Positions 1-64,000 of a stretch of 64,000 bases of DNA are shown here, one piece after another. The first letter of the stretch is position 1, and each line of letters opens with the position of its first letter. Where the stretch lies: the NCBI GenBank assembly GCA_022844165.1, contig JALHMH010000007.1, positions 64,001 through 128,000 on the forward strand. Direction: 5' to 3'. The notes below the pieces were generated by a model. The model was not told where the DNA came from, ran no database searches, and saw nothing but the letters and a program-made list of their open reading frames with translations. The translations under genes were made by a program, and so were the position numbers. Origin of the DNA: Lysobacterales bacterium. GTDB lineage: Bacteria > Pseudomonadota > Gammaproteobacteria > Xanthomonadales > SZUA-5.

Positions 1-490
1 AAGGGTTGCCCAGGTCGCCGCGGATGGAACCATCGGCAACGCCCGCTTCAATGCAGCGCACCATGATCGCGTGGACTTTATCGCCTGCGAGCATACAACT
101 GGCCTCGGTACTGCCCTCTTCGATGGCGGTCAGCGAGTGCGCCTCGAACCGCGCCAGCGCTGAAAAGTAGTGCGGGACTTCCTGCGAGAAGGCGACATAG
201 GCCCGCCCCGCCGCCTCGACCTTGTTGCGTCCCCGCTGATGCCGTGCCTGCGCTGCTTCGAAGCGTTCGCCAAGCAGCGTCAGCGCGCGTTCGCAGATCG
301 CGCAATGCAGGTCGAATTTGTCTTTGAAGTAGACATACACCAACCCACGCGACAGACGCGCGCGGCGCGCCACTTGATCGATGGTGAGTGCGTCCCAGCC
401 GATATCGGCGTACACCGCTTCCGCAGCGTCCACGATTTGTGCGCGGCGCGCTTCCTTTTCTTCCAATCGGCGTTCGGTGAGGTAGCTCAT
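1..490 (-). CDS. TetR/AcrR family transcriptional regulator (runs off the left edge; not in the ORF track)
   Basis: Manual translation from ATG at 490: MSYLTERRLEEKEARRAQIVDAAEAVYADIGWDALTIDQVARAARLSRGLVYVYFKDKFDL..., a TetR N-terminal HTH; frame open to position 1. Confidence 0.9.
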   Translation of the reverse strand, partial: MSYLTERRLEEKEARRAQIVDAAEAVYADIGWDALTIDQVARRARLSRGLVYVYFKDKFDLHCAICERALTLLGERFEAAQARHQRGRNKVEAAGRAYVAFSQEVPHYFSALARFEAHSLTAIEEGSTEASCMLAGDKVHAIMVRCIEAGVADGSIRGDLGNP

Positions 491-504
491 GTGCTGGACG
501 ATAC

Positions 505-543
505 GTCAATCATTGACACGATGTCAACGATTGAGAGGTTGAC
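505..543. promoter_or_regulatory. Overlapping palindromes upstream of tetR, candidate operator
   Basis: GTCAAT-C-ATTGAC (505-517), TTGACA-CGA-TGTCAA (513-527), GTCAAC-N9-GTTGAC (523-543). Confidence 0.55.
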
Positions 544-553
544 TTTTCCGTGA

Positions 554-2023
554 TTAATCCTCGCGCGTCACTTTGAGTACTTCTTCGACGCTGGTCAGAC
601 CGGCCAGGCACTTGCGCCAACCGTCGTCGAAAATGCTCGGTGAATGGCGACGTGCGATGCGATCCAGTTCGTTTTCGCCCACTTTGTCGTGAATCGCCTG
701 ACGCATCGCTTCGTCGATGGCAACCAGCTCATAGACGCCCGTTCGACCCTTATAGCCGGTGCCCCGCTGCGCCGGACGCCACAGAAATTGCTCGCCGCTC
801 GTGTGCTTGCCCAGCGCCGCCAATTCGGCGGAACTGGCGAGGTAACGCTCGGAAGTTGCCGGGTCGAGTACGCGAACGAGTCGCTGTGCGAGCACGCCGA
901 TCAAGCTCGACGACAGCAAGAAGGGTTCGATACCCATATCACGTAGCCGCGTGACAGCGCCGACGGCCGTATTGGTATGCAGCGTGGATAGCACCAGGTG
1001 CCCGGTGAGCGATGCCTGCACGGCAATTTCGGCAGTTTCCAGATCGCGAATTTCGCCAACCATCACCACGTCCGGATCTTGTCGCAAGATGGCGCGTAAC
1101 CCGCGCGCAAACGTCATATCGACTTTGGTGTTGACCTGCATCTGGCCGATGCCGTCGATGTAGTACTCGATCGGATCTTCGACGGTCATGATGTTGCGGC
1201 TCTTGTCGTTGAGCTGCATCAGCGCCGCGTACAAGGTTGTGGTCTTACCCGAGCCAGTAGGGCCCGTCACCAACAAAATCCCATGTGGGCGATGGATCAG
1301 ATCATCGAGGCGGGCGCGAGTCGCTTCGTCCATGCCAAGTTCGGTGAGGTTCAGACGCCCCGCCTGTTTGTCGAGCAGGCGGAGCACCACGCGTTCGCCA
1401 AAACTGGCAGGGATCGTCGAAACGCGCACATCCACTGGGCGGCCGGCGATTTTCAGGCCAATACGCCCGTCTTGCGGCAGCCGTTTTTCCGCAATGTCCA
1501 GCTTGGCCATCACTTTAATACGCGATACGACCGGTTGCGCGATCGACTTCTGCGGCGAGAGCACTTCGCGCAGTACACCATCGACCCGAAACCGAACAAC
1601 CAGTCGATTCTCGTAGGGCTCAATGTGGATGTCTGAAGCGTTTTCGCGAACGGCTTCTGCGAGCAATGCATTGATCAGCCGAATGATCGGCGCATCGTCC
1701 TCACTCTCCATCAGATCGGTAGGCTCGGGCAACTCATCGGCCAATTGTCTCAGGTCGAGCCGCTGATCGATGTCCGCGGCCATGCTGCGCGAATCCTCTC
1801 CGCCGCCCTGATACAGCGATTGCAGCAGCGCCTCGAACTGTTCGGCCGGCAACTTCTGCGGCAACAACGGCACCCCAAGGAAGCGTCGCAATTCGACCAG
1901 CGCTTCGGGCCGAACGTCCTGCCGACAAACCACTTGCGCCTTGCCATCGGCCATACCTGTCACCGCCACGCCGTGGCGTTTGGCAAATCCGAAAGATGGG
2001 CGTGGCAATGGAGTCATGAACAA
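554..2023 (-). CDS. gspE: Type II secretion system ATPase GspE
   Basis: ASDIHIEP, Walker [39 protein letters not shown]; N-terminus of the GspE/XcpR type. Confidence 0.92.
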
Positions 2024-2029
2024 GCGCGT

Positions 2030-3499
2030 TTAGCGAACGGGCCGCGATTCTCGCACGTGGGCAAGGTCGTTGGTCCGCACATCGCCAGACGAACGCTTGT
2101 CGACCGGGCCATCTTGATCCTGGATGGCGAAGTGCTCGATCACTGTCCAACCGGCCTGCGAAAATGATTCTCTCGCCAGTTCCGATAACGTGCCGGTCGT
2201 CACCAGGGTGGGATGTTCGCCGATCAGATCGTCGCGCCAGGCGAAGGCGGCGATTTGATCGGACCAATGAATGTGATCGACAGGCAGCAGCACCGTCTGC
2301 TGTCCGTTGTTGTGGATGAGCCCGGGCGTGCCGCCGATGATCGCACCGCGGGCACCCGGTTCACGCGACTGGATATCCGCCGCCATGCGCAGCGATAACA
2401 CCAGGAATCGCGCATCGCGCTCGTCCTCGGCCACGCGTCCGAGCGCTGCCCATTCCACCGCCAGATGGCGCTGGTGCTGCGCGCCGATGAGATCGACAAA
2501 CTCGATTTGCAGAGTCAGCGGGAAGGCCCGGTTGCGCAACAAATCACGTGCCGGTTTGCCGGTGACGCCCAACGCTTCGAGCGCTTTGATATTGCGCCGA
2601 CGAATTTCCTCAGGCGGCAATTCCCACGCCAGTTCGTAGGCGCGTGTGGAAATGCTCAGGCCTTCGCCGACGATGCCGCCAATCGCGCCGATGCCAAATC
2701 CCACCAGCTTGCGGCCTGTCCAATCGGCCCAGGCGAGGCGGTCGAGCCGTTCATCCAGCAGCGGATTGGTCGAATACGGGTCGACGCCAACATGCCGCGC
2801 AATCTCACGACGTGAGCGGTGATAACCGATCCAGCGTAAAGACGCCGATGTTGCCGTTGATTGCGCCTTCTCCGAAAAAGTTCGACCTGACCCGCCGTGT
2901 CCCGTTTTTTCGTCGTCGTCGGCCATGGCGTCGCGCGACGCATCGGCCAGATCGACCGCCAACTCACCGACGCGCCGCGCGGTGCGCACCAGGTATCGGC
3001 CAATGCCACGCGGCAGGTTGGACAGCGTCTCGCCAGGCGCATCGACCAGCGTGGTCACCGCCTCCACGGGCCGCGCGACACCGCGCTCGGCGGCATCGAC
3101 GAACGCATCGGATGCGGTGATTTTATCAAGCGCGCGCACCGCGTCGAGTTCCGCCAGTCGAATCGCCAGCAGATCGCGACCAGAGACACGCAAGTTGCCA
3201 ACATTGGTGCGCACATCGAACTGTGCGTAGTAGTCGGCGATCGGAACCGGTGTACGTACCAGCCAGCCAATTCCGGAGGCACGCAGGCTGCGGTCAATCG
3301 CCGCCAACTCCAGGGCTGGCGCCGCTTCGTACTCCGGCGGCAGTCGCTGGATATTGCTGGCGCCGGCAGGCACCTCGAGCGCCGCCTCTGCCGCCGCTGT
3401 CGGCGGCGTTGTGGGCACAACGTCGCGCCTGACATCGACACGCGCGCCAGGCGTGCAGGCGGCCAAAAGGAAGGTGGTGATCAAAAGCAGAACGCGCAT
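2030..3499 (-). CDS. Hypothetical lipoprotein
   Basis: 489-aa ORF with signal peptide and lipobox LLAAC; stop 6 nt upstream of the gspE ORF start, likely co-transcribed. Confidence 0.75.
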   Translation of the reverse strand: MRVLLLITTFLLAACTPGARVDVRRDVVPTTPPTAAAEAALEVPAGASNIQRLPPEYEAAPALELAAIDRSLRASGIGWLVRTPVPIADYYAQFDVRTNVGNLRVSGRDLLAIRLAELDAVRALDKITASDAFVDAAERGVARPVEAVTTLVDAPGETLSNLPRGIGRYLVRTARRVGELAVDLADASRDAMADDDEKTGHGGSGRTFSEKAQSTATSASLRWIGYHRSRREIARHVGVDPYSTNPLLDERLDRLAWADWTGRKLVGFGIGAIGGIVGEGLSISTRAYELAWELPPEEIRRRNIKALEALGVTGKPARDLLRNRAFPLTLQIEFVDLIGAQHQRHLAVEWAALGRVAEDERDARFLVLSLRMAADIQSREPGARGAIIGGTPGLIHNNGQQTVLLPVDHIHWSDQIAAFAWRDDLIGEHPTLVTTGTLSELARESFSQAGWTVIEHFAIQDQDGPVDKRSSGDVRTNDLAHVRESRPVR

Positions 3500-3637
3500 G
3501 TTGGACCCTCGTGCGAATACCGGCGAGGCTAAGCTGACTTGTGCAACCTCACACGAAGCCGCGAAGAAAAAGGTGGCTTCGTTTAGTGTCTTCGTTCAGC
3601 CCTTCGTGTGAAGCAGCTTGCCTGCGCGGCGAACAAC

Positions 3638-4810
3638 CTACCACACGCTACAGGCAAAACCCTTCAGGTATCGCGTTTCGGGCATCGCCGGGTGTTCAGG
3701 ATGATCGCTCGATTGCGCCAGGCGCATCAGCACGCGCAAAGAACGACCCGCGCTTTGTGCGGCACGCCGCAATGCATCGAGCAAACTGATCTCGTCGAAA
3801 TGGTGCGAGCAGGAACAGCTGATCAACCAGCCGCCGGGTTCGAGCAAACGTAGTGCCGCTTCGTTGATCCGCCGGTAAGCGAGCGCACCTTCTTCGGCGT
3901 CCTTCTTGCGCTTGATGAAGGCTGGTGGATCGACGACGATGGCACCGAAACGTTCACCGCCAGCCTTGAATTCCCGGCAGGCATCGAACGCGTCGGCCTC
4001 AATCGCGCGAACGTTGGCCGACACGCCGCTGTAGCGCGCGTTCGCGTTGACCGACTCGATCGCGGCGTTGGAAGAATCGACACACCAAACGTCCCGTGCG
4101 CCGGCACACGCAGCGCCAATGCCCCAACCGCCACCGTAAGAAAACAGATCGAGCACGCGCAAACCGGAGAGATGCGGCAAGACGCGCGCACGGTTGTCGC
4201 GCTGATCGTAGAACCAGCCGGTTTTTTGTCCAATGGCTGGTGCGATGGCGAAGCGCGCGTTGCCTTCGTCGATGATGATCTGTTCCGGTAACACGCCTTC
4301 GATCTCCACCGTCGATGGCAGGCCTTCGAGCGTGCGCGAACTGCTGTCGCCGCGCCAGACAATCGTCTCGATGCCATCGATTGAACCCAGCGCACGCGCC
4401 AACGACGGGCGCAGCCGCTCCATGCCGGCGGTCGTGATCTGCACACTGAGCACAGCACCATAACGATCGACGACCAGCCCCGGCAGACCATCACTCTCGC
4501 CGAATACCAGACGGCATTGGCGGGCGAGCCCGAGCATCCGGCGCGTCGCAACGGCGGCGTGCAAACGCTGCGCAAGCCAGGTATCAACGTCGAACTGCGC
4601 AGTGGGTGCTTGCAGCAGACGTGCGGCGATCAGCGAGTTCGGATTGACATAGGCAACGCCGAGACTCTTGCCTGGGATCTCGATGTCGACAAGTTCTCCT
4701 GGCGTCAAACCCAGCGTTCCAAGCTTGCCTTCAATCTCGTTGGCGTAAATCCACAGGTGTCCTGTGCGCAGGCGGCGCTCCGCTTCGCGCCGCAACTTGA
4801 GCGTGCGCAC
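3638..4810 (-). CDS. rlmI: Class I SAM-dependent rRNA methyltransferase, RlmI-like (23S m5C1962)
   Basis: PUA-like N-terminus GHLWIY, ESDGLPGLVVDRY, GQKTGWFYDQRDNR, VLDLFSYGGG, DPPAF; GTG start at 4810 just after the prpC stop. Confidence 0.82.
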   Translation of the reverse strand: MRTLKLRREAERRLRTGHLWIYANEIEGKLGTLGLTPGELVDIEIPGKSLGVAYVNPNSLIAARLLQAPTAQFDVDTWLAQRLHAAVATRRMLGLARQCRLVFGESDGLPGLVVDRYGAVLSVQITTAGMERLRPSLARALGSIDGIETIVWRGDSSSRTLEGLPSTVEIEGVLPEQIIIDEGNARFAIAPAIGQKTGWFYDQRDNRARVLPHLSGLRVLDLFSYGGGWGIGAACAGARDVWCVDSSNAAIESVNANARYSGVSANVRAIEADAFDACREFKAGGERFGAIVVDPPAFIKRKKDAEEGALAYRRINEAALRLLEPGGWLISCSCSHHFDEISLLDALRRAAQSAGRSLRVLMRLAQSSDHPEHPAMPETRYLKGFACSVW

Positions 4811-4811
4811 G

Positions 4812-5966
4812 CTAACGTTTCTCGATCGGAACGAAGACCTGATCGTCCGGACCGGTGTAGTTCGCGCTCGGACGAATGATCTTGCCATCCAGGCGCTGCT
4901 CGATCACATGCGCGCACCAGCCGCTGGTGCGCGAGATCACGAACAGCGGCGTGAACATGGCCGTCGGCACGCCCAGCATGTGGTAGGTCGAGGCGCTGTA
5001 CCAATCGAGATTCGGGAACATCTTCTTCAGCTCCCACATCAGCGTTTCGATGCGCTCTGAGACCTCGAACAAACGCAGATTGCCGGCTTCGGTGCAGAGC
5101 TTGCGAGAGATCTCTTTGATAATGACGTTGCGCGGATCCGATACGGTGTAAACGGGGTGGCCAAAACCGATGATGATCTCCTTGCGATCAACGCGCGCGT
5201 GGATATCGGCCCCGGCTTCCTCGGCGTTTCGATAGCGCGCAATGATATCCATCGCCACCTCGTTGGCGCCGCCGTGTTTCGGGCCACGCAACGCGCCGAT
5301 CGCACCGGCGATGGACGAGTACATGTCCGAGCCCGTGCCCGCGATCACACGCGCCGTGAACGTGCTGGCATTGAACTCATGCTCAGCGTAGAGAATCAGC
5401 GATTGATCGAGCGCACGCGCATGCGACTCGCTCGGACGCCTGCTGTGCAACAAATGCAGAAAGTGTCCGGCGATCGACTCGTCATCGGTTTCGACATCGA
5501 TACGCGCACCGGCATGGCTGAAGTGATACCAATACAGCAGCATCGAGCCGAAACTGGCCATCAGCCGATCAGCGATGTCGCGCGCTTCAGCCAGCGGATG
5601 CGACTCGCGCTCCGGCATGATTGCGCCAAGCACCGATACACCGGTGCGCAGCACGTCCATCGGATGCGTGGCTGGCGGCAGCATTTCCAGTGCGTCTTGC
5701 ACGATCGCAGGGATCCCGCGCAGTCGCTTGAGCCTGGATTTGTAGGCGCGCAGCTCCGCAACGTTGGGCAGATGGCCATACACGAGCAAATGCGCGACTT
5801 CCTCAAAACAAGCGCGTCCGGCCAGATCGTGAATATCGTAGCCGCGATACGACAAGTCGTTGCCACTTCGACCCACCGTGCACAACGCTGTGTTGCCAGC
5901 GGCGACACCCGATAGGGCAACGGATTTCTTTGGTTTGATCGCGGTCACCGGCGCGGTTTCGCTCAT
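4812..5966 (-). CDS. prpC: 2-methylcitrate synthase
   Basis: [21 protein letters not shown]-terminus, [33 protein letters not shown]; start at MSETAP with GGAG-like RBS. Confidence 0.93.
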
Positions 5967-6267
5967 GTTTTCGCCCTCGTACGATGGTGGCCGCGGAGAA
6001 TACACCGCGATGCCAAGGCGACGCTGCGCGGTCTGCCGCTCCGGCGCCGTTGCGTCTGCGGGAATGTCATTGCACCAGGGTCGACCGCACTGCACAGTTG
6101 TTCCGCCCCGGTCCAGCCAGGCAAAGCGACGCGAGGGCGCATTCTCCGGCTGGCGCGTCAACCCAGAAACGTCCTGAAACCGCCCGATTTGCGAAACTTG
6201 TTTGCCCACCGCCGCAAATGGCTGTATTGCGGTAGATTCACCGCAGTCCGACCGGGAGGAGGCTGCT

Positions 6268-7941
6268 ATGCGCACACAAAGGCTGCTGTTGGATGACATC
6301 TACCGCCACGAGGTGGAGCAGGCCAGCCGCATCTATCTGACCCAGCCTGTCGGAGGTGGTCAGGCGGTCGACTACACCTGGGCGCAGGTGATGGATCAGT
6401 CGCGGCGCATGGCGGCGCATTTGAAGAACCAGGGTTTTCCACCCGGCGCGCGTATCGCGATCCTGTCGAAGAACTGTGCGCACTTCGTTATGGCGGAGCT
6501 GGCCATTTGGATGGCCGGCTACACGACGGTGGCCATTTTCCCAACCGAAACTGCTGACACTGTCAAATACGTGCTCAATCACAGCGAAGCCAGTCTGCTG
6601 TTTGTCGGCAAACTCGACACCTGGGCGCAACAAGCGCCTGGTGTACCCGCTGGCTTGCCGCGGATTGCTTTTCCGCTTGCGCCGAAAACCGAATTCGATA
6701 CGTGGGATGCCGTGATATCGCGAACGCCACCCATCGAAGGCCAGCCACAGCGCGCTGCCGATGACCTGGCGCTGTTGATGTACACCTCGGGATCGACTGG
6801 CACGCCCAAAGGCGTGATGCACTGCTTTGCCGGCGCTTCGGCGGCAGCCACGGGCATCGCCGCCGACATGCGATCACAAATTCGCGGCGAGCTCAGAGTT
6901 CTGTCGTATCTGCCGCTGGCGCACATTTTCGAGCGTGCATGGATCGAATGCGCATCGTTCGTTGATGGTCGAACGCACATCTTCTTCGCCGAGTCGCTCG
7001 ATACCTTTTTGGCTGATCTGAAACGCGCTCGACCGACTGCGTTCATCTCGGTGCCACGTTTGTGGCTCAAGTTTCAACAGGGCGTACTGGCAAAAATGCC
7101 GGCCAGGAAACTGGATCGTTTGCTGCGCATTCCGATTCTCGGCCGCATTGTTGCGCGCAAGATTCTCAGAGGACTGGGCTTGGACCACGTACAGATGGCT
7201 GGGAGCGGCTCGGCCCCGATTCCGGCGGATTTAATCGCCTGGTATCAACGCCTGGGCCTTAATCTGCGCGAGGGTTATGCGATGACCGAGGACTTTGCCT
7301 ACTCTTTCATTTCGATGTTCGGCAAAGCCGCGCCGGGTTATGTGGGCGTCGCGTTGCCCGGCGTGCAAGCGCGTCTGGGCAGTAACGGCGAGATCCTGGT
7401 GAAGTCGCCGGGCAAACTGGTGGGTTACTACAAGCAGCCTGAGTTGGATGCGCAGTGTTTTACCGAAGATGGCTTTTTCTGCACCGGCGATCTGGGCGAG
7501 TTCAGCGCGCAGGGACTGCTGAAAATCACCGGTCGTGCGAAGGAGCAATTCAAAACCGCGAAGGGCAAATACGTTGCGCCCGCGCCGATTGAAAATCTGC
7601 TGAATTCGCATCCAATGGTGGAACTGTCGATCGTGTCGGGCGTTGGCCAGCCGGCGGCTTATGCGCTGGTCGTTCTGGCCGAGCACGTGCGACCGCAGCA
7701 GAACGATCCGACGATACGCAAACAGATCGAAGAGGAATTCGGGCAGCTGCTCGATCAAATCAACGGCAGAGTTGCGGACTATGAACAGCTGAAGATGATC
7801 GTCGTAGCGCGCGAACCCTGGAGCATTGAAAACGGCTGCCTGACGCCGACGATGAAAATCAAACGTGCACGCATCGAAAGCAGCGTCGAGGCGCAGCTGG
7901 ACACGTGGTATCAAGGTAAATCAAAAGTGCATTGGGCCTGA
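6268..7941 (+). CDS. AMP-binding enzyme, long-chain acyl-CoA synthetase family
   Basis: [46 protein letters not shown]; RBS GGAGG before ATG 6268. Confidence 0.9.
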
Positions 7942-8087
7942 GCCCACGCGATTCCCGCCAAGAGTTTCGGTGCATTCGAGGCCTTTGGCATCGCCCGTCG
8001 CGGCGCATCCGCACAACAGCGTTGGCGATGGCTGCGGTTCGCGCCTGACGCCGAGCGCGCCAAGAGCGTCTCGGTGCTATCGGGGGC

Positions 8088-8597
8088 TTATGCAACAGCT
8101 CCGTTCGGCGACACCGAAACCAGCGCCATCATCAGCTCATCGACAAAGTGCGCCTGATGCGCACGTTTGTAAGCCATTCGCTGGCGGCCTTCAATGCCAA
8201 ACCCGAGTTTGGCGTAAAACGCGATCGCGCGTGGATTGTCGGATTCCACGAGCAGTTCGAAGCGCATGACGCCCGCTTCGCGCAAACGAGCGATTGCCGC
8301 CTCGATCATGGTTCGGGCAACGCCGGTACCAACCAGTCGCGGTGCAATCGCGATGGTGCTGAGGTACGCCACGTGGCGCGTACGACCGGCAAATCGCGTG
8401 GCTCGGTAAAAGCCCGCCAGTTCGCCCGAATCGCCGACGCACAGCGAGAAATTTTGGGTACTGAGCAGTTCTTCATACACCGGCTCAAACTGTGCCCGAG
8501 TCATTGCGTCGTAGGCCAGGAAAGGAACAACGGTTGGCGCCATGTACAGCGCATAGACGTCATCTATGTCGGCTGGTCCTGCGAGTCGATGTTGCAT
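8088..8597 (-). CDS. GNAT family N-acetyltransferase
   Basis: C-terminal part of ORF 8088..9176 from MQHRLAG; GTGVAR acetyl-CoA loop, NPRAIAFYAKLGF. Confidence 0.85.
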   Translation of the reverse strand: MQHRLAGPADIDDVYALYMAPTVVPFLAYDAMTRAQFEPVYEELLSTQNFSLCVGDSGELAGFYRATRFAGRTRHVAYLSTIAIAPRLVGTGVARTMIEAAIARLREAGVMRFELLVESDNPRAIAFYAKLGFGIEGRQRMAYKRAHQAHFVDELMMALVSVSPNGAVA

Positions 8598-8679
8598 GGC
8601 GGGCTCCAGCCGTAGTTGATTTCCATGGTTGCCCACGGCGAGGATCGCTGGCGCGATATCTGACCGTTTGCCGTCTTGA

Positions 8680-10209
<1,530 letters not shown>

Positions 10210-10309
10210 TCGATCGAGCACAGCGCCGGCAAAACGCGCTGTCGAACGGAGCAGGCAACGCTCGGCGCTCTGCGACGAAGCCGCCTGGATCGTGCCCGAT
10301 GAGCGCGCG

Positions 10310-12628
10310 CTACAGTCCGAATCTCGGTCGCATCTGTGACTGCACCGCAGGGCGCCTCAAGCTGGCCAGCAAACGCGACCTCAGGAATGCCGCGTCGTCG
10401 ATCGCGGGGGGCGAATAGCGTTTAGCGAATTCGTCAGCCGTGAGTGCGGGACTCTTCAGGTGGCCCTGGAACAATCGGCATCCTCGCGCTCTAAAGAAGC
10501 GCAACTGCGCCTCGCTTTCGACGCCTTCTGCAAGTACAGTGAGATTCAATTGTTGGCCCAAAGCGACGATCGCGCCGGCAATGATGTCGCCGCCCTTGGT
10601 ATCGCCGACATCGGCGACAAAACAGCGATCGATCTTGATCGTATCTACGGGCAGACGGCGCAGATACGCCAGCGAGCTGTAGCCGGTGCCGAAGTCGTCG
10701 ATCGCGATTCTGATTCCAAGCAGGCGCAGCGCCGACAAGGTTCGTTCGATGTCCCGCCCATGTTCCATCAGCAGACTTTCTGTCAGCTCAAGTTCCAGGG
10801 CTGCCGGGTCTAGTCCGGACTCTGCCAATATGCGCATCAGCCGTGATTGGAACTCGGGATTCAGCAACTGGCGCGCCGAGAGATTGACACTCAGGCGCAG
10901 CGCCTCGTGCCCGGTCTGGCGCCAGCGTTGCACTTGCCGGCACGCCGACTCCAACACGCGATCGCCGAGGCGGCCAATCAGTCCGCCGTCCTCCGCCGCA
11001 GCGATGAACTCTCCGGGCATGACCAATCGGCCGTCGGCCATACGCCAGCGGACCAACGCCTCTACGCCCGTGAGGCGTTCGTCTTCGCAATCAAAGATCG
11101 GTTGATAGTGAACAACGAATTCGTCCGCCAACAGCGCGCGTCGCAATTGGGCATCCAGGGTCAGTTTCCGCTGCGCACTGGCCACCAGTTCAGGCGTGTA
11201 GAACTGGTGTTCGTTGCCGCCGGTCGACTTGGCGCGGTACAACGCTGCATCCGCGCCGCGCAGCAGCTGCATGCTCGAAGCGCCGTCGTCTGGAAACACG
11301 GAAAAGCCGATGCTGGCTTCCACGAATGCCACCTGCCCATCGGCGAAACACACTGGCTCGCGCAGTGCTTCCAGGAGTCGCTCCGCGAGCAGCGAAGCGC
11401 CCTTCGCGTCTGCGGCCGACCGCGCGATGATCATGAACTCATCGCATCCAGTTCTTGCGATGAAATCCTCGCCACTCAATATCGAACGCAGGCGCCCGGC
11501 CACGCTGCGCAGCAAAAAGTCGCCGTAGTCGTACCCGAGCCCATCGTTGACAATGCGGAAACGATCGATATCCAGCAGCCCGACAAAGAAGCGTCCGCCC
11601 CCCGGGGATTGCGCACTCTCGTCGATCATGCGCTGGGCCGCGACGCGATTCGGCAGCCCGGTCAAAGCATCGATCTCGGCCACATGATTTGACACCTGCT
11701 GACGCGTCTCCGCTGCGTCCAGCGCGTTCCGCAGCTGCGTTTCGCTATGGAGATCCGCCGCATCGCGCTCGATGGCTGCCCCCAACGCGGCAGCGATGAT
11801 TCGCATGCTGGCTTCATTTGCGGCAGCCCACATCCGCGAATGCCCGTCGTCAATGCCGAGAAATCCGAAGAGTCCCGCGCGGCAGCGAATCGGGACCACC
11901 ATCAACGAGCCGATACCAAGCGCCTTCAACGCATTGCGTTCGATCGGCGGAAAGTCATTCAACGTGCCACGTATGCACTGGTCCTTTTGCAGCACGCGAA
12001 TCCAGCGGGCTTGCGCGGCACTGATCGGCATCCTGACGCCATCGCGCAGCGCCGACAACCCATTCTTCTGCCAGATCGAGTGCCGGATACTGTAGTTGCC
12101 GGGGTCGGTGCCCTCGAATTCGAACAGAAATGCCCGTTGTGCCTGGAAGCACTCACCGACACGCCTCAAGAGTTGCGCGATTCTGGCTTTGAGCGGGCCG
12201 TTCCCCAGCAGCAGCGGCGCCGACTGCGCCGCCAGGCTTAAGCCGGCATCGACCGATTTGCGATCGCTGATGTCGAACAGCACACAATGGAAAGCCTCAG
12301 CGTCGCCATCACTGCCGCGTTCGACCCAGGAGCGGTCCTCGACCCAACGCCATCGATGACCGCAACGAATCCGATACTCCATGTGCCAGCGCTCGGGATC
12401 CGCCGGCAGCGCGAGAATGTCGCTTTCGATCCGCGCCAGATCTTCCGGATGCATCAGCTCGGCAAAACAGGCGCCTCGCTGGAGCGCCTGCGCGTCGATG
12501 CCCCAATCGATGGCATTGGCGGACACTTCCTCAATCGGCCAGCCCGGTGCATTGCGCCAGCGAATCGCAATGGCGCCGGTGTCGGTGATGGCATTGGCAA
12601 GGAGGATTTTTTCGACGTTGGCGATCAT
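10310..12628 (-). CDS. PAS-GAF-GGDEF-EAL c-di-GMP signalling protein
   Basis: PAS (HPED...WRWVEDR), GAF, DALTGLPNR, variant GCDEF motif, EALVRW, DDFGTGYSSL, AEGVE. Confidence 0.92.
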   Translation of the reverse strand: MIANVEKILLANAITDTGAIAIRWRNAPGWPIEEVSANAIDWGIDAQALQRGACFAELMHPEDLARIESDILALPADPERWHMEYRIRCGHRWRWVEDRSWVERGSDGDAEAFHCVLFDISDRKSVDAGLSLAAQSAPLLLGNGPLKARIAQLLRRVGECFQAQRAFLFEFEGTDPGNYSIRHSIWQKNGLSALRDGVRMPISAAQARWIRVLQKDQCIRGTLNDFPPIERNALKALGIGSLMVVPIRCRAGLFGFLGIDDGHSRMWAAANEASMRIIAAALGAAIERDAADLHSETQLRNALDAAETRQQVSNHVAEIDALTGLPNRVAAQRMIDESAQSPGGGRFFVGLLDIDRFRIVNDGLGYDYGDFLLRSVAGRLRSILSGEDFIARTGCDEFMIIARSAADAKGASLLAERLLEALREPVCFADGQVAFVEASIGFSVFPDDGASSMQLLRGADAALYRAKSTGGNEHQFYTPELVASAQRKLTLDAQLRRALLADEFVVHYQPIFDCEDERLTGVEALVRWRMADGRLVMPGEFIAAAEDGGLIGRLGDRVLESACRQVQRWRQTGHEALRLSVNLSARQLLNPEFQSRLMRILAESGLDPAALELELTESLLMEHGRDIERTLSALRLLGIRIAIDDFGTGYSSLAYLRRLPVDTIKIDRCFVADVGDTKGGDIIAGAIVALGQQLNLTVLAEGVESEAQLRFFRARGCRLFQGHLKSPALTADEFAKRYSPPAIDDAAFLRSRLLASLRRPAVQSQMRPRFGL

Positions 12629-12706
12629 GCCTCGCCCCTAACTTGTGCTTGTCAGGCCGGAGTTTGCTACATCGTCCGCCCCAGAAAAGTTCGGTTGCCG
12701 ACAAAA

Positions 12707-15397
12707 TCAGTTTTTGCGAGATTCTTGGCGCACTTCTTCAAGATCCTTGTCGACCATGTCACGGATTTGCACAGGATGTTGGTCGTTCAGACCGGCGCGC
12801 ATTGTCGCCAGTAGCTGTTCGGCCTCTGTATGACGCTGCATACCGCGCAGACTGCGCGCATGACGCAATGGCGCAAGCAGCGCGAACTGTGAGCCGTCGG
12901 TCGATAGACGGGATTCTTCCAATAGTTGCCTGGTCAGGGCATAGGCCTCATCGAATCGACCTTGGCGTTGTAACGATCCGGTGTATTGATAAAGCACGCG
13001 AAGCCGATCCGAATCGCCCGGAGCGAGCGTGCCAAGGGCGCGGTCGAGCGCTTCGCGGAACTCAGCATCGGCCTCTTCAAATCGCGCGTTGTTGCGCAAC
13101 GATGAGGCAAACTCGCTGCGCGCCACGAGTGTGCTGCGGTGCGCCTGGCCAAACCGCGTCTGGGTACCTTCGAGGGACGCTTCCAAGAGCGCAAGCGCCT
13201 CTTCATTGCGCGCCACGTTCGAGAACAAGACGCTCAGGTTCAAGGCTGTTTGCAGTGTTTCAGGATGCGTCTTCCCCTGCTGCTGGACACGCTTTCGATA
13301 CGCACGTTCCATGATCGGCAGCGCGCTGGCGATATCGCCCGTCAAATGCAGCAATCGCGCATAGTTCTCTTCCAGGGTCGTTAGCGTCGGGTGATCGACC
13401 TCCAGGTGTTGAACGCCCAAAGCGTGCGCTGCGCTCAGATGTTCGCGAGCGAGCGTTAAATTGCCCATCCGCTCATGACGCAGCGCCAAATTATTCGCCG
13501 CAACAAGCGTAAGCCAGTGCGTCGGCCCAAGCAGCTTTCCCAACTCGATGAAGGTTGTTTGCGCGAGCGCCAGCGCGGCGCCGTGTTCGCCATTGTCAAA
13601 CAACGCCGCGGATTTTTCAGTCAGCGCCTGCGCGGTATCAGGATCGATCGCACCGAAGGTCTCTTGCGCAAATCGGTAAGCCTCATCGGCAGCCGCCAAT
13701 GCCCGCTCCGGCCGCTTTGCACCGCGCTCGCTCAGGGCGATGTTGATGGATACATAAGCGCGCAATCGCGCGGCCCAATCCGCCGGGCATTCAAGACACT
13801 GCCCCGCGCTCGCCAGTTGCCCGAGCGTCTGACGAAACTCCACAAGCGCCGAATCGAACTCGCCGAGTTCTGTCAGGGCGCGCGCATGCGCCGCGAGAAT
13901 ATGCAGCCGCACCGCGGTGCTGGCAGCTTCCTCTCGCAGCAGCTCGGCCAACGCCTCGCGCGCTTCAGCCACACGACCACCCTCAAGCAAGGCGCGCGCC
14001 TTTCCAAACTCCGTCAGCTGAAGTCGCGCACCGGTGATGCCCGCCGCCCGAAAGTCGGCCGCGGCAGCGGCGAAGTACTCGACGGCACGCGGCGTATCGC
14101 CAAGCGCGCGCCAGGTTTCTGCCAGGGATGCGCGCATGCGCGCACGTGCGACAGGTGCGTCGGACAGGTTGCGTTCCAGTGCACGGTCGGCGTCGCCCAG
14201 GACGTCGTGAACGGTGACGGCCCGGCCCTTTGCAAAACTCGGATTGGCACGCGACAACAGCCCGGTCATCAGTTCGATCATGCCTTCGGATTCCTGGCGC
14301 TGGGCTTGTTCGCGCAGAGCGAACTGCATGCTGATGGTCGCGGCGCCAAACAAGGCCAGAGTGACAGCGGTTGCCGAAGCCACCAAAATACGATTGCGCC
14401 GCGCAAACCGGCGCATTTCGGCGTACAGGCTGGCTCGCCTCGCCAAGATTGCCTCATCCGCCAGATATCGGCGCAGGTCCTCGCTGAATTCAGCAGCGTT
14501 GCGATAGCGCTGGTCCTTTTCCTTGGCCAACGCTTTGGCGAAAATCGTATCGAGATCGCCGGCAAACCTGGCGTCGACACTGGCCAGAGGCCGCGGCACA
14601 GCGTTAATGATGGCGTTGAGCACTTGCGCCAGATTGACGCCGGTCACGGTGTAGGGCATCGCGCCGGTCAACAGGCGATAGCCAATCATGCCGAGCGCAT
14701 ACACGTCGGTGCGGATATCGACCGCACCGGGCTCGCTCATCGCTTGCTCTGGGCTCATATAGGCCACGGTGCCGACCACAACGCCGACACCAGTCAGTTC
14801 GTCGCCGCCACGGTCGGCCGACAGGCGTGCAACGCCAAAGTCGAGCACCTTGGGTTGGCCGTCAGCTTTGACCAGAATGTTGCTGGGTTTCAGATCGCGA
14901 TGAATGACACCGCGGATATGCGCGTGTTCTACCGCGTCGCAAATGCGACGCAAGATATCCAGACGCTCAGGCACACCGATCGCTGCGCAGTAATCGAGCA
15001 GCGGCGTGCCTTGCACATACTCCATTGCGATATACGGTGCACGGCCCATCTCGGCGGAGGTACGGCCACTGGCGATCACTTGAGCGATGCCGGGATGGGT
15101 GAATCGCGCGAGGATCTGCGCTTCCTGTTGGAAGCGCGCCAGGTGTTCGGCGTGGGTGATGCCGACGTGCAGCGTTTTGATGGCTACCAGACGCTGCGGG
15201 TGACGTTGTTGCGCCAGAAACACAACGCCCATGCCACCGGCACCGAGCACACGGACGATGGAAAAATCGTCGATGTCATGCCCAATCCAGGCCGCCGGCG
15301 TGAGTGCCAGCGGCAGAACCGTTGGTCCTGCCGCCGCCGAAACGGCGACCCGCGATGGCGGGTCGACGGCCTGCATCAGCGTTGCCGGCTGCTCCAT
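12707..15397 (-). CDS. Membrane Ser/Thr protein kinase with C-terminal TPR repeats (start uncertain: 15397 or 15412)
   Basis: GAGGMG, VAIK, HRDLKPSN, DFG, YMSPEQA; one TM helix; repeated G..HP.TL..NLA TPR units. Confidence 0.9.
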   Translation of the reverse strand: MEQPATLMQAVDPPSRVAVSAAAGPTVLPLALTPAAWIGHDIDDFSIVRVLGAGGMGVVFLAQQRHPQRLVAIKTLHVGITHAEHLARFQQEAQILARFTHPGIAQVIASGRTSAEMGRAPYIAMEYVQGTPLLDYCAAIGVPERLDILRRICDAVEHAHIRGVIHRDLKPSNILVKADGQPKVLDFGVARLSADRGGDELTGVGVVVGTVAYMSPEQAMSEPGAVDIRTDVYALGMIGYRLLTGAMPYTVTGVNLAQVLNAIINAVPRPLASVDARFAGDLDTIFAKALAKEKDQRYRNAAEFSEDLRRYLADEAILARRASLYAEMRRFARRNRILVASATAVTLALFGAATISMQFALREQAQRQESEGMIELMTGLLSRANPSFAKGRAVTVHDVLGDADRALERNLSDAPVARARMRASLAETWRALGDTPRAVEYFAAAAADFRAAGITGARLQLTEFGKARALLEGGRVAEAREALAELLREEAASTAVRLHILAAHARALTELGEFDSALVEFRQTLGQLASAGQCLECPADWAARLRAYVSINIALSERGAKRPERALAAADEAYRFAQETFGAIDPDTAQALTEKSAALFDNGEHGAALALAQTTFIELGKLLGPTHWLTLVAANNLALRHERMGNLTLAREHLSAAHALGVQHLEVDHPTLTTLEENYARLLHLTGDIASALPIMERAYRKRVQQQGKTHPETLQTALNLSVLFSNVARNEEALALLEASLEGTQTRFGQAHRSTLVARSEFASSLRNNARFEEADAEFREALDRALGTLAPGDSDRLRVLYQYTGSLQRQGRFDEAYALTRQLLEESRLSTDGSQFALLAPLRHARSLRGMQRHTEAEQLLATMRAGLNDQHPVQIRDMVDKDLEEVRQESRKN

Positions 15398-15428
15398 CCT
15401 GCACCATTTCATCCCTGTTCCGTGCAGT

Positions 15429-18146
15429 TTACTCCGGTTGCACCGGCGCCACGATGCCGAAGATGCGATTGGCTTGCGGTTGATGATCGCCCGGGGTGTT
15501 GTCGGTGAGCGGGAAAACCACGCGATTACCGGAAATGACGGCACCGCTCACCGTTTGCCAGGCGATGGTTGTGCTGTCGCCCACCACTGTTGGGCCATAG
15601 CGCCGCAGCTGCCAGCCGCTGCCCGAGAACTCATAGCCGTGATAGATGATTTCAGCCAGCGCATACGGACAATTCTGAAACTCGAACTGCAACGGCAGTC
15701 GCCCCTGAACGAATCCCGTGTCGTCCAGTACCGTTTCGCTGCTCAGTGAGGCAACGTTGACAATTTGTGTGCAGGCTGTGCCGCTCTTTTCCTGACCGGG
15801 GTTCAGCTGAATATCGCTGAGCGTACCTTGTTGTGCTTCGCCTTTGTCCTCTGTATCGAAGACGAAACTCGCCACGCCACTTTGCTCAGCATCGACGATA
15901 CCGTCGCCATTGCCATCTCCGCCGTTCGGTGCAGAAGACTCGGTGGCATTCGAAGCGCCATCGAGGTCGCTGTCTGCGTGTTGCGTCGATCGCATGGTTC
16001 CGCCGGCCGTTCCCGTGTGCACGGTCGGCGTACCGTCGGCTGCATATGAGACCGCCAGACCAGCGCCGCCAACGGCAGGCGAACCAACGCCAGTGGGCAT
16101 CCAGGACAGGCCACCGTTGTCGCTGCGGTACACGCCACCTGGCGCGGCATCTTTTCCGGCGACGCTGGCATAGATGCGCTGGCGGTTCTGAGGATCGGCT
16201 TGCAGTGCGAGGACTTCCGTGCCCGAGATGCCGTTGTCTTGACGCGTCCATCGCAGTCCGCCGTCATCGCTGCGGTAGATGCGGGCCTGGCCCGGCTGGC
16301 TGGGATCGGACATGCCGACAAACACGCGCCCGTCGACGACGACCAGCGCGGAGACGTCCCAAACAGCACCGGTGCCGCTCATCCTGGGTAGTCCTTCGGT
16401 GGCCTCCGTAAACCGTCCGTTGTGGGCGACGAACACCCCGTTCGAGCCGATGGGTAGCGCATCTGCGCAGCTGGCGCAGTAGCCGTTGGCGCGTGTACCG
16501 ACGAATATCTGACCGGGTTTGCCGATGGCAATTGCTGTCGGAGTCGGCGCATACGTGCCGGGTGTGCAGGCGCCAACGGGTAGCGTATCGAATGGTTGCC
16601 ATGAAGCGGCGGCATCAACGCTGCGCCAGACGCGCGGCACTTTGAGCCCGGCCTGCCCTTGGTCACATTGGATGCGGCCATCCGCCGCAAAGTAGAGCAC
16701 CTGCGCAACACCCTGTTTGACCGATGCGGTGTCGACAACGAGCGAGCGCACCTGCCCCAGTTGCGCCGCGCCACCGGTGGGCATCGGCACGAGGCGATCT
16801 GCAGCGGACCAGCTGCGACCGCTGTCGCTGCTCACAAAGACGCCTCCGCGATAGCTCGACTGCGGCATCCCCAGCGGCGCAAAGTCGGCGCCAACGGCAT
16901 ACACGCGGACATTCATTGGCGACAGCGCGTTGCCGGGGTCGTATACCAGCGCATTGATCGTATCGAGCCCCAGATCTGAATTCGATCGAAACCAGGTGAG
17001 GCCGTTGTCCTCTGACCGATAAAGCGCCGGCAGTGTCGGCCCTGCGCGATCATTGCGCACGCCCGCAAGCAGAATCGAGCCGTGCGGCGGCTGCGCGGCG
17101 ATCGCGGCGATTGGCGTACTGCGAGGCCCGCCGCCGACATTCGTCCATTGCCGATCGGTACTTCCTGCAACAAGCACACCCTCTGCAGAGAACGCGACCC
17201 ATCGGTTGTGACGCGAATCGATCAGAACTTCGCCGATGGCTTGTGTGCCCGAGCCACGCTGCGTGACGAAGCTGGTACCGCCGTCCTGACTCTGCGCAAC
17301 GCCTTCGGTCGTGCCGAACAACAACCGCTGACTATCCAGCGGATCCGAGGCGAGGCTTTGCAGACGCGCCGTACCCAACTGTGGTGTCAGATCCTCAAAG
17401 GCGCTGCCGCCATTCGGCGACCGATAGCTGCCGAAAGCACCGGAGAGGAAAAACTGGCCAACAACGTTGGCATTAAACGCGAACAGTTCGGCCCGCGCTG
17501 CGCCGTCGGCATCCCACGGACCTGCCACCGGCGAAAACCGCGCGCCACCGTCGGTACTCAGATACAAGCTTGCGGGGTGGTTCTTCAGATTGCGCTCACC
17601 GGCCCACACCAGGACACGGCGGCTGTTATTTGGGTCCACCGCAACCCGCTCGATGCGCTCGGGCAACTGCGTGTTCGCGACGCGCGTCCAGCGCTCGCCG
17701 GCATCGTCGCTGCGCCACAATCCGGCACGGGTCGCCAACCAGAGCTGGTTCGATGCGCTCGCGGCGTAGGCAATGTCCAGAGTCGCAAAACCCGGCGCGG
17801 TTGTTGGTAAGCCAACGCTCTTGCTGCGCCAGTTGCGTCCGCCATCGACAGAGATGAACGCACCGCCGGCGCCGGCCAGTGCCAGGATTTGTGCTCGATT
17901 CGGATGCGCAACGATGCGCAGCGCACCCGGCAGCGCCGAGGTCAGTCCGGCAGATGCGCTATGCCAGGTGGTGCCACCATCCATCGACTTGTAGATGAAT
18001 CGGTCGGCGCTTGCGTAAATAGCGCCATCGCTCACCGTGGCGCTGTCGATACGTCCGCCTTCGGGTCCGTGCGAGGTCCAGCGCAGATCAGAAGCGTGCG
18101 CCTGGAGGCCGATCATCATAGAGAGGCAGAGTGCATTGGTTTTCAT
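15429..18146 (-). CDS. Secreted BNR/Asp-box beta-propeller protein with a DxDxDG repeat and a C-terminal choice-of-anchor U-like domain
   Basis: Signal peptide MKTNALCL..AHA; many S-x-D-x-G-x-x-W Asp boxes; DSDLDG..APNGGDGNGDGIVD; YGPT..W..LTDN..GD tail. Confidence 0.8.
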   Translation of the reverse strand: MKTNALCLSMMIGLQAHASDLRWTSHGPEGGRIDSATVSDGAIYASADRFIYKSMDGGTTWHSASAGLTSALPGALRIVAHPNRAQILALAGAGGAFISVDGGRNWRSKSVGLPTTAPGFATLDIAYAASASNQLWLATRAGLWRSDDAGERWTRVANTQLPERIERVAVDPNNSRRVLVWAGERNLKNHPASLYLSTDGGARFSPVAGPWDADGAARAELFAFNANVVGQFFLSGAFGSYRSPNGGSAFEDLTPQLGTARLQSLASDPLDSQRLLFGTTEGVAQSQDGGTSFVTQRGSGTQAIGEVLIDSRHNRWVAFSAEGVLVAGSTDRQWTNVGGGPRSTPIAAIAAQPPHGSILLAGVRNDRAGPTLPALYRSEDNGLTWFRSNSDLGLDTINALVYDPGNALSPMNVRVYAVGADFAPLGMPQSSYRGGVFVSSDSGRSWSAADRLVPMPTGGAAQLGQVRSLVVDTASVKQGVAQVLYFAADGRIQCDQGQAGLKVPRVWRSVDAAASWQPFDTLPVGACTPGTYAPTPTAIAIGKPGQIFVGTRANGYCASCADALPIGSNGVFVAHNGRFTEATEGLPRMSGTGAVWDVSALVVVDGRVFVGMSDPSQPGQARIYRSDDGGLRWTRQDNGISGTEVLALQADPQNRQRIYASVAGKDAAPGGVYRSDNGGLSWMPTGVGSPAVGGAGLAVSYAADGTPTVHTGTAGGTMRSTQHADSDLDGASNATESSAPNGGDGNGDGIVDAEQSGVASFVFDTEDKGEAQQGTLSDIQLNPGQEKSGTACTQIVNVASLSSETVLDDTGFVQGRLPLQFEFQNCPYALAEIIYHGYEFSGSGWQLRRYGPTVVGDSTTIAWQTVSGAVISGNRVVFPLTDNTPGDHQPQANRIFGIVAPVQPE

Positions 18147-18252
18147 AGTAAAGTTCCTTAGCGCAATTCGCGCACGAGTCAAGTGAGCGGTCCGTTCGCC
18201 GCCCTTTTATTGATGCATAGATCGTCGTTGAGGAACTGCTGCCGCCAGTCGA

Positions 18253-18272
18253 TGTGAGAATTTGCGAGAATT
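18253..18272. promoter_or_regulatory. 10-bp tandem direct repeat, candidate OmpR-family binding site
   Basis: TGTGAGAATT TGCGAGAATT in the divergent gap between the propeller gene and the HK/RR pair. Confidence 0.55.
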
Positions 18273-18317
18273 GGGGACGCTAAATCCTCGCCACAAAGCC
18301 GCTTTTACGAGCTACGT

Positions 18318-19388
18318 TTGTTAGCCTTGCGCATGGTCGGGAGAGAGCAAACGGAGATGCGGCTCCAAGCCCTGGAAAATTCACCGAGTGGGGCTGAGTT
18401 GCGGCCGGGCAGTCTGGCTGACCTGCATGAATCTAACGCGCTCCTTGGCGGCGTGTTCGATTTGTCTCCCGTTGCGATGGCGCTGCACGAACCCGAACAT
18501 GTGATCCTCAATGCCGCCGCACAGCAGTTGTTGGGCACCGAGCGAGATGCCGATCCTGCGCGTTTCCTCCGGGCGCTGTCCGAGAAACTCGGCGCAGCGC
18601 CGCGCACTGGCGAATTCGTCAATGTCGATAGCGAAAGGCATTTTGTGGTCAATCAAACCCGACTCGTTGGTGCGGGCGAGTTGTGGTTGTGGTCGATACT
18701 GGACGTCAGCGCCACCCATCAATTGAAGCGTCAACGCGATCAGTTGCTGACGTTTTTCATGCACGACCTGCGCCATCCATTGTCGTCGATTCTGGCGGTG
18801 ACAGGCGATGAACATGCGGCGCCGGTCGCGCCGACACCGCAGCAATTTGCGGAGATTCGCCGGCTCGCCAGGTTAGGGCTGCGTTGGGCCGAAGACATGG
18901 CCGCACTGCTCCAGGCGAGTAGTCTCGAACCACGAACATTCCAGCAGATTCCGCTGCACGAGGTGGTCGACGAAGCGGTGCAAACCTGGTGGATCCATGC
19001 ACGCACGTCGGGAATCGAGCTGAAACTGATGAGTAACGATGAGGTCAACGTCCGCGGTCACCGGGAGTCTTTACTACGGGTGATCAGCAACCTCTTGCAC
19101 AACGCGATCGAGCACAGCCCACCTGGGAGCGTCGTCATTCTGGGTTCGACACGCAGCCCCCTGGGTACACAACTGCGTATCCGCAATCGCGTGCTCGCGC
19201 CGGGCGACCGTCGGCGCGGACTCGGATTGGGTTTGCGGTATGTGCAAAGCGTAGCCAAGCAGCACGGAATCAGTTTCGCCGCTGGAATGCCGGCGGACGG
19301 CGAACACTTCGAGGCGACGCTGCATTTCGTCGCCGACGTATTGCGCGCGCCGCCATCGCGTCGCGCGTTGCAGGCCCAACGCCCATGA
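18318..19388 (+). CDS. Cytoplasmic sensor histidine kinase with an atypical ATP-binding domain (start uncertain)
   Basis: H-box FMHDLRHPL, N-box NLLHNAIEHS, G2 GLGLGL; PAS-like region; ATGA overlap with the response regulator. Confidence 0.82.
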   Translation: MLALRMVGREQTEMRLQALENSPSGAELRPGSLADLHESNALLGGVFDLSPVAMALHEPEHVILNAAAQQLLGTERDADPARFLRALSEKLGAAPRTGEFVNVDSERHFVVNQTRLVGAGELWLWSILDVSATHQLKRQRDQLLTFFMHDLRHPLSSILAVTGDEHAAPVAPTPQQFAEIRRLARLGLRWAEDMAALLQASSLEPRTFQQIPLHEVVDEAVQTWWIHARTSGIELKLMSNDEVNVRGHRESLLRVISNLLHNAIEHSPPGSVVILGSTRSPLGTQLRIRNRVLAPGDRRRGLGLGLRYVQSVAKQHGISFAAGMPADGEHFEATLHFVADVLRAPPSRRALQAQRP

Positions 19389-20077
19389 ACATGTACCCGA
19401 TCGCCGTTGTTGAAGACGACGAAAACATTCGCCAGTTCCTGATTCGCGTTTTGAACGAAGCGGGATACGAAGCTCATGGATTCGAACTGGGCCGCAAATA
19501 CATCGCAGCGCTCGCGCAACAGACATTCGCGCTTGTGGTGCTCGATTGGGAACTGCCGGATGTAAACGGGATCGAAATTGTGGCATTGATGCGCGGCTCG
19601 ATGAACTCGGTCACGCCGGTCTTGTTTGTGACGCATCGGGATAGCGAGGCCGATGTCGTGACCGCCCTCGGCGCTGGCGCAGACGACTTCCTGAGTAAAC
19701 CGGTTCGAAGCATGGAGTTGATTGCGCGCGTGAACGCGCAGCTGCGCCGCTCGCACACTGTCCAGGAGGAAGACGAACGTATCGTCGGCAATATCCAACT
19801 GAATCGGCATCTGGCCTACGCGCAAATCGGCGATCAGCGAATCGAAATGACCGAACGGGAATTTCTGCTGGCGTGGTTGTTGTTTGGCCGTGTCGGCACG
19901 CTGATGACGCGCGAAGAGCTGGCACGCAGCCTGTCTGGCGCACGTGGCATGGTCGATTCACGAAGCCTGGATACTGCGATTTATCGGATGCGCAAGCGCC
20001 TCGCGATCGAACCGAAGAATGGGCTGTTGCTGCGCACAGTGTATGGCGTCGGATATCGCCTGGAGCGCGTCGGTTGA
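19385..20077 (+). CDS. OmpR/PhoB family response regulator
   Basis: VEDD, LDWELP (phospho-Asp), GADDFLSKP, winged helix ending TVYGVGYRL. Confidence 0.93.
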   Translation: MNMYPIAVVEDDENIRQFLIRVLNEAGYEAHGFELGRKYIAALAQQTFALVVLDWELPDVNGIEIVALMRGSMNSVTPVLFVTHRDSEADVVTALGAGADDFLSKPVRSMELIARVNAQLRRSHTVQEEDERIVGNIQLNRHLAYAQIGDQRIEMTEREFLLAWLLFGRVGTLMTREELARSLSGARGMVDSRSLDTAIYRMRKRLAIEPKNGLLLRTVYGVGYRLERVG

Positions 20078-20193
20078 GCGCTGTTGGAAAATCTCTTCCG
20101 GCCGCCTAGGCAGAAGGCGGGATCGCGCCGAGCGCCGCCGAGTCCTCCGCGGACGGCTATGCTCCCGGCACAATTTGCCGTCCGACGTTGCCG

Positions 20194-21753
20194 ATGAATA
20201 TCCATGCCGACAAGATCCTGATCCTTGACTTTGGTTCGCAATACACGCAGCTCATCGCGCGGCGAATCCGCGAGTTGGGTGTGTATTGCGAAATCTGGTC
20301 ATGGGACCACGAACCCTCGGAAATAGCGGGTTTTGCGCCGAAAGGCATCATTTTGTCGGGCGGGCCGGAATCGACGCTGGATCCGCAGTCGCCGCGGGCG
20401 CCAGAGCAGGTCTGGAGCGCCGGCGTGCCCGTGCTCGGCATCTGCTACGGGATGCAGACGATGGCCATGCAACTGGGCGGGCGAGTCGTGCCGGGGCACG
20501 AGCGCGAGTTCGGATATGCCTCGGTGCTGCCCACCGGGCGCTCGCGTCTGCTCGATGGGCTCGACGAGAATCCGGCAAATGCGCTGGATGTGTGGATGAG
20601 CCACGGCGATCGTGTCGATGCCCTGCCGCCTGGCTTTCAGACCATCGGCGCCACGCAGACCGTGCCGATTGTTGCGATGGCCGATGAGCGACGTGGGCTT
20701 TATGGCGTTCAGTTTCATCCCGAAGTCACGCACACCGCCAAGGGGGGCGCGATCTTGCGTCGCTTCCTGGTGGACATCTGCGGCGCCGCGACGCTTTGGA
20801 CCTCAGAGCTGATTATCGACGATGCCATGGCGCGCGTGCGCGCTCAGGTCGGTTCCGACATCGTGCTTCTCGGCTTGTCAGGCGGTGTGGACTCGTCGGT
20901 CGTTGCAGCGCTGCTGCATAAGGCCATCGGCCAGCAGCTGATCTGTTTGTTCGTCGACACCGGACTGCTGCGCTACAACGAAGGCGATCAGGTGATGGAC
21001 CAGTTCGCCGGTCAGCGGCACCTGAACGTGGTTCGCATCGACGCGCGCGAGCGGTTTTTCGACGCTCTGAGCGGCGTGGCCGACCCTGAAGCCAAGCGCA
21101 AGATCATTGGTGCCGAATTTGTGGCGGTGTTCGACGAAGCCGCGCGTCGCTACGGCAATGCCCGGTGGCTGGCGCAAGGGACGATCTACCCCGATGTGAT
21201 CGAATCGGCCGGCTCGAAGACTGGCAAAGCGCACGTCATTAAGTCGCACCACAATGTCGGCGGCTTGCCAGCCGGGATGCGCATGGGATTGGTCGAGCCC
21301 TTGCGCGAGCTGTTCAAAGATGAGGTGCGGCGATTGGGTGTTACACTCGGCCTGCCGCCCGAGATGGTTTACCGCCATCCGTTTCCTGGTCCCGGCCTTG
21401 GCGTGCGCATTCTCGGCGAAGTCACCCGCGATGCTGCGGACGTGCTGCAACGCGCGGACGCGATCTTCATCGATGAGCTGCGCGCTGCCGGTTGGTACGA
21501 CAAGGTCAGTCAGGCATTCGCCGTGTACCTGCCGTGCCGTTCAGTGGGCGTCGTTGGCGACGCGCGCGCCTACGAGCCGGTCATCGCCCTGCGCGCGGTC
21601 GAGACCATCGATTTCATGACCGCACACTGGGCGCATTTGCCCTATCACTTGCTCGATCATGTCGCACGGCGCATCGTCAACGAAGTTCGCGGCGTCAGTC
21701 GCGTGGTCTATGACATCAGCGGCAAACCGCCTGCGACCATCGAATGGGAATAA
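20194..21753 (+). CDS. guaA: GMP synthase (glutamine-hydrolysing)
   Basis: [54 protein letters not shown]. Confidence 0.97.
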
Positions 21754-21875
21754 GCGATCGTGGAATTGTGAACCCTGGCTAACCAGCAGTGATGCAGCTA
21801 TCTGCCATCGGCCTGCATTCCTGCGTTTAGCTCTGACAGCGGTACACTTACACAACTCTATGCCTGGGCCTTGCC

Positions 21876-23942
21876 ATGAGCCGCACTAAAGTGGGTCACT
21901 ACGACATCGTCGCCGAACTCGGTCGCGGCGGTATGGGGGTGGTCTTCAAGGGTTACGAGGCTTCGCTCAATCGGCATGTGGCGATCAAGATGCTGAGCGA
22001 GTCGCTGGCCGGCGATACGCAGGTCGTTGAGCGCTTCTTTCGCGAAGCGCGAAGTATGGCGCAGCTCAACGATCCCCACATCGTACAAATTTACTTTGTC
22101 GGCGAGGACCAGGGCCAGCCGTACTTTGCGATGGAATTCGTCGAAGGCGAATCACTGAGCCAACGACTCAAACGCGATGTTTCGCTTCAGCCGATGGAGG
22201 CAGCGCGAATCTTGCTCCAGGTCGCGCAGGGCTTGTCCACAGCGCACGATCGTGGCGTCATCCATCGCGACATCAAACCCGCCAACCTGCTGATCACGCA
22301 GCGCGGCGTGGTAAAAGTGGCTGACTTCGGTATCGCGCTGGCTTCTCAGGATTACAACAAGAAGCTCACTGGCACTGGCCAGTTTGTCGGTACACCCGGC
22401 TATCTTTCGCCTGAGGTATGTCTTGGCAAGCCGGTTGATCAACGATCCGATATCTTCGCGCTCGGCATTGTGTTCTTCGAGATGCTGACCGGCCGTACGC
22501 CCTTCAAGGACGAGTCGCCGCTCGGCATGATGCTGGAGGTTGTGCAGGCAGAAATTCCGGATGTACGCGAAATCAATCAATCGGTCGATTCGCGGCTGTC
22601 GGACATCTTGCGGCGCATGGTCGCCAAAGATCCAGCGGATCGCTATACCAGCTGTGCTGAGCTGATCGCCGATCTTGTCGCATGCGGCGTAAACGCTGCA
22701 TCCCCGGTCACACCGGCGCGACCTGCCATGGCGCCACTCGCAGGAACGGCGGTCAACGCACCCACTCCGCCCGAAATGCGCAAATTGTCTGCGGCGTCGA
22801 TCGCACCACCGCCAGCCCCGCCGACGGCGGCCGCAGCAGGTTCGCGTCAAGCGCATGTTGGTGACGCTGTTGCGTCGGCGCCCGCCACAAGGCGATCGGC
22901 ATTACCGTGGGCAGCGGCGCTTGCCGGGCTCGCCATCGCCGGTGGTGCCGGTGCCTATTACACGAACGCGTTTTCGCTTCGCGATCGCATTGACGGTATC
23001 ACCGCCGCCGAGCCGGCCGCCGTTGTCGCGCCGACGACCGATGCCGCGCCCAGCGCAAAAGTCGCGGCGACGGCGGTTGCGACGACTTCATCGGCTGAGC
23101 CTGTGCCCGCAGCGGCGCCAGACGCGCCAGCGCCAACGTCGGCCGAGAGTGCCGTTGCGCCGACGTCTGCGGAACCCATGGCCGGCGCTATGGACACGAC
23201 GCATGTCAAAACCGCCACGATGGTCTCGCCACCTGAGCGAACATCGGCTGCGGCTACGCCTGCCGCATCGCAGCCGCCGCCAGCAGCGGTGGCGACACGA
23301 TTGGCCGAAGCCCCGGAACCGCCGCAACCAGCGGAAGTGCCCGTTGCAGAAACCAGGGATGAGAAAGCCTTTCCGCGGCTGGCGGCACGACAAGGCGAGC
23401 GACTTGCGCGTCGCGCAGAGCTGGCCGACAAGACCGCCGTGCGAATTGCGCGGTCCACGCCTGCGGAAACGCCGACACAATCGCCTGCTGCGTCTTATGC
23501 GGGTCCGCCGCGCGTCCTGGTCTTGTCATTCGGCGATCCTGCCGTTGCCGGAGCGGCGGAGCTCAGCATTGAGGAGCGGATTGGCGAGACCCAGGTCGTG
23601 CTGGTCGATGAAGATCTCGCGGGTTTGTCGGGCATTGAAGATGGCTCACTCGACGTTGCCCGGTTGGTCAACGCTGCCTCGCGCGTCGCGGATTTTGTCG
23701 TGGTCGTCAAAGCAACGCCACTCGGATCGCAGCCGCTCACGTTCTATGGCGAGGTGATGACGCAGTACACGGCGCGGATCGAACTGTCGACTTACAATGT
23801 GCGCAATCGCAGCAAGCTCGGTGGCCATCAGGCACAAGTCAGCTTCACCCATTTGAACGCCGATCCGCAAACGCGCGAAGCCGTTGCGCCTTATCTGGGA
23901 CGCATTGCAGAGGTTATCGCTGGTCGCCGCGCCCGCAGTTAG
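21876..23942 (+). CDS. Membrane Ser/Thr protein kinase with Pro/Ala-rich linkers and a C-terminal extracytoplasmic domain
   Basis: GRGGMG, HRDIKPAN, DFG, GTPGYLSPE; TM helix ALPWAAALAGLAIAGGAGAYY. Confidence 0.9.
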   Translation: MSRTKVGHYDIVAELGRGGMGVVFKGYEASLNRHVAIKMLSESLAGDTQVVERFFREARSMAQLNDPHIVQIYFVGEDQGQPYFAMEFVEGESLSQRLKRDVSLQPMEAARILLQVAQGLSTAHDRGVIHRDIKPANLLITQRGVVKVADFGIALASQDYNKKLTGTGQFVGTPGYLSPEVCLGKPVDQRSDIFALGIVFFEMLTGRTPFKDESPLGMMLEVVQAEIPDVREINQSVDSRLSDILRRMVAKDPADRYTSCAELIADLVACGVNAASPVTPARPAMAPLAGTAVNAPTPPEMRKLSAASIAPPPAPPTAAAAGSRQAHVGDAVASAPATRRSALPWAAALAGLAIAGGAGAYYTNAFSLRDRIDGITAAEPAAVVAPTTDAAPSAKVAATAVATTSSAEPVPAAAPDAPAPTSAESAVAPTSAEPMAGAMDTTHVKTATMVSPPERTSAAATPAASQPPPAAVATRLAEAPEPPQPAEVPVAETRDEKAFPRLAARQGERLARRAELADKTAVRIARSTPAETPTQSPAASYAGPPRVLVLSFGDPAVAGAAELSIEERIGETQVVLVDEDLAGLSGIEDGSLDVARLVNAASRVADFVVVVKATPLGSQPLTFYGEVMTQYTARIELSTYNVRNRSKLGGHQAQVSFTHLNADPQTREAVAPYLGRIAEVIAGRRARS

Positions 23943-23948
23943 CCGCGC

Positions 23949-24587
23949 TCAGAACCTGTAAGCCACTGCGCGCATAAGGTCTGCCGCCCACTGCATCAGG
24001 CGCGGCAGAGGTTGCGGCAACGACATTGCGCCGTGCTCGACCGCATTCTCGCGGTGGCGAGCCTCATCGCATTGCATGGTCTCGAGAACCGCGCGGGTGG
24101 CCTGATCGTTGTCTGGCAGCCGCCTCAGGTGTTCGCCCAGGTGGCTCTCCACCTGGCGCTCGGTCTCGACGACGAAGCCAAGACTCAACCGATCACCAAG
24201 AGTGCCCGCCAGCGCGCCAATCGCGAATGCCCCGCCGTACCAAAGGGGGCTCGCGATGCTGGCACGAGCACCCAGCTCAGTGAGTCGCATCTCACACCAT
24301 GCGAGGTGGTCGGCCTCCTCAGCGGCTGCGCTCAACAGATGCTTGCGCAAATCCGGATCGCGGGCGACGCTCGCCTGACCAAAATACAGTCCTTGCGCGG
24401 CGACCTCGCCAGCATGATTGATGCGCATCAGGCCGGCAACATGCCGGCGCTCCTCGTCGCTGAGCGCGGCCTGTTCGTGGTTCGAAGCGGGCGAGGCGCG
24501 CCCAGGAGAGTCTGCTGGGGCGTGCGTAATGCGTAACGCGCGATCGGCTTCAGCCAACAACCGGTCGGTCAGCGAAAACTGGCGCAT
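23949..24587 (-). CDS. coq7: Demethoxyubiquinone hydroxylase Coq7 (di-iron)
   Basis: MRINHAGEVAAQGLY, EEADHLAWC, ETERQVESHL, DEARH; located near rplM. Confidence 0.92.
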   Translation of the reverse strand: MRQFSLTDRLLAEADRALRITHAPADSPGRASPASNHEQAALSDEERRHVAGLMRINHAGEVAAQGLYFGQASVARDPDLRKHLLSAAAEEADHLAWCEMRLTELGARASIASPLWYGGAFAIGALAGTLGDRLSLGFVVETERQVESHLGEHLRRLPDNDQATRAVLETMQCDEARHRENAVEHGAMSLPQPLPRLMQWAADLMRAVAYRF

Positions 24588-25648
24588 CAGTGCATTGCCT
24601 CCAAAAAAAGTTCCGCTGGATGGCGGACTGCAACATCGAGTTTTGCCGCAAGAAGACGTTCGCGCAAGTGCTGTGCGCAACCGACGTTCGTCGTCACCAG
24701 AGTGCTGACAGCCAATTGCCTCAGCTCATCGATGATCGGCGCCGCGAGTCGATCGGCCAACGCCGTATGGGATAACACATTCGGCCCGGCAGCGCCGCAA
24801 CAGCCAAGACCTCGCAGCGGCGAAATCGTCATACCCATGGCCCCCAGCAGCGTCGGCGCCGCACTTGCCGCATGCGAGCACGGCGTCCACAACGCGACGT
24901 GCAACGGTACTGCATGAATTCGTAATCGCCAACGCGCTGTGTCTTTCATCATCCATGCGCACCATTCATCGACCTGATGCCCGGCGCTGCGCAAGCTCTG
25001 GATGCAGCCACTGTCCAGGGCGATCAGGCGTTGCGGCTGGGTCTGCGCAGGTGGATCAAAACCCAGGTGACGATCAAGCGCACCGCAGCATGGCAAGAGC
25101 GCAGCTGTGATCGGCGCGCCGAGGCGCTCTGCGATGCTAAGTACTGCGCGCTGCGCCGACGCCTCCAGCGTGCGCGCAAGGCAGCCAACATAAAGTTGCG
25201 TCTTCTCGGGCCCGCCGGGCACCACCGGCACCGGCGGTCCAACACGCTCCAGCCATCGCCCTTCGCGCGCCGGCACACAACCGCGCACACTCGCGGCAGC
25301 TTGAAGCGCGCGCGACAGGCCACCCGGCGCCCGCACCATTCGGCGCAACAAGCGAAGCCGCCAGGGCAAGCGGGATCTGGGCAAGCGCCGCGCCGTTCGT
25401 TCAATGATCTCGCCGTACTCGACGCCGGCCGGACAGACCGTCTCGCAGCGGCGGCACTGCAGGCAGCTGTCGAGCGACTCGATCGTGCTGTCATCGACCG
25501 GTACGCCGATTTCGATCCGCTTCGCCAACGCGATTCGTCCACGCGGCGACTGCGTTTCCAGTCCGGAGACTGCAAACGTCGGACAATGCGGCAAACACAA
25601 ACCACACATGACACAGCGGTCGGCGAGCGCTGCAAGACTTTCGCTCAT
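24587..25648 (-). CDS. Fe-S oxidoreductase, GlcF-like (2x 4Fe-4S plus CCG domains)
   Basis: CVMCGLCLPHCPT, CLQCRRCETVCP, CCGA motifs; start 25648 or 25678. Confidence 0.85.
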   Translation of the reverse strand: MSESLAALADRCVMCGLCLPHCPTFAVSGLETQSPRGRIALAKRIEIGVPVDDSTIESLDSCLQCRRCETVCPAGVEYGEIIERTARRLPRSRLPWRLRLLRRMVRAPGGLSRALQAAASVRGCVPAREGRWLERVGPPVPVVPGGPEKTQLYVGCLARTLEASAQRAVLSIAERLGAPITAALLPCCGALDRHLGFDPPAQTQPQRLIALDSGCIQSLRSAGHQVDEWCAWMMKDTARWRLRIHAVPLHVALWTPCSHAASAAPTLLGAMGMTISPLRGLGCCGAAGPNVLSHTALADRLAAPIIDELRQLAVSTLVTTNVGCAQHLRERLLAAKLDVAVRHPAELFLEAMH

Positions 25649-25953
25649 CCTGATCGCCGCTCGCCTTGCCGGCTCCATGCACCTCCGGAATGGCCTTTCA
25701 AAGCCAAAATGAATTCAACGCGACAGAACCGCAGTGTCTCATTGTCGACCGCTGGTTGCCGCTCATCTTGGAAGCCGAACGCGCTGGATCTCTCAGGCGC
25801 CCACTGCAAGTGCTTGCCGCCGCTGACATCCCACGGCAGTCGATTGAACAACAATGGCATGTGCGAGCACAGGATTGAGCGGGAACGGTAGTCTACGGGT
25901 CAGAACGGCAAGCGTTTTGTGAACCGCAACTGCCGGCTTGCAGCAATTTAGAC

Positions 25954-25983
25954 TTGCAGACTAGCCTTCAGACCCTCTACACT
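25954..25983 (+). promoter_or_regulatory. Candidate sigma70 promoter of rplM-rpsI
   Basis: TTGCAG-N18-TACACT ending 40 nt before the rplM start. Confidence 0.4.
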
Positions 25984-26023
25984 CTCCGGCTCTTTGAAAG
26001 TCTAGGTCCATGGAGTGGTCCAC

Positions 26024-26452
26024 ATGAAAACGGTCAGCGCTAAGCCGGAAACCGTAAAACGCGATTGGTTCCTGGTCGATGCCTCGGGCAAGACGCTCGG
26101 CCGCCTGTGCACGGAACTCGCGCGTCGTTTGCGCGGAAAGCACAAAGCGATCTACACGCCGCACATCGATACGGGCGATTTCCTCGTCGTCGTGAATGCC
26201 GAAAAAATTGCCGTCACCGGCAACAAGCTCAACGACAAGCTCTATCACCGCACCACAGGTTACATTGGTAATCTGAAGACGGTCTCGTTGAAGAACATGT
26301 TGGCTGACCATCCCGAACGTGCGATCGAAATCGCCGTCAAGGGCATGTTGCCGAAGGGCCCGCTGGGCCGCGATATGTATCGTAAGCTCAGAGTTTACAA
26401 AGGCTCCGAGCATCCGCACGCCGCGCAGCAGCCGGCCGTACTCGACATCTGA
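26024..26452 (+). CDS. rplM: 50S ribosomal protein L13
   Basis: [40 protein letters not shown]. Confidence 0.98.
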
Positions 26453-26466
26453 TTTAGGACGCACCC

Positions 26467-26859
26467 ATGGCTTCGACGCAACATTACGGCACCGGCCGCC
26501 GCAAATCTTCCGCCGCGCGCGTGTTTCTGCGCCCAGGCAAAGGCCAGATCACAGTGAACGAGAAGTCGCTTGACCAGTTTTTTGGTCGTGAGACGGCACG
26601 AATGGTGGTGCGTCAGCCCCTGGAGCTGACCAATCTCGCCGAGCGATTCGACATCCTGGTGACCGTTGCTGGCGGCGGCATGACCGGTCAGGCTGGCGCC
26701 ATTCGCTTAGGCATCTCCCGGGCGCTCGTCGAATACGATGAGAATCTGAAAAGCGATCTGCGCAAAGCTGGCTTCCTGACGCGTGACGCCCGCGAAGTTG
26801 AGCGCAAGAAAGTCGGTTTGCACAAAGCCCGTCGCGCGACCCAATACAGCAAGCGCTAA
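26467..26859 (+). CDS. rpsI: 30S ribosomal protein S9
   Basis: [42 protein letters not shown]. Confidence 0.98.
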
Positions 26860-26910
26860 TCGCACTTGCCCGATCCACCCGTGTCGCCCGCGGGTGCATC
26901 GCAGCGACAT

Positions 26911-26984
26911 TGGGGGATCGTTCAACGGTAGGACAACGGACTCTGACTCCGTTTATCTAGGTTCGAATCCTAGTCCCCCAGCCA
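26911..26984 (+). tRNA. tRNA-Gln (anticodon CTG)
   Basis: Cloverleaf: acceptor TGGGGGA/TCCCCCA, D arm GTTC/GGAC, anticodon arm ACGGA-CTCTGAC-TCCGT, T arm CTAGG-TTCGAAT-CCTAG, encoded CCA. Confidence 0.97.
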
Positions 26985-27607
26985 AAAACATGGCCGCCGC
27001 AAGGCGGCCATCTTTTTTGGCTGGGGGACTGGGTGAGAACCTATGAGGTTCGACTCGGAGCGCAGGATGCGCGGAGAGCGCGAGCGAAGCGAGGCCAAAG
27101 GCCGCGGGCCATGGATGGCCCGCGCAATCCTGGTCCGCCAGCCAAAAACATGGCCGCCGCAAGGCGGCCATCTTTTTTGGCTGGGGGACTGGGTGAGAAC
27201 CTATCAGGTTCGACTCGGAGTGCGGGATGCGCGGAGAGCGCGAGCGAAGGCGAGGCCAAAGGCCGCGGGCCATGGATGGCCCGCGCAATCCTAGTCCCCC
27301 AGCCAAAAACATGGCCGCCGCAAGGCGGCCATCTTTTTTGGCTGGGGGACTGGGTGAGAACCTATCAGGTTCGACTCGGAGCGCAGGATGCGCGGAGAGC
27401 GCGAGCGAAGGCGAGGCCAAAGGCCGCGGGCCATGGATGGCCCGCGCAATCCTGGTCCCCCGGCCAAAACATGCCGCCGCAAGGCGGCCATGGATGGCCC
27501 GCGCAATCCTGGTCCCCCAGCCAAAAACATGGCCGCCGCAAGGCGGCCATCGACGGCACAGCGCGCGCCCTGATGCGCTGCCTCGCCCCAGCCAAAAACA
27601 TGGCCGC
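26966..27607 (+). repeat. tRNA-linked tandem repeat array: 3 full ~160-bp units plus 3 truncated units, each starting with the tRNA-Gln 3' end
   Basis: Units start at 26966, 27126, 27287, 27448, 27505 with AATCCT(A/G)GTCCCCCAGCCA-like sequence; partial copy at ~27586-27607. Confidence 0.95.
26990..27018 (+). terminator. Intrinsic terminator, probably bidirectional, after tRNA-Gln
   Basis: ATGGCCGCC-GCAA-GGCGGCCAT followed by CTTTTTT and preceded by AAAAA; repeated in each array unit. Confidence 0.8.
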
Positions 27608-27613
27608 AACTGA

Positions 27614-30600
27614 TCAGGGTTCCGTTCGTCGCCGCGGATCCAGGCCCTCTGCATCGATCACGCGATTCTCGCGAAGCAGGTCGTAGATCAGATCGGTGAG
27701 TGCGGCCATGGCCTGTCTATCGGATTTGAGCATTAGTGTCGCCAGCTTTTGGTGTGATGTCAGCGCGCGCACCACGCCCTGTTGCACGGCGCCGGGCAGG
27801 TTGCCCCTGAGCGCCTGGTCTCGTGAGTTGTTCTCCACTTGAGCGACCACCACATCGTTCTCCTTGGCGATCGCCGCGATGTGGTTGACGAACATCGCCT
27901 GATCTCGTAACGGCGTAGCCTCTCCGAATAGCCGGTTAAGGCGGTTGATGATCTCCATCAGGTAGTCAGGCTGGTCATCCCGTACCTCGCCCCCTGGGCC
28001 GATTGGCTTCAATTTGGGTGGCTCAGTGCCGGACTTCTTGGCCGGTTCAGTCGACTTGATCTCGAAGCCCGTCAGTAAAATTCCATCCAGGTCGACATTG
28101 TCCGGCGTCACGCCCCTCAGCCGCTTGGTCAATAGGCGCGCGAAGGCAGTGAAGTTCTCCAGCTCCGGGTCACCAAAGTCGATAATCTGCGCAATGTACG
28201 CGTAACTTCGGCAGAAGCGCCCCAATCCGCTCTTGAACCCAAGCAGCGCGCTCAGCTGTTCGCTGTAAGCCTTACGTTGATGATCGGCCGACTTGGACGC
28301 CGCTTCATCCCCGCGCTGGCGGGCAGCCTCGTAGCTCGCCTCCCATTCGGCAACGGTGTCTGACAAAGCCTTGACCCGCTCGTTGAACTGGCGCGTGGTC
28401 CGCTCGGTCGCCGCGTACAGCGCCTTGTGCCGTGCATCTTCCTTCTTGGTCACGTCGCCGACGGTCTGAAAGCGCGCCTGCTTGAACCGTTCCAGATCCA
28501 CTGACGCATAAAGGTCGTGCGCGTCAAGTTGTTCCTTGATCTGGTAGACCACGTTCGGATCCTGCACATCCTCGATTGCGGCACCGTCATCGTATTTCGC
28601 GAACGCGCGGCGAACGCTGACCGGATCGTTGATGAAGTCCACTACGAAGGTGTCGTCTTTGCCCGGCGCCGTGCGGTTCAGGCGCGACAGGGTCTGCACA
28701 ATCTCGACGTCGTTGGCGATCTTTTTGTCCAGGTACATGGCGACCAGCTTGGGCTGATCGAAGCCGGTCTGAAACTTGTCGGCGACCAGCATCACCCGGT
28801 ACTCCGGTCGCTCGAAGGTGGCCGCCAGGTCATGACTGTCGGCACCCGGATTCATGCTGGCCTCGGTGAACTCTGCCTTGTCGTCAACCACGAAGGTGTC
28901 GCCAGCGATGCGCTGATCGGCGGCGTGCGTGATCTGCTTGCCGGTCAGCTTGCCGGAAAAGGCCACCAGTGAGCGGATGCCGGCGTATTGCGGATGGCGC
29001 TCGATGTAGCGATCGAAACCGATCTTGTAGCGCACCGCGGCCGCGCGTGAACTGGTTATCACCATCGCCTTGGCCTTGCCGTCCAGGCGATTGCTGACGT
29101 TGCGGCTGAAGTGCTCGATGATGAATTGCACCTTCTGGGTGACATTGGTCGGGTGCAAGCTCATCCACTGCGCCAGCGCCCGCTTGGCTTGTCGTCCGCT
29201 GACGCGCTTGGCGTCCTCGACCTGCTTCGCCAGATTGAAAGCCGTCTGGTACGGCGTGTAGCCGCGCAGCACGTCCAGGATGAAACCCTCATCGATCGCC
29301 TGCCGCATCGGGTACTTGTGGAAAGCAACCGGTGGGTGTTCCTTGCTGCGTTTGTGGCCGTCCACAGGGCGCCCGAACAGCATGTACGTCGAGTGCTTGG
29401 GCGTCGCGGTGAAGGCAAAGTGGCTTAGATTCTTCGGTCGTAGTCGCGATTGCTGCAGCTTTTCCAGCAGTTCCTCGATGGTCAGTCCGGCGATTCCCCC
29501 TTCGCCGCCCAACGCCAGCGCGGCTTGCAGCTTGGTGGCGCTGGTGCCCGTCTGCGAAGCATGCGCTTCGTCGATGATCACCGCGAAATTGCGGTTCTTC
29601 AGGCCGTGCTCGGTGACGATGGCCTCCATCGCATACGGGAAGGTCTGGATGGTGACCACGATGATCGGCGTGCCCGCCAGCAAAGCCTCAGCCAGTTGCT
29701 TGCTCTTGGATTGAGAGGACTTCTGGCGGTCAATCGCCGCGATCACGCCGAAGCGGTGGTCGATCTGTTTGACTGCGTCCTGCAACTGGCCGTCGAGTAC
29801 CGTGCGGTCGGTCACGATGACTACGCTGTTAAAGATGGCCTCGCCATCGTCGCGGCGCAGCTTGATCAGATCGTGCGCAGTCCAGGCGATGGTGCTGGTC
29901 TTGCCGGAGCCGGCGCTGTGTTCGCACAGGTACTGCATGCCGGGGCCGTTGGCCTTGGCATCGGCTACCATCGCGTTCACGGCCGACCATTGGTGGAATC
30001 GCGGGAAGATCAGCGTCTCGCGACGGGACCAGTTGCCTTTCAGGTCCACCACGTCCTTCTTCTCGGTGTAGACAAAGCTGTGAAAGATGCGCAGCCAGGC
30101 GTCGCGCTGGCAGATGTCTTCCCAGAAGTAGGCCACCGGGTACTCGCCATCCTCGCGCGGCGGATTGCCGGCCCGACCCTTGTGGCCACGGTTGAAGGGT
30201 AGGAACAAGGTGTTGTCGCCATCCAGCTTGGTGGTCATCCGGATATCGGAGTCCGACATCGCAAAGTGGACACGGCGCCGCGCTTGAAGGTCAGCAGGGG
30301 CTCGCGCCGACGCGTCTTGGCATCGACTGGCAGTCGGTCGGACTTATACTGGGCCATCGCCGCATCGGCGGACCGTGTGAAATCGGTCTTGAGCTCGACC
30401 GTGGCCACCGGAATGCCGTTGATGAAAAACACCAGGTCGATGGCCAGCGTGCGCGACGGGTGGTACTGCAATTGCGGCACCACGCGCAGCCGGTTCGCCG
30501 CGTAGCTCTCTTTGACCTTGGCGTTGCGCTGGTCTTCGGGCACAGCCTCAGACATCTCGATATGTCCGCAACCCGCCAGCGAGAATCCGCGCCGCAGCAG

Positions 30601-30864
30601 GTGGATGGTGCCGTCCTTGTCCAGTGCCTGTGCCAGTCGCTCCAGCAGCGTCTCGCGCGCAAGCGCCGGGTCGCCATGGTTCGCCTTCAGCAGGCGCTGC
30701 CAGCGCTCCTTCTGACTGTCCTGCAGCCAGCCCAGCACATCCTCGGGGTAAAGCGCGCGCTCGGTGTCGTAGTCCTGCGTGGTACCCACCAGCCAGCCCT
30801 GATCGCGCAGGCGCGCCAGCACATAGGCTTCGAAGTGCCTTTCCCGGTGATCTCGGTCATTCAT
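27614..30864 (-). pseudogene. hsdR: Type I restriction endonuclease subunit R, split by a 1-nt frameshift near 30271 (ORFs 30235..30864 and 27614..30259)
   Basis: N part has DLVFFINGIPVATVELK; C part has HSAGSGKT, DEAH, FTATPK, KFQTGFDQP, QTLSRLNR; adding one G gives KRGAVVHFAMSDSDI. Confidence 0.88.
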
Positions 30865-30998
30865 TGGGGTGCCTCGTTGGACCTGTCATCTGCGTGACGC
30901 GCCACAAAGAATCGCTCATACCACTCGCCAAGGCGCTTACCGGCCTGGCGGATCAATCCCGCGAGTGCGGCGTCGTCTACGGCGCAGAAGGTGTTCAC
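30861..30998 (-). CDS. 45-aa mini-ORF coupled to both neighbours, probable gene remnant
   Basis: GTG overlaps the GIY-YIG stop (GTGA) and its TGA overlaps the hsdR ATG (ATGA): MNTFCAVDDAALAGLIRQAGKRLGEWYERFFVARHADDRSNEAPQ. Confidence 0.55.
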   Translation of the reverse strand: MNTFCAVDDAALAGLIRQAGKRLGEWYERFFVARHADDRSNEAPQ

Positions 30999-31903
30999 AA
31001 TGCGTCTCCCGCTGCCTTCGCGAGTTGGTCAGCTTCCCAGTCCTTGTAGGTCTTCGGGGAATTCTTCAGTCGCCAGTCCAACGTCCCGTTGGCCGGGCGA
31101 CCCTTCACCGCTGCGGCGGCTGCGCTCGGGCTCTTGAATGCATAGTTGGTGGTGAACACGCAGTGCGTCGTTCGTGGTTCCAGAACTCCCATGCGGAGCA
31201 GTTCGGCATGCGGTTTGGCGTAAGCGTGGTCAGCAGGCCCGGTCCACGCAAGGCGCGCTTGCGAGCCGGCCTGCACGATGAACTCGCCACCCTCAAGAAT
31301 GGCCGCAGCGGCGATTCCGTACTTGCGATCGCTCAGCTCGAACTCGGGACTGCCGCTGGCCGCCGACACGTGAAGTGCTGGCGTGTTGGGTCGCTTGTTG
31401 CTGATGAAGAGATCAATCCGAAGCGCAGGAAGCACCATCAGCACGTTTTCGAGAAAGGCCTCCATGTTGGCCTGCGCAGCTTCGCTTAAGCCAGGGCGCG
31501 CAGGCGTGTTGCCGTTCTCCAGCGGCACGCGCCCCACGGCGCGCGCCTCCTCGACCAGACGTGCTTCCAGGTAGCGCACATGCGCCTTGTTGAGGACGTT
31601 CGCGGCCGAAGTGACCAGTACCGCGGCAGTCCACCAGTCCTTCTGCCCGTCGTGGTTGCGCATGCGGGCACTGATGTCCTCGGCCTCGCCGATGTAGGCG
31701 AGAGGAAGACCGTCGCGCTCACCGATCAGCAGATAGACGCCGGTGTAGCGCGCCTCCTTCCGAGCCAGCGCGTCGCTGATCTGCGTGCGCGGCACCATGA
31801 GCAGGTGACCGGTCCAATTGAAGACCTCGGCGGTCAGCATGCCATCCGGGCGACCGTCGATGAAATACAGCTCCAGCGAGCGACCTTTGGTCTGATGGCT
31901 CAT
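30995..31903 (-). CDS. GIY-YIG nuclease family protein with C-terminal DUF4357/RAMA-like domain
   Basis: GVYLLIG...AYIGEAE, LNKAHVRYLE, C-terminal FKSPSAAAAAVKGRPANGTLDW. Confidence 0.85.
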   Translation of the reverse strand: MSHQTKGRSLELYFIDGRPDGMLTAEVFNWTGHLLMVPRTQISDALARKEARYTGVYLLIGERDGLPLAYIGEAEDISARMRNHDGQKDWWTAAVLVTSAANVLNKAHVRYLEARLVEEARAVGRVPLENGNTPARPGLSEAAQANMEAFLENVLMVLPALRIDLFISNKRPNTPALHVSAASGSPEFELSDRKYGIAAAAILEGGEFIVQAGSQARLAWTGPADHAYAKPHAELLRMGVLEPRTTHCVFTTNYAFKSPSAAAAAVKGRPANGTLDWRLKNSPKTYKDWEADQLAKAAGDAL

Positions 31904-33139
31904 GCGACCTCCCGCAGATCGATCTGGCCGGTGACGGCGGCGGTGATCAGGGCGGAGCGGCGTTCTGACCGCAGTATTAGGCTGCGCTCGGTGGCCGCCA
32001 TGATTGCGTCGAATCGCTTCGTGCTCAGTGCAATGTGCTCAAGTATTTGGCGCTGCTCGGCAAGCGGCGGCAGGCACAGCCGGAGATCGCGGAATTCGTC
32101 CCAGTAGAGGCGCATGCGGAAGTCCGCGATTCCGCGCGAATGGCGTCGCATCTCCTCGATGGCCATGGGCGTCCGCAGCAGGTGCTCGATGTAGGCAGTT
32201 TCAACAGGCACCATCGGAGAGGCGACGACGTAGGCAGGACTGACGAGTCCGTGGACAGATACGGCGCCGACCGCGCCCTGCCAGGCGAGCATCATGTTGT
32301 ACGCGATGTCGCCGGGCTCGACGCGCTTGTACTTGGTGCGGTCCTCGCTAAGCCAGACGCGCCTATCACGGTCATCCTGATCCATTTCCTCATCGCTGAT
32401 GCCGTCGTGGATCGAGATTGACAGCACTGGCAAGGAGGCATCGCCGGTACGAATCGCTTCCCGATAGACATGGGCGACGCGCCTGACTTCCCAATGTTTG
32501 GGGATTGACTCTATCCAGTTGACGCCGGAGTCCTTCATCGACGCATCCGCATCGAGACCCTTGGTGACCGCGTGCGTGATCAGCGCCTGGCGCTTTTCCT
32601 TCAGCAGTTCGATGAAGCGTGCCTTTTTGGCGATCAGCGCGTCGATACGGGCGGTCTCGCGGTCAAGAGCGCCGGCAATCTCGCGTTGCTCCACTCGGGA
32701 CGGTGCCGCTATCGGATTCGATGCCAAGGCCTCCTGCGTCATGGATGGGAGCGCAGTGTTGGTTGAGTAGAGACCGAACGGGATGGCTGACGCCGAATAA
32801 AACAGGAAGCGCGCATCGGCATTGGCGTTGATCTGCGTGTAGAACATTGTGTCCACAGTCCAAAATCGGCCGTTGACGTACACAGGTCGGTCAATGGTGC
32901 CCTTCCGACCCAGCAGAACCGATTCGCCTTCGAATAGGTAGCTGTCGGCACGGGCGAACTCGCCACCGGAGCCGAACACCGGATACTCACCCTCTGGGTT
33001 CTCAACCAGTTTGTGATCGCGGCCATTGCAGATCGTGGCCAGGCGCTTCATGGCACATACAGCCCAATGGCGAGGGACGACGCCGAGCCACTCAACCCCG
33101 GATTCTTTGTGCGCCGGGATACTGTTTGTAGCGACTCAT
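31900..33139 (-). pseudogene. hsdS: Type I R-M specificity subunit S with a 1-nt insertion near 33116-33118; downstream ORF 31900..33051 is intact
   Basis: Two TRDs with conserved repeats (PSRVEQREI..LKEKRQALITHAVTKG; PPLAEQ..RSALITAAVTG). Removing one base gives [25 protein letters not shown], matching the internal repeat MKDSGVNWIESIPKHW. Confidence 0.88.
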
Positions 33140-34056
33140 GCGCCAGCCCCTGAGTTTGCGGGGTCGGCCCACAACGGAGGCGCCTTCCAATTCGTCGGGA
33201 AGCCCATTGCTGCGGTGTCGACTTCATACCCATCGATCAACGCGATCAACCGCTGCCGCCAACGGTGCGCAGGTGCGATCACGTCCATCAGGTACAACAA
33301 CATCAGCAGCGTGTTGTAGAGCTTGTGCGAGTCCGGCACAAACTGCCCACGGAGCACCGCGGGTTTGCTGCGAGGCGCCTGCGGTCGCACAGTGAAATCG
33401 CGATTCCAGAAGCGCGCGTGGTGGGCGCAGGTGTTACGCACCACGGTCAGATGGTGCAGCCAGGACTGCAGGACCGCCTCGTCCACGCCGTAGGGTGCAG
33501 CGATGCGGCGGCGCGTCGGCATCGGCTGCAGATTGCTGTACCAGTGCGACAACAATCCCAGTGACATCACCTCACAGACGGCCCAGACCGGCGGCAACGG
33601 CTCCTGGTAGGTATCGCGCAAATGGCGAATGAAGGTCTCGTCGGACCGCGTCACTTCGTCCGTCAGCTGCGCCAGTTGGCGCTGATGCCAGTCGTCCCGA
33701 TAAGCGATGCTGCGGTCCAGATGCGCGTGACTGCCATGGCAATGCGCCAACTGGTAGGCCCACTGTGTACGCACCGACACTTCGATGCGTTCGATGGCAT
33801 CCATCACCAGAAGACGCAGTTCGCGATCGAAGATGTAGAGATTCAGCACATCCTCAAAGCGCGTGCCCGGTTTGAAGGTGTGCGTGGCGTGATCCGCCTC
33901 GAAGGGCAGCCAGTAGGCGCAGAGCCGGTAGTAATTCAGGTGCCGGAGGTAGAACTCGGCTTGCGCGGGATCGGCGATCAGCATGCCGCGGCTCTGCAGC
34001 AGGGCGACCTGCGCGGTCAGCGTGAGCGCTGGCTTGGTGAAGGGCAGCTTGCTCAT
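33136..34056 (-). CDS. Abi family protein (Abi_2, AbiD/AbiF-like HEPN RNase)
   Basis: [32 protein letters not shown]...[23 protein letters not shown] RxxxxH motif RNTCAHH, MGFP..W. Confidence 0.9.
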
Positions 34057-34098
34057 GGGCGTTGCCCACGGCCGCCAGGGCGCGCGAATGCGGACCCC

Positions 34099-34162
34099 AG
34101 AAAAGAGAAACCCGCCGGTTTGAGGGTGCCCTTGCGGGTAGAGCCTTGGCGGGTATTGTTGC
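34099..34162 (-). ncRNA. Structured leader or antitoxin RNA candidate upstream of the Abi gene (abiF-motif-like)
   Basis: Minus-strand stem ACCCGCC/GGCGGGT enclosing CCC-GCAA-GGG, followed by UUUCUCUUUU; directly downstream of a promoter. Confidence 0.6.
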
Positions 34163-34167
34163 CCGCA

Positions 34168-34196
34168 AGTCTAGCCGGGACTGCCTGGACCGACAA
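34168..34196 (-). promoter_or_regulatory. Internal sigma70 promoter for the Abi leader
   Basis: TTGTCG-N17-TAGACT on the minus strand. Confidence 0.65.
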
Positions 34197-34237
34197 GCCG
34201 CCGGCGCGCGCTGATGCGTTGCCCATGCGGCCACGGT

Positions 34238-36256
34238 TCATTGGGTCACCTCGCCCAACAGCGCCGCGATCTCGGCTTCCACGGCCTTGAGTTCGGCATC
34301 GATCTCCGCCAGCGGACGCGGCGGCTGGTATTTGTAGAAGTAGCGGTTGAAATTGATTTCAAAGCCCACACGGCCAGGCTCGCCATCCTTGTCGTCGCAA
34401 AAGCTCGCATCGATCCAGGCATCGGGCACGTGCGGCAGCACCTCGCGCGCCAGATAGTCCTGCGGCAGCTCGCCGAGCGGCACGTTCTCGTAGTCGGTCA
34501 GTTCTGGATCGGCCATCACCGTGCCGTCGGCCGCACGGACCACCTCTCCCGCCGGATCGCGCACGCCCAGCGCGTTGATCAGTGCCTTGACGAAGGACTT
34601 GCCGACCTTGCCGATGATCGGGTTGCGCTCGGCCGTCAGCGCGGCAAAGGCTGCCGCCCACTCGAAGGCGCGGATACAGTCGTGATGCGCAGTCAGCGCC
34701 GCTTCCCACGCCGCGCGCTGCTCGTCGGTCAGCGCTAACCAGGCCTTTTCCTCACGCAGTTTCGCCAGCGTTGCGTCACTGACCTGCAGGGTCATGCGCA
34801 GAGGCCGCAGGACCTTGATGCGGCGATAACCGAAGCGGCGGTAGTCGAGCATCCGGCTGAGTTCGTGGTCACCGCCCTCGGCGTAGATGCCAGCAATTTG
34901 AGTGATCTGGTCCTCGCTGACACGCCGCCGCTTGTTGCCCTCATTGCGCATCGGGGACCAAAGGCTGGTGGCGTTGATCAGCTGTACGTGGTTCCGCCGG
35001 TTGCCGGGCTTCTTGTTGGACAAAATCCACAAATAGGTGCCGATACCGGTGCGGAAGAAGATCTCGGTGGGCAGCGCGATGATGGCGTCGACCAGATCCT
35101 GCTCCAGCAGCCACCGGCGGATCTCGGATTCGCCGGAACCGGCGCCACCGTTGAACAGCGGCGAGCCCGACAGCACGATCGCCGCGCGACCACCTCCCTT
35201 CTCGCGTCGTTCCAGCTTGCTGGCCAGGTGCAGCAGGAACAGCATCGAGCCATCGTTAATACGCGGCAGACCGGGGCCGAAGCGGCCGTAATAGCCCTTC
35301 TCTCGATGCTCCTTGTTGACGGCCGCCGCGTCCTTTTCCCATTTCTTGCCGAAGGGCGGATTGGACAGGCAGTAGTGAAAGCGCTCGCCGGCGAACTGAT
35401 CATTGGACAGCGTGCTGCCGAGCTTGATGTTCCGGGACAGGTCGCGACCAGGGTCCGTCGGCAGCTGGCGCAGCAACATGCCGGTCAGGCACACCGCGTG
35501 CGTTTCCGGTTCCAGCTCCTGCCCGTACGGCACCAGAACGGGCGGCACACGCGTGCGATTGCCATAGTTGGCGACATGGTCCATCGCATCGGACAGAAAC
35601 CCTCCGGTGCCGCAGGTGGGGTCGTACAGCGTGCGGATCAGACCGGGGTTGGCCTCGAACAGCGCATCGTCCGGGTCCAGCAGCAGCGTGGTTGCCAGAT
35701 GCACCACGTCGCGTGGCGTCATGAAGTCCTCTGCCCCTTCGTTGACCTCGGCGCCAAAGCGTCGGATCAGGTGTTCGTACAAATTGCTCATCACCCGGTC
35801 AGGCACGACGTCGGGGTGCAGATCGATGCCGGCGAAGTTGCGGCAGATCCGGAACAGCACGTTCGCCTTGTCCAGGCGCACCAGCGTGTTTTCGATGTCG
35901 AACTGCTCGAAGATCACTCGCGCGTTGTCCGAAAACTGCACGATGTAGTCCTGCAGGTTCTGCCGCGTCTTGCCGTCACCCAGCGTGTCCAGCGTGTACT
36001 GCGAGACGTTGTAGAAGGGATAGCGCGTGATCTGGCGCAGGATCAGGTCAAGGTCGATGCCGCTGTCCTTGTACTGCGCGGTCGCTTCCCGAACCGCATC
36101 CCGCGTAGGCTCCAGCACGCATTCCAGGCGACGCAGCAGGGTGAACGGCAAGATGATCTTGCCAAAGTCCGTGTGCTTGAAATCGCCCCACAGGTCCTCG
36201 GCGTTCTTCCAGATGAAGTCCGCCAAGGACGCGCCAGTTCCGCCCGCTTGTGCCAT
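34238..36256 (-). CDS. hsdM: Type I R-M N6-adenine methyltransferase subunit M
   Basis: FIWKNAEDLWG, FMTPRDVV, motif I DPTCGTGGFL, motif IV NPPF, GFEINFNRYFY. Confidence 0.95.
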   Translation of the reverse strand: MAQAGGTGASLADFIWKNAEDLWGDFKHTDFGKIILPFTLLRRLECVLEPTRDAVREATAQYKDSGIDLDLILRQITRYPFYNVSQYTLDTLGDGKTRQNLQDYIVQFSDNARVIFEQFDIENTLVRLDKANVLFRICRNFAGIDLHPDVVPDRVMSNLYEHLIRRFGAEVNEGAEDFMTPRDVVHLATTLLLDPDDALFEANPGLIRTLYDPTCGTGGFLSDAMDHVANYGNRTRVPPVLVPYGQELEPETHAVCLTGMLLRQLPTDPGRDLSRNIKLGSTLSNDQFAGERFHYCLSNPPFGKKWEKDAAAVNKEHREKGYYGRFGPGLPRINDGSMLFLLHLASKLERREKGGGRAAIVLSGSPLFNGGAGSGESEIRRWLLEQDLVDAIIALPTEIFFRTGIGTYLWILSNKKPGNRRNHVQLINATSLWSPMRNEGNKRRRVSEDQITQIAGIYAEGGDHELSRMLDYRRFGYRRIKVLRPLRMTLQVSDATLAKLREEKAWLALTDEQRAAWEAALTAHHDCIRAFEWAAAFAALTAERNPIIGKVGKSFVKALINALGVRDPAGEVVRAADGTVMADPELTDYENVPLGELPQDYLAREVLPHVPDAWIDASFCDDKDGEPGRVGFEINFNRYFYKYQPPRPLAEIDAELKAVEAEIAALLGEVTQ

Positions 36257-36513
36257 TCCATGCCCCTGCATCGATCGCATAGGGTGAGCCTAACAGCAGA
36301 ATACTTTGAAGGCTGGCCTGGATATGGTCGCCGAGCGCGCAAACGAAGGCCGCGGGCCGTGGACCGGCGCTCACACGCCAATAGGCGAGACGACCGGCGG
36401 CTGCGCTGCCGGGCCGGAAATGCGCGAAGCGCGCGGGGTTGTGGCAAGTACGCTGCAGAGCGAAGCCAACTATGCTAGGGCGGTCTGAGGCGAAGCTTCG
36501 CTAGAGATCGGTC

Positions 36514-37404
36514 ATGCACATCCGTAAAGAGAACCTTGAGGGCGCGCAGGTTCAGGCTCTTCTTCGAGAGCATCTGGCCTCGATGGAGCACACGGCGCCG
36601 CCGGAAAGTCGCCACGCTTTGGATCTGTCGGGGTTGCGTGACCCTGCTGTCACGTTTTGGAGCATCTGGGACGGTGAGACATTGGCCGGGTTCGGCGCAC
36701 TCAAGCATCTGACCGCAGAGCACGCTGAAATCAAGTCCATGCGCACTGCGGCGCCGTATCTTCGCCGCGGAGTGGCATCGCGCATGTTAGATCATCTCAT
36801 CACTGAAGCAGCCAATCGTGGCTACACCAGAATCAGTCTTGAAACCGGTTCGATGGCATTCTTCGAACCTGCGCGCCGCCTTTACGAATCCTTCGGCTTC
36901 GTTCAGTGCCAACCATTCGCCAATTACCGACCAGACCCCAACAGCACATTCATGACGCTTGACGGGTTATCGCCCAATTCCGGCGTCACCCGGATCAACC
37001 AGAAATCTCGGAGTTCGTGTATGACCAGACAGCTCATCAGCTCGGGCTCAACATTTGAGCAGGAGATTGGCTATTCCCGTGCAGTCGTAGATGGCAACTG
37101 GATTTTTGTCTCAGGAACGACCGGCTTTGACTACTCCACCATGACGATCTCAGACAGTTTGACTGAACAGACGGAGCAATGCCTCAGGAACATTGAGGCA
37201 GCGCTGCATCAAGCCGGGTCAAGCCTCAAAGATGTGGTGCGTGTCACGTATGTCTTACCCAATGGTGCAGATTTTCCGCAATGCTGGCCGATCCTTCGCC
37301 AGTACTTCGGCGAGGTACGTCCAGCCGCAATGATGATCTCCGCGGGGTTAGCCGATCCTCGAATGCGCATTGAAATGGAGGTCACCGCACTAAAGCAGTC
37401 GTAG
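36514..37404 (+). CDS. In-frame fusion of a GNAT acetyltransferase (36514-~36970) and a RidA/YjgF-family protein (own RBS and ATG at 37021)
   Basis: EIKSMRT..LRRGVAS..LETGS..LYESFGF, then MTRQLISSGSTFEQEIGYSRAVVDG..VSGTTG..RPAAMM..IEMEVTA. Confidence 0.82.
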   Translation: MHIRKENLEGAQVQALLREHLASMEHTAPPESRHALDLSGLRDPAVTFWSIWDGETLAGFGALKHLTAEHAEIKSMRTAAPYLRRGVASRMLDHLITEAANRGYTRISLETGSMAFFEPARRLYESFGFVQCQPFANYRPDPNSTFMTLDGLSPNSGVTRINQKSRSSCMTRQLISSGSTFEQEIGYSRAVVDGNWIFVSGTTGFDYSTMTISDSLTEQTEQCLRNIEAALHQAGSSLKDVVRVTYVLPNGADFPQCWPILRQYFGEVRPAAMMISAGLADPRMRIEMEVTALKQS

Positions 37405-37419
37405 ATGCGGTCGCGCGCA

Positions 37420-37992
37420 TCAGGCTCGCGGTAGTGTCACGCCTTGCTGGCCCTGGTACTTCCCGCCGCGGTCTCGATAACTCACCTCGCAGGTTTCGTC
37501 GGACTCAAAAAACAACATTTGCGCCACGCCTTCGCCGGCATAAATTTTTGCTGGCAGCGGCGTCGTGTTCGAAAACTCGAGCGTGACGTGCCCTTCCCAC
37601 TCGGGTTCGAGCGGCGTGACGTTGACGATGATGCCGCAGCGCGCATAAGTACTCTTGCCCAGACAGATCGTCAGCACCGAGCGCGGGATGCGAAAGTACT
37701 CCACCGTGCGAGCCAGGCAAAATGAATTCGGCGGAATGATGCAAACGGGGCCCTTGAAGTCGACGAAACTGCGTTCGTCGAAAGCCTTGGGATCGACGAT
37801 GGTCGAGTTGATGTTGGTGAAAATCTTGAATTCGTCGGCACAGCGCACGTCGTAGCCGTAGCTCGACGTGCCATAGCTGATCAGTCGATCGCCATCCGGA
37901 TTACGGCGGACCTGTTCGGGCGCAAAGGGCTCGATCATCTTGCCCAAACCTTCGCTCATCCGCCGGATCCAGCGGTCACACTTGATGCTCAT
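37420..37992 (-). CDS. dcd: dCTP deaminase
   Basis: [55 protein letters not shown]. Confidence 0.96.
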
Positions 37993-38501
37993 CGACGCGC
38001 GTCCAGGATTGCAGTCCATTCCGCAACTTTGGCCGACACCTTAGGCCCCGCGAGGAAGGCATCGACGTCGCCCTCAATCGTCAGACGCTCGATCTTGTCG
38101 CCTTGGCGAATCGCATTGACAACGTCCTGGCCGCTCGTGACGGTGCCGAACACCGTGTGTTTGCCATCCAGATGCGGCGTCGGCCCGTGAGTGATGAAAA
38201 ACTGGCTGCCGTTGGTGCCTGGGCCGGCATTGGCCATCGACAGGATGCCCGCCGAGTTGTGGCGCAAGCCTGAAACGATTTCGTCCGCGAATTTGTAGCC
38301 AGGTCCGCCGGTGCCGGTACCCAGCGGACAACCGCCCTGAATCATGAAATTGGATATGACCCGATGAAAGTTGAGGCCGTTGTAGTAACCGCGCTTGGCG
38401 AGATTGACGAAGTTGGCAACCGTCAATGGCGTTTCGTTGGCATACAACTTCAGGCGGATCACACCGCGGGAGGTCAGAAATACGGCTTCGAGACTGCTCA
38501 T
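37989..38501 (-). CDS. Cyclophilin-type peptidyl-prolyl isomerase
   Basis: [41 protein letters not shown]. Confidence 0.95.
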
Positions 38502-38563
38502 GGTTCAGGTTCTCGCGTAGGAGATTCAGGGCGCGCGATGCTACGACATCGTTCGCTATTGAC

Positions 38564-38980
38564 CTATCGGTATTGCATCGCCAGCTGTGCGCCGGCATTC
38601 AGGATGCCCAGCGCTATCGACATGGTTGCCGCCCAGAGAGCAACCGAAACACGATTTTGCTCGATAGCGGCATGCAGTCCACGATGTATCAGCCGCAGCA
38701 ACGCGTAGGCGGCCAGTTGCACGACGAGCGCCGCGAAACCCCACTGGGCGAGCGCCATCACCGACGACGAATTCGCCAACGACGCGCCGACCGGCAGCGA
38801 AAATCCGATCATGGCGCCGGCAAGCATCGTGGCGGCGGCTGTGTTGCCTTCGAAAATCAGGGTCAGTTCGCTGTGCGGCGTCAGGAACGTGTACAGCGAA
38901 AAAAACACACCGAGCAGCAGCACGCCCATCGCAAGCAACGACAGAAACTGCGGCAGTTCAGACAAGTAGTTGGGCATCAT
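38564..38980 (-). CDS. DUF350 family membrane protein
   Basis: Four TM helices, LTPHSELTLIFEGNTAAA, I..N..VA..ALGILNA pattern. Confidence 0.82.
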   Translation of the reverse strand: MMPNYLSELPQFLSLLAMGVLLLGVFFSLYTFLTPHSELTLIFEGNTAAATMLAGAMIGFSLPVGASLANSSSVMALAQWGFAALVVQLAAYALLRLIHRGLHAAIEQNRVSVALWAATMSIALGILNAGAQLAMQYR

Positions 38981-39116
38981 GTTCAAAGGCCGTTCCTGGG
39001 CTCTTTCGACTATAGCTGGGCGCGACACCAGGTGCGCGGGTGCGCGTTCCATGGTTTCGAACCGGGTATCTTGTCGCCCCACAGCTTCGCGCACTCCTCT
39101 GCCAACGATCGGCGAT

Positions 39117-39773
39117 ATGAACCGGCATCGAAGAATTGCCATCTTCCAGCGATTGCGCGAACTCAATCCGCAGCCGACCACCGAATTGCTCTACGCAACG
39201 CCCTTCGAACTGCTGGTCGCGGTGGTGCTCTCTGCGCAAGCCACGGATGTCAGCGTCAACAAGGCTACGCGCAAGTTGTTTCCGATCGCCAACACTCCAG
39301 CCGCAATCGCGGCGCTCGGCGTTGCGGGTTTGTCGCCTTACATCCAGACCATTGGCCTGTTCAACACCAAAGCCAAAAACGTTGTCGCGCTATGCGAACA
39401 ATTGCTCGCCCTCCACGGCGGCGAGGTGCCTGCCGATCGTGCTGCACTGGAGGCGCTACCGGGCGTCGGGCGCAAAACCGCCAATGTGGTCCTGAATACT
39501 GCATTCGGTCAGCCGACGATCGCCGTGGACACGCATATTTTCCGCGTCAGCAATCGCACGGGGATCGCGCCAGGCAAGGACGTCAACGCCGTCGAGGCGC
39601 GTTTGAATCGCGTTGTGCCCGCCGAATTCAAGCAAGACTGCCATCACTGGCTGATTCTCCATGGCCGCTACGTGTGCACGGCGCGCAATCCAAACTGCAG
39701 CGAGTGTCCGATTGCGGATCTGTGCGAGTGGCCCGATAAGCTCAATTCACATCGTGGGAGCAAGAAAACGTGA
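39117..39773 (+). CDS. nth: Endonuclease III
   Basis: LLVAVVLSAQATD, HhH LPGVGRKTANV, VDTH, Fe-S motif CTARNPNCSECPIADLC. Confidence 0.96.
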   Translation: MNRHRRIAIFQRLRELNPQPTTELLYATPFELLVAVVLSAQATDVSVNKATRKLFPIANTPAAIAALGVAGLSPYIQTIGLFNTKAKNVVALCEQLLALHGGEVPADRAALEALPGVGRKTANVVLNTAFGQPTIAVDTHIFRVSNRTGIAPGKDVNAVEARLNRVVPAEFKQDCHHWLILHGRYVCTARNPNCSECPIADLCEWPDKLNSHRGSKKT

Positions 39774-40309
39774 GCGCCTTTCCAACCCTGACCACCGAGC
39801 GGCTGATCTTGCGCGTGCCCACTTCGAACGACCTGGACGATTGGGCTGAGATGATGGCCGATGAAGAAACCGCCAAGTACATTGGCGGCACCATGCCGCG
39901 CTCGATGGTATGGCGCGGCTTGATGTGCATGATCGGCGCATGGCACGAGATGGGTTTTGCGATGTTCACCGCGCGCGATCGCAACAGTGGTGCGTTCATC
40001 GGCCGGATGGGGCCGTGGTCGCCCGAGGGTTGGCCTGGACTGGAAGTCGGCTGGGCAATCAAGCGCTCGGTGTGGCGTCAGGGTTATGGCGTGGAAGCCG
40101 CAGCCGTGTGCATGGACTACGCTGTCGACGTGCTCGGCTGGGCCAATATCATCCATACCATCGATCCGAACAACGAGGGATCGAAGGGCGTCGCCCGGCG
40201 CCTTGGCTCGAATTACTTGACTCCCGGTCGACTACCGGCTCCGCACGACAAGGCAGAGGTTGAAGTCTGGGGGCAAAGTGCGGCGCAGTGGCGGTTGCGG
40301 CGGACCTGA
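39770..40309 (+). CDS. GNAT acetyltransferase, RimJ/RimL-like
   Basis: LTTERLILR, EVGW..VWRQGYGVEAA, N..S..VARRLG; GTGA overlap with nth. Confidence 0.88.
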   Translation: MSAFPTLTTERLILRVPTSNDLDDWAEMMADEETAKYIGGTMPRSMVWRGLMCMIGAWHEMGFAMFTARDRNSGAFIGRMGPWSPEGWPGLEVGWAIKRSVWRQGYGVEAAAVCMDYAVDVLGWANIIHTIDPNNEGSKGVARRLGSNYLTPGRLPAPHDKAEVEVWGQSAAQWRLRRT

Positions 40310-40387
40310 AGTTCGCCAACGCGCTGGCGCGACCGACCGAATGGCTGCCAGAATCGGCGCTTCCATTTCCATCGCAGGGGATACGTA

Positions 40388-42028
40388 ATGAAGGCTTCGG
40401 ACTTGTTCATTCGGGCGCTGGAATCGGAGGGCGTCAAGTACATCTTCGGTATCCCCGGTGAGGAGAATCTGGACTTCCTGGAGTCTTTGCGCACCTCCTC
40501 GATTAAGTTGATTCTGACGCGCCACGAGCAAGGCGCAGGCTTTATGGCTGCCACGTATGGCCGACTCACGGGGCACGCCGGCGTGTGTTTGTCCACGCTC
40601 GGCCCGGGCGCAACCAACTTCGTGACGGCTGCAGCGTACGCACAATTGGGCGCAATGCCGATGCTGATGATCACCGGCCAAAAGCCAGTCAAGGCGAGCA
40701 AACAGGGGCACTTTCAAATCGTCGATATCGTCGACATGATGCGGCCGCTGACCAAGTACACGCGCCAGATCATCGCTGCCGACAACATTCCGGCACGTGT
40801 GCGCGAAGCGTTCCGGCGTGCCGAAGAAGAGCGACCTGGGGCCGTGCATCTGGAGCTGCCCGAGGACATCGCCGATGAGCAAAGCGAGGCGATGGTACTC
40901 AAAGCCTCACATATGCGCCGCCCGGTCGCCGATGAAAAGGCCATCGTTTATGCGGTGGAGGCGATCACCAATGCCAAGCGCCCGCTGTTGATGATCGGCG
41001 CTGGCGCCAATCGCAAAACCACCAGCAAGATGCTCGCCGAGTTTGTCGACAAACTCGGCATACCGTTCTTCACCACGCAAATGGGTAAGGGCGTGCTCGA
41101 TGAGCATCATCCACTGTGGCTCGGCAATGCCGCCTTGTCCGATGGCGACTTCGTGCATCGCGCGATCGAGAAGGCCGACTGCATCATCAATTGCGGTCAT
41201 GACGTCGTCGAGAAACCGCCGTTCTTCATGCGCAAGGGTGAGCGCACCGTCATCCATTTGAATTTCTTTTCGGCCGAAGTTGATACCGTCTACTTCCCGC
41301 AGATCGAAGTCGTTGGCGATATGGCCAACGCGATCTGGCGCTTGAAGCAGCGATTGGAGCGACAGCCGCATTGGGACTTCGCCTATTTCGACAAAATCCG
41401 CATCGCGCTCAATCAACATCTGGAGCATCGTGTCGACGACGCGCGCTTCCCGATCCACCCGGTGTGCATGGTCGACATCGTGCGCAAGGAGGTCGACAAG
41501 AACGGCATCGTGTGCCTCGACAACGGCATGTACAAGTTGTGGTTCGCGCGTTATTACCGCTGCTACGAGCCCAATACGCTGCTGCTCGATAACGCGCTGG
41601 CCACGATGGGCGCCGGTCTGCCGAGCGCGATGGCGGCAAAGATCGTGCACCCGGATCGTAAGGTCGTCGCGATCTGCGGCGATGGCGGCTTCATGATGAA
41701 CTCGCAGGAAGTCGAAACCGCGGTGCGCTTAGGGCTCAACATCGCGATCGTGATCCTGCTCGACAACGCCTACGGCATGATCAAGTGGAAACAAGCCGGC
41801 ATGGGTTTCGCTAATTTCGGCATGGACATGGGCAATCCGGATTTCGTCAAACTCGCCGAGGCCTACGGCGCGCGCGGCTGGCGCCCGAAGTCCACCGGCG
41901 AATTTCGCGACATGCTGCGCGAAGCACTGGCCGAACCGGGTGTGGACATCATCGAACTGGCCATCGACTACTCTGAAAACCACGCGATTTTGAATAAGGA
42001 AATCAAGGAGTTGAGTGCGGCGCTTTAG
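40388..42028 (+). CDS. ThDP-dependent acetolactate synthase large subunit-like enzyme
   Basis: FGIPGEEN, RHEQGAGFMA, GPGATN, ThDP motif GDGGFMM...N. Confidence 0.92.
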   Translation: MKASDLFIRALESEGVKYIFGIPGEENLDFLESLRTSSIKLILTRHEQGAGFMAATYGRLTGHAGVCLSTLGPGATNFVTAAAYAQLGAMPMLMITGQKPVKASKQGHFQIVDIVDMMRPLTKYTRQIIAADNIPARVREAFRRAEEERPGAVHLELPEDIADEQSEAMVLKASHMRRPVADEKAIVYAVEAITNAKRPLLMIGAGANRKTTSKMLAEFVDKLGIPFFTTQMGKGVLDEHHPLWLGNAALSDGDFVHRAIEKADCIINCGHDVVEKPPFFMRKGERTVIHLNFFSAEVDTVYFPQIEVVGDMANAIWRLKQRLERQPHWDFAYFDKIRIALNQHLEHRVDDARFPIHPVCMVDIVRKEVDKNGIVCLDNGMYKLWFARYYRCYEPNTLLLDNALATMGAGLPSAMAAKIVHPDRKVVAICGDGGFMMNSQEVETAVRLGLNIAIVILLDNAYGMIKWKQAGMGFANFGMDMGNPDFVKLAEAYGARGWRPKSTGEFRDMLREALAEPGVDIIELAIDYSENHAILNKEIKELSAAL

Positions 42029-42081
42029 TGCATAGGGAGCTGGTGCTAAGATGCGTTGAGCATGAAGTCTGGAGCATCAAC

Positions 42082-42339
42082 ATGCGTACTACACTCACCT
42101 TGGACGACGACCTGGCGTCGAGACTTGAGCTGCTTGCGCAGAAACGCGGCGTCAGTCTGAAACAGGTCGTGAATGAGACGATTCGCAAAGGCCTGCCGCG
42201 GCCGACCCGGCGCATCTTGGATTTGCCCTCATTCGACTGCGGTGGACCATTGCCGGGCATCAATCTGGACAAAGCCAACGAACTTAGCGGAATGCTGGAG
42301 GACGAAGCGATTCGCCAGAAGATGCTGGTTGGAAAATGA
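42082..42339 (+). CDS. vapB: VapB-type antitoxin (ribbon-helix-helix)
   Basis: MRTTLTLDDDL..SLKQVVNETIRKGL; ATGA overlap with the PIN gene. Confidence 0.85.
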   Translation: MRTTLTLDDDLASRLELLAQKRGVSLKQVVNETIRKGLPRPTRRILDLPSFDCGGPLPGINLDKANELSGMLEDEAIRQKMLVGK

Positions 42340-42655
42340 TCGTCCTCGATACCAATGTGCTGTTGTATGCGGTGGACAAACGGTCCGGTCGGTACGAGCA
42401 AGTGCGCTCATGGATGCAGCGAATGCTCGATGGAGGCGAAACTTTCGGCTTGCCGTGGATTTGCATTGTGGGTTTCGTTCGAATTTCGACGCTACCCAGC
42501 GTGCTCGCGCAGCCACTGACTGTAGAGCAATCGCCAAGAACCTTACGACCGATGCGCATATCGCGGCCGTAGCGCTTGCCCACGGAGGGCGAGTTGCCAG
42601 TTTCGATCGCGACTTTTTGCGCTTTGAAGGTATCCAACTCATCGTGCCGGAGTAA
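42336..42655 (+). pseudogene. vapC: VapC PIN toxin with an internal deletion and frameshift near 42530
   Basis: N half MIVLDTNVLLYA..GFVRIST..PLTVEQ and C half NLTTDAHIAAVA..SFDRDFLRFEG are in different frames, and the central helices are missing. Confidence 0.82.
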
Positions 42656-42658
42656 ACC

Positions 42659-44095
42659 ATGTCATTGCGCGACACCTACCCGTACTTCCTCGCCAATCGC
42701 GCCGTATACGCCAACACTGATCTTGAGGTCACCGACAAATACACCGGCGCGGTCGCGACGCGGGTTGCGCAGGCAGACAGCAAGGCGATTCTCGAAGGCA
42801 TTGCTGCCGCCGTAGCTGCACAAAAAGCGCTCGCGGACTTTCGCCCGTATCAACGCAAAGCGGTACTCGAACATTGCGTCAGGCGCTTCAAGGAGCGCTT
42901 CGACGAAATGGCGATGGCACTGTGCATCGAAGCCGGCAAGCCGATCAAGGATTCGCGCGGCGAAGTGTCGCGTTTGATCGATACCTTTCAGGTTGGCGCC
43001 GAAGAAGCCGTGCGCATCGATGGCGAGGTCATGAACCTCGAAATTTCGGCGCGCGCGCGTGGCTATCGGGGCTTCTGGAAGCGCGTGCCGATCGGACCGT
43101 GCTCGCTGATTTCGCCGTTCAATTTCCCGCTGAATCTGGCGGCACACAAGATCGCGCCAGCGATCGCCGCCGGCTGCCCGTGGGTCATGAAACCCGCAAG
43201 CCGCACGCCGATTGGTGCGCTGATCATCGGCGAGGTGCTGGCCGAGACCGATCTTCCGATCGGGGCGTTTTCGATTCTGCCCTGCCACCGCGATGGCGCG
43301 GATTTGTTTACGGTCGACGAGCGCTTCAAACTGCTGTCGTTTACCGGATCACCCGGCGTTGGCTGGGATTTGAAGGCGCGCGCTGGCAAGAAGAAAGTCG
43401 TCCTTGAACTCGGTGGCAACGCTGCGTGCGTGGTCGACGAAGACCAGGGCCATCGCCTCGATCACATCGCCGAACGACTGGTGTTTGGCGCTTATTATCA
43501 ATCCGGCCAGAGCTGCATCAGCGTGCAGCGCATCTTGATCCACCGCTCGTTGTACGCGCCGCTGCGCGAGAAACTCATCGAGCGCGTGAGCGCCCTCGTG
43601 CACGGCGATCCAAAAAACGAAGACACGTTCATCGGCCCTATGATCTCCGAGAGCGAGGCCAAACGCCTGCACGGCTGGGTACAGGCCGCAAAGGCTGCGG
43701 GCGCCACGATTCTGTGCGGCGGCGAACGCAACGGCGCGATGCTGCAGGCAGCGCTGATTGAAGGCGCGAATCCCAAGATGGACGTCAGTTGCCAGGAAGC
43801 CTTTGGCCCCGTGGCGATGATCGAGCCGTTCGACGACTTCGACCATGCGCTGGAACGCGTCGACGACTCGATGTTCGGTCTGCAAGCCGGCATCTTTACC
43901 GACTCGATGAGCCGCTCGATGAGGGCCTGGGACACGCTCGACGTCGGCGGCGTGGTGATCGGCGATGTACCGTCGTGGCGCGTCGACAACATGCCATACG
44001 GCGGCGTCAAAGACTCCGGCTTGGGGCGTGAAGGGGTGCGTTATGCGATCGAGGACATGACCGAGATTCGCCTGATGGTGGTGCGCGATCCGTGA
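42659..44095 (+). CDS. Aldehyde dehydrogenase family protein
   Basis: ISPFNFPLNL, FTGS, LELGGN, GQSCISVQR, EAFGP, PYGGVKDSGLGREG. Confidence 0.95.
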   Translation: MSLRDTYPYFLANRAVYANTDLEVTDKYTGAVATRVAQADSKAILEGIAAAVAAQKALADFRPYQRKAVLEHCVRRFKERFDEMAMALCIEAGKPIKDSRGEVSRLIDTFQVGAEEAVRIDGEVMNLEISARARGYRGFWKRVPIGPCSLISPFNFPLNLAAHKIAPAIAAGCPWVMKPASRTPIGALIIGEVLAETDLPIGAFSILPCHRDGADLFTVDERFKLLSFTGSPGVGWDLKARAGKKKVVLELGGNAACVVDEDQGHRLDHIAERLVFGAYYQSGQSCISVQRILIHRSLYAPLREKLIERVSALVHGDPKNEDTFIGPMISESEAKRLHGWVQAAKAAGATILCGGERNGAMLQAALIEGANPKMDVSCQEAFGPVAMIEPFDDFDHALERVDDSMFGLQAGIFTDSMSRSMRAWDTLDVGGVVIGDVPSWRVDNMPYGGVKDSGLGREGVRYAIEDMTEIRLMVVRDP

Positions 44096-44128
44096 TTTGC
44101 GACTCGCGCCAAGCGCGAGAGCGCCACG

Positions 44129-44611
44129 TCAGAGCCGCTGCAAACCTTCCATGATCAAACGCACCGCGTCGCGCCGGAGTTCGGCGCGAATGGTGTCTTC
44201 TTCCTGGGCCGCACCGATGGCTTGTTGCTCGTCGAAGCTGTAGATGCGCGAGAGCGCGATCGGCGTGTCGGGAATCAAGGTCGTGCCGTCGGCCGCGAGC
44301 ACGGTATAGACGACCCGATAGTGCAACTCGTATTCGCCAACCTTGGCGCGGTCGTCGAGCGTGATGATGTTGCGCTCGTTTTGTTCTGACACGATCTTAA
44401 GTGTGCTGCCGCCGCTGCCAAGCCGGGCGCCAGCGCTGGTCAGGTCGTTTTCAATGGCGATGACCAGTGGAGAGGCCGAATCGCCTGCAATCGCAACCGT
44501 GCCCAGTGCAGCAGGCAGCGGCACGGCCTGGCGCAAAGTGAAACCGCAACCGCCGGACACCAGAGCGGCGGCAAGTACGACAGCGAAGCGTGGGCTCATG
44601 CGCATATTCAA
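44129..44611 (-). CDS. lptE: LPS assembly lipoprotein LptE
   Basis: Lipobox ..GGCGFTLR; directly downstream of leuS. Confidence 0.88.
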
Positions 44612-47184
44612 TCGCTGACAACAATGTTGACGAGTTTATCCGGCACGACGATGAATTTGCGTACGGTTTTGCCGTCCGTGAACCTCACGACATCGCTATC
44701 GGCGAATGCCAACGGCCGCAACACATCTTCGCCACTGCCCGGCGCGACTTCGATGCGCCCGCGCAATTTGCCGTTGACCTGCACCACCACGGTCACCAGG
44801 TCGCGCACCAGCGCGGCAGGATCGGCAACTGGAAAGGCTTTGGATTCCAGCAACTCCTCCGGGTGTCCCAAGCGTTGCCAGAGCGCGTGAGACAAGTGCG
44901 GCGTGATCGGATTGAGCATCAACGCAATTGCTTCCCACGCTTCCTTCAGCACGCTCCGTGAGGCCGGACCGGCGGGCACAAACTTGCTGATCGCATTGCT
45001 CAACTCCATCACCTTCGCGATAGCCGTGTTAAAGGTATAGCGCGCGCCGATGTCGCGGTTCACGCCGTCGATGGTCTGGTGCAACTTCGCGCGTAAGGCC
45101 TTGTCCTCGGCCTGCAAAGCAGCGACGTCGAGCGCTGGCGCTGCACCGCCGGCCACAAACTCGCCCGCCATCCGCCAAATGCGGCGCAGAAATCGCGCCA
45201 TGCCTTCGACACCAGCCTGACTCCATTCCAGTTGCTGATCGGGCGGCGCGGCGAACATCGAAAACAGGCGCACGGTGTCAGCGCCGTACTCGTCGATCAG
45301 CGCTTGCGGGTCGACACCGTTGTTTTTGCTCTTGCTCATTTTTTCGACTGCGCCTATCGCCACCGGCGCGCCATCGATCTTGGCTTTGGCTCCCGCCATT
45401 CGACCATGCGCATCGCGCTCAACATCGACCTCGGCAGGATTGAAGTATTGCTTCTTGCCGTCGACCTCGCGGTAGAACGTCTCTGCGACCACCATGCCCT
45501 GGCACAACAAATTGATCGCCGGCTCATCTGAGGTGACGTAGCCGCAATCGCGCATCACTTTGTGCCAGAACCGGAAGTACAGCAAGTGCATGACCGCATG
45601 CTCGATGCCACCGATGTAAAGATCGATCGGCAGCCAGTAGTTGGCACGCTGATCGAGCATCGTGTGCGCGCCGGGGCAGGTGTAACGCGCGTAGTACCAA
45701 CTCGATTGCACGAAGGTGTCGAAGGTGTCGGTTTCGCGCCGCGCCGGAGCACCATCGATCGGATCGACAGTCTCGTAAAACGAAGGCATCGACTTGATCG
45801 GCGATGCGACACCATCGAAGCGCACATCCTCCGGCAATACCACCGGCAGCAGATCGCCCGGCACCGGCACTGCATCGCCGTTGTCGCGATAGATCATCGG
45901 AATGGGCGCGCCCCAATAGCGCTGGCGCGACACGCCCCAATCGCGCAGGCGGAAATTGACCTTGCGCTTGCCGCGGCCCTCGTGTTCCAGCTTCAGTGCA
46001 AGTGTGTCGAAGGCATCGTGGTAGCTCTTGCCATCAAGCAAGGGACCAGAGTTGATGCAGATACCTTTGTCGGTCGTCGCCGCGTTGTCCATCGATTTGC
46101 CGCTGTCGATGACGATGCGAATCGGCAAACCGTACTTGCCGGCGAATTCGTAGTCGCGCTGATCGTGTCCGGGCACTGCCATCACTGCTCCGGTACCGTA
46201 TCCCATCAGCACGAAATTGGCAGCGTACACCGGCAGCCGTTCGCCGCTGATCGGATGGATTGCGTCGATGCCGAGCGGCACCCCTTTTTTCTCCATCGTT
46301 TCAACCGCGGCCTCTGCGACTGCCGCATGCCGGCACTGCTCGATGAATGCCGCCAGTTCGGCATTCTGCACTGCCGCTTTGTGCGCCAGCGGATGCTCGG
46401 CAGCGACGGAGATGAAGGTCACGCCCATCAATGTATCCGGACGCGTGGTGTACACCGTCAGCGGCGCTTCGCCGTCCACCGCGAAGTCGATTTCCAAACC
46501 TTCGGAGCGTCCGATCCAGTTGCGCTGCATGGTCTTGACCGAATCCGGCCAACCGTTCATCTCATCGAGATTGCCAAGCAACTCATCGGCGTAATCGGTG
46601 ATCTTGAAAAACCACTGCGGGATTTCGCGGCGCTCGACGATGGCACCGGAGCGCCAGCCGCGGCCATTCTCGACCTGCTCATTGGCCAGCACTGTCTGGT
46701 CGACCGGATCCCAATTGACCACCGAGTTTTTGCGGTAGACCAGACCCTTCGCGAACAACTCCGTGAAAAAACGCTGCTCGTGCTGGTAATACTCGGGCTT
46801 GCACGTGGTCACTTCTCGCGACCAGTCGTACGCAAAGCCCAAGGCCTGCAATTGCCGCTTCATATTGGCGATGTTGGCGTAGGTCCATTGTGCTGGCGGA
46901 ACGCCGCGCGAGATCGCCGCGTTTTCTGCCGGCAAACCGAATGCGTCCCAGCCCATCGGTTGCAACACGTTCTTGCCTTTCATGCGCTGGTAGCGCGAAA
47001 CCACATCACCGATGGTGTAGTTGCGGACATGACCCATATGCAGCGCACCGGACGGGTACGGCAGCATGCAAAGGCAATAGAACTTCTCTCGCGAAGGATC
47101 TTCTACGACTTCAAAGGCGCGTGTTCGCGCCCAGAAGTCCTGGGCACCGGCCTCGATCGATCGGGCGTCGTACTGCTCTTGCAT
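44608..47184 (-). CDS. leuS: Leucine--tRNA ligase
   Basis: [26 protein letters not shown] editing domain, [18 protein letters not shown]. Confidence 0.98.
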
Positions 47185-47281
47185 GGCGGATCACAACACT
47201 GAAGCGGGCGTCGAAGGCTACCTGCTCACGTTAGTGCAGGAAACCCGTACGCCAAAATCCGTTCGACCAGCAAACCTGGTC

Positions 47282-48328
47282 TTAGGACTTTTGCCTGCCC
47301 GATTCCGTACGCCACAAGGAAAACAGTACGCCACCGACCAGGAGCGAAACTGTGACCGTCAAACTGATCACTGCTGGCACCTTGCCACCGAGCAGAAAGT
47401 GACCAACAAAGATCTTGGCGCCGATGAAGATCAGGATGATCGCCAGCGCATACTTCAAATAATGGAATCGATGCACCATCGCCGACAACGTGAAATACAG
47501 CGTGCGCAAACCGAGAATCGCAAAAATATTGGATGTGTAGACGATGAACGGATCCGAGGTGATGGCAAAAATAGCCGGCACCGAGTCGATCGCAAATACG
47601 AGATCAGCGATCTCGACCAGCACCAGACACAAGAATAACGGCGTTGCGAACAAAACGAGCTGACCGGTGCCTTTGCGGTCGGGAAGGCGCACGAAGAATC
47701 GCTCGCCATGGAGTTGATCGGTGACCCTCAAATGGGTGCGCATGAACCGCAGGAGCTTATTGTTGGCGATGTCAGGTGCTTCATCGCCCATGCGTAACAT
47801 CTTGACGCCGGTATAAATCAAGATCACGGCAAAGAAGTACATGATCCAGGAGAATTTCAACACCAGCGCAGCGCCAATGCCGATCATCAACGCGCGCAAT
47901 ACAATGACGCCGAGGATGCCCCAGAACAACACTCGGTGCTGATAGATGCGCGGTACGGCGAAGTACGACAGGATCATCGAAATGATGAACACGTTGTCCA
48001 TCGCCAAAGCCATTTCAAGCAGGAAACCGGTGAGATAGAGCTGCACTGCGCCCATCGCTCGCGCCTCTGGCGTCGCCGCTTTGGCAAGTTGCTCGTCCAT
48101 CAAACCCGCGGAATCTTGCTGCAAGTAAATGAAGTACACGGCCACGGCCCACCCGAGGCCCAGGCTCAAATACATCGCGGACATCCACAGGCTTTCGCGA
48201 GTGCCGATTTCGTGCGCCTCGCGGTGTAAAACACCCAGATCGAAAACCAGAATCGCCAAAACCACAGCGACAAAGGTCAGCCAGAGCCACAATGGCATTC
48301 CGAGCCAGATCGCTGTCAACCACTCCAT
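47282..48328 (-). CDS. TerC/Alx family membrane protein
   Basis: DLG, LEMALAMDNVF, QHRVLFWGILG, DLVFAIDSVPAIFAIT, YTSNIFAILGLR; start MEWLTAIW. Confidence 0.92.
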   Translation of the reverse strand: MEWLTAIWLGMPLWLWLTFVAVVLAILVFDLGVLHREAHEIGTRESLWMSAMYLSLGLGWAVAVYFIYLQQDSAGLMDEQLAKAATPEARAMGAVQLYLTGFLLEMALAMDNVFIISMILSYFAVPRIYQHRVLFWGILGVIVLRALMIGIGAALVLKFSWIMYFFAVILIYTGVKMLRMGDEAPDIANNKLLRFMRTHLRVTDQLHGERFFVRLPDRKGTGQLVLFATPLFLCLVLVEIADLVFAIDSVPAIFAITSDPFIVYTSNIFAILGLRTLYFTLSAMVHRFHYLKYALAIILIFIGAKIFVGHFLLGGKVPAVISLTVTVSLLVGGVLFSLWRTESGRQKS

Positions 48329-48398
48329 ACGAAGAATCCCTAGCGCAATGTTCCGATCAGCCAGGGCATCGATATCGCCAGCACGTGGCCACTGCGCC

Positions 48399-48465
48399 GC
48401 CCCTCCTGCTATCGACTCCGACATCGCAACGTGTTGCACGTTGCCAGAGGGGCCCGCAGTCGATC
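48399..48465 (-). ncRNA. Candidate pseudoknotted cis-regulatory RNA in the TerC leader
   Basis: P1 AUCGACU/AGUCGAU, P2 GCAACGUG-CAA-CACGUUGC, pseudoknot GCCCCUCUG/CAGGAGGGGC; extended -10 TGcCATAAT immediately upstream (48472-48480). Confidence 0.55.
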
Positions 48466-48578
48466 CGCCAAATTATGGCACTTGTGGGGCGCAGTTGCGA
48501 GACAGGCACAATTAGTCGACACGATGATCGAGCGCGGTGCGCTAAACTTCGGCAATCCGCCGATCGACTCTCCCTGAC

Positions 48579-49466
48579 GTGAGTAAAGACGCTTCACATA
48601 CCGACCGCGCCACGGTCATTGCTGCCCATGAGGCAGAAACGCCGATGCCCCGACCGCCAAGCCTGATCGTCGTCAGTGGCGTTTTTTTGGGACATCAGAT
48701 GGATTTGGGCGCCGACCCGGTGGTCATCGGACGCGCCACAGAAGCCGACCTGAGCCTGCCGCATCCCAGTGTGTCGCGCAGCCATTGCCGCATCTGGCGC
48801 CACGGCGAGTCGTACTTTATTGAAGACCTGGGCGCAACCAACAAGACCTACTTGAATGGCCGTGTGATCGACCGCGCCGAGCTGCGCGACGGCGACCAGA
48901 TCGGCATCGGCAATCACGCGCTCAAGTTTTTCTCAGGCAATAGCCCGGAAGCAAGTTATCACCAGGAATTGATCGAACTGGCAGTGCACGACAGCTTGAC
49001 CGGCTTTTACAATCGCCGCCATTTCCGCACACTCCTGGAAGAGGACGTTGAGCGCGCGCGCGCGGGCGAACCCCTGTCGATGATCATCATCGACCTGGAT
49101 CACTTCAAGCATGTCAATGACAGTTTCGGTCATCTGGTGGGCGATCAGGTTTTAGCCAGCGTCTCTCAGTTGATTCGCGAGTTGTCGCCACAAACGTATC
49201 GGCTGGGGCGCTTGGGCGGTGAGGAGTTCGCTGCTGCACTACCGGGCGTTTCATTCGTCGCAGCAGTCGCTGTCGCGGAGTCGTTTCGTGCTGCGGTCGA
49301 AACTCACCATTTCGACATTCGCGGCCAACGCCACCCGATTACCACCAGCCTGGGCGTCGCGCACTGGGCAAACACGATGTCGGGCAGCGCCGATTTGCTG
49401 CGTCTCGCCGATGAACGCCTTTACCGCGCAAAAGCGAATGGTCGCAACCGGGTCGAATCAAGCTGA
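48579..49466 (+). CDS. FHA-domain diguanylate cyclase
   Basis: FHA IGR..VSRSHC..DLGATNKTYLNG; HDSLTGFYNRR, DLDHFKHVND, GGEEF. Confidence 0.92.
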   Translation: MSKDASHTDRATVIAAHEAETPMPRPPSLIVVSGVFLGHQMDLGADPVVIGRATEADLSLPHPSVSRSHCRIWRHGESYFIEDLGATNKTYLNGRVIDRAELRDGDQIGIGNHALKFFSGNSPEASYHQELIELAVHDSLTGFYNRRHFRTLLEEDVERARAGEPLSMIIIDLDHFKHVNDSFGHLVGDQVLASVSQLIRELSPQTYRLGRLGGEEFAAALPGVSFVAAVAVAESFRAAVETHHFDIRGQRHPITTSLGVAHWANTMSGSADLLRLADERLYRAKANGRNRVESS

Positions 49467-49509
49467 GCTGCCGATCGAGCAGACCCTTTCCCGTCAGTCG
49501 CCGACACCG

Positions 49510-49540
49510 AAAAAAGAACCCCGGCCGAAGCCGGGGTTCT
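49510..49540 (-). terminator. Intrinsic terminator of the large secreted protein gene
   Basis: AGAACCCCGGC-CGAA-GCCGGGGTTCT with an A run on its left side (U tract on the minus strand). Confidence 0.85.
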
Positions 49541-49563
49541 GGTTCACAACGGTCCAACGAAGA

Positions 49564-52500
49564 TCAATCGCTGCGCAAGCTTACGGTGTCCACGCGGAAC
49601 GTCGTTGGCAACGAACTGTCGGTCGACGCCACAAAACGCACTCGCACATTGCGGCCCTTATATGCAGCAACGTTGTAGCTGCGCTGCACGTAGGTGCTGG
49701 CACTCGCGGTCCTGTTGACGTTCGATAGCGTGACCAGCGTCGTGATCACGGCGTTGGTGCCGGCGTCGACCAGCTGCACCTGCAAACGATCATAGACCGT
49801 GGAGGTTGTGGTCTCGCTGGTCACGATGGACGTATAGAACGACAACGTCGCCTGGGTGCCACCGGTGGGAATCAACGTCGGCGCACTCTGTACCGTCTGG
49901 CCGGCGCTGTTGTTGACGCCCAAATAGGCGTACGTGCCGCCACTTTGCGCATTCGTTTGACCCGCCAGGAGCGTATTGAACGATGTCCCCGTGACAGCCG
50001 AACGCGCCCAGGATCCATCTGGCGCAGTGTTCGTACTGGCGGTGATCGAGTCGAACGTACCATTGACCAGTCGCTCGACAACCGTGCCGCCGCCACCGCC
50101 CGTGGTCCACGATGCCGTGATTGTGAAATTCACCGTGCCCGTCGCGTAGCCGTAAACCCGCGCAAAGTACGTTCCCGCGCTGGGGCTGGCGACCGTGCAG
50201 CTTTCGTTGCCGCTGCCGGTGTATGGACGGCAGTCGTAAGTGGTGAGCGTCGGCGCCGAACCAAAGCGCGTGTACAAATCGACATCGCCCGAGGCGCCGC
50301 TGGTGGCGATCACCAGATTGCTCGCACCGGACGGTACGGCGATCGTGTAATCGACGAAACTCGAGTTGGCCGACGTGGAGTTGGTTGAGCCGGCGACACC
50401 TACGCCGTTGCTGAGCGCGTTCCCGCCGCCCGTGTTCTGCGTACCAGTGAAGTTACGTCCCGTCAGGTTGGCGCCGCTGACGGTGGCCGACAGACTGGTC
50501 GGGCTAAAGGTGTAACCGGACAGCGAAGGTGTCAACGTGTATGTACCATTGGCCAGGTTGGCGATGGTGTAGTCGCCGCTGCTGTTGGTCGTGGCGCTGG
50601 CCGCACCGGACGAAACCGTCACGCCTGAAATGCCTGCACCGCCGCTGGTTGCGACACGACCAGAAATACTGAACGTCGTGACCACCGCCGTGCCGGTGAA
50701 GTTCTGCGCGGTGACGTTGGCGCTGGTAATCGACACGCTGCGGCTGGTCGGACTAAACGTGAAACCACTGGCGCTCGGGGTGACAGTGTAATTTCCGGCC
50801 ACGAGATTACCGATCGAGTAGTTGCCACTGCCGTCAGTGGTTGTGCTGGCAGAACCCGCAGACACCGTCACGCCACTGATGCCCGCACCGCCGCTCGTTG
50901 TGACTTGACCAGATATCGCATATGTCGTTGTGGTGCCGCCGCAACTCGGGAATTTGAAGTCGCGAATGCGCGTTGCCCAGGCACTGGCCGGCCGGTACAT
51001 GCCCACCGTCCAGAACGTGCAGTCATCGGCTGGATCGACCACGGTTTGATGGTAGTCGCCCCATCGACCCGAGGACTCGACAGCGGTACCGGTCGCGATT
51101 TCCGTTTCGCCCTGGCTCATGACGCCCAGGGTATCGGTCGCCAGCCGGCCGGTGTAACGCAGCGATGCGAACACGGTCGGCGTCGTCGTCTTGGTCACGT
51201 TGTAGCTCATGCCGATGTTGCCCTGGCGGTCTGTCGCCAATGCGCCAATCAAATGGTGCGTGCTGCTGTCGCCTGGCGAGAAGGTACCTTCCTGGTGCAG
51301 GGTGAAGTTGCCGGTGCCGCCGGAGCGACGCAGTTCGAACCAGCGAATGCCCGCGTCGACAACGGTGCCCGTGCGTGCACTGTTTTGGTTGGTCGCAAAA
51401 TTGCCAACAACAGACTCGATGCCGCCACCCAGATTGCGATACACCATCGAATTCAAGATGACTTCGCGGATCGGGTCGAGGCGTGCTGTTGTGGAACTCG
51501 GTTGCGGCACGGAAGCGAAAGTCGAATAGTCGCGGAACCAGGAGTTGAACTCGGTGATCTGGATTTGCGGCGACGTGCTGATGTTGCTGTTCGCAGGCGT
51601 GTTCCAGTCCAGATTCAGCGCGAACATCTGGATGAAGTCGGCACTCAGGTTTGCGCCCGTGCCGGCGTGCGCTTCGTCGTCATAGTGGCGCGCCAGGATG
51701 ATCGGCATGCCGGACGGTGGCGGATTGGTGCTGCTACCCATGAAGGTTGCGGGCGTCAGCGCCTGAAAGCCATAGCCCGAGAGTTTGGCGACGCTCGTGA
51801 AACGTTGTGCGGGTCGTGCGGTAGCGCCGTTCAACATATTGGCGCGGTCGAACGCGTAGACCTTGGCGCCGGTACCACTTTCGTTGGTCGTGCACACATA
51901 GGCATTGTGCCACACCGAGCAATGTGGATAGTCGGGAAGCGCTGGCGTTGCAAAGCCATAGAACCACCAGCCGCCGGACACCGGATTGTCGGTCTTCGAT
52001 ACGTACACGCACAGGCGATTAGCGCTCGATGACCCGCCCATTTCCAGCATGAACCAACGATTCGCCAGCCGGTCCCAATGAATGATCGGATCAGAGACAG
52101 AGGTTGCGCAGGGATCGCCCGCCGGGGCCAACGTACGGAATGCCGTCGGGCCAGACAGCAGCGTTCCCGTTTTGTTGTACACGCGGAAACTGGTGCCGGA
52201 CGACCCGTTGATGCCGTACAAAATGTAATTCGCGTTGACTTCGACCACGGGATCGCCCGGGCTCACGCCAGTGCTGCTGTTATCGATGCTGACGCGGGGC
52301 AGGCTGTTGATCACGCTGGGTGCGCGACTGTTGCCGTCGTACCATGCTTGCGCTTCTGCAAGAAGATCAGGTGCTGTGACCCATTCGGGTGGTGTATGCG
52401 GATCACGCGCGTCGAGCGGATAGTATACGCGACGCTGCGCTTCCTTGACCGGGTCGCCGGGCTGCCATTCGGGCGTTGTCGGCAGATTTCGCAAATCGAC

Positions 52501-52641
52501 GTCGATGCTGACGGGCGTCACCGGCTCGCCGATCTGCACGCCACCACTGCCGCCGCCGCCACCGCCAACCAGCTGCGCGTTCGCACTCAATGCGGTCAGC
52601 GCGAGAGCGGCAACAAGGCCCAATTGTCTGTTGAGTTTCAC
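49564..52641 (-). CDS. Large secreted protein: uncharacterised N-terminal domain, two carboxypeptidase-regulatory-like repeats, PPC domain and C-terminal beta-sandwich
   Basis: Signal peptide ending ANA-Q; repeats ISG.V.TSGGAGISGVTVS...YT.TPS.SG.TFSP; PPC DVDLYTRFGSAPT..YDCRPY..GNESC; GTG start with GGGGA RBS. Confidence 0.82.
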   Translation of the reverse strand: MKLNRQLGLVAALALTALSANAQLVGGGGGGSGGVQIGEPVTPVSIDVDLRNLPTTPEWQPGDPVKEAQRRVYYPLDARDPHTPPEWVTAPDLLAEAQAWYDGNSRAPSVINSLPRVSIDNSSTGVSPGDPVVEVNANYILYGINGSSGTSFRVYNKTGTLLSGPTAFRTLAPAGDPCATSVSDPIIHWDRLANRWFMLEMGGSSSANRLCVYVSKTDNPVSGGWWFYGFATPALPDYPHCSVWHNAYVCTTNESGTGAKVYAFDRANMLNGATARPAQRFTSVAKLSGYGFQALTPATFMGSSTNPPPSGMPIILARHYDDEAHAGTGANLSADFIQMFALNLDWNTPANSNISTSPQIQITEFNSWFRDYSTFASVPQPSSTTARLDPIREVILNSMVYRNLGGGIESVVGNFATNQNSARTGTVVDAGIRWFELRRSGGTGNFTLHQEGTFSPGDSSTHHLIGALATDRQGNIGMSYNVTKTTTPTVFASLRYTGRLATDTLGVMSQGETEIATGTAVESSGRWGDYHQTVVDPADDCTFWTVGMYRPASAWATRIRDFKFPSCGGTTTTYAISGQVTTSGGAGISGVTVSAGSASTTTDGSGNYSIGNLVAGNYTVTPSASGFTFSPTSRSVSITSANVTAQNFTGTAVVTTFSISGRVATSGGAGISGVTVSSGAASATTNSSGDYTIANLANGTYTLTPSLSGYTFSPTSLSATVSGANLTGRNFTGTQNTGGGNALSNGVGVAGSTNSTSANSSFVDYTIAVPSGASNLVIATSGASGDVDLYTRFGSAPTLTTYDCRPYTGSGNESCTVASPSAGTYFARVYGYATGTVNFTITASWTTGGGGGTVVERLVNGTFDSITASTNTAPDGSWARSAVTGTSFNTLLAGQTNAQSGGTYAYLGVNNSAGQTVQSAPTLIPTGGTQATLSFYTSIVTSETTTSTVYDRLQVQLVDAGTNAVITTLVTLSNVNRTASASTYVQRSYNVAAYKGRNVRVRFVASTDSSLPTTFRVDTVSLRSD

Positions 52642-52708
52642 GTATCGATTCCCCAATCCAAAGAATGAACGAACACCGCTCAACCCCTCGAGCGGCGATC
52701 CCTGCGAG

Positions 52709-53527
52709 CTACCCTTCCGGCGCGACGCTGGAGAACTCCGCGCGTCGCAGCAAACGCAGCTCGCCGCGTTTGCTGAAAACTTCGATTTGCGACTCTGGTT
52801 TGCCGAGCACCAAAACGCCCGTTTTGTTCGGCTCCTGACCCGGCTGTTGCGTCACCTCCACGCTAAAGTCGGTGGCGAACGGCGCTGAAGAGGCAATAGT
52901 CATGGTCGCGTTCAACGCATCCATCAGGCCCAGCACAATCGCTCCAGTGCCAGAGATCACACGTTGGCGCGTGCCGGGCAGCGGCCCTTCGAATTGACCC
53001 TCGATTTCTCCACCGTCGGTCGCAACATCGACTGCGCCTGTCACGCCGCGAAAAGTGATGTTGCCGCTGCGACTGCGCGCCTGCAGCTCCGCACGGAGCC
53101 CCCGCACCTCGATAAGACCGTTCTGTGTTTCGATGTCCAGAGAATGCTTCTCTGCCACGTACAAGGTGAGATCGAGGCGTTGACCAGGCTGCTGGGTCGC
53201 GCCATCGGGCAAACGCACGACAAGCGAGAAGCGATCGTCTTGTTCTGCATGCACCGAAAGGGCCGGTGCATCAGGCGGATTCTGTGCCACGCTGCGCCAC
53301 TCGATTTGCGAAACGTAACCGCCAAAGCGCACGCGCACATCGCCGAAAGGATTTCGAACCACAATCGGCATGCCAGCCAACAGCGGTTTGATCTGCGTGT
53401 CGCGTTGCAGCTCTGCTGCGGGTGCGAGCGGTAACCGCAGGTCTGTGGACGTCTCACGCGGCGTCGTGGCGCACGCCGCCAAGGCGATTGCCGCAGCCAT
53501 CCACACCAAGTACCGCTGATCCGACAT
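52709..53527 (-). CDS. Lipoprotein with DUF4097/adhesin-like beta repeats
   Basis: Lipobox LAAC; repeats of T.NG.I, SRSGNI, TDGGEI, SGTGAI. Confidence 0.7.
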   Translation of the reverse strand: MSDQRYLVWMAAAIALAACATTPRETSTDLRLPLAPAAELQRDTQIKPLLAGMPIVVRNPFGDVRVRFGGYVSQIEWRSVAQNPPDAPALSVHAEQDDRFSLVVRLPDGATQQPGQRLDLTLYVAEKHSLDIETQNGLIEVRGLRAELQARSRSGNITFRGVTGAVDVATDGGEIEGQFEGPLPGTRQRVISGTGAIVLGLMDALNATMTIASSAPFATDFSVEVTQQPGQEPNKTGVLVLGKPESQIEVFSKRGELRLLRRAEFSSVAPEG

Positions 53528-53818
53528 GCACGTTCCCCAACGCACGCTGTGGCCGCTCGTCGACGCCAGCGAGTGGCGAACGAGACCTGAACTTCCGTAC
53601 CGTGATTCCGGCTACCCCATGAGCCGGCGGGGGCGGACTTTATTCAGTGCCGATTCAACTGTCAACCATTGATGCGGGTTTCAACGTAACCCGTTGCTCG
53701 GATCGAACGAGCGGACGGCGCGCAGCAATGCCGTACATCCAGAGACAGGCAAGCATCCCGCTCCGTTGAGGGTTGGCGGTTGGTATTGTCGAAGCTCCGC
53801 TCTTTTGACTTTTGCAAC

Positions 53819-54655
53819 ATGCACGCGTTCCTGGACCGCATTCTCGCGTTGCCGTGGGCCACGCTGACGCTGGATATCGCAGCCCGTATGGCAGTAGCAG
53901 CGTTGGTGTTCGTCGGCGGCTGGTATGCCTCGCGCCTGTTGCTCAAAGTGTTAGTCCGCGTGATGACACGCACCAATGTCGATCCGATGCTGCGCGAGTT
54001 CCTGCGCAATCTCGCCTCTGGCGCGTTGTTCGTTGTGGTCATTGTTGCCACCCTCGACCAGCTCGGCGTGCCGATGACGTCGATATTAGCGGCACTCGGT
54101 GCAGCCGGCCTGGCTGTTGCGCTGGCGCTGCGCGATTCACTATCGAATCTGGCTGCCGGCGTCATGCTCATCCTGCTCAAGCCATTTCGCGCGGGCGATG
54201 CGATCACTGTCGGTGGCGCCGGTGCGCAACAATCGGGTCGCGTCGAGAGCTTGAAGTTGATGCATACGGTACTGGTGACGGCCGACAACAGCGTGCTGGT
54301 TTTGCCGAATAATCTGGTTGCAAGCCAGCCGATCTTGAACGTGTCCGCATTGCCAACCCGACGTCTCGACTTGCTTGTTTCGATTGCGCTGCGTGAGAAC
54401 GTCCCCAAGGCCATTGACGTCCTGGTCACGACTCTGCAGGACGATGTCCGCGTTCTGAAGGACCCGTCTCCGCAAATCACTGTGGAGCGGCTCACCGATA
54501 CCGCGGTCGAAATTGCCCTGCGTCCATGGGTGTCGACCGCCGACTATTGGTCGCTGCGCGCCGATCTATTGCAGCGTATTCAAAGCGCACTCGCCGCGGC
54601 CGAGATCGCCAGCGCCGCACCACCCAAAGAATTCCGATTGGTGCGCGAAGACTGA
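53819..54655 (+). CDS. mscS: Small-conductance mechanosensitive channel family protein
   Basis: LGAAGLAVALAL..SLSNLAAGV.LI..KPFRAGD, T.DN..PN, RRLDL. Confidence 0.88.
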   Translation: MHAFLDRILALPWATLTLDIAARMAVAALVFVGGWYASRLLLKVLVRVMTRTNVDPMLREFLRNLASGALFVVVIVATLDQLGVPMTSILAALGAAGLAVALALRDSLSNLAAGVMLILLKPFRAGDAITVGGAGAQQSGRVESLKLMHTVLVTADNSVLVLPNNLVASQPILNVSALPTRRLDLLVSIALRENVPKAIDVLVTTLQDDVRVLKDPSPQITVERLTDTAVEIALRPWVSTADYWSLRADLLQRIQSALAAAEIASAAPPKEFRLVRED

Positions 54656-54931
54656 TTGCGGCTCTCGCAGCCGATATGACCCGATCGGCGGTGCTTCTGG
54701 TGGGTCTTTGTCTCCAGCCGTCACTGCGCTGGTCGAGACGATTGCGCAGCACACCGACGCGCGACACGCGCGCGCTGACTTTTTAGGCAAGCACCGTGAT
54801 CGAATCCGAGACACAAATCCGATAAACGAATCGCAGCGGCGACCTTGTCGTTGCCTCGCCCCCCCGCGTCGGAACCCTGGTTGCGACCGCGGTGTGTCTG
54901 ACAATCTCACTCATCTTGCGGAGAAAAGCAC

Positions 54932-55183
54932 ATGATCAAAATGCGCAACATGTTGACAGCAATCGTGATGACGGCCGCCATTCCTTCGATGGCCATGGCT
55001 CAATATGGCTACTATCAATCCGATCAATCTCAGGAAGTAGTCCCCTCGTCATACGACCCGTGCACCTCATACCTGATCACAACGTATACCTACACCAGTT
55101 TCTCCGATCCCTCCGATACATACACTACGACCGATAGCGTATCGATCTACAACGAAGACGCTTGCGGTGTGATTCAACCCTGA
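54932..55183 (+). CDS. Small secreted Tyr/Thr/Ser-rich hypothetical protein
   Basis: RBS GGAG, Sec signal ending AMA-Q, two Cys, downstream hairpin GCACGGCTCG/CGGGCCGTGC. Confidence 0.65.
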   Translation: MIKMRNMLTAIVMTAAIPSMAMAQYGYYQSDQSQEVVPSSYDPCTSYLITTYTYTSFSDPSDTYTTTDSVSIYNEDACGVIQP

Positions 55184-55549
55184 TCTCGATCGAATGGCAC
55201 GGCTCGCATTCCGGGCCGTGCCGTGAGACGAGACACACGGACACCGAATTCGGTGCGGCGCGCCAACTGTCGCTTCTGAACTTCGGTCCAGGCTCGCCTC
55301 GGGTTGAACTTTCAGGGAGGCGTTCGCGACCGGGATTGGTTCAAGAGAGCATTTCTCGCTGCTCGCAACCTGGTCCCGACCGATCTCAAATTCCCCGCAC
55401 CAATGCCGACGCGCGATCGGCCGTTACGCTGCACTGATGGCGGCGCAACTCAGACTTGACGTCATGTTTAAACCAGCCTGCCGCAGCTGGCCGTAATGTC
55501 GTCGATCGAGGCATCTGAAATAGACGCCTACGTCGTGTTCGAACCGACC

Positions 55550-56497
55550 TCAGTTCATTCGCGACAACACCGCTGCCCGATCGACCATCGCCGTCGCTGT
55601 TCCCAGTCGCTCGCACGCCATGCCCGCAGCGAGATTGGCGTGGCGCACGGCGGCACCGAAGGGCGCGTCTGGCGCAAACGCCAGAGCAGCGACCAGGGCG
55701 CCGGAAAAGGCATCCCCTGCGCCGGTACTATCGACGGCGTTCACGACGGCGGGCGCGACGCGGTAACAGGCCTCTTCGTCGCCGCGGCGGTTGCGGCCAT
55801 GCGAGACGAAGACACCCGCAGCGCCCAGCGTGATCACCACCGTCGGCACACCGAGCGTGCGCGCCAGCGCGTGCAATTCGAGATCATTCAGTTGCGCCAG
55901 GCTGGTGGCATCGACGCGTTGACCGACGCCTTCCATCAGCGCCGCGAACTCGGTTTCGTTGGGCGTCAGCACATCGATAAGCGCCAACAACTCGGGCGCC
56001 AGCGGCTCATGCATCGGCGCTGGATTCAGCACCATCAGAGCGCCGATCTCACGAGCGCGACGTGCCACCGCCTGGGTTACCGCAAGCGGCGTTTCGCATT
56101 GGGTCAGCACGATACGCGCCGCCGAGCCAATCGCTTCGGCGGCAAACGCCGGCATCAGGGTGAGATTTGCCGCCAAATCGACCACAATCAGATTGCGCCC
56201 ATCGGCATCGATCACGATGCTGGCGGTCGACGTTGGCCGATCGGCACTGACTTGCCAACGCGTCGTCAGGCCTTCGCCTTGCGCAAACTGACGTGCGACG
56301 ACCGCCAACGCATCGTCGCCGAGCGCGCCGACAAACAGCGTTTCCGCCCCTTGACGATGACAAGCCACCGCCTGGTTGAAACCCTTGCCGCCGGGACCAG
56401 TGGAGAAGCGCCCGACGCGCGTTTCGCCAATGACCGGGAAACGCTCCGTCAACCAACAATGGTCCTGCACGAAACTGCCGACCACGACGACGCTCAT
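55550..56497 (-). CDS. rbsK: Ribokinase (PfkB family)
   Basis: VVVVGS..D, GPGGKGFNQAVA, LNPAP, TPNETE, DSTGAGDAF; ATGA overlap with the transporter. Confidence 0.85.
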   Translation of the reverse strand: MSVVVVGSFVQDHCWLTERFPVIGETRVGRFSTGPGGKGFNQAVACHRQGAETLFVGALGDDALAVVARQFAQGEGLTTRWQVSADRPTSTASIVIDADGRNLIVVDLAANLTLMPAFAAEAIGSAARIVLTQCETPLAVTQAVARRAREIGALMVLNPAPMHEPLAPELLALIDVLTPNETEFAALMEGVGQRVDATSLAQLNDLELHALARTLGVPTVVITLGAAGVFVSHGRNRRGDEEACYRVAPAVVNAVDSTGAGDAFSGALVAALAFAPDAPFGAAVRHANLAAGMACERLGTATAMVDRAAVLSRMN

Positions 56498-57801
56498 GAC
56501 GTGAACTTGAGCAATACGCCAGCGATCGTGGCGGTCATAAACGTGGCCAGCGAGCCGCCGAGCACTGCCCGCAATCCTAGGCGTGCGAGATCGCTGCGAC
56601 GCTCTGGCGCGAGGCTGCCGATGCCACCGATCTGGATGGCGATGGAGGCGAAATTGGCGAAACCGCACAGCGCGTAGGTCAGGATCAGCTTGGTTTCGGC
56701 GCTGATCGCAGCGGCGCCCTCGCCCACCGGGATCGTCGCCAGTTGCCCGTAGGCGATAAACTCGTTGAGCACGATCTTCTGACCGATCAAGCCACCCGCG
56801 ATGATCGAGTCTTCCCACGGAATTCCGATCAACCATGCGATCGGCGACAGCAGCACACCGAGGATGCTGCCCAAGTTGATGACAACTGGCACCTCACGGC
56901 CACTGTTGATCCAGCCTGCGATTCCAGTGATGTCCGCGCCCCAGCCGATGACTGCGTTCAGCATCGCGATCAGAGCGGTGAACGCCAACAACATTGCGGC
57001 GATGTTGAGCGCCAGCTTCAAGCCGTCGGCCGCGCCACTCGCTGCGGCATCGATGATGTTCGCTGTGGTCTTTTCGAAATGCACTTTGACTTCGCCACGC
57101 GTCAGCGGCTCGCCAACTTCCGGCACCAGCAGTTTGGCGATCACAAATGTGGCCGGCGCGGCCATGATCGAGGCCGCCAGGAAGTGTTTGGCGAAGATCG
57201 CCTGTTGTTCTGGATCGGGACCGCCGAGCATTTGCACATAGGTTGCCATCACGCCACCGGCGATATGCGCCATGCCGCCGATCATCATCGTCATCAGTTC
57301 CGACTCGGTCATCTTCGGAATGTATGGGCGCACCGTGAGCGGCGCTTCGGTCTGGCCGATGAACACCGACGCGCATACGGTGGTCGTTTCGGCGCCGGAT
57401 ACGCGCATGATCTTCGTGATCGCGAATGCCATGCCGCGCACAATCAGCTGCATCACGCCCAAGTGGTACAGCACTGCCATCAACGAGGCAAAAAAGATGA
57501 TCGTCGGCAGCACCTGGAAGGCGAAGATGAAGCCATAGGTATTGGCATCCAGCAGGTTGCCGAAAATCAACCGTGCACCCTCGGCGGTGAAGCCCGACAA
57601 TGTCACAAAACCGTGCGCCAGCGTATCGAAAATCGCCGCACCAAAAGTGGTCAGCAACACAAACATCGCGAACAACACTTGCAGCACCACACCGGTGCCG
57701 ACCAGCGTCCAATCCACACGCCCGCGGTTATTGGAAAACAGCCACGCGATCGCCAACAGGCTGCAGAGCCCAAACACCCCAAACGCAACGCTCCCCAGCA
57801 T
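56494..57801 (-). CDS. Concentrative nucleoside transporter (CNT/NupC family)
   Basis: FAFQVLPTIIFF, FIGQTEAPL..RPY, NEFIAY, YALCGFANFASIAIQIGG. Confidence 0.93.
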   Translation of the reverse strand: MLGSVAFGVFGLCSLLAIAWLFSNNRGRVDWTLVGTGVVLQVLFAMFVLLTTFGAAIFDTLAHGFVTLSGFTAEGARLIFGNLLDANTYGFIFAFQVLPTIIFFASLMAVLYHLGVMQLIVRGMAFAITKIMRVSGAETTTVCASVFIGQTEAPLTVRPYIPKMTESELMTMMIGGMAHIAGGVMATYVQMLGGPDPEQQAIFAKHFLAASIMAAPATFVIAKLLVPEVGEPLTRGEVKVHFEKTTANIIDAAASGAADGLKLALNIAAMLLAFTALIAMLNAVIGWGADITGIAGWINSGREVPVVINLGSILGVLLSPIAWLIGIPWEDSIIAGGLIGQKIVLNEFIAYGQLATIPVGEGAAAISAETKLILTYALCGFANFASIAIQIGGIGSLAPERRSDLARLGLRAVLGGSLATFMTATIAGVLLKFTS

Positions 57802-57889
57802 GCCCTCGCTCCTCGATGAGTTGTCCCAGGACTATAACCGCGTCAGCGGGAATCGAGGACACCTTTCGGTCGGCGGCGGCTCACAGTGT

Positions 57890-59365
57890 CTATTCGAAGC
57901 CATTCAAGAACACGCCGTCGCCGGCGCCGTTGCGCATGATCAACACAACATCGTCGACTTCGTCGGCGAGCAGCATGTCCAGATCGCCATCGTTATCGAT
58001 GTCATAGAGCGATGCACAAGAAGCGTTTGCGGTAGCCATGATTTGCGTGATCGGCGCGAACACGCCGGCACCGTTATTGCGCAGTAAATACCAGCGCGAT
58101 GCGCCGTAACTCGAGGTGACCCAATCGAGATCGCCGTCGCCATCCAGATCGCCCAGGTCGCTGGCGACCATCTGTCCGTTGAACGCATACATCGTCGCGG
58201 TTCCCAGTCCACCGCTGCCATTGCCGAGCAGAATCGCACCATTGTTGCTCTGGCCATTGACGGCGGCGACATCCAGATTACCGTCGCCGTTGACATCGCC
58301 GAGTACTAGTTTCCAGAGCAAACCGCCGCCGGAGACATTGGCACTGGAAGTAAAGGTACCGTTGCCGTTGCCCGTCAGCACGATCACGCGATTGTCGTTG
58401 CGCGTGCCCACCACCAGGTCCATCACCCCGTCGTTGTTCATATCGCCACTGGCCAATGCGTACTCACCATTGCCCCCCGAATTGAGGTCGACGCGATTGC
58501 CGAACACGCCGCTGCCGTTATTGCGCAGTATCGATAGCGTGTTGCCGACTTCTGTAGCCACTACCAGATCGGCATCGGCGTCTCCATCGATATCCAACGC
58601 AGCGATGCCGTGCGGCACATCGGCAACCGCAACTTGGGGCAACACATGGAAGCGTCCATTTCCCAGACCCAGCGCCACCGACACCGAATCGCTGCTGGTG
58701 TTACTGGTGACAATGTCGATCAGACCGTCGTTGTTAAAGTCGGCCAATTCGCTGGGGCTGGCCTCCAGGCCGATCGCCGGTGGCGGCAACAGCACGGGTC
58801 CCAAACGTCCGCTGCCGTCGGCGCGATTGAGCATCACCCGCAAGTCCGCACTGATTTCGTTGACCGCGATGTAGTCGACCCAGTCGTCCTGATTCAAGTC
58901 AGCGAACGCGCCGCCATACAAACGTGTCAGCGCGCTCGACGTGCGCACCGAGACGTTATCGATTTGCGTAAACACCGCCGGCGCGGCGCCTGCGCGCACC
59001 GTGAACGCGAAGCCGTAACCCGCCGTTTGCAGCGGTGTATTGTCGGCGCCGCGTAAGCTGCCAGCCATTTGCACGGCGACAACTTCGCCTGGGAAGTAGC
59101 GTTTGTTCGGTGTAAACACCAGCTGCGTGTTACCGTTTTCGAAAGCGATGGCGCCTACCAGTGGCCCGCGCTGTTGACCAAAAAAACGGATATTGCTCGC
59201 CGTAAACGTCGCCGGGTCGACGGCGCGATCGAAGTTGATGCGGATCGTCGCATCATTTGCCTGATTGTTGGCATTGCGTGTCGGCGAGTGAGAACTAACC
59301 GACAACGCATACGCAGAGCAGCCGAGCAATGAGCCGGCTATGCCCACCAAAGAATTCCATCGCAT
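57890..59365 (-). CDS. Secreted Ig-like plus FG-GAP/VCBS repeat protein
   Basis: Signal peptide; HSP..N..I.INFDRAVD Ig domain; repeated GD.N.DG.LD motifs; C-terminal DGVFLNGFE. Confidence 0.85.
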   Translation of the reverse strand: MRWNSLVGIAGSLLGCSAYALSVSSHSPTRNANNQANDATIRINFDRAVDPATFTASNIRFFGQQRGPLVGAIAFENGNTQLVFTPNKRYFPGEVVAVQMAGSLRGADNTPLQTAGYGFAFTVRAGAAPAVFTQIDNVSVRTSSALTRLYGGAFADLNQDDWVDYIAVNEISADLRVMLNRADGSGRLGPVLLPPPAIGLEASPSELADFNNDGLIDIVTSNTSSDSVSVALGLGNGRFHVLPQVAVADVPHGIAALDIDGDADADLVVATEVGNTLSILRNNGSGVFGNRVDLNSGGNGEYALASGDMNNDGVMDLVVGTRNDNRVIVLTGNGNGTFTSSANVSGGGLLWKLVLGDVNGDGNLDVAAVNGQSNNGAILLGNGSGGLGTATMYAFNGQMVASDLGDLDGDGDLDWVTSSYGASRWYLLRNNGAGVFAPITQIMATANASCASLYDIDNDGDLDMLLADEVDDVVLIMRNGAGDGVFLNGFE

Positions 59366-59509
59366 GAGGCACCCATCGGACCAATCGCCTCCCCTGCGCG
59401 CCGAATTCTGAATCAACCGCGCGGGCGAATCCGTGCGCGTCCGCACGGTCACTGCGCACCGCTGGCGACCACATCGACTTGCCGCGCGCCGACGAAACCG
59501 GGCGCTGGA

Positions 59510-60019
59510 TTAGCGGATCGCCTCGAAGTTGCCTAGAAACTGGCGATCGGTACTGTTCAAAGGCGTGGTGCCGCGGAGAATCGCGCCCGTGGCGATCCAA
59601 TCGTTCATCAACGCCTGCAAGTCGATACCCGTGGGCGTGGATCCGGGCGGCATGCGCGGAATAATCGATGCTGGCGTGCCGGCGTTGGCGCAGTTGATGC
59701 GCAAGAACACCAAACTCTGCCGCGGCGAACCCGGCACCACGCGGCGAAAATCCGGATAACCGGACGGCGCACCGGTCTCGTCCTCGCCCAACAAATTGAG
59801 CTTGGCGTTGTTCGGCAGCACATTGAAGCCGCCGAGACTCAAGTCGGTATGGCATACGCCGCAACGCTGTTGAAGCAACGGCTGCACCTCGACGTAGAAA
59901 TCCACTTGGAAGTTGGGCGCAATGGCGTCGAGCGGCGAGCAATCCTCGGCTTTGTTGTGCGGCGAGGACGCGGCTTCCTGCGACAACCAGCAAGCCAGCA
60001 GCAATACGATTCGGCGCAT
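59510..60019 (-). CDS. Secreted protein with one CxxCH heme-c motif
   Basis: Signal peptide; VDFYVEVQPLLQQRCGVCH, V.PG.P..S....I, RMP distal Met, WIATGA (planctomycete cytochrome c-like pattern). Confidence 0.72.
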   Translation of the reverse strand: MRRIVLLLACWLSQEAASSPHNKAEDCSPLDAIAPNFQVDFYVEVQPLLQQRCGVCHTDLSLGGFNVLPNNAKLNLLGEDETGAPSGYPDFRRVVPGSPRQSLVFLRINCANAGTPASIIPRMPPGSTPTGIDLQALMNDWIATGAILRGTTPLNSTDRQFLGNFEAIR

Positions 60020-60115
60020 AAGAACTCAGGTCGGCGGGATGCGCTGCAGTTTTGCGCGAGTTGGCACCTGGCGACTGAGATGGCGAGCACAGCGACAGCC
60101 ATTGCCTGGAATCGC

Positions 60116-62323
60116 CTATGGCATCGTTAACGCCTGCATGCAATTGCGTGTATTGGCCGGCTCGTAGGGCGGCAACACCGGATAAAAGCGAATGCGCTGG
60201 CAGCCATCGCCGGTGTCGAACGGTAACCAGCGCACGGCACTCGAGAATTCCAGGCGCAGATCGCTGCTCGGCAGCTTCTGGAACAGCGCGTTCCACACCC
60301 GAAGCGCGCCGGTCGCGCCGGAGAGTCTGGTCGGTTCGTTGTCGTCGCGGCCAAGCCAGACGATGCCAAGGTGCTCGCCGGTATAACCGGCATACCAGCT
60401 GTCGCGCAGACCATCACTGGTGCCGGTTTTCCCCGCCGAATCGATGCGCATGCCGGGTCCCTGGCTCAAGCTGCGCGCGGTACCCGAGAGTGTGGTTTCG
60501 TTGAGCGCCACCGTCACCAGCTTGACAACATCTTCGCCGCTCGCTTCGCCGCTGGGCCGCGGCACGCGGCTTAACACGCCACCACGTTCGTCGAGGACCG
60601 AATGCACCGCCGACAGCGGCACCACATTGCCGCCACTGGCCAGACCCTGATAAAGCTGGGCAACTTCGTAGGGGCTCAAATCGATCGAACCTAGAATCAG
60701 CGAAGGCAGCGGCTGGGCCGGCGGCATCACGCCGAGCGTGCCGATCAGCTGCGCCAACTGCACCACGCCAACGTCCAGCCCGACACGCGCGGTCGCGAGG
60801 TTGTAACTCTTGGCCAACGCGTCGACCAACGGCACCGTGCCATGACTAGTGCGATCGAAATTTTGCGGCTGCCAGGTCTTGCCGGTGGGCAGGCGCAGAC
60901 TCAACGGTTCATCGGACACCAGACTCGCGAGGCTGTAACGCCGCGGTTGTGAAAGGGCTAACAGATAGACAAAGGGCTTGAGCAACGAACCCACCGGCCG
61001 TTTTGCGTCCAGTGCCCGGTTGAACCCTGCGCTGCGTGCGTCGCGCCCCCCGACCAACGCCAGCACTTCGCCCGTGTGAGCATGCGTCAGCACCACAGCA
61101 GCCTCGGTTTTACCCTCGGCATCGACCGTCTTCAGCGTTGTGGCGATGGCTTGCTCGGCAAGGCGCTGCGCACCGGGATCGAGCGTTGTCAAAATTGTCA
61201 GGCCCTGACTCTGCAGCGCGCTCTGATCATATTCTGCGGCCAGCTGCGCGCGAACCAATTGCATGAACGCCGGATAGCGCACACGCGACGGCGGCCTCGG
61301 CACCACGGCAAGCGGCGCTTTCAACGCCGCCGCATGTTCGTCAGCATCAATGAGCCCGGTTTCCAGGAACTGGCCCAGCACGATTCTGCGCCGCGCGATG
61401 GCGCGCTCAGGGTTGCGCCGCGGATCGTAGAACGAAGGCCCCTTGACGAGACCGGCGAGCAACGCGATCTCGGGGGCGTCGAGCGCGTCCAACGACCGTC
61501 CAAAATAGAATTCAGCGCCGGCGCCGAACCCGTGCACCGCCAACGCACCGTTCTGGCCGATATAGGCGCGATTCAAATACGCCTCGAGGATGGTCTGCTT
61601 GTCGAATCGTGCATCGATCACCACCGCAAGGCCCATCTCCATCAGCTTGCGGCGCAACGAGCGATCGTTGCTGAGCAGCGTATTTTTCACCAGCTGTTGA
61701 GTGATCGTGGATCCGCCTTGCACGAGTTTGCGTGCGCGGATGTTTGCCCACATCGCGCGGGCGATGCCCCAGGGATCGATGCCCTCGTGATCCTTGAAGT
61801 TGCGATCTTCGACAGCCTGGATACCGGCAACGAGCAGCGCTGGCATCGCCGCGATCGGCAATGGCAAACGCTCGGTGTCGTCAGTCGGCAAGATGGTTGC
61901 GATTCGCGCCGGATCCACCCGGACTTGCTTCAGATCGCCTCCCCCTATGCGCTTGAGCGTTGCGATGCGGCCGCTCTGCAAGCTCAACCGAAACCGCTCC
62001 GGGGCAGCGCGACCGTCGCCAAAATCGAACCCGCGTGTGTGAATGTCGAAACTCGCACCGTCGCGGCGGAAACTTCCTGGCGTAGCCCCGGTCGGATCGG
62101 CCCGATAGCGCGCTTCCGACAGCTCGACTTCCAGTTGTTCGGCACTGAGGCGTTTGCCGACGCTGAGCAGCATCGGACGGGCGTATACCTTGGAGGCGAC
62201 GGGCTGCGCGCCCAGATCGAAACGTGCATCGATCACACGATTGAAGTAAACGATCGCCGGCAAGAGCACGCCCAACGCCGCGCCAAGGCCAAACCAACTG
62301 CAATTCTTCAGGATGCGCCACAT
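60116..62323 (-). CDS. mrcB: Penicillin-binding protein 1B
   Basis: UB2H region, EDRNF, QGGSTITQQLVKN, transpeptidase SLLK / SYN / KTG motifs. Confidence 0.95.
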   Translation of the reverse strand: MWRILKNCSWFGLGAALGVLLPAIVYFNRVIDARFDLGAQPVASKVYARPMLLSVGKRLSAEQLEVELSEARYRADPTGATPGSFRRDGASFDIHTRGFDFGDGRAAPERFRLSLQSGRIATLKRIGGGDLKQVRVDPARIATILPTDDTERLPLPIAAMPALLVAGIQAVEDRNFKDHEGIDPWGIARAMWANIRARKLVQGGSTITQQLVKNTLLSNDRSLRRKLMEMGLAVVIDARFDKQTILEAYLNRAYIGQNGALAVHGFGAGAEFYFGRSLDALDAPEIALLAGLVKGPSFYDPRRNPERAIARRRIVLGQFLETGLIDADEHAAALKAPLAVVPRPPSRVRYPAFMQLVRAQLAAEYDQSALQSQGLTILTTLDPGAQRLAEQAIATTLKTVDAEGKTEAAVVLTHAHTGEVLALVGGRDARSAGFNRALDAKRPVGSLLKPFVYLLALSQPRRYSLASLVSDEPLSLRLPTGKTWQPQNFDRTSHGTVPLVDALAKSYNLATARVGLDVGVVQLAQLIGTLGVMPPAQPLPSLILGSIDLSPYEVAQLYQGLASGGNVVPLSAVHSVLDERGGVLSRVPRPSGEASGEDVVKLVTVALNETTLSGTARSLSQGPGMRIDSAGKTGTSDGLRDSWYAGYTGEHLGIVWLGRDDNEPTRLSGATGALRVWNALFQKLPSSDLRLEFSSAVRWLPFDTGDGCQRIRFYPVLPPYEPANTRNCMQALTMP

Positions 62324-62414
62324 GGGTGGCGAGCATATCCGCTAGCGTTGGCAGACGCGAAAGAACAAACTCGGGCGGATTGGGGCAAGTGCGAAGTGGT
62401 TCATAGTCCTTGAA

Positions 62415-62612
62415 AGCGGTTGCCCGGCCGGCTGTTGAGAAGCCGCCTGCTGGTGAGAACCAGGGATGGTCCGCTCATGGACCGAGCACGCAAGTGCTTG
62501 ATCCACGTAGAGCGAGTGCGCGCCTGCGCCGGACTCGCGACATCGAGAAAGTGCAGGAAAGCACTTTCTCAGTGTCGTGATAGTGTGGTGCGCACTCGTG
62601 GAACAATCCGCA
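62415..62612 (+). ncRNA. Candidate ~200-nt highly structured RNA
   Basis: Four short hairpins (two with GNRA loops), a three-way junction, an 86-nt long hairpin with G-U pairs valid only on the + strand, and a closing stem; -10-like CATAGT at 62402-62407. Confidence 0.7.
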
Positions 62613-62655
62613 AAACCCTATTAATCCAAGAATCACCCGGCGCCACCCAACTGTG

Positions 62656-64000
62656 ATGATCATCATCGACACACCCACCGTCAGCGACTGGCGCGCCGAA
62701 TATCGAGCGTTACGTGCAGCCCATCCCGGCGCCACACTGGTGCGCTACCGGCACGCGCCGCATTGGCTCGCAGACGATGCGATCGCACGCCTCGCCAAGG
62801 CCAGCGCCGCCGCCGGCGGATTGGCGATGCCGATTCCGGCTGGGTGGCTCGGCGTCGATGCGTCGGCATTGGACGATGCAGCCTTCGCGCGGTGTGCGCC
62901 AACGTCCATCCCCATCGACTGCGATCCGCCGCTATGGGTCGCTGTGCCGGTCGCAAGCGATGCCCTGTACCTGTGCGATCACGTCGTCGCCGATGTGGCA
63001 GCCGACCCGTGCCCGCCCGAGATCGGTGCATGGCTGGCAAGAATTGGCGCAACACCGCAACCGACAGTGCAAGCGGCGCGCACGCAACAACCGGTGGTAT
63101 TGCATTTGCTTCACGGCTGGGGCGGCGGCGCTGCGCGCTTCGTGCGCGATCTGGCAGGCGCCGACGCCAGCAACGCACATCTGTTGTTGCAAGCCGTCAG
63201 TTGCGAAGGGGTTCACGGCGTCGCTCTGCGTTTGATCGATGCGGCAAACGGCGCGATGTTGCGCGAATGGCCGCTGCTACCGCAAATCCGCAATATCGAG
63301 ATCGCCCACGCCGGTTACCGTGCGGTGATCGAAGACTTGGTCGCCACACACGTCATCGAGCAAGTCTGGGTTTCCTCGCTGGTTGGGCATTCTTTGGATG
63401 CGCTGGACGTGGCGCTGCCGATCCGTTGGATGGTGCACGACGCTCTGCCTTTTTGGCCGAAGCTCGATCTTGATTTTCACGATCCAGCGCTGCACTTCGA
63501 CCACACGGCGCTGGCCGAAGCGCTCGCCGGGCCGGGCCTGTTTCGAGGCATCGGCGCAGCCGACTGGATGCGTTTGCAAGAGGCCGCCACCGAGCAGTTG
63601 CTGCGCCGCCAAGCGACCATTGTCGCGCCTTCCGCGTCGGCTCGCCGCCAGTTACTGCGTGTTGCACCAACGCTGGCGCCATTGCCAGCAGCCGTGATCG
63701 CGCACGGCACCGCACCGCTGCCGCGCGTGCACTTTGCAGCGCCGACCCGCGGCAAACTCAGGTTGGTGGTCATCGGCCGACTACAAGGTGGCAAAGGCGG
63801 CGAGTTCCTGCGATCGCTATTGCCGCAGATTCTGATTCACGCCGACCTCTATCTGCTCGGCGCCGGCAAAGCGGCGCACGATTTGTTCGGCCAGCGGGGT
63901 GTGCACATCGTTCTTGACTACGAGCGCGAGCACTTGCCGCGATTGTTGGCCAGCATCGCGCCGCATGCGGCGTTGTTTCCAGGCACGGTCTCGGAGACCT
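62656..64000 (+). CDS. Glycosyltransferase, GT4-like region (runs off the right edge; not in the ORF track)
   Basis: Manual translation MIIIDTPTVSDW...VLHLLHGWGGGAARFVRDL...VHDALPFWP...VAPS..IAHG...VIGRLQGGKG...PGTVSET, open to the end of the window. Confidence 0.85.
   Translation, partial: MIIIDTPTVSDWRAEYRALRAAHPGATLVRYRHAPHWLADDAIARLAKASAAAGGLAMPIPAGWLGVDASALDDAAFARCAPTSIPIDCDPPLWVAVPVASDALYLCDHVVADVAADPCPPEIGAWLARIGATPQPTVQAARTQQPVVLHLLHGWGGGAARFVRDLAGADASNAHLLLQAVSCEGVHGVALRLIDAANGAMLREWPLLPQIRNIEIAHAGYRAVIEDLVATHVIEQVWVSSLVGHSLDALDVALPIRWMVHDALPFWPKLDLDFHDPALHFDHTALAEALAGPGLFRGIGAADWMRLQEAATEQLLRRQATIVAPSASARRQLLRVAPTLAPLPAAVIAHGTAPLPRVHFAAPTRGKLRLVVIGRLQGGKGGEFLRSLLPQILIHADLYLLGAGKAAHDLFGQRGVHIVLDYEREHLPRLLASIAPHAALFPGTVSET

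Follow-up and report, generated by a model that had tools for sequence, protein, structure and literature searches.

The window analysed here is a 64,000-nucleotide stretch of the genome of a Lysobacterales bacterium (assembly GCA_022844165.1, contig JALHMH010000007.1), and all positions are counted from its first letter. It carries an operon, entirely on the minus strand, in the order hsdM, a bridging open reading frame (ORF) containing an RNA gene, abi, hsdS, PDC-S14, a mini-ORF, and hsdR. Every junction of the operon is an [AG]TGA overlap, and the six ATGA/GTGA junctions are all intact. The hsdM gene (34238-36280; 680 aa, intact) encodes the methyltransferase subunit of a type I restriction-modification (R-M) system, with Pfam matches to N6_Mtase (1.8e-48) and HsdM_N (7.1e-20), and is 69-76% identical to hsdM of the related loci L003, L044, and L048. 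Downstream of abi, the frame opened by the ATG at 33139 (ATGA with the abi stop) ends after 15 codons because hsdS (31900-33139) is frameshifted by +1 near 33113-33118, where relatives read MSHYKPYPKYKDSGVEW and the window sequence differs; the HsdS body, matching Methylase_S at 2.2e-11 in Pfam, is in another frame. The hsdS stop overlaps by ATGA a 302-aa candidate defense gene (30995-31903), located between hsdS and hsdR, whose product matched DUF4357 in Pfam (5.4e-14) and PDC-S14 in PADLOC (2.1e-113); the GIY-YIG label first given to it found no support, Pfam having returned only DUF4357 at E up to 0.01. A 45-codon mini-ORF (30861-30998), overlapping the PDC-S14 stop at GTGA and the hsdR start at ATGA, is the only stop-free frame of the 130-nt spacer between these genes; it matched no family in the Pfam and PADLOC searches. 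A 1-nt deletion near 30269-30272 breaks the hsdR gene (27614-30864) into ORFs of 209 aa (HSDR_N) and 881 aa (SWI2_SNF2, ResIII, T1R_D3), whereas hsdR of L003 and L044 is a single 1076-aa ORF reading FKRGAVVHFAMSDSD at the place where the window is without one base.

In the present genome, intact copies of hsdM, abi, the RNA, and PDC-S14 stand beside frameshifted hsdS (+1) and hsdR (-1), so that the restriction arm looks inactive. The frameshifts could be sequencing errors. The chaining of the genes by 4-nt start/stop overlaps, described in an earlier reading of the sequence alone, holds at all junctions but runs into reading frames that are broken in hsdS and hsdR, and the restriction arm for which the toxin was proposed to serve as a back-up looks broken in this window.

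The abi gene (33136-34056, minus strand) is intact, and its 306-aa product is a predicted full-length HEPN RNase toxin of the AbiF/AbiD family with the catalytic arginine and histidine in place. Abi_2 (PF07751) was matched over profile positions 2-184 of 184 at 4.7e-59 and 200.2 bits, against a cut-off of 25.6, and is the sole Pfam domain of the protein. PADLOC returned AbiD at 1.9e-75, and the PDB entry 8vz6_A (“Abi family protein”) was matched at E 4.9e-62 (residues 2-296 against 3-299). The protein has 4568 homologues. Its HEPN RxxxxH motif, RNTCAH (R207...H212; 33421-33438, minus strand), is aligned with TRNSCCH of 8vz6_A, with R207 and H212 falling on R210 and H215, given as the catalytic residues of PbAbiF in the account of PMC12373285. 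Both the assignment to AbiD/AbiF and the intactness of the motif, which the sequence-only reading had put forward, were therefore confirmed. No in-frame start for abi was found upstream of the present one, closer to the RNA motif.

Gene order and Pfam matches agree that abi is nested between hsdM and hsdS, as had been claimed, but the arrangement is not the unusual one it was taken to be. Among the best 80 of 477 genome loci with abi, hsdM lies upstream and hsdS downstream in 28 of the 61 that are fully flanked, and “Abi2/AbiF/AbiD embedded in R-M operons” is listed in Table 1 of a 2013 paper (PMC3710099). The complex of AbiF with its noncoding RNA and the link to Cas13 are likewise described (PMC12737573; PMC12165695), and the earlier statement that AbiF is accompanied by an upstream RNA antitoxin and linked to Cas13 agrees with these accounts and with that of PMC12373285. 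The literature thus already contains both this kind of module and its placement within R-M operons, and the original finding is mostly a correct rediscovery.

Separating the hsdM stop from the abi ATG is a 181-nt spacer (34057-34237, minus strand), which holds a predicted RNA of the abiF type, in an extended-hairpin variant. The motif (34110-34154, minus strand), identified by Rfam, nhmmer, and covariation, ends 53 nt before the abi ATG on the same strand. It consists of an outer stem, P1, ACCCGCC/GGCGGGT (34154-34148 and 34116-34110), an internal loop with CCTCAAACC, the helix P2 (AGG/CCT), and an inner hairpin, CCC-GCAA-GGG (34138-34129), and the single-stranded CUCAAAC loop of the abiF-type hairpin is conserved. 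The inner hairpin of the window copy has three G-C pairs and one U-A pair; relatives have six pairs. The match to Rfam abiF (RF03085) covers model positions 1-37 of 37 with E 0.0069 in a 2.5-kb search, but its 30.6 bits are below the gathering cut-off of 37 because 14 nt are present where the model expects 7, so that the Rfam search advised as a check returned the RNA at full length and under the threshold. Of 13 relatives tested, a single one had an abi-proximal RNA scoring at or above the cut-off, and in 12 it was missed. Because the score lies below the cut-off both here and in most of the relatives tested, we file the RNA as an extended-hairpin variant and not as a curated RF03085 member; for the same reason, genome annotation can be expected to show such AbiF toxins as antitoxin-less. 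The long-inner-hairpin RNA is the commonest proteobacterial form of abiF RNA.

Comparative evidence for the RNA comes from the best 80 of 477 loci. The motif was found by nhmmer 13-65 nt upstream of abi in 74 of the 80, and diverged copies with the same structure were recognized in five more (L037, L071, L077, L079, and L080), placing an abiF RNA directly upstream of abi in 79 of 80; the only exception is L065, where the motif was not found. Matches away from abi numbered only two in 772,079 bases. The window copy matched the motif profile at E 1.3e-9 and scored 78.8 bits with our own covariance model, whose training set included the window copy, and plasmid loci from outside the training set carried the motif upstream of abi in eight of eight cases. 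In an alignment of 65 distinct sequences (A2), pairing holds in 95.5% of cells and both partners have changed in 9 of 16 pairs, a level reached by none of 500 shuffles, with slid controls at 20-49%. A conserved structure upstream of homologues, on which the antitoxin proposal had been made to depend, is thus present and covaries. Folding energy was discarded as evidence for the RNA, since the window copy did no better than shuffles (z -0.98 for the whole gap, -0.44 for the 68-nt RNA), and the minimum-energy fold of the 68-nt window piece differs from the consensus structure. The leader RNA first described, with its stem, inner hairpin, and U-rich tail, has its elements in place, although the inner hairpin is weaker than in relatives and the single-sequence fold is not significant. 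The window contains a single copy of the motif, tandem pairs being confined to some relatives, such as L019; the only other match in the window, at 49505-49539 (18.7 bits, E 0.13), was taken as noise.

Upstream of the stem is a putative sigma-70 promoter (34168-34196, minus strand), with TTGTCG (34196-34191) as the -35 element, a 17-nt spacer, and TAGACT (34173-34168) as the -10 element. It agrees with the consensus at 8 of 12 positions, a weak match, and a promoter scan of 26500-37500 listed neither this pair nor any other promoter in the gap. At the same place in 77 distinct relatives, at a fixed distance from the stem, -10-like T/A/T positions recur (52, 47, and 53 of 77), as does the T of the -35 (53/77). 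The claim that the RNA has its own promoter is supported, as far as sequence goes, by this position-specific conservation, while the 8/12 match and the silence of the scan count against it. Directly 5′ of the stem is a conserved leader, CAACAAT (34155-34161, minus strand; CAACAAA in relatives), with A at -6 in 74 of 77 distinct relatives, at -5 in all 77, and at -3 in 75. Judging by its distance from the -10, this leader likely holds the 5′ end of the RNA. Immediately 3′ of P1 is the U-rich tail TTTCTCTTTTCT (34099-34110, minus strand), a terminator-like end that would give an RNA of roughly 60 nt. At least five T in an 8-nt window placed 0-3 nt past P1 were counted in 64 of 65 distinct relatives, the window copy having six. 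The terminator scan listed nothing in the gap, missing the U-tract end because the stem encloses a long internal structure.

The gap had also been described as bracketed by a 10-bp direct repeat, GCGTTGCCCA, and both copies are there (34216-34225 and 34059-34068, as read on the plus strand). The second copy is, on the RNA strand, part of a predicted hairpin pairing the abi start codon, which appears in a 124-nt fold that is not significant (z -0.63). In dinucleotide shuffles of the gap, a direct repeat of at least 10 nt occurred in 260 of 5000, and 8 of 5000 had one that brackets the gap; such a repeat is absent from all 32 homologous gaps. Being unconserved in those gaps and marginal against shuffles, the repeat was rejected as an insertion scar or target duplication.

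Within what sequence can show, these data support the core reading, in which an AbiF-type HEPN toxin is preceded by an abiF RNA with a promoter and a terminator-like end of its own and the pair is nested among type I R-M genes. We consider the region probably to be an AbiF-type toxin-antitoxin or abortive-infection module that has become part of a type I R-M operon. It would be unlikely, on this evidence, that the island is a decaying remnant in which hsdS and hsdR are broken and the Abi module persists only through addiction, playing no part in defense in this strain. Such decay is suggested by two frameshifts within about 3 kb, by a scan of 20 flanking ORFs in which no adjacent same-family pair hints at a split gene, and by the weakened inner hairpin of the RNA. 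However, abi is full length with its catalytic residues, the RNA loops, promoter geometry, and U-tract are all retained, none of the six overlap junctions is lost, and the frameshifts may lie in the sequencing; moreover, AbiF systems are described as protecting on their own in other hosts (PMC13064643).

What is new at the locus is that the RNA-bearing spacer is also spanned by a short, conserved, predicted reading frame that links the neighboring genes. This bridging ORF of 62 codons (34053-34241, minus strand) is joined by ATGA overlaps to the hsdM stop (34241-34238) and to the abi ATG (34056-34053), and its frame runs across promoter, abiF RNA, and U-tract alike. The earlier identification of 34057-34237 as the only noncoding gap of the operon was therefore right in its coordinates but overlooked a 62-aa ORF across it. 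Frame and phase were analyzed in the best 80 of 477 loci, leaving aside the closest proteins (P0001-P0009; 79-92% identical, from metagenome collections). Of 33 embedded loci, 29 keep the corresponding frame open and four do not, where shuffles of the flanks predict 7.9 open frames (Poisson-binomial P 1.8e-17 with loci treated as independent, which is too small since the loci are related). Gap lengths in embedded loci range from 124 to 343 nt; 28 of the 33 gaps have a length of 1 mod 3, as do 18 of the 22 distinct lengths (P 4.2e-6, again too small through kinship). The stop of the upstream gene is ATGA or GTGA in 29 of 33 embedded loci and the abi start is NTGA in 25 of 33. Across the gaps, the bridging frame contains 6 stop codons versus 52 and 57 in the other two. 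Where hsdM is not directly upstream, 9 of 47 loci have a similar ORF coupled to another upstream gene, and the independent plasmid locus L084 has the same design between hsdS and abi; in all, the design recurs with DUF4411, hsdS, GmrSD, and KwaB as upstream genes. Literature searches and PMC2661086 gave no report of an upstream ORF or coupling in AbiF systems, which is weak evidence of absence.

The open frame could also be a by-product, the ATGA at the hsdM stop being a relic of an hsdM-hsdS junction and the promoter and motif happening to leave one frame free that no ribosome uses. The overlap of hsdM and hsdS, with coupling, is described as the ancestral state of type I systems (PMC3510504), the promoter hexamers put TGA, TAA, or TAG in the other two frames, and the abiF motif is stop-free in all frames. 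Nor did anti-Shine-Dalgarno pairing support dependence of abi on coupling: the idea that abi is without a ribosome-binding site and relies on coupling was rejected when the test went in the opposite direction, with -6.3 kcal/mol in bridged loci (n = 53) versus -4.2 kcal/mol in unbridged loci (n = 27), a comparison confounded by G+C. Against a by-product, the promoter hexamers inflate the contrast between frames in the promoter segment but not in the unconserved segment upstream of it, where the bridging frame has 1 stop versus 28 and 18. The retention of phase over so wide a range of lengths and the recurrence of the design behind four other kinds of upstream gene argue in the same direction, and we judge chance openness of the frame to be distinctly improbable.

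Two further explanations concern what the RNA and the ORF do. The leader might be solely a cis-acting transcription attenuator of abi, hsdS, and hsdR, a constitutive or signal-responsive terminator with no antitoxin role in trans. The conserved P1 stem and U-tract would fit this, as would the terminator upstream of AbiD1 that limits full-length mRNA in the description of PMC2661086 and the 17-fold, transcriptional reduction of abiF expression by RCd22 reported in PMC12373285. However, a plain terminator needs no conserved internal-loop sequence, and CCTCAAAC, AAGGCT, and the CAACAAA leader hardly vary between loci with proteins of just 55-69% identity; relatives of the RNA are, in addition, described as binding and neutralizing the protein in trans (PMC12373285; PMC12737573 on 8VZ6), so that a purely attenuating leader has little to recommend it. 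Least credible is that the 62-aa ORF encodes a functional small protein, such as a protein antitoxin or regulator, whose peptide accounts for the nucleotide conservation: its phase and openness are conserved and most bridging peptides contain the motif-coded stretch NKTRQGYARKRILKPAG, but stem positions covary so as to keep pairing, L013 and L041 read the motif in a different frame (QQNPPRL...) with the RNA still conserved, peptide length and sequence are unconserved outside the RNA-coded part, G+C at the three codon positions is flat (0.65/0.68/0.68 vs. about 0.64/0.44/0.80 in real genes) and not coding-like, and the RNA is retained at stand-alone abi loci where there is no such ORF.

We return to the reading of the region as an AbiF-type module, whose working can be sketched from three characterized relatives: C. 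difficile AbiF/RCd22, the Prevotellaceae AbiF, and L. lactis AbiD1. For the RNA-antitoxin/HEPN-toxin module first proposed, the sequence features are present and match these published relatives (PMC12373285; PMC2661086; PMC12737573), and antitoxin action is assigned by analogy with them. The internal promoter would make an abundant RNA of about 60 nt ending at the U-tract, which would bind the AbiF dimer and block its RNase site, while abi mRNA would arise by rare read-through. A phage that halts host transcription or disturbs the complex would lower the level of the RNA, upon which AbiF would cleave cellular RNA and the infection would be aborted. On transcripts from the hsdM promoter, ribosomes on the bridging ORF would cross the RNA gene and prevent hairpin formation; with the hairpin prevented, termination and polarity would be suppressed, and transcription and translation would continue into abi, hsdS, and hsdR. 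Initiation at the internal promoter would instead yield transcripts that begin within the bridging ORF and, being untranslated, fold and terminate as antitoxin RNA. It is an inference only that translation of the bridging ORF lets operon transcripts escape the terminator of the RNA. The separation of S and R from hsdM by an attenuator, as the sequence-only reading had it, is not supported here: ribosomes from hsdM may pass the attenuator by way of the bridging ORF, and hsdM need not therefore be uncoupled from S and R.

As a tentative generalization, which we hold to be possible but somewhat short of an even chance, AbiF modules in operons may keep the antitoxin-RNA gene inside a bridging ORF that runs from the upstream stop to the abi start. 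The same DNA would then yield two products, read-through into the toxin and restriction subunits would depend on translation, the arrangement would act as a sensor of phage interference with translation or transcription, and a general rule would exist for inserting such modules without polarity. The module itself is one more member of a well-described family. The bridging ORF hints at a way for an operon to accommodate an internal RNA gene with a terminator and yet remain one unit, and it could tie the toxin-antitoxin balance to the state of translation in a simple manner open to testing. If true, this would have a bearing on the integration of AbiF-like modules, which have been proposed as ancestors of Cas13, with other defense systems.

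Several known systems resemble the locus in part. The PrrC-EcoprrI and RloC anticodon nucleases, as presented in PMC3710099, also place an HEPN RNase gene among hsdM, hsdS, and hsdR as a second line of defense, but they have an ABC-ATPase domain, absent from the present Abi_2-only protein, and are silenced by protein contact with the R-M enzyme, whereas the partner here would be an RNA. In type III systems of the ToxIN/AbiQ kind, an antitoxin RNA is likewise encoded upstream of the toxin with a terminator between them and inhibits the RNase directly; in the description of PMC12373285, however, the toxin of such a system does not belong to the HEPN proteins and processes an antitoxin composed of tandem repeats, whereas the present hairpin is single-copy. 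AbiD1 of L. lactis has, according to PMC2661086, a 50-nt transcript ending at a terminator directly upstream of abiD1 and read-through into a 3.6-kb operon mRNA covering downstream genes; unlike the present gene, it lies on a Gram-positive plasmid without R-M genes and is activated at the level of translation by phage Orf1 and cold. AbiFCd/RCd22 of C. difficile, as set out in PMC12373285, shares the promoter, motif RNA, terminator, expression of abi by read-through, and neutralization of the toxin by an RNA that acts as antitoxin in cis and in trans; RCd22 has two abiF motifs and a separate terminator and belongs to a prophage lysis module, whereas the present locus has one motif, uses its own outer stem and U-tract as the terminator-like end, and belongs to an R-M operon. 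PbAbiF from a Prevotellaceae bacterium (8VZ6; Zilberzwige-Tal et al. 2025, as described in PMC12737573 and PMC12373285) is alike in full-length protein homology, in its aligned catalytic arginine and histidine, and in the abiF-motif RNA directly upstream; in contrast, the present RNA is the long-inner-hairpin variant under the Rfam cut-off, lies in a type I R-M operon, and is overlapped by a bridging ORF.

The abi gene (33136-34056) lies in an island of a type I restriction-modification (R-M) operon whose genes are all on the minus strand. Upstream of abi and separated from it by a 181-nt spacer (34057-34237) is hsdM (34238-36280; N6_Mtase and HsdM_N domains), and downstream are hsdS (body at 31900-33051 and beyond), a gene encoding a 302-aa DUF4357 protein (30995-31903), a 45-codon open reading frame (ORF; 30861-30998), and hsdR, which is split into two parts (30235-30864 and 27614-30259). 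The island is bounded by rplM-rpsI and tRNA-Gln (26911-26984) on one side and by housekeeping genes on the other, and its G+C content is about that of the flanks. The 306-aa abi product matched Pfam Abi_2 (4.7e-59), the PADLOC AbiD model (1.9e-75), and 8vz6_A, the Prevotellaceae PbAbiF and only solved relative (E 4.9e-62; residues 2-296 against 3-299); at E up to 0.001 the family comprised 4568 proteins among the candidates scored. The RxxxxH motif is intact, as the sequence-only reading had it: within RNTCAH, R207 and H212 align with R210 and H215 of 8vz6_A, and the discussion in PMC12373285 states that the R210/H215 double mutant inactivates PbAbiF.

A permissive Rfam scan of 32500-35000 returned one sensible match to the abiF RNA (RF03085), at 34110-34153 on the abi strand. 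The whole 37-position model was covered (30.6 bits, E 0.0069), yet the score falls short of the gathering threshold (37), as a stretch that the model expects to be 7 nt long has 14 nt here. Folding energy did not single out the region (z -0.98 for the gap, -0.44 for the 68-nt RNA), and relatives were therefore fetched for comparison. An alignment of 18 proteins led to 477 genome loci, the best 80 of which (55-69% identity) were examined; nearer proteins from metagenome collections (79-92% identical) lay outside this comparison. A leader hidden Markov model (HMM) matched 74 of these 80 loci at 13-65 nt 5′ of the abi start, with only two matches elsewhere in 772,079 bases and a single one in the window (34154-34110, E 1.3e-9). 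Diverged copies of the same architecture were found in five further loci of the 80, and the RNA was absent from one, L065.

A structure with three elements (outer stem, 3-bp stem, inner hairpin) was tested against an alignment of 79 leaders, 65 of them distinct. Pairing holds in 95.5% of cells, with changes on both sides in 9 of 16 pairs, a level of pairing and covariation reached by none of 500 shuffles; slid controls pair in only 20-49%. Compensated outer stems include CCTCCC/GGGAGG and CCCCTC/GAGGGG, and inner stems vary between GCGCG/CGCGT and GCTCT/GGAGT. The window RNA retains the outer stem and the near-invariant loops AAGGCT and CCTCAAACC, and its inner hairpin has shrunk to CCC/GGG plus one U-A pair. 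A long-inner-hairpin variant dominates these proteobacterial loci; at the Rfam cut-off, just one of 13 relatives tested had its abi-proximal RNA reported, and the long-hairpin form is therefore systematically missed. The sequence-only reading correctly recognized a known module.

The putative RNA promoter, TTGTCG/TAGACT, is a weak consensus match (8/12) that was unlisted by a promoter scan. Across 77 distinct upstream sequences aligned at the outer stem's first base, −10-like T, A, and T occur at −19, −18, and −14 (52, 47, and 53 of 77), a −35 T at −41 (53 of 77), and a nearly invariant CAACAAA at −7 to −1. The window TAGACT is at exactly −19 to −14 and TTGTCG at −42 to −37, and the promoter proposed earlier is thus supported by conserved position. 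At least five T in the 8 nt right after the stem are found in 64 of 65 distinct sequences, and the window has six. From the positions of the promoter boxes and U-tract, the predicted RNA would span roughly 34160-34100. The fold predicted for the read-through leader has the abi start codon base-paired within a small hairpin (34056-34076, CGUGGGC-AAC-GCCCAUG), which includes the second copy of a 10-nt direct repeat; this fold is not significant (z -0.63).

Two type I operons of Halomonadaceae, L072 (5998-6052, 9780-9834) and L075 (6004-6058, 9306-9360), contain further abiF-like hairpins upstream of hsdS and immediately upstream of hsdR, accompanied by U-tracts and promoter-like boxes, so the motif is not confined to abi genes; the L072 copy before hsdR exceeds the Rfam cut-off (43.8 bits). 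In locus L032, a second motif (1462-1523) lies some 2 kb upstream of abi.

The location of abi had been considered an unusual link between restriction and toxin, but the arrangement is common and published. Among the best 80 of the 477 loci, abi lies between an upstream hsdM and a downstream hsdS in 32; of the 61 that are fully flanked (2.5 kb or more of upstream and 1.5 kb or more of downstream sequence), 28 have both genes, 2 just hsdM, and 31 neither of them. Several of the last group occupy other type I operon positions or other defense contexts (ImmA-DUF4411-abi-hsdR, hsdS-abi, abi-hsdM, GmrSD, KwaB, AbiEi). Table 1 of PMC3710099 (2013) gives Abi2/AbiF/AbiD as "embedded in R-M operons."

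The spacer had also been taken as noncoding. In fact, a 62-codon frame starts at an ATG over the hsdM stop (ATGA, 34241-34238) and terminates at a TGA over the abi ATG (ATGA, 34056-34053). Counting the window, this bridging frame is stop-free over the whole gap in 29 of 33 embedded loci, against 7.9 expected when flanks are shuffled around a fixed motif (P 1.8e-17 under independence of the loci, an assumption that does not hold). In 28 of the 33 loci, and for 18 of 22 distinct lengths (124-343 nt; P 4.2e-6), gap length is 1 mod 3; the upstream stop is ATGA or GTGA in 29, and the abi start is NTGA in 25. In a pass over 32 gaps, the bridging frame was open in 30 and the other two frames in 11 and 3. 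Stops were counted by segment because promoter hexamers carry TGA, TAA, or TAG in the other frames: the unconserved stretch from upstream stop to promoter has one stop in the bridging frame versus 28 and 18 (about 592 codons each), and all segments summed have 6 versus 52 and 57. Comparison of the peptides across loci revealed nothing common beyond the RNA-dictated part, the motif falls in another reading frame in L013 and L041, and codon-position G+C is flat. With no peptide conservation and flat codon-position G+C, it is openness and phase that are conserved, not a protein.

Among 47 motif-bearing loci without hsdM before abi, 24 have such an ORF over promoter and RNA, which in 9 of them is coupled to a different upstream ORF (90 aa or longer); in 16 the frame is open, with no start ahead of the promoter, and 7 have none. 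Eight plasmid loci provided an independent check, and all contain the motif. L084, ordered hsdM, hsdS, 166 nt, abi, hsdR, has a 57-codon ATGA-to-ATGA ORF over a diverged motif, and L081 has the same design following DUF4411; L083 and L085 keep the ATGA start and open frame with no close upstream gene, and four stand-alone copies have no bridging ORF. The gene tables of the plasmid loci, which are incomplete, list no ORF in these spacers.

Translating ribosomes suppress intragenic terminators. By analogy with relatives, the short RNA would be the antitoxin and its terminator would set the RNA:toxin ratio. We suggest that ribosomes arriving from hsdM translate over the RNA gene and block hairpin formation, so that operon transcripts would run on into abi, hsdS, and hsdR; transcripts begun at the internal promoter would instead fold and then stop. 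A predicted weaker Shine-Dalgarno at abi behind bridging ORFs was not borne out (−6.3 kcal/mol for bridged loci, n = 53, versus −4.2 kcal/mol for unbridged ones, n = 27), in a comparison confounded by G+C.

The proposed chain of 4-nt overlaps is present, and its abi/hsdS ATGA at 33139 is the rule in hsdM-abi-hsdS loci too, but the hsdS frame opened there ends after 15 residues. Relatives read MSHYKPYPKYKDSGVEW, which the window continues in another frame (+1 shift near 33113-33118). HsdR is a single 1076-aa protein in relatives, reading ...FKRGAVVHFAMSDSD..., and one base is missing in the window near 30269-30272. Relative to close relatives, hsdS and hsdR thus each have a single-base frameshift, and hsdM, abi, and the DUF4357 gene are intact; a coarse Pfam scan of 20 neighboring ORFs found no adjacent same-family pair suggesting a split gene. 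Real inactivation seems likelier than poor sequence. The 10-bp direct repeat bracketing the gap (34059-34068, 34216-34225) is exact and placed as reported earlier, but it is not conserved: it occurs in none of 32 homologous gaps, and 260 of 5000 gap shuffles had one at least as long. It is taken as local and probably without function.

The DUF4357 gene (PADLOC PDC-S14, 2.1e-113) is a second accessory defense candidate, nested between hsdS and hsdR by ATGA/GTGA overlaps, with homologs at the equivalent place in L005, L030, L058, L072, and L075. The 45-codon ORF bridges its stop (GTGA) to the hsdR start (ATGA), and no other frame of that 130-nt spacer is free of stops. The ORF resembles a second bridging ORF, with no RNA motif found inside. 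Directly adjoining hsdR is a 161-nt tandem repeat (26966-27491; 3.3 copies, 96% matches) that begins inside the tRNA-Gln 3′ end, each unit having a strong hairpin that resembles a terminator; an island inserted at tRNA-Gln may have its edge here. Beside hsdM, a divergent gene (36514-37404, plus strand) encodes a GNAT acetyltransferase fused to a RidA/L-PSP endoribonuclease-family domain.

Both the module and its nesting in R-M operons are already known. For Lactococcus lactis abiD1, PMC2661086 describes a 50-nt transcript halting at a terminator just upstream, with operon mRNA arising by read-through. Clostridioides difficile RCd22, as presented in PMC12373285, has a promoter, abiF motifs, a terminator, and read-through, and neutralizes its toxin in cis as well as in trans; two tandem abiF motifs before abi in L019 (4627-4746) resemble it. 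AbiD/F and RF03085 are linked to Cas13 origins in PMC12165695 and in the review PMC12737573. What is new is the bridging ORF that is conserved across the antitoxin RNA gene; it is well supported as a sequence feature.

Follow-up and report, generated by a model that had tools for sequence, protein, structure and literature searches.

A multi-hairpin module lies in the spacer between mrcB and a large glycosyltransferase gene of the 64-kb window (the whole stretch of DNA that was analysed). The structure exists, an indel at this site separates the window from its nearest relative, and the searches found no homologue of the module. Our preferred reading, given tentatively and with somewhat less than even confidence, is that the module is a discrete insertion, young and specific to its lineage: ~200-225 bp of self-complementary DNA that belongs with REPINs, REP clusters or MITEs and may be a passive passenger in the leader of the glycosyltransferase gene. 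On this view it is not a conserved RNA gene. Palindromic DNA would have been inserted into the divergent mrcB/glycosyltransferase promoter region, and the element would be a low-copy or relic member of the bacterial intergenic palindromic elements. If this is right, the event is an ordinary one, probably selfish palindromic DNA landing in the promoter region of one lineage.

The first-pass annotation had placed the structure between mrcB and a glycosyltransferase gene, and both flanks were confirmed. The mrcB product, PBP1b, matches TIGR02071 with 778 bits against a cut-off of 718. On the other side, the glycosyltransferase frame opens at GTG 62653 or ATG 62656, 41-44 nt past the element, ATG 62656 being the likely start. 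The orthologue of this gene in L001, the nearest relative found, encodes 1432 residues with domains of the types GT4, GT2 and GT4; over 448 aa the identity is 69%.

Table 1. Features of the mrcB-glycosyltransferase region (positions in the window)
Feature	Position	Strand	Remarks
mrcB, penicillin-binding protein 1B	60116..62323	-	Transgly, UB2H, Transpeptidase; divergent transcription
Block conserved with L001 (GGGCGGATTGGGGCAAGTGCGAAGTGGTTCATAGT)	62372..62407	+	just upstream of the module; holds a weak promoter-like pair
Whole structured module	62416..62611	+	closing helix, four short hairpins and 86-nt rod
Closing helix, 5′ arm GCGGTTG	62416..62422	+	pair probability 0.77-0.95; as DNA, left inverted terminus
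Segment exchanged for 14 nt (AATCGCTGCACCCG) in L001	62418..62655 (238 nt)		net indel ~224 nt
Hairpin H1, CGGCT/AGCCG, loop GTTGAGA	62429-33/62441-45	+	
Hairpin H2, CTGGT-GAGA-ACCAG	62450-54/62459-63	+	GNRA loop GAGA
Three-way junction, GGAT/ATCC	62464-67/62501-04 (62464..62504)	+	encloses H3 and H4; as drawn in the first-pass annotation
Hairpin H3, GGTCC/GGACC	62468-72/62479-83	+	inside the junction
Hairpin H4, GAGCAC-GCAA-GTGCTT	62484-89/62494-99	+	inside the junction; GCAA loop
GTAG tetranucleotide	62507..62510	+	2 nt ahead of the left arm of the rod; tag of one REP superfamily; none mirrored on the right
Rod, imperfect inverted repeat	62513..62598	+	86 nt; three segments of 12, 9 and 10 pairs
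Closing helix, 3′ arm CAATCCGC	62604..62611	+	one bulged T; as DNA, right inverted terminus
TATTAAT, then CC	62619..62625	+	resembles the GATAATCC box ahead of the divergent gene in relatives
Large multidomain glycosyltransferase gene, 5′ part	62653..63999	+	runs past the end of the window

Predicted fold of the module

Every helix that had been listed from the sequence was recovered without mismatch by string search, which fixed the coordinates exactly (Table 1). Drawn as one structure, these helices comprise 63 pairs, four of them G-U and none non-standard, with a free energy of -95.2 kcal/mol. The unconstrained minimum free energy (MFE) structure of 62412-62616 reaches -106.9 kcal/mol. It retains the closing helix, H1, H2, H4 and the rod with pair probabilities of ~0.8-1.0 (0.96-1.0 for H4), and re-pairs the junction and H3, where the pairs first proposed have probabilities of only 0.17-0.32 (junction 0.17, H3 ~0.3). 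Of the three-way junction, H4 is robust as modelled; the helix of the junction itself and H3 compete only weakly with the pairing of the MFE structure.

The self-pairing exceeds chance. On the + strand, region 62405-62625 folds at -109.3 kcal/mol, compared with a mean of -76.1 kcal/mol for shuffled sequences (z -6.92), and none of 200 shuffles was as good. When the window was tiled in 200-nt pieces, the element ranked second for structure, behind the region of a tRNA and tandem repeats at 26.85-27.55 kb. Two features of the module are repetitive. H1 and H2 form an 18-nt tandem direct repeat, with 13 of 15 positions identical between 62427-62441 and 62445-62459. The rod, which is interrupted by a 10/6-nt internal loop and closed by the apical loop AGGAAA, carries in its left arm a sub-palindrome of its own (GCGAGTGCG at 62512-20 and CGGACTCGC at 62530-38), the counterpart of which is gone from the right arm. 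The - strand of the rod was also matched, with 32 bits, by R1, a covariance model made from this single sequence.

Comparison with the orthologous spacers

L001 shares the mrcB-glycosyltransferase arrangement, and its PBP1b is 91% identical to that of the window. Its spacer, 107 nt long, can be aligned to window positions 62324-62417, continues with 14 nt and then enters the glycosyltransferase gene at the same start. Indel and structure have limits that agree within 2 nt on the left and within ~40 nt on the right. An element present in the window and missing at the L001 site is an insertion polymorphism, a trait of MITEs. A target-site duplication was sought, and no convincing direct repeat was seen at the borders; taking out the module from one inverted terminus to the other does not give back the sequence of L001. 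The polarity of the event, gain in the window lineage as opposed to loss in L001, follows from parsimony with distant outgroups only.

Five further loci (L002-L005 and L035) are syntenic. Their spacers, of 164-259 nt, showed no similarity to the element by blastn or nhmmer, so that the orthologous spacer lacks it in all six syntenic relatives (L001-L005, L035). None of these six spacers folds unusually well, with z scores that range from -1.8 to +1.0, as compared to -6.3 for that of the window. With the element missing from every syntenic relative, covariation is unmeasurable; its absence from the closest ones makes it look like a young, probably selfish DNA insertion. The first-pass annotation had proposed an undescribed non-coding RNA or cis-regulatory leader, and had named a lack of conservation in orthologous regions as counting against it. 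The ~200-nt multi-hairpin element that it described is real, while the RNA reading fails on that very point (0/6).

Searches for further copies

No second copy of the element was found in the 64-kb window, where blastn-short yielded only 9-16-mers at chance level, and none beyond chance in 80 related loci (1.48 Mb). With blastn (word 7) and nhmmer against these 80 loci, the L001 flank alone was matched. Plasmid records gave no match to the element, and phage records gave two short matches only (E 0.07-0.8). With default filters, R1 returned its self-match alone from all sources. A high copy number in the source genome, of one per 10-15 kb, is unlikely; a low one is possible.

At the protein level, the 78-aa and 56-aa frames of the + strand used as bait found no relatives among 5.8 billion proteins. 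The 86-aa frame of the - strand had one match in a representative protein set, P0008, a tandem-repeat protein of 3,420 aa (27% identity over ten repeats), which we took as spurious. An origin from neighbouring sequence was also considered and set aside: the local alignment of the left flank with the element is at chance level, its score being reached by 244 of 500 shuffles.

Resemblance to bacterial palindromic elements

Bacterial MITEs, ERIC and Correia elements are 100-250 bp long, with inverted termini and a stable predicted RNA or DNA structure. Elements of this type are inserted in promoters or leaders, are often co-transcribed and are polymorphic between close relatives. The module resembles them in length, inverted termini, stable structure, promoter or leader site and insertion polymorphism. 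It differs by termini of only 7-8 bp, by the lack of a clear target-site duplication and by not being a single foldback. The terminal repeats, GCGGTTG and its partner arm, form seven pairs with one bulge, which is short for a terminal inverted repeat.

REP sequences favour the 3′ ends of genes; their families typically count tens to thousands of copies, and multi-copy occurrence is what defines them. With REPINs and REP clusters the module shares an intergenic position, the absence of coding capacity, presence/absence between close relatives, a long imperfect hairpin of two inverted copies (one with its own sub-palindrome), a GTAG beside the palindrome, tandemly reiterated small hairpins, and the occurrence of REPIN- or REP-like units next to this gene in the related loci L004 and L002. 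It differs from them in having no second copy in anything searched and no RAYT in the window, a one-sided GTAG, extra non-repeated hairpins, a closing helix and a spacer between divergent genes. Among the 50 open reading frames of the window, neither a RAYT nor any other transposase was found. Palindromes tagged with GT[AG]G[AG]AG number 0-2 per locus in the window and its six relatives, so no abundant REP family is visible. The single GTAG may be due to chance, since a tetranucleotide is expected about once per 256 nt.

According to the parts of PMC3733652 that deal with these units, GTAG or CGTC is a conserved tag at one end of each REP, GTAG marking one superfamily; the paper describes dimers and clusters of REPs, and also dimers that sit within other conserved palindromes. 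The same passages place REPs between convergent or co-directional genes near 3′ ends; for divergent spacers they state no frequency. REPINs, as presented in passages of PMC3733652 and PMC3337134, are REP doublets that form hairpins, are mobilised by RAYT transposases and occur in BIME-like mosaics. Compared with such a doublet of two inverted units, the rod of the module is a diverged inverted repeat with the sub-palindrome in its left arm only. Taken together, the short inverted termini, the duplicated small hairpin and the decaying, GTAG-preceded inverted repeat point to an element of the palindromic kind.

The presence/absence between close relatives, the lack of RNA-gene signals, the palindromic traits and the similar elements near the same gene in relatives weigh in favour of an insertion. 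The lack of a second copy, of a target-site duplication and of a transposase in the window weigh against it, as do the + strand asymmetry, a structure that is not the simple foldback of typical MITEs and a polarity that follows from parsimony only.

Strand asymmetry and known RNA families

All four non-Watson-Crick pairs of the module are G-U on the + strand, which bears out what had been noted of the wobble pairs; a uniform direction of four such pairs has a chance probability of ~1 in 8 (two-sided). The tetraloops likewise favour the + strand. Both 4-nt loops are GNRA, on this strand only, as compared to 12 of 230 comparable hairpins in the window (5%, these two counted in). The + strand folds more stably than the - strand by 12.6 kcal/mol; for the latter, the same shuffle test gave z -5.33. 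The listed helices read on the - strand reach -87.9 kcal/mol, at a cost of 7 kcal/mol. GNRA loops, G-U direction and the greater stability of the + strand suggest selection on a + strand RNA, or an RNA ancestry. The module could thus be a structured RNA with a function in this lineage only, so young or so narrow in distribution that the available relatives lack it, acting either as a long 5′ leader that controls the stability or translation of the glycosyltransferase mRNA or as a processed small RNA. We regard this as possible, at perhaps half the weight of an insertion. The conserved block with its weak -35/-10 pair, ending 9 nt before the closing helix, fits this alternative. Against it stand the absence from every syntenic relative, which leaves conservation and covariation undemonstrable, the lack of a terminator and of a consensus-grade promoter, the lack of start-codon pairing or a recognisable expression platform, and the ~1 in 8 chance probability of the G-U direction. 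In addition, DNA hairpins flanking an IS200-type transposase of L001 also carry GNRA or GNA loops. In this lineage, loops of the GNRA type are thus no mark of RNA elements alone.

Should the insertion reading be right, the element serves chiefly as a caution: a very strong fold (z ~-7, GNRA loops, G-U bias) is not in itself evidence for a conserved RNA gene. If the + strand signals are real, the module would be a rare, datable case of a mobile palindrome turned regulatory RNA, a structured leader gained within one genus ahead of a giant envelope glycosyltransferase, and the window genome and L001 would offer a natural comparison with and without it.

That the structure belongs to no described RNA family was upheld. 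Scanned against Rfam 15 with the gathering threshold of each family as membership criterion, the whole window contains only a tRNA and a terC motif, both elsewhere. A permissive scan of 62250-62750 gave noise, the best score being that of MIR535, a plant microRNA (20.5 bits against a threshold of 64, E 0.15). ARAGORN found no tRNA or tmRNA-like gene in 62200-62800, and reading by eye revealed no integron attC, dif/Xer site, sigma-54 promoter, group II intron domain V or SRP-like feature.

The layout had also been likened to a retron msr-msd RNA, and the likeness in architecture holds: paired 5′ and 3′ ends (the seven-pair closing helix resembling a1/a2), short hairpins followed by one long, msd-like hairpin (the 86-nt rod), and a size of ~200 nt. 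Retrons come with a reverse transcriptase, have a branching guanosine and produce multicopy single-stranded DNA, and the module differs in having no such gene or effector gene nearby and no conservation alongside any. As had been remarked, no reverse transcriptase is present; the domain is absent from the 50 open reading frames of the window and from the eight of L001 on the glycosyltransferase side, where the 4.3 kb corresponding to the stretch beyond the window end is all glycosyltransferase. PADLOC gave no defence match for the four flanking proteins, no retron family appeared in the permissive scan of 62250-62750, which covered all families of the release, and the downstream gene, which L001 has without the element, codes for a glycosyltransferase of the conserved, housekeeping type. 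With no reverse transcriptase found nearby, we give a retron identity next to no credence.

Transcription signals around the module

Within 62200-62800, a sigma-70 scan called no promoter-like and no terminator-like site, so that neither the own promoter nor the intrinsic terminator of a stand-alone small RNA gene was found there. The -10-like hexamer mentioned in the first-pass annotation is present as CATAGT at 62402-62407, inside the block conserved with L001, and is not part of any promoter called by the scan. By eye, it forms a promoter-like pair, TTGGGG-16 nt-CATAGT, with 7 of 12 matches, below the threshold of the tool. In L001 the conserved block lies ~35 nt ahead of the glycosyltransferase ATG, and it may serve as a promoter. 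As this block, left of the insertion, is the only L001-conserved sequence upstream of the glycosyltransferase gene and the sole non-coding sequence upstream of its L001 counterpart, transcription across the element is likely. The module would then probably be transcribed passively as a ~240-nt leader on the glycosyltransferase mRNA, and may physically be part of it. A stable structure at this place could at most alter mRNA stability, leaving the start codon untouched and offering no switch-like expression platform. Indeed, the start-codon region folds independently of the element; because the two do not pair, no expression platform can be recognised.

The module may lie where structured 5′ leaders and riboswitches of envelope genes do, between promoter and start of the gene, and it shares with them a multi-helix fold and GNRA loops. 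The module differs from them in matching no Rfam family and having no expression platform; with respect to cis-regulation, we found no conservation upstream of the orthologues (0/6), no terminator and no sequestration of the start codon.

The TATTAAT sequence at 62619 may be an alternative -10 for the glycosyltransferase gene, by its resemblance to the GATAATCC box of relatives. This GATAAT box is found in 8 of 10 loci of the Lysobacterales type; for the 34 loci inspected, the count is 12. If TATTAAT is a real promoter, the module lies upstream of it and is not transcribed with the gene. It would then act at the DNA level only, as an untranscribed spacer or cruciform-forming inverted repeat between divergent promoters, and could alter promoter spacing, supercoiling coupling or protein binding. 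Consistent with such a role, TATTAATCC at 62619-62627 resembles the box just mentioned, the distance from the box to the mrcB-proximal conserved block varies freely among relatives, the element still folds well as single-stranded DNA (z -5.2), and the rod has at its core an inverted repeat of 20 nt, spaced by 6 nt. TATTAAT matches only 6 of 8 box positions, however, with no recognisable -35 and no promoter call; L001 lacks the box altogether and keeps the gene, and a role as duplex DNA leaves the strand asymmetry of G-U pairs and GNRA loops unexplained. A purely DNA-level role is, in our estimate, very improbable.

A similarly built element after mrcB in L004

Run unfiltered on the five closest loci, L005 being left out, R1 matched L004:12177-12355 end to end with 21.8 bits, corresponding to E ~1e-4 in 97 kb and to ~1e-3 when scaled to all loci. 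This raises the idea of a modular family, short and conserved at its ends and with a long hairpin free to vary, that would have the L004 element as its second member; it would be either a mobile element that lands beside a GCGGTTG-like sequence or a host palindrome that receives REPIN-type doublets. Parts of PMC3733652 give precedent for REP dimers inside other conserved palindromes. Common to the two elements are AGCGGTTG at the 5′ end and an ACAATCC that lies 4-5 nt past the rod. By our own reading, both also have a GTTGAGA stretch in a hairpin loop, the covariance-model alignment pairing the small hairpins differently. At the bases of the rods, CGAGTGCG/CGCACTCG and CGAAAGCG/CGCTTTTG show two compensatory pair differences. 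GCGGTTG and CAATCC occur 120-260 nt apart in 12 places, and only these two elements have strong structure between them (z -9.0 and -11.8); GCGGTTG-N10-40-GTTGAGA is found in one of 80 loci, namely L004.

Several observations speak against kinship. Any long palindrome can attain ~14 of the 21.8 bits, and the L004 rod scores 14.3 bits on the wrong strand. Beyond the rods the two are no more alike than expected by chance: of 1000 shuffles, 96 reached the score of the 5′ parts and 232 that of the 3′ parts. The 5′ "terminus" in L004 is part of the coding sequence of mrcB and for the most part inherited (L002 has GAGGCGTTGAC), and the MFE structure in L004 closes differently. A model built from both elements (R2) found no third member in 1.55 Mb, and the shared motifs were chosen after the match had been seen. 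The post-mrcB element of L004 is similarly built, its homology with that of the window being unproven, and we consider a modular family decidedly unlikely. A further reading is a recently born or acquired structured RNA module with two GNRA tetraloops, paired ends and a variable rod, which would form with L004 an undescribed modular RNA or mobile family of uncultured Lysobacterales and would have been recruited as the 240-nt leader of a 1,400-residue envelope glycosyltransferase gene; this too we regard as unlikely.

Palindromic elements were also seen around the same gene in related loci. By-eye matches of the element to L035:67-174 and to the post-mrcB region of L002 were striking, yet scored at chance level and were set aside; the hairpins around the L001 transposase are likewise no more similar to the element than expected by chance. 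That transposase, of the IS200/IS605 type (Y1), is flanked by hairpins with GAA and GCAA loops, which form inverted arrays of three. In L002, mrcB is followed by several copies of a GCGGG..CCCGCTCCCA unit, and in L004 a REPIN-like rod with two GTCCAGACNNGTCTGGAC copies (z -8.9) comes right after the mrcB stop.

Fold of the element and comparison with known RNA families

The helices drawn in the first-pass annotation between mrcB and the glycosyltransferase gene, at 62415-62612, are all present, and their exact coordinates were set by string search. Taken as a single structure, they form 63 base pairs, with 4 G-U and no non-standard pair, at -95.2 kcal/mol; when 62412-62616 was folded without constraint, the minimum was -106.9 kcal/mol. 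The closing helix, the small hairpins H1, H2 and H4 and the entire rod were retained in the minimum-energy fold with pair probabilities of 0.8-1.0. The GGAT/ATCC junction and hairpin H3 (0.17-0.32) were replaced there by an alternative pairing, so that this part of the drawing is uncertain. H1 and H2 have stems in different registers on the 5′ side despite being a tandem repeat (see the table of features).

The fold of the element is far beyond chance. The + strand of 62405-62625 gave -109.3 kcal/mol (z -6.9), better than any of 200 dinucleotide shuffles, which gave -76.1 ± 4.8 kcal/mol. The - strand reached -96.7 kcal/mol (z -5.3), and folding as single-stranded DNA was still good (z -5.2). 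When the whole window was divided into 200-nt tiles, only the tRNA-Gln/tandem-repeat region at 26.85-27.55 kb exceeded the element in structure for its G+C content.

Rfam 15 at gathering thresholds gave no match at the element, the only matches in the whole window being the tRNA and the terC motif. A permissive scan of 62250-62750 returned noise only and ARAGORN found nothing; the earlier view that this is none of the common RNA families therefore holds. A reverse transcriptase domain was found in none of the 50 window ORFs, nor was a transposase domain, and PADLOC gave no match for the four flanking proteins. Retron identity, once considered from the layout of the hairpins, is essentially excluded.

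Features of the window and of the compared mrcB loci (coordinates of L loci are those of the locus)
Feature	Position	Strand	Remarks
tRNA-Gln(CTG)	26911		
Tandem units after the tRNA	to 27551		four to five, ~161 nt each
Putative island (strand of its restriction-modification genes)	27614-36280	-	
Greedy ORF call, TerC family	47282-48439		
terC RNA motif RF03067	48409-48465	-	53 bits, threshold 39.9
Penicillin-binding protein 1B gene (mrcB)	left of element	-	Transgly, UB2H and Transpeptidase domains; TIGR02071 778 bits, cut-off 718
TATGCT hexamer	62332-62337	-	
Element	62416-62611		
H1/H2 tandem direct repeat	62427-62459		18-nt; 13/15 identical
Rod	62513-62598		86 nt
Candidate promoter TATTAATCC	62619		
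Glycosyltransferase ORF	right of element, continues past window end		distant relatives named glycosyltransferases
L001, IS200/IS605-family transposase gene	1390-2060		150 aa; NF033573 67.6 bits, cut-off 55
L002, REP-like units	~12200-12620	+	after mrcB
L004, candidate element	12177-12355	+	directly after mrcB stop codon
L035, by-eye likeness	67-174		

Comparison with orthologous spacers

A genome scan gathered loci that code for proteins related to the window's PBP1b, each with 10 kb on either side; 88 were confirmed and 80 kept, all from genomes other than that of the window. The nearest, L001, is from a Lysobacterales MAG with a PBP1b 91% identical; identity is 69-73% for L002-L005 and L035. 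The divergent mrcB/glycosyltransferase arrangement is kept in all six of these relatives.

The 107-nt spacer of L001 aligns with window positions 62324-62417 and then runs for 14 nt to the same glycosyltransferase start, ATGATC. At this site the window holds 238 nt (62418-62655), so that the structured module (62416-62611) is almost exactly the part present in the window and absent in L001. The spacers of the five other relatives measure 164-259 nt and showed no similarity to the element by blastn or nhmmer. Folding was not unusual on either strand in the six spacers (z -1.8 to +1.0, versus -6.3 for the window spacer). An undescribed ncRNA or cis-regulatory leader had been proposed in the first-pass annotation, which had named a lack of conservation in orthologous regions as refuting it, and the element is absent from the spacers of all six relatives. 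By parsimony, the window's lineage would have acquired it, or L001 would have lost it, once the other five relatives had branched off.

The element is thus real and striking, but an orphan. The best-supported reading is that palindromic DNA, probably derived from a mobile element, was inserted here recently as one discrete piece. The termini of the element are short and inverted, a small hairpin is duplicated in tandem, and GTAG precedes what seems to be an inverted doublet in decay. In build this is comparable to the REP clusters and the REPIN doublets described in PMC3733652 and PMC3337134. The element is likened to these families and not filed under them: no target-site duplication was found, and the search for further copies and for a cognate transposase covered the window and loci of other species. 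Other such palindromic elements are found around the same gene in related genomes (L004, L002).

RNA or DNA

A lineage-specific functional RNA on the + strand is a live alternative, though less probable than an insertion of palindromic DNA. Both 4-nt loops are of the GNRA type (GAGA, GCAA), which holds for 12 of 230 comparable hairpins window-wide, these two included. However, GAA and GCAA loops are also carried by DNA hairpins in L001, where mirror-image arrays of three short hairpins stand on both sides of the IS200/IS605-type transposase gene; loops of this kind are found in this lineage at the ends of single-strand-DNA transposons as well. All four non-canonical pairs of the element are G-U on the + strand, but the chance probability of this direction is about 1 in 8. 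The + strand is also the more stable. Finally, a block that is conserved in L001 stops 9 nt short of the closing helix and bears a weak -35/-10 pair (TTGGGG-16 nt-CATAGT, 7/12 matches). Against a dedicated RNA function, no terminator-like or promoter-like site was detected by the tool's criteria, and the start-codon region folds separately from the element, which leaves no expression platform.

Whether the module is transcribed at all depends on the promoter. Ahead of the glycosyltransferase gene, L001 has no non-coding sequence other than the block found to the left of the insertion in the window. Should this block be the promoter, which we consider somewhat more likely than not, the module would lie inside a 240-nt leader. 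A less favored alternative places the module upstream of a candidate promoter, TATTAATCC, which resembles the GATAATCC box that 8 of 10 Lysobacterales-type loci, and 12 of the 34 loci examined, carry ahead of the divergent gene. This GATAAT(C/T)C box stands before the gene diverging from mrcB, whatever that gene is; it is conserved in L002, L003, L004, L006, L007, L011, L035 and L039 and is probably the -10 element of that gene. L001 lacks it, and both L005 (GATACT) and the window (TATTAATCC) have an altered version.

Search for further copies

No further copy was found within the 64-kb window. Over the window and the 80 loci (1.55 Mb), R1, a covariance model of the element alone, recovered nothing but the element and, in reverse, its rod. 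Plasmid records gave no match and phage records only two short ones (E 0.07-0.8). On the premise that copies in other genomes are now and then annotated as genes by mistake, translations of three open frames were compared with large protein collections as an indirect metagenome probe. Two frames had no match, and the single match of the third, to a repetitive 3,420-residue protein, was judged spurious. A very abundant repeat, with one copy per 10-15 kb, is unlikely; the element may belong to a low-copy family, the searches having covered the window, the loci of other species, and plasmid and phage records.

Run without filters on the five closest loci, R1 gave an end-to-end match in L004 (21.8 bits, E ~1e-4 for 97 kb), its only match outside the window. 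The matched stretch is hairpin-rich (z -8.9). Its near-perfect 75-nt rod consists of two inverted copies of the self-palindromic unit GTCCAGACNNGTCTGGAC, the build of a REPIN. Both elements have AGCGGTTG at the 5′ end and ACAATCC just past the rod, and the bases of their rods differ by two compensatory pairs. The two end motifs stand at a suitable distance in 12 places, only these two being strongly structured. A GTTGAGA stretch is also common to both, in a hairpin loop by our own reading, but the covariance model alignment pairs the small hairpins differently. On the other hand, about 14 of the 21.8 bits would be earned by any long palindrome, and beyond the rods the two are no more similar than expected by chance, the scores being reached by 96/1000 and 232/1000 shuffles. 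The 5′ motif of L004 falls within the mrcB coding region and is for the most part inherited, and a search with a joint model of the two elements returned no third member. For these reasons L004 is treated as a lead to a possible second member of the kind and not as a homologue. Resemblances seen by eye, with a stretch of L035 and with the part of L002 that follows mrcB, failed shuffling tests. That L002 region contains several REP-like units (GCGGG..AAACCCGCTCCCA), some as inverted pairs.

Neighbouring genes and other features of the window

The first 449 residues of the right-hand ORF matched no Pfam family. Its L001 orthologue, 69% identical over 448 residues, has 1,432 residues with GT4, GT2 and GT4 domains. 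On the mrcB side, the TATGCT hexamer stands 7-8 nt upstream of the ATG in all seven genomes (window, L001-L005, L035), with no Shine-Dalgarno sequence in between in any of them; from sequence alone, the mrcB mRNA would appear to be leaderless or nearly so.

The tRNA-Gln and its tandem units make up the most structured stretch of the window, each unit repeating the tRNA 3′ end together with a GC-rich hairpin. Directly after the repeats comes a type I restriction-modification system with inserted Abi_2 and DUF4357 genes. The whole has the look of an island that integrated at the tRNA, the repeats being reiterated copies of the attachment site. The 5′ end of a gene for a TerC-family membrane protein carries the terC motif, which the greedy ORF call overlaps by about 30 nt, so that translation probably begins farther downstream.
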